This document shows, one piece after another, positions 1-24,000 of a stretch of 24,000 nucleotides of DNA. The stretch covers positions 1,315,494 through 1,339,493 of the forward strand of contig BA000048.1 of NCBI GenBank assembly GCA_000270325.1. Direction: 5' to 3'. The number at the start of each line of letters is the position of its first letter. The first letter of the stretch is position 1. Source of the stretch: Candidatus Caldarchaeum subterraneum (GTDB lineage: Archaea > Thermoproteota > Nitrososphaeria_A > Caldarchaeales > Caldarchaeaceae). The notes beneath the pieces were generated by a model. That model was not told the DNA's origin. It was given only the letters and a program-made list of their open reading frames with translations, and made no database searches. Made by a program: the position numbers and the translations under genes.

Positions 1-445
1 GAAACTTAATTTGCCTCCTGTTGATGTCAATCCCGCCTTCTGCATCAAAGTATCCTGCGATGTAACTTATCCAAAGATTTTCGTCATAACTCTGTTTGAT
101 AAACATTGGCGTGCCCCAGTTTGTCTGCTTTCCTATTGGATGGCCGAATTTTTCCGCAAAGTATTGAACAAGTGTTCGCGAATACAGCCTTAGATATGGT
201 GTTCGGTTAGGTGTGATGTTTAGTTTGGGTTTGACACCATAGATGGTTTCGAAGAATTCAGCAAGCTGGTGAAGCCAATAGACATCTTTGTTGTAAACTG
301 TTATGACGTAATGGATTTTGCCGTGGTTATCAGTGTATTTTCCTACATATCCGTCGCGTAGCGCGCCAGCGATGTAAGCCTCCTTTTCTATCACCGTCAC
401 GAGGTATGGGTAATCTGATAATTTAGTTTTTGCCGGAGATTCCAC
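1..445 (-). CDS. Intron-encoded LAGLIDADG homing endonuclease, single-chain two-motif type (C-terminus lies beyond window start)
   Basis: Not in the ORF track because it is open at the window edge. Manual minus-strand translation from GTG 445-443 gives 148 codons with no stop: VESPAKTKLSDYPYLVTVIEKEAYIAGALRDGYVGKYTDNHGKIHYVITVYNKDVYWLHQLAEFFETIYGVKPKLNITPNRTPYLRLYSRTLVQYFAEKFGHPIGKQTNWGTPMFIKQSYDENLWISYIAGYFDAEGGIDINRRQIKF. There are two LAGLIDADG-type motifs, YIAGALRDGY and YIAGYFDAEGG, ~104 aa apart, as in I-DmoI-like archaeal intron enzymes. An in-frame TAA at 451-449 closes the frame upstream. The start could instead be an internal GTG (codon 16 or 18). Confidence 0.85.
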   Translation of the reverse strand, partial: MESPAKTKLSDYPYLVTVIEKEAYIAGALRDGYVGKYTDNHGKIHYVITVYNKDVYWLHQLAEFFETIYGVKPKLNITPNRTPYLRLYSRTLVQYFAEKFGHPIGKQTNWGTPMFIKQSYDENLWISYIAGYFDAEGGIDINRRQIKF

Positions 446-448
446 AAC
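1..448 (-). mobile_element. Archaeal-type rRNA intron (5' part) inserted in the 23S rRNA gene and carrying the LAGLIDADG ORF
   Basis: Reading the minus strand, conserved 23S sequence ...AGAAGCUGCCAUCCUCUAAGGAGUGCGUAA ends at ~449. The universally conserved continuation (CAGCUCACC...) is missing. It is replaced by lower-GC sequence (~40% by eye, against about two-thirds G+C in the exon) that immediately opens the endonuclease ORF. The boundary is uncertain by a few nt. The 3' junction and bulge-helix-bulge partner lie outside the window. Confidence 0.75.
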
Positions 449-1690
449 TTACGCACTCCTTAGAGGATGGCAGCTTCTATTCCTACCTCCCCGCTGTCTT
501 AGGAGGGAGACGCCCTTTGGTTTGTCACTTAGCGGGCACTTTGGGGCCTTAACCCGTGGTCTGGGTTGTTCCCCTCTCGGCGTGCGAGCTTACCCCGCAC
601 ACCCCACTCCCGGCATCTACGGCGTCCGCGGATTCGGAGTTCGAAAGGATGGCGGGCCCTTTCGAGCCCTTACCACCCCATCGGTGCTCTACCCCGCGGA
701 CCACCTCCGCCGAGGCTGTCCTGCGAGACACTTCGGGGGGAACTAGCTATCACCGGGCTAGATTGGTTTTTAGCCCCTAGCCCCAGGTCAACGCACCGAA
801 TTGCACGTCAGGACGCGTTCGGGCCTCGACCGAGCTTTCGCCCGGCTTCACCCTACCCAGGGCTAGATCGCCCGGTTTCTAGCCTCACCGCCGTGACTAC
901 GGGCCCTGTTCGGACCCGGCCCCTCGCCGACGAGAGTCGGCTGCGGGCTTCTCGGTTTCCCCGCGCCTACCCGCTTTCCGCGGTTAAGCTCGCCACGACG
1001 GTGAACTCCCCGGCCCGTGTTTCAAGACGGAGCGGACGACGCCGGATAATCCGCCCTCCACGCCTACGCGGCGTGTTCGGACGGAGTACCTTGCGCGCCG
1101 CCCTCGTCCGTTACCAGCCGGTTTCAACCGCTTTTCACCCCCTCTCGGGGTAGTTTTCAACTTTCCCTCACGGTACTGTTGCGCTATCGGTCTTGGGAGG
1201 TACTTAGGCTTAGAAGCCAGTGGCTCCTGCCTTCCCGCACCATATCCGAGGTGCGGTACTCGGGAACCAGCCCATCTCCACTCCCAGCTTCCCCTACGGG
1301 GCTGTCACCCTCTATGGCGGACCCTTCCAGGTCGCTTCGGGTCGCTGGGCACAGGAGGGCGGCTGGCCCACACTCCACATCCCCGCATGGTTTCCCACAC
1401 GGGTTCGGTTTGGCCTGGTCCCCGTTCACTCGCCGTTACTAGGGGAGTCTCGTTTTGATTTCTTTTCCTCGGCCTACTTGGATGCTTCCGTTCGGCCGGT
1501 TCCCGCTCCACAGCTCAAGGCAGTGGAGCGACATCCCACGCCGAAGCGCGGGATGTCGGGAAATCCCATTCGGGCATCCCCGGTTCAACGCCTGCTTGCG
1601 GCTACCCGGGGCTTTTCGCAGCTTGCCACGCCCTTCTTCGGCCCCCAAGCCGAGTTATCCACCGGCTGGCGTATTTTGGCCTAAGGCGTC
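449..1690 (-). rRNA. rrl: 23S (LSU) rRNA, 5' exon (domains I-II up to the GTPase-associated centre)
   Basis: The reverse complement contains hallmark LSU blocks: GGUGGAUAACUCGGC...GAAGAAGGGCGUGGCAAGCUGCGAAAAGCCCCGGG (5' end), GGGAACCGGCCGAACGGAAGCAUCCAAGUAGGCCGAGGAAAAGAAAUCAAAACGAGACUCCCCUAGUAACGGCGAGUGAACGGGG, CGUCUUGAAACACGGGCC, and GGUUAAGGCCCCAAAGUGCCCGCUAAGUG. G+C is very high and many short overlapping ORFs occur on both strands, as is typical of rRNA. The 5' end was estimated by alignment to the E. coli 5' region (+/-15 nt). Confidence 0.93.
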
Positions 1691-1829
1691 TGCCGTCCAG
1701 TTGGCGACGCATCCAAACCCTATGGACGCGGTCATTGAAGCGTAAGCTTCTCAAACACCGCATTCGGACACCCATCCGCAGATGGATGTCTTCATCTTCT
1801 TTTGGCAATTAATCTATTGTTTTTGGCTG

Positions 1830-1840
1830 TTTATAAATTT
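1830..1840 (-). promoter_or_regulatory. Candidate archaeal BRE/TATA promoter for the 23S rRNA transcript
   Basis: The minus strand reads GTGAACAAATTTATAAACAGCC. This is a TTTATAAA box preceded by a purine-rich BRE-like stretch, ~140 nt upstream of the inferred mature 23S 5' end and directly after the stop of the Zn-ribbon gene. Confidence 0.4.
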
Positions 1841-1842
1841 GT

Positions 1843-2031
1843 TCACGGGCCTTGGAAGGCGCAGGTGGGGCAGACGTATGGTTTGGCGAGTTCTCTGCAT
1901 ACTTTGCATCGCCAGATGGTTGATTTGCCGCAGTTGGGGCATGGGAAGGAGACGGCTGACTCGGATGGGAGTATGGGTCTGTGGCACCATGAGCATTGTG
2001 GAAGCGTCAGCTGCCCGCTCATCATCTTCAA
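1843..2031 (-). CDS. Small four-CxxC Zn-ribbon protein (COG2888/DUF1610-like, putative translation-associated RNA-binding protein)
   Basis: 62 aa: ...CSWCHRPILPSESAVSFPCPNCGKSTIWRCKVCRELAKPYVCPTCAFQGP. It has four CxxC knuckles and the family-typical F-x-CPNCG...RC..CR...Y.CP.C.F.GP ending. Confidence 0.72.
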   Translation of the reverse strand: MKMMSGQLTLPQCSWCHRPILPSESAVSFPCPNCGKSTIWRCKVCRELAKPYVCPTCAFQGP

Positions 2032-2048
2032 GGTGACAGGCCAGCAAT

Positions 2049-3194
2049 TTAAACGTATGCGCCTGTGAGCATCCTGGATACTATGTTCAGTGTTAGCTTG
2101 ATGGAGGTTTTTGAGGCGAGGGCCCTTGCCAGTGTGGAGCGGTGTTTGTCCATGTCGCCCACTTTTGCAAAAACGTGTCCATAGTCTGAGTCGGCGAGTG
2201 ATGAAAGGATGAGGTCGATGTGCTTGGGTGAGAGATGTTCGATGAGTCGGCGGAGTGCAAAGGTACCCTTGAGCTCGTGGAGTGTTTCGCGGTAAAGTTG
2301 CTCGTATGTTCCTTGGCCTGCGATGTGTTGCGCCGCCGCCTCAGCCGCCTTGCCCCCTGTTACAACTCCTCCTCCCGTGGTTGCTTTGACCTGTCCAGCC
2401 ACCTCGCCCGCGAGGAAAAAATTGCCAACTCTCATAGGCTCGAGGGGGCCGCCCACATAAATCGCTGACGACATGATGCCTACAACTTTTGCATGTGGAA
2501 AATTTTCGCGCAGCAGTTTGTCAACAAGCAATTGTGTGCCCTTCGACGCCGCGACACCCAGCTTACCGAACTCGTCGTCGACGGGGACAAGGTATCCGAA
2601 GAATTCTGGGAGATATTTTTTGAAGTATAGGTAGACCATGTCGGGGCTGTTGCCATGGTTTGCTATCATGTATTGTATGATGGGTAGCCATTTTCCCGTG
2701 CGGTAGCGGGGAAGCATCTGCCGGGCTACTGTGGCTGTCCGGCCCTCGGCCGAGATAACATGACGGGTTGAGATTGTTTGGCTGGATGTTTTGACAATTA
2801 GGTTTTGACCGCTGCTTTTCACTTCTGTTACCCTTGTGTCTACATGGATTTCCGCCCCCGCCTCGGCCGCCTGCTGCGCAAGAAAGAGGTCTAGCCTCTC
2901 ACGATTGTACACCACCGCCACATCTCTTGATGCATCTACTTCGAAGCGTTTGCCCGACGGCGAGACAAACACCGCCCCACGGACGATGTTCTGTAGATAT
3001 GGTCCTTGAACAGGTATGTTCAGCGACCTGACCCCCTCTATGCTGTAGAGGCCCGCGCATTTCTCGGGACGCCCAATAACCTTGTCCTCTTCAAAAACAA
3101 CTGTGCGGAGACCGCGTTTAGCCGACTCACGAGCCGCAATCAAGCCAGTGGAGCTTCCGCCGACAACCACGACGTCATAATCCATTTCTGCCAT
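2049..3194 (-). CDS. FAD-dependent oxidoreductase, geranylgeranyl reductase family
   Basis: The track ORF 2049..3431 is over-extended. The plausible start is ATG 3194 (MAEMDYDVVVVGGSSTGLIAARESAKRGLRTVVFEE), which places the Rossmann GxGxxG FAD fold at the N-terminus. Downstream motifs are GGR-like (CAGLYS..., FLAGEVAGQVKATTGGG). The 5' extension overlaps the acylphosphatase gene on the opposite strand. Confidence 0.7.
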   Translation of the reverse strand: MAEMDYDVVVVGGSSTGLIAARESAKRGLRTVVFEEDKVIGRPEKCAGLYSIEGVRSLNIPVQGPYLQNIVRGAVFVSPSGKRFEVDASRDVAVVYNRERLDLFLAQQAAEAGAEIHVDTRVTEVKSSGQNLIVKTSSQTISTRHVISAEGRTATVARQMLPRYRTGKWLPIIQYMIANHGNSPDMVYLYFKKYLPEFFGYLVPVDDEFGKLGVAASKGTQLLVDKLLRENFPHAKVVGIMSSAIYVGGPLEPMRVGNFFLAGEVAGQVKATTGGGVVTGGKAAEAAAQHIAGQGTYEQLYRETLHELKGTFALRRLIEHLSPKHIDLILSSLADSDYGHVFAKVGDMDKHRSTLARALASKTSIKLTLNIVSRMLTGAYV

Positions 3195-3227
3195 CAACTT
3201 TTTTGCGATGTATGCTTTAGCTCTTAC

Positions 3228-3506
3228 ATGGCCCGAGTGGCTTACAGGCTGCGTGTGTATGGAAGGGTTCAGGGAGTTTTTTACAGAGCGTCTATGAAGG
3301 AGGTTGCCGACAGCCTTGGAGTGGATGGGTATGTGCGGAACATGGACGATGGCTCGGTGGAGGCCGTTGTAGCTGGAGAAGAGCAGGCTGTCAAGAAAAT
3401 TCTTGAATGGTGTAAAAGAGGGCCACCTCATGCCTCTGTAACACGCGTGGAGATTGAGGAAATCGGTCCCGAGGGTGTTGAAAAAGGGTTCAGAATACGG
3501 TATTAG
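3228..3506 (+). CDS. acyP: Acylphosphatase
   Basis: 92 aa from internal ATG 3228: MARVAYRLRVYGRVQGVFYRASMKEVADSLGVDGYVRNMDDGSVEAVVAGEEQAVKKILEWCKRGPPHASVTRVEIEE. This shows the canonical V.G.VQGV.FR and G.V.N..DGSVE acylphosphatase signatures. The first 74 codons of track ORF 3006..3506 are antisense to the GGR gene and were rejected. Confidence 0.85.
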   Translation: MARVAYRLRVYGRVQGVFYRASMKEVADSLGVDGYVRNMDDGSVEAVVAGEEQAVKKILEWCKRGPPHASVTRVEIEEIGPEGVEKGFRIRY

Positions 3507-3561
3507 TGTTAATTCAAGTAAGATTTAATTAAGCCGTTCAAGAATGTAATTAATAGAAGGT

Positions 3562-4605
3562 ATGTTTCAAGTCCTCTCGCCCGAGGGCTTCGCCGAGGAG
3601 GAGCTTGACCCCGGGCTGCTTTTGTCGATGTACCGCGATATGGTTTGTGCACGTGTTCTAGATAGGTGGCTTATGCGTCTTCAACGCATGGGGAAAATAG
3701 GTATCCACGCTCCCTCCGAGGGACAGGAGGCCGCTGGCGTTGGGACGGCCTATGCACTCGGAACAAACGATTGGATATTCCCGCTTTACCGCGAGCTACC
3801 GGTCTTTGTTGCGCGAAGGGTCCCCATAGCGGACATAGTTAACAGAAACCTAGCAAACTCGGCTGATCCCCTTAAGGGCAGAGACTTCGCCGTATACGGT
3901 GATATCAAGCACCGCATAGTTCCCGCCCCCATTCCTGTCGCGGTGCATATCCCCTCGGCCGTCGGCTTCGCGCTCTCCCTCAAATACAAGAAACTAAGCG
4001 AAGTGGTGATAAACTACTTCGGCGACGGGGCGACGTCGAAGGGAGATTTTCACGAGGCACTCAACTTCGCCGGCGTCTTCAAAGCGCCCATAGTTTTTGT
4101 TTGTGTCAACAACCAGTATGCCATTTCTGTTCCGGTGAGTAGGCAGACGGCTGTAGAGCATCTGTCGTTGAAGGCTGCGGCGTATGGGTTTGAGGGGGTT
4201 AGCGTGGATGGGAACGATGTGGTGGCTTGTTATCTCGCCGCTAAGAAAGCTGTTGAGAAGGCGAGACGCGGTGAGGGCCCTACGTTGATTGAGGCGGTGA
4301 CCTACAGGATTGGTCCACACACGACAGCCGATGACCCGTCACGATACAGAGATGATAAAGAGGTTGAGATGTGGCGGAGAAGAGACCCAATCACAAGGCT
4401 GCGGAGCCATCTACTGCGACGCGGTCTCTGGAGCATGGAAGAAGACGAGAAACTCTGGCGAACAACCGAGCAGACCATACAAAAAACCATAGAAGAATGC
4501 GAAAAGAATCGACCGCTGCCTCCCGAGTCTATCCTTGAGGATGTCTACGCAACGCCACCGTGGCATCTAATAGAGGAGAAGGAGGAGTTCAGTCAGCTGC
4601 GGTAA
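3562..4605 (+). CDS. 2-oxoacid (pyruvate/branched-chain) dehydrogenase E1 component, alpha subunit (TPP-dependent)
   Basis: 347 aa with the E1-alpha TPP motif YFGDGATSKGDFHEALNFAGVFKAPIVFVCVNNQYAIS and YRIGPHTTADDPSRYR. An AT-rich promoter-like region (TTTAATTAA) and GAAGGT lie upstream of the ATG. Confidence 0.85.
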   Translation: MFQVLSPEGFAEEELDPGLLLSMYRDMVCARVLDRWLMRLQRMGKIGIHAPSEGQEAAGVGTAYALGTNDWIFPLYRELPVFVARRVPIADIVNRNLANSADPLKGRDFAVYGDIKHRIVPAPIPVAVHIPSAVGFALSLKYKKLSEVVINYFGDGATSKGDFHEALNFAGVFKAPIVFVCVNNQYAISVPVSRQTAVEHLSLKAAAYGFEGVSVDGNDVVACYLAAKKAVEKARRGEGPTLIEAVTYRIGPHTTADDPSRYRDDKEVEMWRRRDPITRLRSHLLRRGLWSMEEDEKLWRTTEQTIQKTIEECEKNRPLPPESILEDVYATPPWHLIEEKEEFSQLR

Positions 4606-4996
4606 ACCATTTGATGTCATGGATGCTGCCAACACGTTTTTCACGGAAAACCGGCTTAACCTTCATACCTGTTCGAGGTGTCTTCGACGGGTCAAGCATG
4701 TGAAGCAACCCGCCCAAGGTATCCACGAACCTCACAAAAACCCATACAATCTCTTCACCTGCCTCACCGTCGGCGAGCATCCGTGACCGTGTGTAGGTTT
4801 GAACTACGGCAGCGGGGTCGACCTCGATGTATTCGTTTATGGGTTTGAAGCAGTCGAGGCAGTATGCTCGCGGCGGCACATGTTTTGAAGAGCATTTTCC
4901 ACATCTGCTTGCGATGATTTTTCCGTTGTGGAGGCCTTCGAGGAATTTTGAGAGGGCGACGCCTGCCGGATATTCATAATAGCTTTCGATCTCCAT
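4589..4996 (-). CDS. DUF35 family protein (rubredoxin-like Zn ribbon + OB fold), short paralog
   Basis: 135 aa. It has a Zn ribbon CGKCSSKHVPPRAYCLDC followed by an OB-fold-like C-terminus (...GMKVKPVFREK...). It is the last gene of the five-gene operon, 2 nt after the upstream DUF35 gene. Confidence 0.75.
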   Translation of the reverse strand: MEIESYYEYPAGVALSKFLEGLHNGKIIASRCGKCSSKHVPPRAYCLDCFKPINEYIEVDPAAVVQTYTRSRMLADGEAGEEIVWVFVRFVDTLGGLLHMLDPSKTPRTGMKVKPVFREKRVGSIHDIKWFTAAD

Positions 4997-4998
4997 GG

Positions 4999-5643
4999 CT
5001 ATTCACCCGCGGGCTTGAAATGGCTTATGTCGAGGATGCTTCCTCTCCGCTGCTCCGCTGGCTTCCAAACAGGCTTCACCCTCATGCCAATTCGGACATC
5101 GCCGGGGCCGCACTCGCGGATTATGTGCATAAGACCAGCAGCGTGGAAAACTGTTTTTGACGACGGCGTCTCTCTAACAGTGTCTTTGAACCAGAGGACT
5201 GCCACGATGTTGGGCTCGGCCAACCTAACCCCAGGGTCTGTGCCGATATAAGCCAGCGAATAGGTTGAGACAACTGCTTCACCGTTGTGCTCAACCCAGT
5301 CCGAGACCTCTCTCATGCACCATTCGCAGAAGAGACGCGGCGGTATCAACACTCTTCCGCATCCGCTGCACCGTGTCCCGAATAACCTACCCTCCCGAAG
5401 TCCTTGGAGAAACTTGGCAAGAGCCTCACCCGGCGTGTCAGCGTACCTACACAGTATTCTCCAGTGGCTTAGGACAAGATGTTCAACACTCCACATCTCG
5501 GAATATTTTTTGTTCAAAGCATCTTCCCAATCCTTTCCATATTCTTTGTCGAGTCCGTTTTTGAGGAGGTGTTGGCCGATGGCTTTAGGTATCTGTTGCA
5601 GATAATCCTGCGTGTATACTATTCTCTTTGTCATACTCTGCAC
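4999..5643 (-). CDS. DUF35 family protein, long paralog with ~85-aa N-terminal extension
   Basis: 214 aa. The core is ...ALAKFLQGLREGRLFGTRCSGCGRVLIPPRLFCEWC... plus an OB-like C-terminus (GMRVKPVWKPAEQ), paralogous to the 135-aa protein (ALSKFLEGLHNGKIIASRCGKCS). The extra N-terminal segment contains no motif I recognise. The gene overlaps the upstream thiolase-like gene by 13 nt. Confidence 0.7.
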   Translation of the reverse strand: MQSMTKRIVYTQDYLQQIPKAIGQHLLKNGLDKEYGKDWEDALNKKYSEMWSVEHLVLSHWRILCRYADTPGEALAKFLQGLREGRLFGTRCSGCGRVLIPPRLFCEWCMREVSDWVEHNGEAVVSTYSLAYIGTDPGVRLAEPNIVAVLWFKDTVRETPSSKTVFHAAGLMHIIRECGPGDVRIGMRVKPVWKPAEQRRGSILDISHFKPAGE

Positions 5644-6785
5644 ACCACCACCTGCCCCACCTGCATCAAATCACCCCAAGCCTGAGCAACACCGACATAC
5701 GCGTTTGGGACCTGGCGTTTTCCAGCTCTTCCGCTCAGCTGCCAGTAGAGTTCCGCCACCTTCATGAGGCCTGCGGCGGCTATCGGGTTGCCCACTCCCA
5801 GCAACCCGCCTGAAGGCGATGTTGGATGGTCGCCGTCTCTCTCCAGCTGACCTTCTTCGAGGAGCCTTGGAGCGAGTCCTGGTTTGCCGAGAAGAGCGTC
5901 GAGGTGATGTAGCTCCTTGTATGTGAAGGGGTCGTAGGGCTCGAAGACATCGATTTCTTTCAACGGATTGGTTATACCCGCCATTTTGTAGGCTTGCTGG
6001 GCTGCGAGGTAGACGTAGTAGGGGTAGCAGAGGTCTCTGTTTGTCCAGTATTGGCTGTCGAGGCATGCGCCGACTCCATCAACCCATACAGGTGTGTCGG
6101 TTATCTTCTTGGCTTCATGCTCTGATGCGAACAACAGGGCCACGGCGCCGTCTGATGTGGGGCTGATGTCAAGCCTATGGACCGGCCAGACGAGGACGGG
6201 TGATTTGAGGACATCGTCCACAGTTATTTTTGCTCCGAGCTGTGAATATGGATGGTCCAAGGCGTTGGCCTTGTTTTTGACCGCGACTCTTGCGATAAGC
6301 TCCTTCTCTAGTGCGTGTTTCTCCATGTAGCGGCGCATCTCCAAGGCGAATATCCAGATGAGGTTGGGGCCAAGAGGCTGTTCAAGTATCGGCTCGAATA
6401 TTGAGCGGAAAAGTGGCTGCGCATGGGGATAGGGATGGCTCATCTTCTCCCACGCGACGACCAGAACCTTATCAAATAATCCCGAGGCAACATGCCACCA
6501 CCCTGATATGGCAACCCCCACACCGGTGCCGCCTCCGACAAAGACACGTGAAAAAGGTTTGGCAAATGCTCCGGAAGGCTCAACAGCAACGAGTCCCTTG
6601 TGATGATAGCCGTCAAAAGCGTCGGGCGCCGAGCCACCTACCACAGCATCAACATCACCTGCATCAAGCCCAGCGTCGTCTAAGCATTTCCTCACGGCCT
6701 CGAAAACCATCTCCTCGGAAGTCATGGGCAACATGGAGCGGAAATACGTCATCCCAGCGCCAACAATAGCTACACGTCGTCGCAC
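5631..6785 (-). CDS. Thiolase-fold (SCP-x/archaeal thiolase-like) protein B, lacking canonical catalytic Cys/His
   Basis: 384 aa. Thiolase-like blocks: MRRRVAIVGAGMTYF, LDISPTSDGAVALLFAS, SPSGGLLGVGNPIAAAGL. At the nucleophile position (usually V-E-A-A-C-A-S-G) it reads RVFVGGGTGVGVA. The GHP histidine is Asn (GNP). The C-terminal H-N-x-G-G block reads AQAWGD. Confidence 0.75.
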   Translation of the reverse strand: MRRRVAIVGAGMTYFRSMLPMTSEEMVFEAVRKCLDDAGLDAGDVDAVVGGSAPDAFDGYHHKGLVAVEPSGAFAKPFSRVFVGGGTGVGVAISGWWHVASGLFDKVLVVAWEKMSHPYPHAQPLFRSIFEPILEQPLGPNLIWIFALEMRRYMEKHALEKELIARVAVKNKANALDHPYSQLGAKITVDDVLKSPVLVWPVHRLDISPTSDGAVALLFASEHEAKKITDTPVWVDGVGACLDSQYWTNRDLCYPYYVYLAAQQAYKMAGITNPLKEIDVFEPYDPFTYKELHHLDALLGKPGLAPRLLEEGQLERDGDHPTSPSGGLLGVGNPIAAAGLMKVAELYWQLSGRAGKRQVPNAYVGVAQAWGDLMQVGQVVVCRV

Positions 6786-6791
6786 ACATCA

Positions 6792-7892
6792 TCACCCCGC
6801 CGACAAGACGACAACAGAGCCGCCGTCAACAACCTCGCCGTCGACAGACGCGACCAAGCACCCGCTCCACCTACCCATCCTCAGCAGCTTAACCGCCTGC
6901 ACAACTCTCTGCAGCCCCGCGGCATTAAGCGGATAACCCATCCCGATACAGCCACCCGACGGGTTAACAGGCAACGCTCCATCAAACATGAAATCACCAC
7001 CGCGAACACCTTTCAAAACATCTCCGTCGTAGACACCCAGCTCATCCAACACCATCAACTCCGTGGAAGCGAAAGACTCCGAAACCTCCACAAACTCCAC
7101 AACCCTCCTCAGGGAACCCGGTAACGCTTTTGAGACAGCTGGCCTCACCCAGGCAAACTTCCCGAAAACCCTCTCCGACAAATCGGAAGAATGAGAACCA
7201 TGGGCAAACCCGACACCCTTCACCACAGCCTTCGCAGAACGATTGTCAGATGACAAAAGCACAACAGAGGCATAGTCACAGAGGCGAGCCACATGGCTTC
7301 TCCTCAAAGGCTCTGAAACAAACTCCTCGGACTCGATTTTCTCTATGTCGGTGTCTGCTCCGTATGCTGCGGCTGAATTTCGCAGCGCGTTGCGGATGTT
7401 CTTCGCGGCGACGATGGACAGGTCGCGTGGCTCACCATTCCGGCGTGAAAGGAAGGCCTGTGCATCGAGGGCAGCTATCGAGAAGTGATGAATCAGCAGG
7501 GGGCGGATAAGGTGTGGGTCCCAGGTGTTCAGCAGTATTTCGCCGTAGTTGAGTATGTTTGAGGATTTGGCGTAGGCTGTTACTAGAACGTTTTTGAACC
7601 AGCCTGTTTTGATGAGCATGTATGCGTGGATGAATGCGTTGAGCGAGTCGTTTGAGACAAGAGTGTTGAACTTAAGCCTTCCACCAACTTGGTCAGGTGT
7701 GTAGGAGTCGGTGATGCTTATGCCCTCAAAGAAGTCTAGGCCGCTAGCCACAACCGCATCTATCTCGGAGACCTCTGACTCCGAGTCTTCGAGACAGTTT
7801 TTGAAAGCTTTGAAGAGCATTTCGCGGAAATCTTGTGTATAGGATGGTTTGCAGGGGATTTCGCCGACACCTGCTACATAGACCTCGGTCAA
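6792..7892 (-). CDS. Thiolase-fold protein A, highly divergent and lacking canonical catalytic Cys/His
   Basis: 366 aa. Thiolase-like blocks: MTEVYVAGVGEIP, NPSGGCIGMGYPLNAAGLQRV. The nucleophile region reads NTLVSNDSLNAF with no Cys between residues ~35 and ~200. GHP is replaced by GYP. The SDGAAA block is replaced by CDYASV. Confidence 0.7.
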   Translation of the reverse strand: MTEVYVAGVGEIPCKPSYTQDFREMLFKAFKNCLEDSESEVSEIDAVVASGLDFFEGISITDSYTPDQVGGRLKFNTLVSNDSLNAFIHAYMLIKTGWFKNVLVTAYAKSSNILNYGEILLNTWDPHLIRPLLIHHFSIAALDAQAFLSRRNGEPRDLSIVAAKNIRNALRNSAAAYGADTDIEKIESEEFVSEPLRRSHVARLCDYASVVLLSSDNRSAKAVVKGVGFAHGSHSSDLSERVFGKFAWVRPAVSKALPGSLRRVVEFVEVSESFASTELMVLDELGVYDGDVLKGVRGGDFMFDGALPVNPSGGCIGMGYPLNAAGLQRVVQAVKLLRMGRWSGCLVASVDGEVVDGGSVVVLSAG

Positions 7893-7902
7893 GAATTCAC
7901 CT

Positions 7903-9045
7903 CTAGTATGATTTGGGGAGGCCGAGGACGTGGGTGCCGATGTATGAGAGTATCAGCTCGTTGGCGACGGGGGCTGTGAGAAAGAGCCTGATAACGGGGT
8001 AGAAGGTGATGATGTCTGTGCCAAGGTCGTAGGCGCTTCCGCCGAAGGTCTGCATGGCGGCCTCAAAAGCCTCCAACCCAGCCTCAGACGCGACAAGCTT
8101 CGCCATGTTAGCCTCAGCTCCACAGGGCTTGCCAGCGTCAAAAAGACTCGCCGCCTCATAGTTCAGCACACGCGCCGCCTCGAGCCTAGCCTTTGCCCTC
8201 GCCATCCTAAACTGCAGCCCCTGATAACTTCCCACGGGATGCCCGAAGACAACCCTCTGACGCCCATACTCCGCGGCCCGTCGCAGAACATGGTCCCCCA
8301 ACCCGATGCTACACGCCGCGATAAGCATACGCTCAACGTTCAACCCGTCGAACAAAACATCCACCCCACGGTCCAGCCTACCAACCAGATTCTCCTCACC
8401 CAATTCGACCATGTCAAAATACACCGTGTACTGTGTCTCGGGAGAGTAGAGCTCGATGTTGAGCGGCTCAAACATAACTCCGCTTGTCCGTGTCTCGAGC
8501 GCGAACACAGAAATCCCGTCTCTCTTATCCGAAACTTTTTGGAGAGGCTTTGTCCGCGCCACGACGACCAGATAATCCGACTCCCGTGCCCCGGTGATGA
8601 ATGTTTTCTGACCGTTCAAAACAAACCCGCCATTCCTTCTCTCGGCGAAGGTCTTTATCCGCCAGGTCTCGGAGCCAGCCTCAGCCTCAGTCAAAGCGAA
8701 GCTAATTTTTTTACCATGCTTGACAGTTGGGTCCACGAATCTTTCAAACTGCATCCGCGTGCCATGCCTCGCAATCATGACCCGCGAGAAATGGGTTGTG
8801 AGAAAATGTAGCAGCGGAATACCAGCTCTCGCCAACCCCTCCTGAACAAGGATGGCGTCGAGGGTGCCCGACCCCTCTACCACACCGGCCCCCGTCAACC
8901 CAGATTTCTGAAGCTCCTCCCAAAGAGGAACCGGCTCCCTTCTCTCACGACCATAAGCAAGCCAATTCCGTCTACCAAACCTCTCACCAACCTTCTCAGC
9001 AGTCTGGAGAACCAAAACCTGCTCATCGGAAAGCACGTTATTCAT
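7903..9045 (-). CDS. Acyl-CoA dehydrogenase family flavoprotein
   Basis: 380 aa with ACAD-typical layout: N-terminal LSDEQVLVLQTAEKV, FALTEAEAGSE, central beta domain, GLNVERMLIAACSIGLG, QRVVFGHPVGSYQGLQFRMA and FGGSAY. It is the first gene of the operon, 10 nt upstream of thiolase-like A. Confidence 0.85.
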   Translation of the reverse strand: MNNVLSDEQVLVLQTAEKVGERFGRRNWLAYGRERREPVPLWEELQKSGLTGAGVVEGSGTLDAILVQEGLARAGIPLLHFLTTHFSRVMIARHGTRMQFERFVDPTVKHGKKISFALTEAEAGSETWRIKTFAERRNGGFVLNGQKTFITGARESDYLVVVARTKPLQKVSDKRDGISVFALETRTSGVMFEPLNIELYSPETQYTVYFDMVELGEENLVGRLDRGVDVLFDGLNVERMLIAACSIGLGDHVLRRAAEYGRQRVVFGHPVGSYQGLQFRMARAKARLEAARVLNYEAASLFDAGKPCGAEANMAKLVASEAGLEAFEAAMQTFGGSAYDLGTDIITFYPVIRLFLTAPVANELILSYIGTHVLGLPKSY

Positions 9046-9102
9046 AGATTCTTTAGAATAATTAAGGTTTCCCGAACATCTCTAAAAAACAAAGCTTTAA
9101 AC

Positions 9103-9735
9103 ATGGTCGACGGCAACGTTTCGATAATGCTGATGCCTGGGAAGAAAATCGTTGTCTTAGGCATTCTAATACTTTTGATAATTCCAGTTTCGTTACTGGC
9201 GGTAAACCTGCCCCAAATTTTCACGAAGAAGCCGCCCAAGGATTTTTGGACAAACCCCATCGCTAAGCTGAAGGGGGGAAACCCGTACGCACTCTCGCTA
9301 GCCCTTTCCGGCACTGGGCTTATGGTTGTGGCCCAGTTCTACAGTGTTGTGAAGAGGGCTGGAAGGTTGTGGATGAAAAGGCTCGGTGGACCAAGAGCTT
9401 GGCTCATAATCCACGAAATTCTCGACGTTGTGGGTCCTATCCTAATATTGGTTCACGCCGGACTCAGCAAACCCAATTTCATCAATCTTTCTTGGTTAGC
9501 CAAAAGCCTTCAAAACAGTGTCGCCGGAATACCAGCGATGTTGGCACCGTTCCTTATAGCGAGCGGCCTTTTCGGGCGTCACCTTTACCGAAGGCTACCT
9601 GTCATGCAGAGGCAGTTCAGGCACTGGAGGACAGTCCACATAGCGTTGACGGCCATTTTCTATGTCGCAGGCTTAACCCACGTTCTTGTTAACACAAAAG
9701 TGTTCCAAACATTATTGAGTCTCCCAAAAGATTAA
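9103..9735 (+). CDS. Integral membrane protein, putative bis-His di-haem b-type cytochrome (ferric-reductase-domain / cytochrome-b-like)
   Basis: 210 aa with ~5 predicted TM helices. Two helices each carry an H-x13-H pair: HEILDVVGPILILVH and HIALTAIFYVAGLTH. It is transcribed divergently from the ACAD operon across a 57-nt spacer. Confidence 0.55.
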   Translation: MVDGNVSIMLMPGKKIVVLGILILLIIPVSLLAVNLPQIFTKKPPKDFWTNPIAKLKGGNPYALSLALSGTGLMVVAQFYSVVKRAGRLWMKRLGGPRAWLIIHEILDVVGPILILVHAGLSKPNFINLSWLAKSLQNSVAGIPAMLAPFLIASGLFGRHLYRRLPVMQRQFRHWRTVHIALTAIFYVAGLTHVLVNTKVFQTLLSLPKD

Positions 9736-9818
9736 ACTATTATCTACATCTCCATCAACCGGTCCCTCCCAGTAATGACTGAGATTAACGGGTTGTGAGG
9801 TGTAACATACCTAACTTA

Positions 9819-11807
9819 TCAGCCGCTACGCAGAATTTCCGCAGCTTTTTCGAAGAAGTCAAGTGACTCGGGGTTTCGGATGGATTCTCTGTTGGTGACT
9901 CTTCTTCCGTTGATGATGTTTGAAACGGCTATCTCGACTTTTTTCATGTTGTATGTGTAGGGGATGTCGGGTGCCTCCATGATGATGGCTGGGACGTGGC
10001 GTGGCGAAGCTCTCTCGCGGAGAGCCTGTTTGATTCGGTTCTTCAGCTCCTCGGTCAACACATAGCCCTCAGCCATTTTGACGAAGAGTATGATGCGTTG
10101 GTCGCCTCTCCACTCCTGTCCAACAGCCAAGCTGTCCGCAACCTCTCTAAAACTCTCGACGATAGAGTATATCTCAGCCGTCCCTATTCTGACTCCGGAT
10201 GGCTTGAGGACAGCATCAGACCTGCCGAGAAAAGTTATGCCGCCTGTGTCGCTGTGAAAGATGACGTAGTCGCCGTGTCTCCAGACACGCTTATGAGTGT
10301 AGTAGCGGAAGTATGCGTCAAGATATTTCTCGTCACCGGGGTCGTTGAGAAAATAGAGAGGCATGGGTGGAGCGGGTGCTTCGCAGACAAGCTCACCCTC
10401 CCTGTCAAAAACAGGCTCACCCCTCTCATCATAACACATTATCTTCATCCCCAGCGAGGGGGACTGAATCTGTCCAGCGTAGACAGGCAGTATAGGCGAG
10501 CCGTTTGCAAAAGTGCCGTTGATGTCTGTGCCGCCTGAAATGGAGTTAAAGTGCAAATCTCTCTTTACCTCATCATATATCCATTTGAAGCCCTCGGCGG
10601 AAAGCGGTGAACCTGTCTGGCTTATCTCCCGCAAACTCTCAAGACCAAACTCGCTGCGAGGAGAGGCCCCCATCCCTCTTAGAAGGTTGATGTAGCTCGC
10701 GCTACATCCAAAGATAGATATACCGTATTCGTCGATGAGGCGCCACATTCTTCTCCAGTCGGGATAGTTGGGGTCTCCGTCGTAGAGAAGCACCGTTCCT
10801 CCCGCGGCGAGGGAGGAGACCAGCCAGTTCCACATCATCCAGCTAGGCGTCGTAATGTAGGTAATCACCTCTCCCCGTTTTAGGTCACTATGAATAACCA
10901 CATCCTTGAGCTGGTTGACCAAGACCCCTGCCGCGGGCTGGACCATGCACTTAGGCTTCCCCGTTGTCCCCGATGAAAACATGATGTAGAGAGGGGTATC
11001 TGAAGGAACTTGGGCAAAATCTATCGCTCCACCCTCGCGAGCCTTAAAGTCGGGATATAGCACGGCCTCTGCCAAGCCATCTATTCGCGGGCTTTCAGAG
11101 AGATAGGGAATGACAACAACCTTCTGAATGGATTTAACCCGTTCAACAACCTGACTCACTCTCTCCAACACATCAAACGCCTTCCCCCTGTAAAGATATC
11201 CGTCAACCGTGAACAACACCTTCGGCTCGATTTGCCCAATCCTGTCGACGACGGCGTCAACGCCTAGCTCCGTCCCGACAGAAGACCACGAAGCACCGAG
11301 CGATGTAGCCCCAAGCATCGCAATCACGGTCTCCGGTATGTTGGGCAAGTATCCAGCCACCCTGTCTCCCGCTGCGACACCGGATTCACTTAACCCTCTC
11401 GCAACGGCTGCGACCTCGTTGTAGAACTCGAGAAACCTCATCGCATTCGTCTCACCATCCTCACGCACACCTATCAACGCGGCTTCGTGGCCTCTGTGCC
11501 TGAGAAGGTTCTCGGCAAAGTTCAGCCGCGCCCCCACGTACCAGCGTGCACCTGGAAATTTAGACAAGTCATCCACAACAGTCTCAAACCGCTTGGAGCA
11601 TTTTATCCCGAAAAAATCCCAAACATGCATCCAGAACCTCGGTATATTGGTTACAGACCATCGATACAGCTTAAAGTAGCTCCCCTTTTCGAAAACATCG
11701 AGACCCAGACCCTCATGGTCGTCGACAAACTTTATGAAAGAGTTCATGTTGGATTTGGCTACGACATCGGTTGAAGGCTCCCAGAGACGCATCCAATCAC
11801 AGGTCAT
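9819..11807 (-). CDS. Acetoacetyl-CoA synthetase-like AMP-forming acyl-CoA ligase
   Basis: ~660 aa. The N-terminus LWEPSTDVVAKSNMNSFIKFV is typical of acetoacetate-CoA ligases. AMP-binding motifs are present: MFSSGTTGKPKC, YGISIFGCSA, GGTDI, WRHGDY. The track start at 11819 is TTG. ATG 11807 or ATG 11792 (MRLWEPS) is more likely, given an AATTTTATT TATA-like box at ~11820-11830. Confidence 0.8.
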   Translation of the reverse strand: MTCDWMRLWEPSTDVVAKSNMNSFIKFVDDHEGLGLDVFEKGSYFKLYRWSVTNIPRFWMHVWDFFGIKCSKRFETVVDDLSKFPGARWYVGARLNFAENLLRHRGHEAALIGVREDGETNAMRFLEFYNEVAAVARGLSESGVAAGDRVAGYLPNIPETVIAMLGATSLGASWSSVGTELGVDAVVDRIGQIEPKVLFTVDGYLYRGKAFDVLERVSQVVERVKSIQKVVVIPYLSESPRIDGLAEAVLYPDFKAREGGAIDFAQVPSDTPLYIMFSSGTTGKPKCMVQPAAGVLVNQLKDVVIHSDLKRGEVITYITTPSWMMWNWLVSSLAAGGTVLLYDGDPNYPDWRRMWRLIDEYGISIFGCSASYINLLRGMGASPRSEFGLESLREISQTGSPLSAEGFKWIYDEVKRDLHFNSISGGTDINGTFANGSPILPVYAGQIQSPSLGMKIMCYDERGEPVFDREGELVCEAPAPPMPLYFLNDPGDEKYLDAYFRYYTHKRVWRHGDYVIFHSDTGGITFLGRSDAVLKPSGVRIGTAEIYSIVESFREVADSLAVGQEWRGDQRIILFVKMAEGYVLTEELKNRIKQALRERASPRHVPAIIMEAPDIPYTYNMKKVEIAVSNIINGRRVTNRESIRNPESLDFFEKAAEILRSG

Positions 11808-11834
11808 GCATGGCGGCAATAAAATTTTTTGGAG

Positions 11835-11909
11835 CGGGCCCGGTGGGACTTGAACCCACGACCTCCGGCTCCGCAGGCCGACGCCCTATCCATTCTAGGC
11901 CACGGGCCC
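11835..11909 (-). tRNA. tRNA-Arg (anticodon GCG)
   Basis: Reverse complement: GGGCCCGTGGCCTAGAATGGATAGGGCGTCGGCCTGCGGAGCCGGAGGTCGTGGGTTCAAGTCCCACCGGGCCCG. It folds as a cloverleaf with a 7-bp acceptor, D arm GCCT/GGGC, anticodon stem TCGGC/GCCGG with loop CUGCGGA, and T arm GTGGG-TTCAAGT-CCCAC. CCA is not encoded. Confidence 0.9.
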
Positions 11910-11934
11910 TTCGCCGCCATTTTATACATCGCTT

Positions 11935-11942
11935 CTTATATA
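11935..11942 (-). promoter_or_regulatory. Candidate TATA box for tRNA-Arg(GCG)
   Basis: The minus strand reads GGAAGTATATAAGAAG. The TATATAAG box is centred ~30 nt upstream of the tRNA 5' end. Confidence 0.4.
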
Positions 11943-12008
11943 CTTCCTGAATGAAGATACGCGGTTGTGTATATTTGCAAACATAATGTTTTATCTATCC
12001 GTGTGGTG

Positions 12009-12578
12009 ATGATTGACGTGATGGCGCGGGAGGTTGTTAAGGGAAAGTGGGCGACGAGGTTCATAGTGGCGGCATATGTTCAGGGAGCTTTGGCTGTGGG
12101 TAACACCTTGTTCTGGGTGATTGGGCAGCTGGGGTTCATGAAGCCTGAGTTCAGCAGGGTGATAGCTTTCGGCAGCGCTGGCACATGGTTCACGGTGGGC
12201 TACCTCAGCTACCTCATAGTCGGAGTCATCGGAGTCGCCGTCACCGCCCTCTTCTACCACTACATCGAAAACGTTCTCGGCAAACCCTACAAAGGCCTCG
12301 CCAACGGCCTAGCATGGCTACACCTCATTCTAATGAATGTCGGCGTCATAGGCGCTACTTGGCTGATGATGGTGAGTGGATACTTGGCAGGAGCGGCTAT
12401 GCTTCCACCAGAGGTAGGCGGACGTGGATGGAACGCTGGACAAGTCCATACAAACATCTTCTACGGCATTCCCCTGGGGTATCCGACGTGGATAGCGTTG
12501 TTCATTTTCCTACTGGCTATCGGAGTCGCTTGCGGAGGCCTCGGCTACATACTGATGTGGCGACAAAGAGCAGAGTAG
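12009..12578 (+). CDS. Hypothetical integral membrane protein (4-5 TM)
   Basis: The ORF is strongly hydrophobic (FIVAAYVQGALAVGNTLFWVIG, YLIVGVIGVAVTALFY, LAWLHLILMNVGVIGATWLMMVSGYLAG, WIALFIFLLAIGVACGGLGYILMW) and I recognise no family. The start is uncertain: GTG 11967, ATG 12009 or ATG 12021. Confidence 0.55.
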   Translation: MIDVMAREVVKGKWATRFIVAAYVQGALAVGNTLFWVIGQLGFMKPEFSRVIAFGSAGTWFTVGYLSYLIVGVIGVAVTALFYHYIENVLGKPYKGLANGLAWLHLILMNVGVIGATWLMMVSGYLAGAAMLPPEVGGRGWNAGQVHTNIFYGIPLGYPTWIALFIFLLAIGVACGGLGYILMWRQRAE

Positions 12579-12667
12579 GCCATCTCACGTTAATACCCGT
12601 AGATACATCCCCCATTTTTTTGATGCAGCATTTTTATCCCAGGAGCCGTGATTCATCGTCATCGGAG

Positions 12668-13246
12668 ATGTTTCGGTTGTTCAGGAAGAAGGAGCCGCCT
12701 AAGCCGCCTTTCGACCAGAGGCTGTCAGAGATAGTTACACGGCTTATGACGATTCAGAACAGGATGGATTACAAGGCTCGAGCGATGCAGATGAGGGGTA
12801 GGGAGCTCTTCAACCAAATCGTCCGCGCTAAGATGGAGAAGGACGAGGAGCGTGCAGCTGTTTACGCCAACGAGCTCGCGCAGCTACGTAAAATGATGCA
12901 TGCAACGGTTAGGAGCCAGGCCTCGCTCGAAGGGGTTGTTCTAAGGCTCGAGGCTGTCCGAGACTATAATGAGGTGAGGAAGGTCATCGGGCCCGTCGCA
13001 GCGGTTGTCATGGCTGTTCAGAAAGATGTCGGCGGGGTGATGCCCGAGATCTCCAGCGGGCTAAGAGGTGTTCAAGACCTTCTCGAAGACCTGTCAGTCA
13101 GCGTCGGCACCGTCTCAGACACCTACATCGGAGCATCAACGGCAGATCCGGAGGCCGAGGCGATTCTGCGAGAGGCTTCGGAGGTCGCAGCTCAGCGGCT
13201 GAAGAAAGACATGCCCGACATAGAGTCGGGACACTTCATAACATAA
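12668..13246 (+). CDS. ESCRT-III / Snf7-family (CdvB-like) protein
   Basis: 192 aa from internal ATG 12668. Features: a basic N-terminus MFRLFRKKEPPKPP; long helical-hairpin-like heptad segments with the CdvB/ESCRT-III-typical ...ERAAVYANELAQLRKM...; and an acidic C-terminal region ending in a short amphipathic EVAAQRLKKDM. The upstream 161 codons of track ORF 12185..13246 overlap the membrane-protein gene in another frame and were rejected. A TTTTTATC box at 12631-12638 fits a near-leaderless start. Confidence 0.7.
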   Translation: MFRLFRKKEPPKPPFDQRLSEIVTRLMTIQNRMDYKARAMQMRGRELFNQIVRAKMEKDEERAAVYANELAQLRKMMHATVRSQASLEGVVLRLEAVRDYNEVRKVIGPVAAVVMAVQKDVGGVMPEISSGLRGVQDLLEDLSVSVGTVSDTYIGASTADPEAEAILREASEVAAQRLKKDMPDIESGHFIT

Positions 13247-13254
13247 AATAAATT

Positions 13255-13272
13255 AAAGGCCTCGGGGCTTTT
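13255..13272 (+). terminator. Hairpin plus T-run after the ESCRT-III gene
   Basis: AAAGGCC-TCGG-GGCTTTT forms a 7-bp stem (one G-U pair) with a UCGG loop and ends in a T tract, 9 nt after the stop codon. Confidence 0.35.
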
Positions 13273-13280
13273 CACAGAGG

Positions 13281-16217
13281 TTGACGGAGAAAGTTAGGCA
13301 ACTGCTTGAGCAAGGGTTTCGACTGGGAGGAGAAACGCCGATTTCCTCGCCTAAGCCCTATGAAGCCAAATGGATGAGCAGATGGCGTGTAGACAGGGTT
13401 TTCGAAGCACAGCCTGAGCATGGGCGGCGAAAATTTTTCATCTGCGTTCCCTACTCTTACCAGAACGGGCCACTGCATCTCGGACATGGCTTCACATTCA
13501 CCCGTGGAGATGCTGTCGCACGCTACATGAGGATGAGAGGCTATAATGTTTTGTTTCCTTGGGCGTGGCACTGGACGGGTGAAGCTGTTGCCGGAACAAG
13601 CGAGAGACTGAAGAAGGGCGACGAATCAGTTAGACGGATGCTTCTCGAGATAGACGGCGTCCCCGAGAGTCTTCTCAGCAACTTCACCCATCCCGAGTTC
13701 ATCTGCGCCTACTACACCGCAGAGAACAGGAAGGTCGTGGACGCGATGGGCTGGTCGGTTGACTGGAGCCGCGAATTCCATACAACAGACCTACACCCCT
13801 ACTACAGCAGGTTCATCGAGTGGCAGTATCATGTGCTTAGGCGGAATGGATTGCTTGTTCAGGGACGGCATCCAGTTGTCTGGTGCCCCAAGTGTCAGAG
13901 CGCGACAGGCGACCACGACAGGCTGCGTGGAGAAGGCATCTACCCGGAGGAATACACCATGGTCTTCTTCGAGCTGGATGGGGTTAAGCTTGCCGCGGCT
14001 ACTCTGAGGCCCGAGACGATATTTGGTGTGACAAACGTCTGGATACATCCTGACGGCGTCTATCAAGTGGTTGAACGGAACGGCATCATGCTGCTGATGA
14101 GTAGGGAGGCTGTTGCGAAGCTGGGTGAGCAGCTTGGTCTCGGCAAAGTGGTGAAGGAGATGCATGGACGGGAGCTGCTGGGGAAATATGTGAAGTCACC
14201 GTTCACGGGCAGGGCTGTACCGATTCTGCCCGCTGAGTTTGTGGACGTCTCCCTTGGAACCGGCGTGGTTTACAGCGTGCCAGCACACGCACCCTACGAC
14301 TACATCGCCGTCAAAGAACTCAAAAACAACCCAGCCAAGATGCGGGAAAAAGGACTAGACCCCAAGCTCGTGGAAACTATACAGCCCATCAAGGTGATAG
14401 AGACACCGGGCCTCGGTGAACACCCGGCCGTGGATGCTGTCGAGAGAGCGAGAATAACCAGCCAACTGGATGAGAGGCTCGAGGAATTAACCAGAGACAT
14501 TTACTCCAAGGAGTTTTACTCGGGGAAGATGGTTGTCGACGAGTTTCGGGATGTCTCGGTCTCTGTCGCAAGGGAGAAGGTCATAGAGAGGCTGAGGCAG
14601 AACGGTGACGGTGATGTTTTCTACGATCTCTCAGGCAAGGTCATCTGCAGGTCAGGCGACGAATGCATAGTTAAGATTGTTGATGACCAGTGGTTTCTCA
14701 ACTTCTCCAACCCCGAGTGGAAGGCGAGAGTTAAGAGCCTCATCTCCTCGATGAATGTGTATCCTGAAGCTGCGCGGACATGGCTTCTGAACGTTGTCGA
14801 CTGGCTTCATGACTGGGCGTGTACACGGAAAACCGGTCTCGGAACACGTCTTCCATGGGACCCGTCCTGGATAATCGAGACACTCAGCGACTCAACCATC
14901 TATCCAGCCCTCTACACAATCAGCAAAATCCTCAACAAGTTCCCCGAGAAAGCGGCCAAACTAGGCGTCGATGTATTTGACTATGTTTTCCTCGGGTTGG
15001 GCGACCCACGCCAGCTAGCCGAGAAATACGGAATAGGGCAGGAGCATATCGAGTCCATGAGGAGAGAGTTTCTCTACTGGTATGGTGTGGACCTCCGTGT
15101 CTCGGGGAAAGACCTTGTCGCAAACCATCTCACTTTCTACCTCTTCCATCACACGGGAATTTTCGAGGAAAGGCACTGGCCACGTGGTGTGGCGGTGAAC
15201 GGCATGATAACCATCGAGGGAAACAAGATGTCGAAGAGCAGGGGAAACTTCGTGACACTCAAGCAAGCGCTCGCAAGACATGGAAGCGATGCGACAAGGC
15301 TTGCTCTCCTTCTCAGCGCAGAGGACCTCGACGACCCTGACTGGCGCGATAAAGCAGCCGAGGAAGCGGGCGCCTTCGTCAAAAACTTCCTATCAATCGT
15401 TGAAAAAATCGCGAAAGAGGCCAGTGATGACGTTGGGCCGTGTGATGAATGGCTTCTCGCGGCCACGGATAGAAGCTGTGAAATTGTTGCGGAGAATTTG
15501 GAGAAGCTGAAGACGAGGTCTGCCTGCAGCGAAGCGGTCTACGGCATGCTCAACAACTGGCGATGGTACATAAGGAGAAACAGGGATAGGATAACGCGTG
15601 CGGCCAAAGTTTTCGCCGAGAAATGGATTCTCATACTCTCACCATTCGCTCCCTTCGCCGCCGAAGAGGCGTGGGAGAAGCTCGGCATGAAGGGCTATGC
15701 TTCTCTACAGGAGTGGCCTAAACCCTCCACGGGCTCAGATAGAGGGAAGGTGCTTTTCTCCGAGATGGTGTTGGAGAGTTTGTTATCTGATGTACGGGAG
15801 GTTCTGGGGCTTGTGAAAGGCATTCCTGTCGAGGTCAAGCTATATCGTGCCGCTGCATGGAAAAACGAGGCCGCTAAGGTGATGCTCTCCAGCCAAGAGT
15901 CCAACGGTTTCGAGGCGGTGAAAAGAAACAGGCCCGAGCTATTTCGACGAGACCCCGCAACCATCCGAAAAATAGCCGACAACATCAGAGATTTGACACA
16001 GAAAGCATCATCGCACAAAGAGCAGCCAACAACCTTGGTGGCACAACTGCTGGAAAACGAGACAAAGCTCCTCAAAGAGCTTGCAGACTTCATCAAACAT
16101 GAGCTCAACATAGAAACAACTCTTCATGACGAAGAAGATGCGGTAGGCGACAGAGAAAAAGCAAAGGCTAGGCAAGCTCTTCCGCTTAAACCAGCCATCT
16201 ACGTTTTGGCGAAATGA
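13281..16217 (+). CDS. leuS: Leucyl-tRNA synthetase (archaeal type)
   Basis: 978 aa. It has the class I HIGH motif (PLHLGHGFTF), the KMSKS motif (GNKMSKSRGNF), an archaeal LeuRS-like N-terminus (YEAKWMSRWRVDRVFEA) and a large CP1/editing insertion. TTG 13281 is the only start that retains the conserved N-terminal block. Confidence 0.92.
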   Translation: MTEKVRQLLEQGFRLGGETPISSPKPYEAKWMSRWRVDRVFEAQPEHGRRKFFICVPYSYQNGPLHLGHGFTFTRGDAVARYMRMRGYNVLFPWAWHWTGEAVAGTSERLKKGDESVRRMLLEIDGVPESLLSNFTHPEFICAYYTAENRKVVDAMGWSVDWSREFHTTDLHPYYSRFIEWQYHVLRRNGLLVQGRHPVVWCPKCQSATGDHDRLRGEGIYPEEYTMVFFELDGVKLAAATLRPETIFGVTNVWIHPDGVYQVVERNGIMLLMSREAVAKLGEQLGLGKVVKEMHGRELLGKYVKSPFTGRAVPILPAEFVDVSLGTGVVYSVPAHAPYDYIAVKELKNNPAKMREKGLDPKLVETIQPIKVIETPGLGEHPAVDAVERARITSQLDERLEELTRDIYSKEFYSGKMVVDEFRDVSVSVAREKVIERLRQNGDGDVFYDLSGKVICRSGDECIVKIVDDQWFLNFSNPEWKARVKSLISSMNVYPEAARTWLLNVVDWLHDWACTRKTGLGTRLPWDPSWIIETLSDSTIYPALYTISKILNKFPEKAAKLGVDVFDYVFLGLGDPRQLAEKYGIGQEHIESMRREFLYWYGVDLRVSGKDLVANHLTFYLFHHTGIFEERHWPRGVAVNGMITIEGNKMSKSRGNFVTLKQALARHGSDATRLALLLSAEDLDDPDWRDKAAEEAGAFVKNFLSIVEKIAKEASDDVGPCDEWLLAATDRSCEIVAENLEKLKTRSACSEAVYGMLNNWRWYIRRNRDRITRAAKVFAEKWILILSPFAPFAAEEAWEKLGMKGYASLQEWPKPSTGSDRGKVLFSEMVLESLLSDVREVLGLVKGIPVEVKLYRAAAWKNEAAKVMLSSQESNGFEAVKRNRPELFRRDPATIRKIADNIRDLTQKASSHKEQPTTLVAQLLENETKLLKELADFIKHELNIETTLHDEEDAVGDREKAKARQALPLKPAIYVLAK

Positions 16218-16570
16218 CGCAAACACGGATACTCTTCGTAATCCTCTCAGGCCCCAACGACTTTGAGAAAGCGAGACAGGGCCTCCGCATCGCCAGAAAC
16301 ATAGCCAAGGAAAAAATCGCAACCGAGGTAAAACTTCTGTTCGTCGGCCCCGGAACCACTCTCCTCGACCCAGACAACCAACACTACGACATAGTCAAAC
16401 ACTATGCAACAGAGCTGAACCAAGCGGGAGCAAGATGCACCGTTTGCGCAGGAAACCTCCGCGTCTACAAACTTGAGGAAAAAATAGACAAAAACCTCTT
16501 CATAGCCGACGACTCCACCGCCGTCGTCGCCGAAGCTGCGTTGAACGGCTTCACCATCCTCACCTTCTAA
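16214..16570 (+). CDS. DsrE/DsrF-like (sulfur-relay fold) family protein
   Basis: 118 aa: MTQTRILFVILSGPNDFEKARQGLRIARNIA...VKLLFVGPG...AGARCTVCAGNLRVY...TILTF. It shows the DsrE-family pattern of an N-terminal beta-strand plus SGP, and a conserved Cys region. Its ATG overlaps the leuS stop (ATGA). Confidence 0.6.
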   Translation: MTQTRILFVILSGPNDFEKARQGLRIARNIAKEKIATEVKLLFVGPGTTLLDPDNQHYDIVKHYATELNQAGARCTVCAGNLRVYKLEEKIDKNLFIADDSTAVVAEAALNGFTILTF

Positions 16571-16995
16571 ACACCGCCGTCTCGGAGCACAGCGCGGGAA
16601 ACCCACCCCGTCTCAGATTTTCTTAACCACTGCTTTTCGACAATTTTTTCCGCCTCCCTCCTCAGCTTCTCAAACAGCTGTTCATCTCCACACAGTAACC
16701 TACCTTCCAAAACAGCGTCCAAAACCAAGGTGTTAAGACGACTCAGCTCCTCAAACACTTCATCAACAGTGTAGTTAAAGATTTGCGCAGGCCACTTCAA
16801 AACAACCCTGTCACCCCGCCGTTTCTTTATCACGAGAAGATCATAGTCACTAAGCGGTGTCTCTTCACCACGAGCCCGCGACCCAAACAAAATCACAAGA
16901 AGAGAATCTCCACATAGTTCATCCTTGATCGCCTCAAACTCTTTCTCCTTCAACGTGGACAATTTCCTAGATATGTTCACCCAATTCGTCGACAT
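16567..16995 (-). CDS. Minimal nucleotidyltransferase (MNT) domain protein, partner of HEPN
   Basis: 142 aa with the NTase signature LFGSRARGEETPLSDYDLLV (G-S-x10-D-x-D). It lies 6 nt downstream of the HEPN gene on the same strand. Confidence 0.8.
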   Translation of the reverse strand: MSTNWVNISRKLSTLKEKEFEAIKDELCGDSLLVILFGSRARGEETPLSDYDLLVIKKRRGDRVVLKWPAQIFNYTVDEVFEELSRLNTLVLDAVLEGRLLCGDEQLFEKLRREAEKIVEKQWLRKSETGWVSRAVLRDGGV

Positions 16996-17001
16996 ACCTG
17001 A

Positions 17002-17326
17002 TTATCCTCCGCATGCATAGTCCACTACCCCTGTGTCTGGGTATCTCGCCGCAGCATAATGTCTCTCCAGCTTGGACGCACAGATTAGTAAATCCTGAGG
17101 GACCTCCTTTTGAAATATAATCGAAAGGGTGTTCAGCATCTCTGTTATGGAGTGAGTGTATGGTCTTGCTCCCGTTCTCTTTACAAGCAACCCTTTAAGA
17201 AGCATTTCCACTGATTGCTGTGCAAAAAAAAGAAGCTGAATCATAACGGCCCAGCCGGAAATCATCCTCGGCATATCTGATGAATCTCCTCGCCTTCTCA
17301 AACCATGTTTCCCATATCCCCAAGCC
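17002..17326 (-). pseudogene. HEPN domain protein, reading frame broken by +1 nt in a T8 (plus-strand A8) homopolymer
   Basis: The C-terminal frame (track ORF 17002..17334) gives AQQSVEMLLKGLLVKRTGARPYTHSITEMLN...KLERHYAAARYPD, a HEPN core. The canonical HEPN N-terminus WFEKARRFIRYAEDDFRLGRYDSASFF is encoded from TTG 17326 in a different frame and terminates shortly after the A-run at 17224-17231. Removing one base gives a continuous 108-aa HEPN protein. Confidence 0.8.
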
Positions 17327-17464
17327 ATCATCAACTTCAGGTTAAGTGAGTTAAAGACGTTGCGCCATATGTAAACTGCCTGCCCATGTTGTTGCGTAGC
17401 AAATATGTCTGCTGTGCTGAATGAACAGCCCAGCCTTCGTAATGCTTATTTATGATGGATTAGC

Positions 17465-18526
17465 ATGAATTGTTGCGCCATGGTTGCGGTTAGAGTATTG
17501 GGTGTGGCCGTGGTCTTCCTCGTGATAGGTCTCGTCGCCGGAATTTTCATCAGCCCCATCGTGATGCCGCCTCCACGAACCGAGGTTGTCTCGATAAAGT
17601 TTGTCCTCGACTGGGCGATTCAAGGACCTCAGGCGCCGTTCGTTGTGGCCCTTGAGAAGGGCTACTTTGCGCAGGAGGGGTTAGCGGTTATCGTGGACAG
17701 AGGCTATGGCTCAGCCGACGCGGTCACAAAAGTGGCTTCAGGCGCGTACCAAATGGGTTACGGAAGCCTCGACGCCATGATAGAGTTTAACGTCAAAAAC
17801 CCTGGAAAAGAGTTGATAGCAGTATACATCGTCCTCAACAACCCGCCCTACTCGGTTATAACGCTCAAAGGCAAGGGAATCAACTCGCCGAAAGATTTGG
17901 AGGGCAAGAAGATTGGTGCGCCCGAGGGCGACGCGCCGAGGCGGCTTTTCCCAGTCTTCGCCAAAGCAACAGGCATAGACCCCAACAAGGTTGAATGGGT
18001 CAGCATGTCTCCGCCTCTGAGAGAGCCATCACTCGTAAAAGGGGAGGTAGACGCCATAACAGGGTTCTACTTCACAGGCTACCTCAACCTCCTCGCCCTA
18101 AACGTAAACCCCAACGACATAATTGCTTTCAAGTACACTGATTACGGTGTGGAGCTCTATGGAAACGCGATAATGGTGAGGAAAGACTTTATGCAGCAGT
18201 ATCCCGACGCCGTGGCAAAGTTTGTCCGAGCCGTCAACCGAGCCTTCAAAGAAGTCATAGCCAACCCAGAGATGGCCGCTGACTTTGTTAAACAACGTGA
18301 CCCGCTTGTCGACAGAAACGTTGAGCTCGAGAGACTAAAACTCGCCATCAAGGACAACATGGTGACGGAAGAGGTTAAGAGAAACGGTCTGGGAGCAGTT
18401 GACAGGGCACGGCTTGAGAGAGCCATCAAAAGCGTCGTCGACGCCTTCGGTCTCCCGAGAACCCCCTCGGTCGACGAGGTGTTTACCGACAGGTTCCTGC
18501 CGCCGAAAGAAGAGCGCACAATCTAA
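17465..18526 (+). CDS. ABC transporter substrate-binding protein, NMT1/THI5-like (NitT/TauT family), membrane-anchored
   Basis: 353 aa. An N-terminal TM anchor (VLGVAVVFLVIGLVAGIFISP) is followed by an SsuA/TauA/NMT1-like periplasmic-binding fold (KFVLDWAIQGPQAPFVVALEKGYFAQEGL..., GKKIGAPEGDAPR). The start could be ATG 17480, given the TTATTTAT box at ~17446. Confidence 0.75.
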   Translation: MNCCAMVAVRVLGVAVVFLVIGLVAGIFISPIVMPPPRTEVVSIKFVLDWAIQGPQAPFVVALEKGYFAQEGLAVIVDRGYGSADAVTKVASGAYQMGYGSLDAMIEFNVKNPGKELIAVYIVLNNPPYSVITLKGKGINSPKDLEGKKIGAPEGDAPRRLFPVFAKATGIDPNKVEWVSMSPPLREPSLVKGEVDAITGFYFTGYLNLLALNVNPNDIIAFKYTDYGVELYGNAIMVRKDFMQQYPDAVAKFVRAVNRAFKEVIANPEMAADFVKQRDPLVDRNVELERLKLAIKDNMVTEEVKRNGLGAVDRARLERAIKSVVDAFGLPRTPSVDEVFTDRFLPPKEERTI

Positions 18527-18559
18527 AAACCACCACATTTTTATCCATGTGGGAAACGT

Positions 18560-19345
18560 TTGATAGAGGTTAGAAACGTCAGCCTCAGATATGTCTCCAA
18601 GTCTGGGTTTAGAACATTAAACGAGCTTGAGGCCCTGCGAAACGTCAACCTCGTAGTTGAAAAAGGCAGCTTCACATCGATAGTGGGCCCAAGTGGATGC
18701 GGCAAAACCACAATCCTAAAAATCGTCTCAGGGCTTATCCAACCAAGCGAAGGCGAGGTCTACATCAATAGAAAAAAAGTGGAGAAACCTCTGCCAATCG
18801 TTGGAATGGCTTTCCAAAACCCCGTGCTTCTCCCGTGGCGCTCCGTCCTGCAGAATATTCTCCTTCCTCTCGAGGTTGTGGAGCCCCACAGGTCTCAACT
18901 CCAGAAAAACCGAAGCATCTATGTCGATAAGGCTTTGCAGCTGCTCAGGCTTGTGGGCCTCGAGGGATTCGCGGACAAAAAGCCATGGGAGCTCTCGGGA
19001 GGCATGCAGCAGCGCGTCTCACTCTGCAGAGCCCTAATACACGACCCCGAGATACTTCTGCTCGACGAGCCTTTCGGAGCCCTCGACCTCTTCACCCGCG
19101 AAGAACTCTGGAATGTGCTCCAGAACCTTTGGCTTCAAACACGATGCACAGTCTTGATGGTGACACATGACCTCAGAGAAGCCATCTACCTCTCAGACAT
19201 GATCTATGTCATGAGCAAACGGCCTGGAACAGTTATCGGCACGATGGTGTCTGACTATCCACGGCCCAGGGCGATAGACATCACGTATGAGGAGCGTTTC
19301 GTGGACCAGATGCACAGGCTTCGTGAAATGATTCAGGTGAAGTAG
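18560..19345 (+). CDS. ABC transporter ATP-binding protein (NitT/TauT family)
   Basis: 261 aa with Walker A GPSGCGKTT, Q-loop, signature LSGGMQQRVSL, Walker B LLLDEPFGALD and H-loop VTHD. TTG start (MIEVRNVSLRY). Confidence 0.9.
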   Translation: MIEVRNVSLRYVSKSGFRTLNELEALRNVNLVVEKGSFTSIVGPSGCGKTTILKIVSGLIQPSEGEVYINRKKVEKPLPIVGMAFQNPVLLPWRSVLQNILLPLEVVEPHRSQLQKNRSIYVDKALQLLRLVGLEGFADKKPWELSGGMQQRVSLCRALIHDPEILLLDEPFGALDLFTREELWNVLQNLWLQTRCTVLMVTHDLREAIYLSDMIYVMSKRPGTVIGTMVSDYPRPRAIDITYEERFVDQMHRLREMIQVK

Positions 19346-20125
19346 ATGTCGAAGCAGTCTCTTTCCTCCCTGTTTGTCTCAGCAGTTAAAGATTACGCGT
19401 TACCGACAGCGGTCTTCGCCGGATTCTTTCTTCTATGGGAGGCAGTAACCAGAATCTTCGCTATTCCAGAGTTTATACTTCCATCTCCTTCGAGAACTGT
19501 AGAGGTTATGCTCGCCAACTTCCCAATCATCATCCGCCATTCCTACGCAACTCTTGAAGCCACCTTGATAGGTTTCGGGCTTTCAATAGTTTTCGGCCTC
19601 CTGCTTGGATTAGCTGTCGGATACTCGTCGATAATCTACCGAGCCGTGTACCCGCTTCTAGTCGCTTTCAACACCATCCCCAAGGTGGCCATCGTCCCAA
19701 TTCTGGTGATATGGTTCGGCATAGGGAAGGTGCCCGCGGTTCTCACAGCTTTCCTAATCTCCTTCTTCCCCATAGTTGTGAACGTGGCTGTCGCACTCGC
19801 AACAATAGAACCCGAGATAAGAGATGTCCTCCGCTCCCTAGGCGCCTCGAAAACACAGCTGTTCGTAAAGATAGGTGTGCCGAGGTCGATGCCCTATTTC
19901 TTCGGCTCATTAAAAGTAGCATCCACACTGGCTTTTGTCGGAGCAGTCATCTCCGAATCCGTCGCAAGCAACGAGGGAACAGGATACCTCATGATAGCCG
20001 CCTCATCCCGCTTCGACGTCCCACTAGTCTTCGCAGGCCTCCTCGTAATCTCCTTCATAGGAATCAGCCTCTTCCTCGTCTTCGCCCTCCTCGAAAAACG
20101 ACTCGTCGGATGGGCCTACAGATAA
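19346..20125 (+). CDS. ABC transporter permease (NitT/TauT family)
   Basis: 259 aa with ~6 TM helices and a BPD-transport EAA-like loop (LGASKTQLFVKIGVPRSMPYFFGSLKV). The ATG directly abuts the stop of the ATPase gene. Confidence 0.85.
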   Translation: MSKQSLSSLFVSAVKDYALPTAVFAGFFLLWEAVTRIFAIPEFILPSPSRTVEVMLANFPIIIRHSYATLEATLIGFGLSIVFGLLLGLAVGYSSIIYRAVYPLLVAFNTIPKVAIVPILVIWFGIGKVPAVLTAFLISFFPIVVNVAVALATIEPEIRDVLRSLGASKTQLFVKIGVPRSMPYFFGSLKVASTLAFVGAVISESVASNEGTGYLMIAASSRFDVPLVFAGLLVISFIGISLFLVFALLEKRLVGWAYR

Positions 20126-20166
20126 TGAAAGCTCAAATACTCCACACCGTTTTTCATCAACCGTAA

Positions 20167-20241
20167 GGGCCCGTGGCGCAGAATGGATAGCGCACCGGCC
20201 TTCTAAGTCGGGGGTCGTGGGTTCAAGTCCCACCGGGCCCG
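20167..20241 (+). tRNA. tRNA-Arg (anticodon UCU)
   Basis: GGGCCCGTGGCGCAGAATGGATAGCGCACCGGCCTTCTAAGTCGGGGGTCGTGGGTTCAAGTCCCACCGGGCCCG. It forms a cloverleaf with anticodon loop CUUCUAA. Its acceptor stem, D loop and T arm are identical to those of the tRNA-Arg(GCG) at 11835-11909. CCA is not encoded. Confidence 0.9.
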
Positions 20242-20248
20242 TGTATGC

Positions 20249-20271
20249 GACGTCTACGGGACGTCTTTTTT
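20249..20271 (+). terminator. Hairpin + T6 downstream of tRNA-Arg(UCU)
   Basis: GACGTC-TACGG-GACGTC forms a 6-bp perfect stem and is followed immediately by TTTTTT (20266-20271). Confidence 0.5.
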
Positions 20272-20310
20272 GTACAGCAGCTTACAATAGAGGCGTCGCT
20301 GCGGCGTCTC

Positions 20311-20718
20311 CTATAGGTAGCCTATTACGGCGAGGGTTGGGTATCTGTTGATGAATTCCGTGACTAGGGGTTTGTAGGTGTAGGGCTGGTTGCCAACGCG
20401 TGGTAGTGTTCTGAGGCCCATTAGTATGCGGAACGCCTCCGCCTCTGAGCCTCTTGCCTTGACGATGTATGTGGATTCCCCCAGCTCAGGGTTTTTCGCG
20501 AAGACGATTGGGAGGTAGAGGTTCTCAGAAACCTCTCTCGGCAGTTTTCTCAGCAGCTCTTCAAGTTCTTTTTTGTCGAAGTAGTGGAGCCCTCCTCCGA
20601 CTGTTTCAACAGAAGGTTTCTCCATCTCCAACAGTGTTGACAGCTTCTCGGCTCGGCGGGGGAGAGCGTCGTTTACATGTCTCATCGTCTCGGCCAGCCA
20701 ATCATCTACGAAAGACAT
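20311..20718 (-). CDS. UPF0216 / DUF61 family archaeal protein
   Basis: 135 aa. The pattern ...INDALPRRAEKLSTLLEMEKPSVETVGGGLHYFDKKELEELLRKLP...LYLPIVF...YIVKARG...YKPLVTEFINRYPTLAVIGYL matches my recollection of the conserved UPF0216 layout, including the C-terminal YPT motif. Confidence 0.6.
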   Translation of the reverse strand: MSFVDDWLAETMRHVNDALPRRAEKLSTLLEMEKPSVETVGGGLHYFDKKELEELLRKLPREVSENLYLPIVFAKNPELGESTYIVKARGSEAEAFRILMGLRTLPRVGNQPYTYKPLVTEFINRYPTLAVIGYL

Positions 20719-20743
20719 CTAGTCCCCTTTGTCAGCCGCGTGT

Positions 20744-20757
20744 AAAAAGTATATAGG
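20744..20757. promoter_or_regulatory. Shared, near-symmetric TATA element between divergent genes
   Basis: AAAAAGTATATAGG has its TATATA core at 20750-20755. The core lies ~34 nt from the minus-strand ATG (20718) and ~28 nt from the plus-strand ATG (20781). It is the only AT-rich element in the 62-nt spacer. Confidence 0.4.
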
Positions 20758-20780
20758 GCGAGGTGAGATAACCGGGTTTG

Positions 20781-21089
20781 ATGAACCTGCAGATTGACCA
20801 GTCAACTGTTCTCGCGGTTATATGGTTTTTCATAGGGTTCGGGGCTGGTCTAGCGTTGCTGCGTTTCTGGAAAGTGTTGATTCTGGTTGTGGTTTTAGCG
20901 GTTTTGCTGCCCTTTATCATATCACTCGCGGGTGTAAGCTCACCGCTTACCCCCGAACAGGTGATCGCCGCGTTTTTCAACGGCGTCAACCTCCTAGCCT
21001 CGCTGCTTGCTTCAAACAACTACTCAGCCCTCGGGTTTATCGTGGGAGTCATCCTCGGCTTGTTAACCTATGCTCTACGGTCGAGATAA
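20781..21089 (+). CDS. Small hypothetical membrane protein (3 TM)
   Basis: 102 aa from ATG 20781 (the track starts at TTG 20778). Hydrophobic helices: VLAVIWFFIGFGAGLALL, VLILVVVLAVLLPFIISLAG, ALGFIVGVILGLLTYAL. I recognise no family. Confidence 0.5.
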   Translation: MNLQIDQSTVLAVIWFFIGFGAGLALLRFWKVLILVVVLAVLLPFIISLAGVSSPLTPEQVIAAFFNGVNLLASLLASNNYSALGFIVGVILGLLTYALRSR

Positions 21090-21125
21090 TGCAAAGCTTA
21101 AATGAGGTGAAGCAGGTCGTCATGC

Positions 21126-21512
21126 ATGAGGAAGGAGATCATCTTCACGGAGAAGGCTCCCAAGCCGATAGGGCCGTATTCGCAGGCTGTTCGGGTTGGC
21201 GATTTTCTTTTCCTCTCAGGCATGGTTGCGATAAACCCCGCGACAGGAAAGGTCGAGGAAACCGATATTAGGTCCCAGACTAGACGGGTTATGGAGAACG
21301 CCAAAGCCATACTCGAGGCTGCGGGCCTGTCTTTCGAACATGTCGTAAAAGCTACGGTTTATCTGGCGAACCCCGATGACTTTGCGGCGATGAACGAGGT
21401 ATACAGCCAATATTTTCCACAGAATCCACCGGCTCGAACAACTGTTGCGGTACATTTTCCGCGGAAAGAGTTTCTGGTGGAGATTGACTTTATCGCTTAC
21501 ATGGGGCGGTGA
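21126..21512 (+). CDS. ridA: RidA/YjgF/L-PSP family reactive-intermediate (enamine/imine) deaminase
   Basis: 128 aa with KAPKPIGPYSQAVRVGDFLFLSGMVAINPATGK..., PARTTVAV and VEIDFIA, the canonical RidA family motifs. Confidence 0.88.
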   Translation: MRKEIIFTEKAPKPIGPYSQAVRVGDFLFLSGMVAINPATGKVEETDIRSQTRRVMENAKAILEAAGLSFEHVVKATVYLANPDDFAAMNEVYSQYFPQNPPARTTVAVHFPRKEFLVEIDFIAYMGR

Positions 21513-23616
21513 ATTCGAGAGTTTCGAGGGGATGGTAGACGGGTAGAGCTGTACCGTCGCTGATGTGTATTTTGCATACGCTGCTTGTCGAGACCACGTA
21601 GCTGCAGCCGCTTGCCTTCATTCTGCTGAAAAGCTCTTCTCCCACCACGTTGGATAGCTCGTAGCCAAGTACTCCATGCTTCATGCCGAACGTGCCGGCC
21701 ATGCCGCAGCAGGTCCCAGTCTCCACAACTGTTGCATCTATTCCGGCCGTGTTTAGAAGTGCTACGACTTCGCGGCATGAGTTAAAGGCTCTTTCATGGC
21801 ATGGGATGTGGACAGCGGCTCTGCCCTCCATCATGGGTTTGGCCTCAAGCCTGCCGTCTATGAGGAGGTTGTGCAGCAGCATGGTTAGCGAGGTGGTTGC
21901 CTCGGACACTTTCTCCGCATCTGGGGAGTGGTTGAGTAACTTGGGGTAGAGGTGTTTAAGAGTGTACGTGGCTGTCGGCTCGATGGAGACAATTACTGCG
22001 CCATCGCCGAGTGCCTTGGAAAGGTTTCCCACGTTGTATTCCGCCAGTTTCCTTGCTTTGTCAAGGTCGCCGTAGGCGAAGTATGGGTATCCGCTTGAGC
22101 GCTGGGGTGGAAGCGAAACTCTGTAACCCGCCTGTATCAGGGCGTCCACCGCCTTCGCTCCGATGTCAGGTCTCAGATACCTTGCGAAAAAGTCGGCGAA
22201 AAACACGGCATCGGCACCGTTCTCGACAACTTTTCCACGCAAAAGCTTGTCAAGAGGCTTGGCGGCGACCCTCGGCAACGTTCTTCTACGCTCTATGCCA
22301 AGAAACTTCTCCATGAAAAGGCGTGTGATGGTTGAAGAGATGAGAGTGTTGAAGAGACGTGGAAACTTGGAGCCCATTCTGTAGGCTGTTTCATAGCTTT
22401 CGACAACCTTGTTGACAAATAATTGTCCACCCTTCTGAACATAGCGATGCTTTACCTCGGCAATCATGTATGGCATGTCGATTATCGTTGGGCAGATTTC
22501 TTTGCAAAGCCCGCAGGATATGCATAGTGGGGCGAACTCCGCGGCTTTCTCGAGGCCATGTACAAAAGCTGTCCAAGGGATGCCTATCGGTCCTGTGTAG
22601 ATGTGTCCGAAAACGTGTCCGCCGAGGGATGAGTAGGTGGGGCAGATGTTCATGCATGCGCCGCATCTGATGCAGTAGAGTGCTTCCCGGAAGACGGGGT
22701 CATCACGCATGGATGAGCGTCCGTTATCGATTATGACTATGTGCATCTCACGTTCCTCGGCATGGCCTGCTAGGGGTGTTCTCCCCGAGAGGAATGAGAC
22801 ATAGTTTGTGAGCCACTGGCCCGTTGAGCTTACTGGATGTGCGACTATGAGTTTGAGCGCGTCCTCGATTTTTTCGACAAGCTTCTCCATGCCCATGACT
22901 GCTATGTATGTTTTGGCGGGGATGTTGCCCAGCCTATCGTTTCCCTCGTTTGTCTCCACAATCACCGTGCCTGTCTCTGCTATTGCTATGTTTACTCCTG
23001 TTATCGCCAACTCGGCTGTGAGAAACCTTTCTCTCAGATATTCGCGGGCGAAGTTCATCAACTCGCTGATGTCGTCGCTCAGCTTTCTTCCCGCTTCTCT
23101 GCTAAAGAGCTCCGCAACATCTTGACGTGTTTTGTGGACGGCGGGATAAACGAGGTGGAACGGCCTCTCACCCGCAAGCTGGACAATCAGCTCCCCCAAA
23201 TCGGTGTCAACAACCCTGAGTCCATGCTTTTCGAGAAACTGGTTAAGCCCAATCTCCTCTGTGGTCATCGACTTGCTCTTCGTAATTAGACGAGCATTCT
23301 TCTGCTCAGCTATGCGGTAAACTATTCGACACGCGTCCTCCGCATCTTTCGCCACATAGACTCTTGTCCCCCTTTTTTCGCAGTTTTGGATAAATTGTTG
23401 AAGTAGCTTGTCGAGATTATTTACCGCGTGTGCCTTAGCCTCTCGAGCCTCGTGTCTAAATTTTTCAAAGTCGGGGGCCAATAGCTGTATGGCCTCGCTT
23501 CTCTTGTCAAGCGTCCTGAATAGTGCATCCCTTAGATATTTTCGCCAATCGCTTTTAGGGAGGACGGTTGCCACTTTTTCAGATAAAACATGATGTAGCT
23601 CAGAGGCTTTTCTCAT
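21490..23616 (-). CDS. Fused LutB-LutA-like iron-sulfur oxidoreductase (LUD domain + 2x[4Fe-4S] ferredoxin + two CCG domains)
   Basis: ~708 aa. The N-terminal third is LUD/DUF162-like. It carries CIRCGACMNICP and CISCGLCKEICP ferredoxin motifs. The C-terminal ~260 aa is LutA/GlcF/HdrD-like, with an intact CCG domain (HIPCH...TGTCCGMAGTFG...SSVCK). ATG 23616 forms an ATGA overlap with the LutC stop, whereas the track start at 23628 is GTG. Confidence 0.78.
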   Translation of the reverse strand: MRKASELHHVLSEKVATVLPKSDWRKYLRDALFRTLDKRSEAIQLLAPDFEKFRHEAREAKAHAVNNLDKLLQQFIQNCEKRGTRVYVAKDAEDACRIVYRIAEQKNARLITKSKSMTTEEIGLNQFLEKHGLRVVDTDLGELIVQLAGERPFHLVYPAVHKTRQDVAELFSREAGRKLSDDISELMNFAREYLRERFLTAELAITGVNIAIAETGTVIVETNEGNDRLGNIPAKTYIAVMGMEKLVEKIEDALKLIVAHPVSSTGQWLTNYVSFLSGRTPLAGHAEEREMHIVIIDNGRSSMRDDPVFREALYCIRCGACMNICPTYSSLGGHVFGHIYTGPIGIPWTAFVHGLEKAAEFAPLCISCGLCKEICPTIIDMPYMIAEVKHRYVQKGGQLFVNKVVESYETAYRMGSKFPRLFNTLISSTITRLFMEKFLGIERRRTLPRVAAKPLDKLLRGKVVENGADAVFFADFFARYLRPDIGAKAVDALIQAGYRVSLPPQRSSGYPYFAYGDLDKARKLAEYNVGNLSKALGDGAVIVSIEPTATYTLKHLYPKLLNHSPDAEKVSEATTSLTMLLHNLLIDGRLEAKPMMEGRAAVHIPCHERAFNSCREVVALLNTAGIDATVVETGTCCGMAGTFGMKHGVLGYELSNVVGEELFSRMKASGCSYVVSTSSVCKIHISDGTALPVYHPLETLEFTAPCKR

Positions 23617-24000
23617 AGCCAGCTGCACACCACCGCCAAGACGTGATGAGGACCATGGATGCCCAGCACAAGCCTCTGCTCAATATCCCCCGACCTGCTC
23701 GGGCCCGAGATAAATGTGACAGCAACTCTATCCCTCTCCATGGCTGAGCGAAGCAGGTCAGAAGTCATGTAAACAGATTTGACTACGGAGGAGCCGTTGA
23801 CAAAGCATACATAGGTTTTGGGGAGGCTTGAGACGAGGCGTTCAACGTCGTCGAAGGCGACCTCGACTAGGGTTCCCGTCTCCGCCACTGCTGCGGCCGC
23901 TGTGGATATTCCCGCGTCTACAATTTTGACCACGTTGACAGGGTCTTCGGAGGAATCATATGTATAGGCTTGGATGCCCATTTCCTTCAATTTTTTCTCA
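23613..24000 (-). CDS. LutC-like LUD-domain protein (N-terminus beyond window end)
   Basis: The frame stays open to the window edge (...EKKLKEMGIQAYTY...). The sequence GISTAAAAVAETGTLVEV...RLVSSLPKTYVCFV...VTFISGPSRSGDIEQ..LGIHGPHHVLAVV is the typical LUD/LutC C-terminal pattern (AETG, SGPSxTxDIE, G.HGP). Confidence 0.72.
   Translation of the reverse strand, partial: EKKLKEMGIQAYTYDSSEDPVNVVKIVDAGISTAAAAVAETGTLVEVAFDDVERLVSSLPKTYVCFVNGSSVVKSVYMTSDLLRSAMERDRVAVTFISGPSRSGDIEQRLVLGIHGPHHVLAVVCSWL

What the first reader, a model, noticed from the sequence alone, without database searches (positions are those of the whole stretch)
4589..9045. Tight five-gene operon: ACAD + two non-canonical thiolase-fold paralogs + two DUF35 proteins (candidate undescribed C-C bond enzyme complex)
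Seen in sequence:
- Five minus-strand genes run 9045->4589 with spacings of 10, 6, -13 (overlap) and 2 nt, so they are almost certainly one transcript.
- The operon contains no enoyl-CoA hydratase and no 3-hydroxyacyl-CoA dehydrogenase, so it is not an ordinary beta-oxidation set.

Established knowledge: DUF35 proteins are scaffold or partner subunits of thiolase-fold enzymes in three characterised machines.
- the archaeal acetoacetyl-CoA thiolase/HMG-CoA synthase/DUF35 complex
- the PhlA-PhlC-PhlB acyltransferase
- the actinobacterial Ltp2-ChsH2(DUF35) retro-aldolase, which acts after ACAD and hydratase steps

This operon matches none of them. It has two thiolase-fold subunits, neither an HMGCS and neither with a thiolase nucleophile. 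It has two DUF35 paralogs rather than one. An ACAD sits at its head.

Inference: a heteromeric (A/B thiolase-fold)-(DUF35)2 assembly. It would perform non-thiolytic chemistry (retro-aldol/aldol, acyl transfer or decarboxylative condensation) on an acyl-CoA desaturated by the ACAD.
Basis: partly seen in the sequence, partly recalled or inferred. Interest (0 to 1): 0.82.

Follow-up and report, generated by a model that had tools for sequence, protein, structure and literature searches.

The report
Cysteine-less thiolase-like/DUF35 four-gene archaeal cassette
The operon is real. Its last four genes form an ancient, uncharacterised cassette found across many archaeal phyla, encoding two thiolase-shaped proteins that cannot be thiolases plus two zinc-ribbon partner proteins; it most likely cuts carbon-carbon bonds in acyl-CoA breakdown by a different chemistry, and is widely mislabelled as acetyl-CoA acetyltransferase.

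Summary
**Observation:** confirmed. Five minus-strand genes lie at 9045->4589 in Ca. Caldarchaeum subterraneum: ACAD, thiolase-like A, thiolase-like B, DUF35-1 and DUF35-2. Spacers are 10, 6, -13 (or -4) and 2 nt.

**Catalytic residues:** neither A nor B has the thiolase nucleophile. B has Gly for the nucleophilic Cys, YDPF for HDCF and GNP for GHP. In A the Cys segment is deleted, and it has SESF and GYP.

**The conserved unit is A-B-D1-D2, not the five genes.**
- A B-specific motif scan hit at least 593 stretches in a one-genome-per-species collection.
- 69 of 82 loci examined keep the order. They span Bathyarchaeia, Asgard, Thermoprotei, Nitrososphaeria and some bacteria.
- B is 63% identical across phyla with invariant motifs. 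A, D1 and D2 are about 34% identical.
- D1 and D2 are two ancient orthologous groups.

**Neighbours:** the ACAD is lineage-specific, but non-orthologous ACADs and ACS-type ligases recur next to the cassette. In other Aigarchaeota the operon reads E1alpha-E1beta-ACAD-A-B-D1-D2.

**Best reading (about 0.45):** B shares Gly and Tyr with the Ltp2/Sal retro-aldolases. It would be the catalytic subunit of a heterotetramer doing Cys-independent enolate chemistry, probably retro-aldol cleavage of a short 3-hydroxyacyl-CoA.

**Status:** I found no functional study. PDB 3IRB (SSO2064) is the D2 orthologue. I rate it a new variant of a known kind.

The parts
7903..9045 (-). Acyl-CoA dehydrogenase and first gene of the operon. 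It belongs to an ACAD subfamily with the catalytic Glu on helix G ('LNVER'), no C-terminal 'YEG' Glu ('TAPVANE'), and the C-terminus 'LGLPKSY'.
   Evidence: - ORF.
- Pfam ACAD N, M and C domains.
- PDB best hit 5lnx at 1e-43.
- Motif comparison.
- This gene is linked to the cassette only in Caldarchaeales and other Aigarchaeota.
6792..7892 (-). Thiolase-like subunit A, a degenerate SCP2/archaeal-thiolase fold. The Cys-nucleophile segment is deleted, SESF replaces HDCF, and GYP replaces GHP. It is probably a non-catalytic partner of B.
   Evidence: - (best NCBIfam hit PRK06066 at 219 bits, below the 516 cutoff).
- AF2 pLDDT 90.2, with Foldseek TM 0.91 to 6et9_C.
- Only 33% identical to orthologues outside its order.
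5631..6785 (-). Thiolase-like subunit B, the conserved and presumed catalytic subunit. Gly85 replaces the nucleophilic Cys. Tyr284-Asp-Pro-Phe replaces His-Asp-Cys-Phe. Gly-Asn333-Pro replaces Gly-His-Pro.
   Evidence: - NCBIfam NF004721/PRK06065 at 595 bits, above the 455 cutoff.
- Alignments to 7yvy and 6esq.
- Motifs invariant in about 120 homologues and 68 cassette orthologues.
- 61-69% identity across phyla.
4999..5643 (-). DUF35 subunit D1, the long form. It has an N-terminal helical extension, a C4 zinc ribbon (CSGC...CEWC) and an OB fold. The likelier start is the ATG at 5634, a 4-nt overlap with B.
   Evidence: - Pfam zf-ChsH2 plus OB_ChsH2_C.
- PDB 3IRB at 3e-16.
- C4 ribbon invariant in 68 of 68 orthologues.
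- Forms its own clade, always in third position.
4589..4996 (-). DUF35 subunit D2, the short form, with a C4 zinc ribbon (CGKC...CLDC) and an OB fold. It is the orthologue of S. solfataricus SSO2064 (PDB 3IRB).
   Evidence: - Pfam zf-ChsH2.
- 3IRB at 1e-14.
- The 3IRB sequence best matches the fourth gene of the Sulfolobaceae cassette, at 51%.
- Forms a separate clade, always in fourth position.
9046..9102 (-). AT-rich spacer upstream of the ACAD, containing TATA-like elements (TTAATTATT, TTTAAAG). It is the presumed operon promoter region, shared with the divergent ORF at 9103-9735.
   Evidence: Sequence read. This is inference only, because no archaeal promoter tool was available.
9819..11819 (-). 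Acetoacetate--CoA ligase. It is a conserved neighbour of the operon in Aigarchaeota. In this window it is a separate transcript, because the plus-strand ORF 9103-9735 lies between them.
   Evidence: - NCBIfam NF002937 at 813 bits (cutoff 639) and TIGR01217 at 752 bits (cutoff 521).
- Adjacent in L001-L005 and L007, and convergent in L085.
3562..4605 (+). 2-oxoacid dehydrogenase E1 alpha subunit. It is convergent with D2, the two 3' ends overlapping by 17 nt. In other Aigarchaeota, E1alpha and E1beta head the same operon as the ACAD and the cassette.
   Evidence: - Pfam E1_dh at 2e-86.
- TIGR03181 at 414.5 bits against a 411.35 cutoff.
- L085/L086 gene map.

Best explanation
**Assembly (inferred).** The last four genes encode one heteromeric enzyme. 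A and B would form a pseudo-symmetric thiolase-fold heterodimer, and each of its two faces would be capped by its own DUF35 zinc-ribbon/OB protein (D1, D2). This mirrors the alpha-beta-beta-alpha arrangement of Ltp2-ChsH2(DUF35) and Sal-Shy(DUF35).

**Roles (inferred).** B is the catalytic subunit. A, D1 and D2 are structural or substrate-shaping.

**Chemistry.** B cannot form an acyl-enzyme (shown). Instead it would stabilise an acyl-CoA enolate, using Tyr284 and Asn333 in the positions of the thiolase His residues and Gly85 in the position of the nucleophilic Cys (inferred). The most likely reaction is retro-aldol cleavage of a short, probably branched, 3-hydroxyacyl-CoA into an aldehyde or ketone plus acetyl- or propionyl-CoA.

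**Pathway in this organism (inferred).** A 2-oxoacid dehydrogenase would make the acyl-CoA. The operon's ACAD would desaturate it. A hydratase encoded elsewhere would hydrate it. The neighbouring acetoacetate-CoA ligase would recycle an acid product. HMG-CoA or 3-hydroxyisovaleryl-CoA from leucine are candidate substrates.

**Shown:** gene structure, loss of the thiolase residues, conservation pattern and neighbourhoods.
**Inferred:** the complex, which subunit is catalytic, the reaction and the substrate.
For: **1. Not thiolases.** The Cys nucleophile, the HDCF His and Cys, and the GHP His are absent in both A and B.

**2. B resembles the known retro-aldolases.**
- B carries Gly at the Cys position and Tyr at the first position of the HDCF-equivalent motif.
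- These are the same substitutions as in TcLtp2 (YDHF) and CtSal (YDCY).
- In those enzymes the Tyr is the catalytic base and the Gly backbone binds the beta-hydroxyl (PMC12329534).

**3. B behaves like an enzyme and its partners like scaffolds.**
- B is 63% identical across phyla with invariant motifs.
- A is 33%, D1 35% and D2 34% identical, and A's 'active-site' positions vary.

**4. Evidence for one complex.**
- The order A-B-D1-D2 is complete in 69 of 82 loci. Most of the other 13 are cut by contig ends or suffer ORF-calling artefacts; a few (L063, L076, L080, L082) are real rearrangements or incomplete cassettes.
- The median A-B gap is 12 nt and the median B-D1 gap is 6 nt.
- D1 and D2 separate perfectly into position-specific clades.
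- Every solved close structural relative with a partner binds DUF35: 6et9, 5m3k, 9vbo, 9myr, 6ok1 and 7pxp.

**5. Pathway context.**
- ACAD is the commonest acyl-CoA enzyme among 264 flanking genes (17 of them). It comes from at least three non-orthologous subfamilies in at least six lineages.
- ACS-family ligases recur in the same way.
- In other Aigarchaeota the operon is E1alpha-E1beta-ACAD-A-B-D1-D2, followed by a convergent acetoacetate-CoA ligase.

**6. What close ACAD relatives sit beside in bacteria.**
- In Ktedonobacteraceae, the 47%-identical ACAD sits with a Cys-less YDAF thiolase-like protein, a DUF35 and two hot-dog hydratase subunits.
- In Cycloclasticus, a 40%-identical ACAD sits with a CitE-type acyl-CoA C-C lyase and a MaoC-type hydratase.
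- Both show the logic ACAD -> hydratase -> aldol-type lyase.

**7. Organism context.** Caldarchaeia relatives are branched-chain amino-acid specialists (PMC12979851).
Against: - B lacks the second catalytic residue of both known aldolases. It has Pro where Sal has the essential Cys304, and Asn where Ltp2 has Tyr344.
- No hydratase is encoded in or next to the archaeal cassette. There is no MaoC or ECH among the top families within two genes either side.
- B is closer in sequence to archaeal ACATs (7yvy at 7e-48) than to Ltp2 (6ok1 at 4e-19) or Sal (9myr at 2e-19).
- Many cassettes sit among unrelated housekeeping genes.
- Bathyarchaeia place the cassette beside methylmalonyl-CoA mutase, MeaB and an adenosyltransferase, which suits a decarboxylase or epimerase role equally well.
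- The ACAD subfamily also occurs in ordinary beta-oxidation clusters.
- No complex prediction or assay was possible. The B model was poor, at pLDDT 69.
Confidence: 0.45

Rival explanations
1. The complex is a Cys-independent decarboxylase, or another enolate-type enzyme such as an epimerase. It would act on a carboxylated acyl-CoA such as methylmalonyl-, malonyl- or 3-methylglutaconyl-CoA. The model is the Cys-less KS-like decarboxylases and the weak malonyl-CoA decarboxylase activity of TbSLP.
For: - In about 10 Bathyarchaeia loci and one Actinomycetota locus, the cassette lies beside the methylmalonyl-CoA mutase large subunit. Most also carry the B12 subunit, MeaB and an adenosyltransferase. 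This resembles the E. coli sbm-ygfDGH logic, which I cite from my own knowledge.
- The same oxyanion-hole chemistry would serve decarboxylation.
- TbSLP (YDCF, no nucleophile) decarboxylates malonyl-CoA slowly (PMC12329534).
- No hydratase is encoded nearby.
Against: - The mutase association is confined essentially to one class.
- ACAD and ligase associations are phylogenetically broader.
- TbSLP's kcat is only 0.005 s-1, and its authors now favour an aldolase role. CtSal shows no decarboxylase activity.
- The small VOC gene inside the actinobacterial cassettes is not recognised as methylmalonyl-CoA epimerase.
Confidence: 0.15
2. The complex works in the biosynthetic direction. It would catalyse an aldol- or Claisen-type condensation of acetyl-CoA with a carbonyl compound, feeding fatty-acid-like or isoprenoid precursor synthesis. 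This would be a relative of the archaeal KT/DUF35 fatty-acid synthase or the ACAT/HMGCS/DUF35 complex.
For: - Archaeal KT/DUF35 pairs drive condensation in mevalonate and fatty-acid synthesis, and several pairs occur per genome (bioRxiv 10.1101/2024.07.05.601840).
- The closest sequence and structure relatives of A and B are archaeal ACATs from such complexes.
- The cassette often stands alone among housekeeping genes, as a core biosynthetic operon would.
- Bathyarchaeia have a divergent canonical thiolase plus DUF35 pair next to it.
Against: - Claisen condensation by thiolases and HMGCS needs the Cys acyl-enzyme, which is absent.
- The recurrent neighbours are catabolic: ACAD, AMP-forming ligases and 2-oxoacid dehydrogenase E1.
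- No reductase or dehydratase partners are adjacent.
Confidence: 0.15
3. The proteins are non-enzymatic. They would be an acyl-CoA-binding, carrier or regulatory assembly (pseudoenzymes), or a scaffold for other enzymes.
For: - All canonical catalytic residues are lost in both thiolase-fold proteins.
- DUF35 proteins act as scaffolds, and one (Trf, Sso2509) even works in translation (PMC6996347).
- The SSO2064 structure paper proposed an acyl-CoA-binding or carrier role (PMC2954200).
Against: - B's 61-69% identity across phyla, with invariant replacement residues exactly at the former catalytic positions (G, Y, N), points to a remodelled active site rather than a decayed one.
- Ltp2 and Sal set the precedent that such remodelling gives active aldolases.
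Confidence: 0.1
4. They are ordinary beta-ketothiolases (acetyl-CoA C-acetyltransferases) of beta-oxidation, as annotated in public records.
For: - Source annotations read 'acetyl-CoA C-acetyltransferase' or 'beta-ketoadipyl-CoA thiolase'.
- The proteins have a thiolase fold and ACAD neighbours.
Against: - Both lack the nucleophilic Cys, the acid/base Cys and both catalytic His residues. In B this holds across about 120 homologues.
- NCBI's own model names B only 'thiolase domain-containing protein'.
Confidence: 0.03

Closest known systems
Ltp2-ChsH2(DUF35) steroid side-chain retro-aldolase (Thermomonospora curvata / M. tuberculosis igr operon; PDB 6OK1)
   Same: - SCP2-thiolase-like fold with no nucleophilic Cys (Gly instead).
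- Tyr at the first position of the HDCF-equivalent motif: YDHF in Ltp2, YDPF in B.
- DUF35 zinc-ribbon/OB partner.
- Acts after an ACAD step encoded in the same operon.
- Foldseek TM 0.82 for A and 0.72 for B.
   Different: - Ltp2 is a homodimer with one kind of DUF35, which is fused to a MaoC hydratase subunit. Here there are two thiolase-like paralogues, two free-standing DUF35 paralogues and no hydratase.
- Ltp2's acid Tyr344 is Asn in B, and its oxyanion His is Pro.
- Sequence relationship is distant (E 4e-19, against 7e-48 to archaeal ACAT).
- The hosts are archaea without steroid metabolism.
Sal-Shy(DUF35) bile-acid C5 side-chain aldolase (Comamonas testosteroni; PDB 9MYR)
   Same: - Gly at the Cys-nucleophile position.
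- Catalytic Tyr (YDCY), and an amide residue (Gln352) where thiolases have the GHP His. B has Asn there.
- Alpha-beta-beta-alpha dimer flanked by DUF35 domains.
- The aldehyde product is re-oxidised and re-activated by a CoA ligase, which parallels the ligase neighbours seen here.
   Different: - Sal's essential Cys304 is Pro in B and Ser in A.
- Sal is a homodimer, and its DUF35 is fused to the hydratase Shy.
- Its substrates are steroids with an open pocket.
[quoted passage not shown]
   Same: - These are the closest solved relatives by sequence and structure: A has TM 0.91 to 6et9_C, and B scores 2.5e-36 to 6esq.
- They are archaeal, with an operon-encoded DUF35 scaffold.
   Different: - Those thiolases keep Cys, HDCF and GHP and perform Claisen chemistry.
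- Their partner is HMGCS or a reductase/dehydratase, not a second Cys-less thiolase paralogue.
- They have one DUF35, not two.
PhlABC / MucABC Friedel-Crafts acyltransferases (PDB 5M3K, 9VBO)
   Same: They combine an active and an inactive thiolase-superfamily subunit with a DUF35 protein in one operon-encoded complex.
   Different: - The inactive subunit PhlA/MucA is HMGS/KAS-III-like rather than SCP2-thiolase-like.
- The active PhlC/MucB keeps the nucleophilic Cys and the GHx motif.
- There is one DUF35.
- These are bacterial secondary-metabolism enzymes.
Uncharacterised Ktedonobacteraceae cluster (locus L087): Cys-less thiolase-like (G / YDAF / GH) + DUF35 + two hot-dog subunits + ACAD + MBL hydrolase
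   Same: - Its ACAD is the closest non-archaeal relative of the window ACAD (47% identical, with the same LNxER / APxxxE / LGLPKSY features).
- Its thiolase-like protein lacks the Cys and has the Tyr.
- It has a DUF35 partner.
- An MBL-fold neighbour is present, as beside many archaeal cassettes.
   Different: - It has a single thiolase-like protein and a single DUF35.
- It keeps the GHP His.
- It encodes its own heteromeric hydratase.
- It has not been studied experimentally either, as far as I could find.

Membership tests
Thiolase (SCP2-type / archaeal acetoacetyl-CoA thiolase, EC 2.3.1.9/16) | Five-layer thiolase fold | tested here: met
   - Pfam Thiolase_N and Thiolase_C_1.
- AF2 model of A at pLDDT 90, TM 0.91 to 6et9_C. 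B has TM about 0.8 to 6et9_C.
Thiolase (SCP2-type / archaeal acetoacetyl-CoA thiolase, EC 2.3.1.9/16) | Nucleophilic Cys in the xACASG motif | tested here: not met
   - B has Gly85 (VGGGTG).
- A has a 3-4 residue deletion at that site.
- The state holds family-wide.
Thiolase (SCP2-type / archaeal acetoacetyl-CoA thiolase, EC 2.3.1.9/16) | HDCF motif (His plus acid/base Cys) and the GHP His | tested here: not met
   - B has YDPF and GNP.
- A has SESF and GYP.
Ltp2/Sal thiolase-fold retro-aldolases | Gly in place of the nucleophilic Cys, and a catalytic-base Tyr at the first position of the YDxF/YDCY motif | tested here: met
   - Met by B only: Gly85 and Tyr284, invariant in about 120 homologues. 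The residue roles come from PMC12329534.
- A does not meet it.
Ltp2/Sal thiolase-fold retro-aldolases | Catalytic acid: Tyr344 in Ltp2 or Cys304 in Sal | tested here: not met
   - B has Asn333 and Pro286 at these positions.
- A has Tyr at the Ltp2-Tyr344 position, but only in the Caldarchaeum clade.
Ltp2/Sal thiolase-fold retro-aldolases | DUF35 partner supplied as a domain of the preceding MaoC hydratase; aldolase is a homodimer | tested here: not met
   - D1 and D2 are free-standing, with no MaoC domain.
- There are two thiolase-like paralogues instead of one.
- No hydratase lies in the operon.
Ltp2/Sal thiolase-fold retro-aldolases | Retro-aldol activity on a 3-hydroxyacyl-CoA | not testable with these tools
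   Needs an enzyme assay.
NCBIfam NF004721 (PRK06065) 'thiolase domain-containing protein' equivalog | Whole-protein score above the curated cutoff of 455 bits | tested here: met
   B scores 595.2 bits over the full length.
NCBIfam NF004722 (PRK06066) 'thiolase domain-containing protein' equivalog | Whole-protein score above the curated cutoff of 516 bits | tested here: not met
   - A scores 219 bits. This is its best hit, but below the cutoff.
- A is a divergent member. Crenarchaeal and Bathyarchaeal first-position genes are its orthologues by synteny.
Archaeal ACAT/HMGCS/DUF35 mevalonate complex | HMG-CoA synthase subunit and a Cys-active thiolase in the same operon | tested here: not met
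   There is no HMGCS-like gene. Both thiolase-fold genes are SCP2/ACAT-like and lack the Cys.
DUF35 (PF12172 zinc ribbon + PF01796 OB fold) | C4 rubredoxin-like zinc ribbon followed by an OB fold | tested here: met
   - D1 passes both Pfam models.
- D2 passes the zinc-ribbon model and aligns to 3IRB over residues 4-102.
- The C4 ribbon is kept in 68 of 68 D1 and 56 of 68 D2 orthologues.
Heteromeric A-B-D1-D2 complex (the claim itself) | Physical association of the four products | not testable with these tools
   - The evidence is indirect only: fixed gene order, short spacers and position-specific DUF35 clades.

The most novel reading that the evidence does not exclude
The cassette encodes a previously unrecognised four-subunit aldol-type acyl-CoA lyase found across many archaeal phyla. 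Its catalytic B subunit would have its own active-site solution (Gly/Tyr/Asn), evolved independently of the bacterial steroid aldolases, and would replace the dehydrogenase-plus-thiolase steps for a common short (branched) 3-hydroxyacyl-CoA. If so, hundreds of 'acetyl-CoA acetyltransferase' annotations are wrong, including those used to infer beta-oxidation, butyrate or fatty-acid metabolism in Asgard and Bathyarchaeia.
Probability: 0.35. Interest if true: 0.78.

Novelty: new variant of a known kind. Interest (0 to 1): 0.65.

Why it matters
**1. Annotation.**
- B-family genes occur in at least about 590 species-level genomes across Bathyarchaeia, Asgard, Thermoprotei, Nitrososphaeria and Aigarchaeota.
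- They are mostly labelled acetyl-CoA C-acetyltransferase, yet they cannot perform thiolysis.
- Metabolic reconstructions and counts of 'ketothiolase/DUF35 pairs' probably include them. That is my inference from bioRxiv 10.1101/2024.07.05.601840.

**2. Enzymology.** It would be the first heteromeric thiolase-fold/DUF35 enzyme built from two paralogues and two scaffolds. It would also be a third, independent way to rebuild a thiolase active site without cysteine.

**3. Physiology.** It points to a conserved but unassigned C-C cleavage step linked to ACADs, short-chain acyl-CoA ligases and 2-oxoacid dehydrogenases. In Aigarchaeota that step probably belongs to branched-chain amino-acid catabolism.

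**4. Tractability.** Orthologues exist in genetically tractable Sulfolobales, and one subunit's structure is already solved (3IRB).

Tried and rejected
- **B model.** The AF2 model from a shallow 19-sequence alignment was poor, at pLDDT 69. I used it only for fold-level matches.
- **VOC gene as epimerase.**
  - I suspected that the small VOC/glyoxalase gene inside the actinobacterial cassettes was methylmalonyl-CoA epimerase.
  - That would have favoured the decarboxylase rival.
  - NCBIfam gave only weak glyoxalase-I-type hits and no epimerase model. Not supported.
- **ACAD as IVD-like.**
  - I first read the ACAD's helix-G Glu as 'isovaleryl-CoA-dehydrogenase-like, hence branched substrates'.
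  - All 120 homologues share this feature, and several sit in ordinary beta-oxidation clusters.
  - It is a subfamily trait, not substrate evidence.
- **Neighbour census.** Apart from ACAD, ACS-type ligases, MBL, HAD and the mutase, neighbours are unrelated housekeeping genes. No hydratase or 3-hydroxyacyl-CoA dehydrogenase emerged.
- **Literature.**
  - Nine searches found no functional study of this cassette or of SSO2061-2063.
  - Dibrova et al. 2014 (PMC4019937) is not held.
  - The supplements of PMC12979851 are not held.
- **Trf (Sso2509).** This DUF35 translation factor did not appear among the PDB hits of D1 or D2. I did not pursue it.
- **D1-D2 spacing.** My alignment-anchored estimate (median 55 nt) is an artefact, because the window D2 is N-terminally shorter than most. 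The ORF coordinates put D2's start within about 10 nt of D1's stop in the loci I read off, and I did not compute this for all loci.
- **P0300 (Mycobacterium ACAD).** It could not be located in the contig index.

Full report
**1.

The window comes from Candidatus Caldarchaeum subterraneum (Aigarchaeota). Protein A is 100% identical to a record of that name on a 1.68-Mb contig.

Five minus-strand ORFs occupy 9045->4589:
- ACAD: 7903-9045, 380 aa.
- Thiolase-like A: 6792-7892, 366 aa.
- Thiolase-like B: 5631-6785, 384 aa.
- DUF35-1 (D1): 4999-5643, 214 aa. Public gene calls use the ATG at 5634, giving 211 aa.
- DUF35-2 (D2): 4589-4996, 135 aa.

The spacers are 10, 6, -13 (or -4) and 2 nt, so nothing fits between the genes. 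The only AT-rich, TATA-like stretch lies upstream of the ACAD. A bacterial-type promoter and terminator scan gave nothing above shuffled expectation.

Pfam and NCBIfam confirm the families. No hydratase or 3-hydroxyacyl-CoA dehydrogenase is in the operon, nor among the other window ORFs I scanned. The same block recurs in six related Caldarchaeales contigs.

**2. Neither thiolase-fold protein can be a thiolase, and the two are not equivalent**

I aligned both proteins to canonical SCP2-type and archaeal thiolases and to solved structures.

| Thiolase feature | B | A |
|---|---|---|
| Nucleophilic Cys (xACASG) | Gly85 (VGGGTG) | Segment deleted |
| His-Asp-Cys-Phe motif | Tyr284-Asp-Pro-Phe | Ser-Glu-Ser-Phe |
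| Gly-His-Pro motif | Gly-Asn333-Pro | Gly-Tyr-Pro |

- B's three features are essentially invariant in about 120 homologues and in 68 cassette orthologues. They read GG[GA]TG, YDPF and G[VCL]GNP.
- A's corresponding positions drift. They read SEPF/GYP in Caldarchaeum relatives, TEFF/GNS in other Aigarchaeota, and DDxY with H, L, V or W elsewhere.
- Across the same genome pairs, the window B is 63% identical (range 61-69%) to orthologues outside its order. A is 33%, D1 35% and D2 34% identical.
- B therefore looks like a remodelled active enzyme, and A like a structural partner.
- The AF2 model of A is confident (pLDDT 90.2, pTM 0.92) and is a complete thiolase fold. The B model was poor, at pLDDT 69.

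**3. The conserved unit is a four-gene cassette spread across many archaeal phyla**

- I scanned a one-genome-per-species collection with B-specific peptide patterns (YDPF[DT]YKE and AQAWGDLM).
- The 80 best loci come from Bathyarchaeia, Asgard lineages (Thor-, Hod-, Hermod- and Promethearchaeota), Thermoprotei (Sulfolobales, Desulfurococcales/Acidilobaceae, Thermoproteales), non-ammonia-oxidising Nitrososphaeria and Aigarchaeota. A few are Actinomycetota and Myxococcales MAGs.
- In 69 of 82 loci the order A-B-DUF35-DUF35 is complete. Most of the other 13 are cut by contig ends or suffer ORF-calling artefacts in high-GC DNA. A few (L063, L076, L080, L082) are real rearrangements or incomplete cassettes.
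- The median A-B gap is 12 nt and the median B-D1 gap is 6 nt.
- A neighbour-joining tree splits all 68 third-position DUF35s from all 68 fourth-position DUF35s. D1 and D2 are therefore ancient, position-fixed orthologous groups.
- D1 keeps a C4 zinc ribbon in 68 of 68 orthologues, and D2 in 56 of 68.
- The solved structure 3IRB (S. solfataricus SSO2064) is the orthologue of the fourth gene. It is 51% identical to the fourth gene of a Sulfolobaceae cassette.

**4. What surrounds the cassette**

I clustered all neighbours and took a Pfam census of 264 genes within two positions of the cassette in 79 loci.

| Neighbour family | Count among 264 flanking genes |
|---|---|
| ACAD | 17 |
| MBL-fold hydrolase | 11 |
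| HAD hydrolase | 9 |
| ACS-type AMP ligase | at least 8 |
| Methylmalonyl-CoA mutase | 7 |

- No MaoC, crotonase or short-chain dehydrogenase appears in the top lists. The remaining neighbours are housekeeping genes.
- The ACADs fall into at least three subfamilies that are only 25-35% identical to each other. The ligases do likewise.
- Direct same-strand arrangements include ACS-A-B-D1-D2-ACAD (Thermoproteus) and ACAD-A-B-D1-D2-ACS (Sulfolobaceae).
- Different lineages have thus repeatedly recruited 'an ACAD' and 'a short-chain acyl-CoA ligase' next to a B protein that barely changes. This suggests B acts on a common downstream intermediate.
- In Bathyarchaeia the cassette is followed by the methylmalonyl-CoA mutase large and B12 subunits, MeaB and an adenosyltransferase. 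It is preceded by a divergent canonical thiolase plus DUF35 pair.
- In Asgard loci a canonical thiolase, a crotonase and an ACS-like ligase lie a few genes away.

**5. Context in Aigarchaeota**

- The window's neighbouring ligase (9819-11819) is an acetoacetate-CoA ligase, above both curated cutoffs.
- A 2-oxoacid dehydrogenase E1 alpha gene converges on D2.
- In a second aigarchaeal lineage, whose ACAD is 56% identical, the operon reads E1alpha-E1beta-ACAD-A-B-D1-D2 on one strand with minimal spacers. A convergent acetoacetate-CoA ligase follows it.
- Relatives in Caldarchaeia are reported to specialise on branched-chain amino acids (PMC12979851).
- This places the cassette after a 2-oxoacid -> acyl-CoA -> enoyl-CoA sequence in this group.

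**6. Why a retro-aldol-type lyase is the best reading**

- Two thiolase-fold enzymes without the nucleophile are characterised: TcLtp2 and CtSal.
- In both, a Gly replaces the Cys and a Tyr in the HDCF-equivalent motif (YDHF, YDCY) is the catalytic base. [quoted passage not shown]
- B has exactly the Gly and the Tyr. It does not have their second catalytic residue: Pro replaces Sal's Cys304, and Asn replaces Ltp2's Tyr344 or Sal's Gln352.
- B is also closer in sequence to archaeal ACATs (7e-48) than to Ltp2 or Sal (about 1e-19).
- It should therefore be described as working like these aldolases through an independently remodelled site, not as a member of their families.
- The window ACAD belongs to a large subfamily with a helix-G Glu. 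Two bacterial relatives of this ACAD give independent support:
  - In Ktedonobacteraceae (47% identical) it sits with a Cys-less YDAF thiolase-like protein, a DUF35, two hot-dog hydratase subunits and an MBL hydrolase.
  - In Cycloclasticus (40% identical) it sits with a CitE-type acyl-CoA C-C lyase and a MaoC-type hydratase.
- Other members of the ACAD subfamily sit in ordinary beta-oxidation clusters, so this support is suggestive only.

**7. Proposed mechanism and what remains open**

- *Inferred:* an A-B heterodimer, with D1 and D2 each capping one non-equivalent face. This would explain why two DUF35 paralogues are retained.
- *Inferred:* B binds a 3-hydroxyacyl-CoA. Tyr284 abstracts the hydroxyl proton. 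The enolate is stabilised by Asn333 and backbone amides. An aldehyde or ketone leaves, together with acetyl- or propionyl-CoA.
- *Candidate substrates in Aigarchaeota:* tertiary alcohols that cannot be oxidised. One is HMG-CoA, which would give acetoacetate for the adjacent ligase. Another is 3-hydroxyisovaleryl-CoA.
- *Unexplained:* the hydratase is not encoded nearby, and the acid catalyst is unknown.
- *Rivals that the data do not exclude:*
  - A decarboxylase or epimerase acting on a carboxylated acyl-CoA, suggested by the mutase neighbourhood.
  - A condensing role.
  - A non-catalytic assembly.
- Canonical thiolase function is excluded by sequence.

**8. Known or new?**

- NCBIfam has models for both families (PRK06065, PRK06066), named only 'thiolase domain-containing protein'.
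- JCSG solved the D2 orthologue in 2010 and proposed an acyl-CoA-binding role (PMC2954200).
- A 2024 preprint counts multiple ketothiolase/DUF35 pairs in archaeal genomes. It does not distinguish Cys-less ones.
- I found no paper on SSO2061-2063 or on this cassette. I could not read Dibrova et al. 2014.
- I therefore rate it a new variant of a known kind: a thiolase-fold/DUF35 enzyme with a Cys-less, lyase-type site. Its function is uncharacterised and its distribution wide.
The ACAD is an accessory, lineage-specific neighbour, and A and B have unequal roles.

Noticed in passing
window 3562-4605 (+), overlapping D2's 3' end by 17 nt: The 2-oxoacid dehydrogenase E1 alpha gene has no E1 beta or E2 gene beside it in this window. 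In another aigarchaeal lineage (L085/L086), E1alpha and E1beta sit directly upstream of ACAD-A-B-D1-D2 on the same strand. The Caldarchaeum arrangement therefore looks like a rearranged remnant of a seven-gene operon.
   Followed up: partly
L047:5192-5560, L041:962-1327; also gaps in L038 and L051: Actinomycetota MAG versions of the cassette carry an extra 122-123 aa VOC/glyoxalase-fold gene between A and B. Their B is about 64% identical to archaeal B. Their flanking genes are typically bacterial (adenylate-cyclase/TPR regulator, M23 peptidase), which suggests archaea-to-bacteria transfer. The VOC gene is not recognised as methylmalonyl-CoA epimerase.
   Followed up: partly
L087:4283-9352 (Ktedonobacteraceae): An apparently uncharacterised Ltp2/ChsH-like set lies outside known steroid degraders. 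It comprises a Cys-less thiolase-like protein (G / YDAF / GH), a DUF35, two hot-dog subunits, an ACAD 47% identical to the window ACAD, and an MBL hydrolase. A TetR regulator and two AMP-ligases sit beside it.
   Followed up: partly
Asgard loci L037, L048, L052, L053, L058, L067; also L049, L075 and L087: MBL-fold (Lactamase_B/ODP) hydrolase genes recur next to the cassette: 11 of 131 flanking genes in one batch. One also lies next to the Ktedonobacteraceae aldolase-like cluster. Their role is unknown; thioester hydrolysis is one possibility.
   Followed up: no
Bathyarchaeia loci L009-L036, e.g. L010:5100-15428: A canonical (Cys-type by HMM score) thiolase plus DUF35 pair is divergently transcribed from the cassette. 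The methylmalonyl-CoA mutase large and B12 subunits, MeaB and an adenosyltransferase follow it on the same strand.
   Followed up: partly
L088:7001-14294 (gammaproteobacterial contig): Six tandem paralogues (387-388 aa each) of the same ACAD subfamily as the window ACAD lie in a row.
   Followed up: no
window ACAD 7903-9045 and 120 homologues (P0220-P0339): The whole ACAD subfamily has Glu on helix G (LN[PVA]ER), lacks the usual C-terminal YEG Glu (APxxxE instead) and ends in LGLP[KR]SY. Placement of the catalytic base as in IVD/LCAD is my reading from prior knowledge of IVD Glu254; I did not check it against an IVD alignment.
   Followed up: partly
A residues ~53-70 and B residues ~53-61 (window 7683-7736 and 6603-6629, minus strand): Both thiolase-like proteins have a strongly conserved loop here. 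In A it reads D-F-x-E-G-I-S-I-x-D-x-Y-T-P, and in B A-P-D-x-F-D-G-x-H. AlphaFold predicts this loop with low confidence in the monomers. It may be a subunit interface or an active-site lid.
   Followed up: no
window 9103-9735 (+): A 210-aa predicted membrane protein with no Pfam match lies between the operon and the acetoacetate-CoA ligase gene, on the opposite strand. It is seen only in the nearly identical contigs.
   Followed up: no
window 11834-11909 (-), 20167-20241 (+), 12185-13246 (+), 21490-23990 (-): The window also holds two tRNA-Arg genes (GCG, TCT), a Snf7/ESCRT-III-like ORF with only a borderline Pfam score (26.7 bits against a 27.3 cutoff), and LUD-domain/4Fe-4S/CCG proteins resembling lactate-utilisation LutB/LutC. 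These appear unrelated to the finding.
   Followed up: no

Follow-up and report, generated by a model that had tools for sequence, protein, structure and literature searches.

We analyzed a 24,000-nucleotide window of DNA from Candidatus Caldarchaeum subterraneum, in which five consecutive minus-strand genes form one operon in the order acyl-CoA dehydrogenase (ACAD), protein A, protein B, DUF35 (long form), and DUF35 (short form). The coding region of the first gene, ACAD (7903..9045; Pfam Acyl-CoA_dh_N/M/1; dN/dS of 0.075 against locus L005), is separated from the start of A by a gap of 10 bp. Protein A (6792..7892, 366 aa) has a thiolase fold of a fast-evolving, Ltp4-like "Asp-loop" class and is 100% identical to a Ca. 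Caldarchaeum subterraneum protein. Protein B (5631..6785, 384 aa) has a Cys-less thiolase fold of a highly conserved, Ltp3-like class, and its end shares a 13-nt overlap with the gene for the DUF35 long form (4999..5643, 214 aa), which combines a Cys4 zinc ribbon with an OB fold (Pfam zf-ChsH2 + OB_ChsH2_C). The DUF35 short form (4589..4996, 135 aa; Pfam zf-ChsH2) is the last gene of the operon. Also on the minus strand, and considered only as context, is an acetoacetate-CoA ligase gene (9819..11819; NCBIfam NF002937, 813 bits; TIGR01217, 752 bits), which adjoins the cassette of A, B, and the two DUF35 genes in loci L005 to L007 and L009 and is kept in Caldarchaeales and not in other phyla. 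No steroid genes were found within the window.

The initial annotation had described A and B as thiolase-fold proteins that have lost the thiolase catalytic residues. Both open reading frames and the quoted motif strings were found where it had placed them, with RVFVGGGTGVGVA from residue 80, GNPIAAAG from residue 332, and AQAWGD from residue 367 in B and with NTLVSNDSLNAF from residue 76, GYPLNAAG from residue 319, and VASVDGEVVDGG from residue 347 in A. The register of that by-eye alignment was tested in three ways: by phmmer against solved thiolases, by a family profile against solved thiolases, and by MAFFT with a canonical thiolase of a related locus as a control, in which all four motifs were intact. 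The HMMER, profile, and MAFFT alignments agreed that A and B each lack the nucleophilic Cys, the acid/base Cys of the HDCF motif, and the His of the GHP motif. Thus, the register was correct, and the Cys/His/Cys triad, which the annotation had named as the finding that would overturn its reading, was found in neither protein. In the phmmer alignments, vfvGGGTGv of B paired with ieAACASGg of 7yvy (Cys replaced by Gly, as was also shown by the HMMER alignment to 6esq), EPYDPFT paired with EVHDAFT (7yvy) and EVHDCFA (6esq), and GNPIAAAG paired with GHPVGATG. In a 35-sequence profile of A, three residues are missing precisely where thiolases have CAS, EVxExFA aligns with HDCF, and GxP aligns with GHP.

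The Cys residues of B (34, 241, 253, and 382) and the first three of A (14, 33, and 205) are as previously listed; the last two of A, at 315 and 345, had been misplaced by 1 to 2 residues. Our motif census covered 84 orthologs of B and 74 orthologs of A. No Cys is conserved in either family, the best column having Cys in at most 49/84 orthologs of B and at most 44/74 orthologs of A, and the loss of the triad is a family property rather than a chance feature of a single sequence. Beyond the zinc ligands, no conserved Cys was found in any of the four cassette subunits; therefore, a covalent thiolase mechanism is excluded. By their sequences, neither A nor B is a canonical SCP2/archaeal-type thiolase, as the active-site motifs are absent.

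The ortholog comparison that had been proposed as a check for an alternative pocket gave opposite results for the two proteins, with GGGTG, YDPF, and GNP invariant in B and the canonical positions variable in A. In the nucleophile loop of B (GGGTG, 6522..6536, minus strand), Gly replaces Cys in 84/84 orthologs. At the HDCF position, each residue of YDPF (5925..5936, minus strand), which includes Tyr284, is conserved in 84/84 orthologs, and so is GNP (5784..5792, minus strand), with Asn333 at the position of the GHP His. The C-terminal HNxGG block reads QAWGD (5670..5684, minus strand), with Q in 81, A in 83, W in 84, G in 84, and D in 83 of the 84 orthologs. Family-specific invariant polar residues include, among others, H61, H121, H178, D243, R250, H293, H294, and D372. 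The dN/dS of B (0.044) is the lowest in the operon, and its identity is 61 to 69% across archaeal phyla; outside Caldarchaeales it is ∼63%, compared to 33 to 38% for the other three cassette subunits. The invariance of the substituted motifs and the low dN/dS suggest a catalytic pocket, not a scaffold surface. B matches the NCBIfam equivalog NF004721/PRK06065 with 595 bits (cutoff, 455), a family named "thiolase domain-containing protein" that carries no functional assignment. Structure prediction and fold search gave B an SCP2/archaeal-type thiolase fold. The model was moderate (pLDDT of 69.5, with active-site loops below 50), and fold searches with it put B no nearer to aldolases than to true thiolases.

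In A, the remnant of the nucleophile loop is NDSL (residues 81 to 84; 7641..7652, minus strand), and in the orthologs the nucleophile position either falls in the 3-residue gap or is occupied by S/T/A/G. The one conserved feature of this loop is Asp82 (7647-7649, minus strand), which is D in 72/74 orthologs and E in 2/74; the same Asp is found in Ltp4-like proteins (EMDA) and in 54/54 class-2 database representatives. The HDCF position is occupied by SESF (7071..7082, minus strand), which has no His, Tyr, or Cys and varies among orthologs, and the GHP position is occupied by GYP (Tyr320; 6930..6938, minus strand), where the 74 orthologs have Y in 30, N in 14, V in 10, and H in 9. The dN/dS of A is 0.105, and A has evolved twice as fast as B. 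The best NCBIfam match of A was PRK06066 (NF004722), at 219 bits with a cutoff of 516, followed by PRK07937; against PRK06066, the Bathyarchaeota partner of B and that from an Actinomycetota MAG scored 501 and 486 bits, just below 516. Based on these scores, A is a diverged relative of the PRK06066 family. Its AF2 model (pLDDT of 89.6) has a thiolase fold of the SCP2/archaeal type.

The best PDB match of both DUF35 proteins was 3irb/SSO2064 (E values of 3e-16 for the long form and 1e-14 for the short form, for which the alignment reaches residue 102). The zinc ligands Cys92/95/106/109 of the long form are kept in 73 to 75 of 75 sequences, and Cys32/35/46/49 of the short form are also conserved. 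By these matches, both are members of DUF35, with all four Cys conserved in both families. Natural B+DUF35+DUF35 fusions were observed (P0342, 731 aa, and P0350), and together with the strict adjacency of the genes they support a putative physical association with the DUF35 proteins. The similarity of SSO2064 (PDB 3IRB), the first DUF35 structure, to the DUF35 proteins of the window lies within the range of cassette orthologs. SSO2064 was solved by itself, and its annotation goes no further than possible acyl-CoA binding; plausibly, it serves as a subunit in a Sulfolobus form of the cassette.

How widespread is this arrangement? We examined 84 loci, which came from a wide range of archaeal phyla and a small number of bacterial MAGs, and the order A-like gene, B, and two DUF35 genes was present in 73 to 74 of the 83 loci with a B ortholog. 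Matches of B-specific motifs in reference genomes number at least 593 and span Bathyarchaeia, Asgard archaea, Thermoproteota, and a few bacteria, and the cassette branch also occurs in Sulfolobales, Thermoproteales, and others. The tree of A and the tree of B mirror one another. Both sequence classes (Y-x-P-F/NP and Asp loop) are abundant among database representatives. The initial annotation had called a pair of degenerate thiolase folds unusual, a view that these counts and the precedent of Ltp3-Ltp4 (PMC6678751) contradict.

The genomic context of the cassette is acyl-CoA metabolism. An ACAD gene lies less than 8 kb from the cassette in 21/84 loci and an AMP-forming CoA ligase gene lies nearby in 16/84; Bathyarchaeia loci have a B12 mutase with MeaB near the cassette, and in many of them a canonical thiolase + DUF35 pair divergently adjoins it. 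Asgard and Methanofastidiosia loci carry the cassette with no neighbor from CoA metabolism. A hydratase gene is not part of the cassette, and a crotonase gene was found nearby in only 6/84 loci; this leaves the supply of 3-hydroxyacyl-CoA unexplained and counts against the aldol-lyase reading proposed below.

The closest solved parallels to the site of B are Ltp2-ChsH2(DUF35) (PDB 6OK1) and Sal-Shy(DUF35) (PDB 9MYR), steroid side-chain retro-aldolases with an SCP2-thiolase fold and a DUF35 partner. Both lack the nucleophilic Cys, as does B. In Sal, as in B, Gly takes the place of the nucleophile, and the catalytic base is the Tyr in YDCY (Sal) and YDHF (Ltp2), the equivalent of the thiolase HDCF motif (PMC12329534). 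Tyr284 of B stands where this base Tyr stands, at position 1 of the motif. The Ltp2/Sal signature, a Gly in place of the nucleophile plus a Tyr at the base position, is present in B (G85/G86 and Y284, 84/84) and absent in A. The general acid is Tyr344 in Ltp2 and Cys304 in Sal; B has neither (Asn333 and Pro286).

The initial annotation had suggested that, unless both proteins are scaffolds, at least one subunit has a new active site, with Ltp2 as the precedent. For one of the two, repurposing as in Ltp2 remains the best reading, although the conserved new site is in B and not in A. Its clue had been the GYP of A. A distance of 50 residues separates the HDCF and GHP positions in 7yvy, TcLtp2, and CtSal, and by this spacing the GYP Tyr would indeed correspond to Tyr344, the acid of Ltp2. 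However, because Tyr is present in only 30/74 orthologs and A has no base Tyr at the HDCF-equivalent motif, a catalytic role for Tyr320 is unlikely.

From the gene order, the loss of the triad, the conservation patterns, the fusions, and the family relations, we infer a quaternary structure, an aldolase chemistry, and a division of labor between A and B. The cassette probably encodes a C-C bond-cleaving enzyme and not a pair of dead proteins. Our specific proposal, to which we give about an even chance, is a four-subunit, Cys-independent acyl-CoA aldol-lyase in which B would be catalytic, A its partner, and the DUF35 proteins caps. The dimer of A and B would be of the thiolase type, with each of the two capped by one zinc-ribbon/OB protein, the layout of the solved thiolase2-DUF35(2) complexes with the 2-fold symmetry broken. 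B would act as a C-C lyase on acyl-CoA, most likely by retro-aldol cleavage of a 3-hydroxyacyl-CoA to an aldehyde or ketone and acetyl- or propionyl-CoA, or by the reverse aldol addition. As in Ltp2 and Sal, the invariant Tyr284 of YDPF would act as general base toward the 3-hydroxyl group, and a backbone NH would come from the Gly-rich loop in place of the nucleophile. A, with its conserved canonical pocket lost, would mainly serve as the obligatory partner protomer. A point against the aldol-lyase reading is that the general acids known from the two solved aldolases both lack an equivalent in B.

One potential explanation for a conserved site in B without that acid residue is that B catalyzes a different Cys-independent reaction of CoA esters, such as decarboxylation, hydration/isomerization, or a noncovalent Claisen-type condensation. 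Decarboxylation of a malonyl- or beta-ketoacyl-type substrate is also known in Cys-less ketosynthase partners. Many of the family-specific invariant polar residues of B have no assigned role, which would leave room for such a chemistry, and TbSLP, which has YDCF, slowly decarboxylates malonyl-CoA, although the authors of that study suggest that TbSLP is an aldolase (PMC12329534). The features that B shares with characterized enzymes, the Gly and the HDCF-motif Tyr, are the aldolases' own, and the related Ltp3-Ltp4 pair has been assigned aldol cleavage; we regard a different reaction as possible but rather unlikely.

It is less likely still that A and B are not enzymes and that the four proteins form a scaffold, a module for acyl-CoA binding or channeling, or a regulator, serving other enzymes such as the neighboring ACAD or the canonical thiolase/DUF35 pair of Bathyarchaeia. 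Both proteins have lost all thiolase catalytic residues, DUF35 proteins have a scaffolding role elsewhere (bioRxiv 10.1101/2024.07.05.601840), and that canonical pair divergently adjoins many Bathyarchaeia cassettes. However, a nonenzymatic role does not fit the substituted motifs of B, invariant in 84/84 orthologs at a dN/dS of 0.044, or the Asgard and Methanofastidiosia cassettes, which have no neighbor from CoA metabolism.

A further reading that we consider improbable is a self-contained "hydratase-aldolase" made of thiolase folds only, in which the invariant loop Asp of A would hydrate the 2-enoyl-CoA made by the neighboring ACAD and B would cleave the product by a retro-aldol reaction. 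If true, it would allow archaeal acyl-CoA shortening without NAD or thiolase and would suit beta-branched chains (isoprenoid- or leucine-derived chains are candidate substrates), whose 3-hydroxy intermediate is an unoxidizable tertiary alcohol; in Caldarchaeales, the acetoacetate-CoA ligase next to the cassette would receive acetoacetate from the cleavage of an HMG-CoA-like substrate. The alternative of a wrong by-eye register, under which A or B would be a normal thiolase with its Cys/His/Cys triad in place, was rejected, as three independent alignment methods agree, there is no conserved Cys column, and nothing was found in its favor.

Cys-less thiolase-fold aldolases of bacterial steroid catabolism are already known (Ltp2, Sal, and, genetically, Ltp3-Ltp4). 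Our analysis shows that the heteromeric form, with two different Cys-less thiolase folds and two DUF35 domains, has a large and very conserved archaeal branch. Bathyarchaeia, Asgard archaea, Sulfolobales, and Thermoproteales are not expected to degrade sterols. Public annotations call the thiolase-fold proteins of the cassette "acetyl-CoA acetyltransferase" or "thiolase domain-containing protein." Should B be an aldol-lyase, archaeal acyl-CoA metabolism would include a widespread, unassigned C-C cleavage step, and metabolic reconstructions would be wrong to treat these genes as thiolases. The family offers thermostable proteins, and its Sulfolobales hosts have genetic tools; both would help to reveal how the Ltp3-Ltp4 type works.

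Among known systems, Ltp2 and Sal are homodimers that receive two DUF35 domains from a hydratase, whereas in the system of the window the two thiolase-fold subunits differ from each other and the DUF35 proteins stand alone. The best structural matches of A (TM of 0.88 to 0.91) were archaeal thiolase-fold complexes with an integral DUF35 subunit, but these keep the catalytic Cys and His for Claisen chemistry and A and B have neither. DUF35 also scaffolds the thiolase/HMG-CoA synthase complex and the fatty-acid synthase assembly of S. acidocaldarius (bioRxiv 10.1101/2024.07.05.601840). The multicomponent acyltransferases PhlABC and MucABC (PDB 5M3K and 9VBO), which appeared among the fold-search matches of A and B, likewise combine two different thiolase-fold subunits with DUF35, and one of these subunits is regarded as noncatalytic (PMC2954200). 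A CsATase C88S variant was among the PDB titles matched. Unlike A and B, PhlC, the catalytically active subunit of PhlABC (PMC2954200), is a Cys-dependent enzyme of the thiolase superfamily; PhlA is of the KAS III type, and the chemistry is acyl transfer to phenols.

Published reports assign Ltp3-Ltp4 the role of a heteromeric aldol-lyase with acetyl- or propionyl-CoA as a released product (PMC6678751, PMC10832528, PMC6593523), which acts with Rv3521 in the degradation of C24-branched sterol side chains in actinobacteria (Ltp3-Ltp4 being Rv3523-Rv3522); in these reports the assignment rests on genetics. We found no biochemical or structural account of the Ltp3-Ltp4 type. The gene order in Mycobacterium tuberculosis is Rv3521 - ltp4 - ltp3 (PMC6429209), and a Tsukamurella locus matches it with a fused 2×DUF35 gene, PRK07937, and PRK08313, and has genes for enoyl-CoA hydratase, CoA ligase, and P450 as neighbors; PRK08313 and PRK07937 were putatively equated with Ltp3 and Ltp4 by gene order and lengths. 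The composition of the Tsukamurella locus is that of the cassette: an adjacent pair of Cys-less thiolase-fold genes with two DUF35 domains. The Ltp3-like protein and B share Y-x-P-F, Asn-Pro, and a Gly-rich nucleophile loop, and the Ltp4-like protein and A share the Asp loop.

The second-best NCBIfam models were the Ltp3-like one for B and the Ltp4-like one for A, at scores far below the cutoffs (B against PRK08313, 251 bits versus 514; A against PRK07937, 113 bits versus 419), which places both proteins outside these actinobacterial families. Identity between the two systems is only 27 to 33%, the C-terminal motif is QAWGD in B and HAYGG in Ltp3-like proteins, and the DUF35 proteins are encoded by separate genes after the thiolase-like genes in archaea but by one fused gene before them in actinobacteria. 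Unlike the hosts of Ltp3-Ltp4, the host of the cassette is an archaeon without steroid-catabolic context. In a neighbor-joining bootstrap of 145 sequences, B clustered with Ltp3-like proteins in 22/40 replicates and A with Ltp4-like proteins in 29/40, and A and B were sisters in 3/40; a smaller tree instead made them sisters. The phylogenetic tie to Ltp3 and Ltp4 has modest support. The bacterial Ltp3-Ltp4 pair is the known system that the cassette resembles most, and as part of the aldol-lyase proposal we regard the cassette as the archaeal counterpart of Rv3521 - Ltp4 - Ltp3.

The initial annotation described proteins A (6792-7892, minus strand) and B (5631-6785, minus strand), two adjacent thiolase-fold proteins, as lacking the thiolase catalytic residues. 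The strings and Cys positions that it quoted from a by-eye alignment were all present in the window proteins, and its register was upheld by three independent alignments. Using phmmer against solved structures, we found that B aligned full-length to two thiolases, 7yvy of Pyrococcus (E = 7e-48) and 6esq of Methanothermococcus, pairing AACASG with VGGGTG, EVHD(A/C)F with EPYDPF, and GHPVGATG with GNPIAAAG. A profile of the A family (35 sequences) aligned end to end with the 7yvy/6esq thiolases (E = 2e-52) and showed that three residues are deleted precisely where thiolases have "CAS". As a control, the MAFFT alignment included a canonical thiolase encoded at a related locus in Bathyarchaeota; its AACASS, HDCF, GHP and HNVGG motifs were intact and were absent from both A and B. 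We also searched both proteins for a hidden, correctly placed catalytic Cys by trying other registers, using family profiles and counting Cys in every alignment column; none emerged. The initial observation is correct. No Cys is conserved in the A or B family, the only conserved Cys residues of the cassette (A, B, and a long and a short DUF35 protein) being the zinc ligands, four per DUF35 protein. As judged from these sequences, the lack of a conserved Cys excludes covalent thiolase chemistry for the cassette.

AlphaFold models of the two proteins had the SCP2/archaeal thiolase fold (pLDDT of 89.6 for A and 69.5 for B, the B model being of moderate, limited quality), and their leading Foldseek matches were 6et9/6esq, 7yvy, 4yzo, SCP2 thiolases, PhlC, Sal and Ltp2. 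Fold searches with the A and B models confirmed only the fold and did not separate aldolases from thiolases. PDB entry 4yzo (ST0096, a "thiolase-like protein" of Sulfolobus tokodaii) has an archaeal thiolase fold whose nucleophilic Cys is absent (TSGSGG) and which keeps the HD and GHP motifs, a further Cys-less state unlike A and unlike B.

In the window, the cassette and an acyl-CoA dehydrogenase (ACAD) gene form a tightly packed series on the minus strand. The ACAD gene (7903-9045, minus) heads the series, A starts 10 bp past its end, and B follows after a 6-bp gap. The gene for a 214-aa DUF35 protein (4999-5643, minus) overlaps B by 13 nt and is separated by 2 bp from the gene for a 135-aa DUF35 protein (4589-4996, minus). 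Further upstream of ACAD lies an authentic acetoacetate-CoA ligase gene (9819-11819; NCBIfam, 813 bits). Protein A matched a Candidatus Caldarchaeum subterraneum protein with 100% identity, and the top matches of B were from Caldarchaeum too. Between the ligase and ACAD genes we observed a 750-bp insertion (9071-9820), whose flanks are contiguous in a second C. subterraneum genome (L005); the insertion showed no terminal repeats. It carries, on the opposite strand, an ORF for a membrane-protein-like product of 210 aa (9103-9735) with no Pfam match. At the other end, a 2-oxoacid dehydrogenase E1 alpha-type gene (3562-4605, plus; Pfam E1_dh, E = 2e-86), which has no adjoining E1 beta gene, is convergent with the short DUF35 gene, the last 17 nt of which it overlaps.

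Elsewhere in the window, adjoining genes for an NTP_transf_2 nucleotidyltransferase and a HEPN-domain protein (16567-16995 and 17002-17334, minus) have the MNT-HEPN toxin-antitoxin arrangement. The gene at 21490-23628 (minus) encodes a 712-aa fusion of LUD, 4Fe-4S dicluster and CCG domains and is preceded by a second LUD-domain ORF (23613-23990, minus) that extends towards the window end; both are lactate-utilisation (LutB/LutC)-like genes. The mechanical ORF 12185-13246 (plus) has an implausible Arg/Pro-rich N-terminal half and overlaps a membrane-protein ORF (11967-12578). Because its Snf7/ESCRT-III match (E = 5e-6) covers residues 186-330 only, the true gene start is probably much further downstream.

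The initial annotation regarded a pair of degenerate thiolase folds as unusual. This view did not hold, since such a pair is common, and Ltp3-Ltp4 is a named precedent for it. The arrangement of a thiolase-like gene, B and two DUF35 genes was observed at all three B-homolog loci inspected in Bathyarchaeota, Promethearchaeota (Asgard) and Methanofastidiosia. We then scanned one genome per prokaryotic species with the B-specific peptides YDPF[DT]YKE and AQAWGDLM; at least 593 stretches, of at least 600 peptide matches, were confirmed as B relatives. The best 80 of these included archaea of the Caldarchaeales, Bathyarchaeia, other Nitrososphaerota, four Asgard groups, Acidilobaceae, Aeropyrum, Desulfurococcales, Thermoproteus, Thermocladium and Sulfolobales, as well as five Actinomycetota metagenome-assembled genomes (MAGs) and one Myxococcales MAG. 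A B ortholog was present in 83 of the 84 loci examined, accompanied by the upstream thiolase-like gene in 73, the first DUF35 gene in 74 and the second in 73, most of the missing partners being at loci on contig ends. The representative search also returned natural fusions of B with both DUF35 proteins (P0342, 731 aa; P0350, 562 aa); in P0342, only two of the four Cys remain in the second zinc ribbon. In the bacterial MAGs (Actinomycetota loci L040, L043, L048, L049 and L053; Myxococcales locus L083), the B orthologs are ∼64% identical to archaeal ones, and A-like and DUF35 partners lie beside them. Congruence between the A tree and the B tree suggests that the cassette was transferred horizontally as a unit, with bin contamination as a possible alternative.

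Outside the cassette, neighbours vary. Among the 84 loci, ACAD was found in 21, an AMP-forming CoA ligase in 16 and a crotonase in only 6. About 10 Bathyarchaeia loci carry a B12-dependent mutase with MeaB, and in many Bathyarchaeia a canonical Cys-bearing thiolase and DUF35 pair divergently adjoins the cassette. In these 84 neighbourhoods, neither a hydratase nor a dehydrogenase recurred consistently enough to point to the substrate, and the literature searched on SSO2061-2063, ST0096 and archaeal DUF35/thiolase-like systems yielded no functional study of the cassette. The fatty-acid synthase system of S. acidocaldarius was rejected as an instance of it, its ketothiolase/DUF35 pair being canonical and Cys-bearing. 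The best structural-database match of both window DUF35 proteins was 3irb (SSO2064), the first DUF35 structure solved; as the similarity is typical of cassette orthologs, SSO2064 may belong to the corresponding complex of Sulfolobus.

Can either protein have a working active site? Median identity to the window protein outside Caldarchaeales was 63% for B, 33% for A, 38% for the long DUF35 protein and 36% for the short one, and dN/dS, calculated against a C. subterraneum genome of 91% identity, was 0.044, 0.105, 0.18 and 0.19, respectively. All four subunits are thus under purifying selection, with the strongest constraint on B. In all 84 B orthologs the nucleophile position is a Gly within GGGTG, and every residue of Y-D-P-F and of G-N-P is likewise present in 84 of 84; those of Q-A-W-G-D are each kept in 81 to 84. 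Among 74 A orthologs, the nucleophile column holds mainly Ser (34), Thr (12), Ala (9) or Gly (9), the HDCF position reads [D/S/E/N][D/E]x[F/Y], and the GHP His position is most often Tyr (30), Asn (14), Val (10) or His (9). The sole conserved feature among the A motif positions is an Asp two residues past the nucleophile column (Asp in 72, Glu in 2). The earlier idea that an active site was repurposed is reasonable, but the catalytic candidate is B, whose replaced motifs are invariant and argue for a working pocket, whereas the A positions are variable. A is best read as an obligatory, largely non-catalytic partner.

An exhaustive HMMER search with B (1.84 billion cluster representatives, E ≤ 1e-30) returned 389 proteins, with identity falling sharply between the B family (≥56%) and the rest (≤46%). 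The full-length matches fell into class 1 (B and Ltp3-like proteins), with a Gly-rich loop, the motif Tyr and Asn-Pro; class 2 (A and Ltp4-like proteins), with an Asp loop and the rest variable; and class 3, canonical thiolases. In a neighbor-joining tree of 145 sequences these formed nearly pure clades (F = 0.91, 0.98 and 0.89 for classes 1, 2 and 3). A small neighbor-joining tree had placed A and B as closest relatives, which implied an independent duplication; with broader sampling this grouping appeared in only 3 of 40 bootstrap replicates, and B joined Ltp3-like proteins in 22 of 40 and A joined Ltp4-like proteins in 29 of 40. On these values, A/B and Ltp4/Ltp3 probably descend from one ancestral pair. 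More distant class 1 proteins again lie beside a class 2 protein and DUF35; at one such locus, crotonase and MaoC genes are close by. The nucleophile-loop remnant Asp82 of A (7647-7649) is almost invariant and is common to Ltp4-like proteins and all class 2 representatives; an acidic motif, D-F-x-E-G-I-S-I-x-D-E-Y-x-P-D-Q-x-G, is conserved at A residues 53-70. Both features speak against a featureless-scaffold role for A.

The second-best NCBIfam families were PRK08313 for B and PRK07937 ("lipid-transfer protein") for A. On a Tsukamurella plasmid, three adjoining genes encode a 309-aa protein with two DUF35 OB domains and one member each of PRK07937 (593 bits) and PRK08313 (734 bits), beside enoyl-CoA hydratase, AMP-ligase and P450 genes; on a Rhodococcus contig, the PRK07937/PRK08313 pair lies beside P450, thiolase and TetR genes. 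This order matches that of Mycobacterium tuberculosis, in which Rv3521 (conserved hypothetical), Rv3522 (ltp4) and Rv3523 (ltp3) lie near fadD19 and echA19 (PMC6429209). Homology search and cluster look-up did not return the name Ltp3 for PRK08313 members; PRK08313 would be Ltp3 by gene order, on which the link rests. In reviews and primary papers, Ltp3-Ltp4 is described as a heteromeric aldol-lyase by which phytosterol side chains lose their C24 branch as acetyl- or propionyl-CoA, with Wilbrink et al. 2012 as the source cited (PMC6678751, PMC10832528, PMC6593523). Ltp3-like proteins resemble B in Y-x-P-F, Asn-Pro and a Cys-less Gly-rich loop, and Ltp4-like proteins resemble A in the Asp loop.

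Two solved Cys-less thiolase-fold retro-aldolases, Ltp2 (TcLtp2, 6OK1) and Sal (CtSal, 9MYR), were compared with B through published motif equivalences (PMC12329534) and spacing, as true thiolases always outranked both, even with a C-terminal fragment as query. The base is Tyr294 of YDHF in TcLtp2 and Tyr302 of YDCY in CtSal, both motifs being counterparts of the SCP2-thiolase HDCF motif; the acid is Tyr344 and Cys304, respectively, and CtSal has Gly at the nucleophilic-Cys position (PMC12329534). B shares this Gly with CtSal and the motif Tyr with both, each invariant in B, but has Pro286 where Sal has Cys304 and Asn333 where Ltp2 has Tyr344. The motif-to-GHP spacing is 50 residues in 7yvy (H285-H335), TcLtp2 (Y294-Y344) and CtSal (Y302-Q352), and 49 in B, a one-residue deletion. 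From this equal spacing we infer that Ltp2 Tyr344 occupies the GHP His position. The GYP of A, earlier taken as an Ltp2 clue, does coincide with the Ltp2 acid by spacing; however, the base Tyr is absent in A, and fewer than half of A orthologs have the GYP Tyr.

Taken together, the Gly/Tyr signature common to B and the aldolases and the relationship to Ltp3-Ltp4 point to retro-aldol or aldol chemistry, which would act on a 3-hydroxyacyl-CoA. Weak points of this predicted aldol-lyase function are that B has no general acid, that no dedicated hydratase accompanies the cassette and that the B model is of moderate quality. The acetoacetate-CoA ligase and ACAD neighbours prompt the speculation of an HMG-CoA-lyase-like or branched-chain role in Caldarchaeales. 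The widespread "thiolase" annotation calls for correction, and many archaea would have a predicted C-C cleavage step without assigned function, for which no new principle is required. We classify the cassette, by sequence and analogy, as a putative archaeal member of the known Cys-less thiolase-fold aldol-lyases with DUF35 partners. Gene order, co-evolution and fusions lend good support to its predicted four-gene architecture, which would comprise an A-B heterodimer with one DUF35 protein per protomer. Such a complex would resemble the solved thiolase2-DUF35(2) complexes, but with their symmetry broken.
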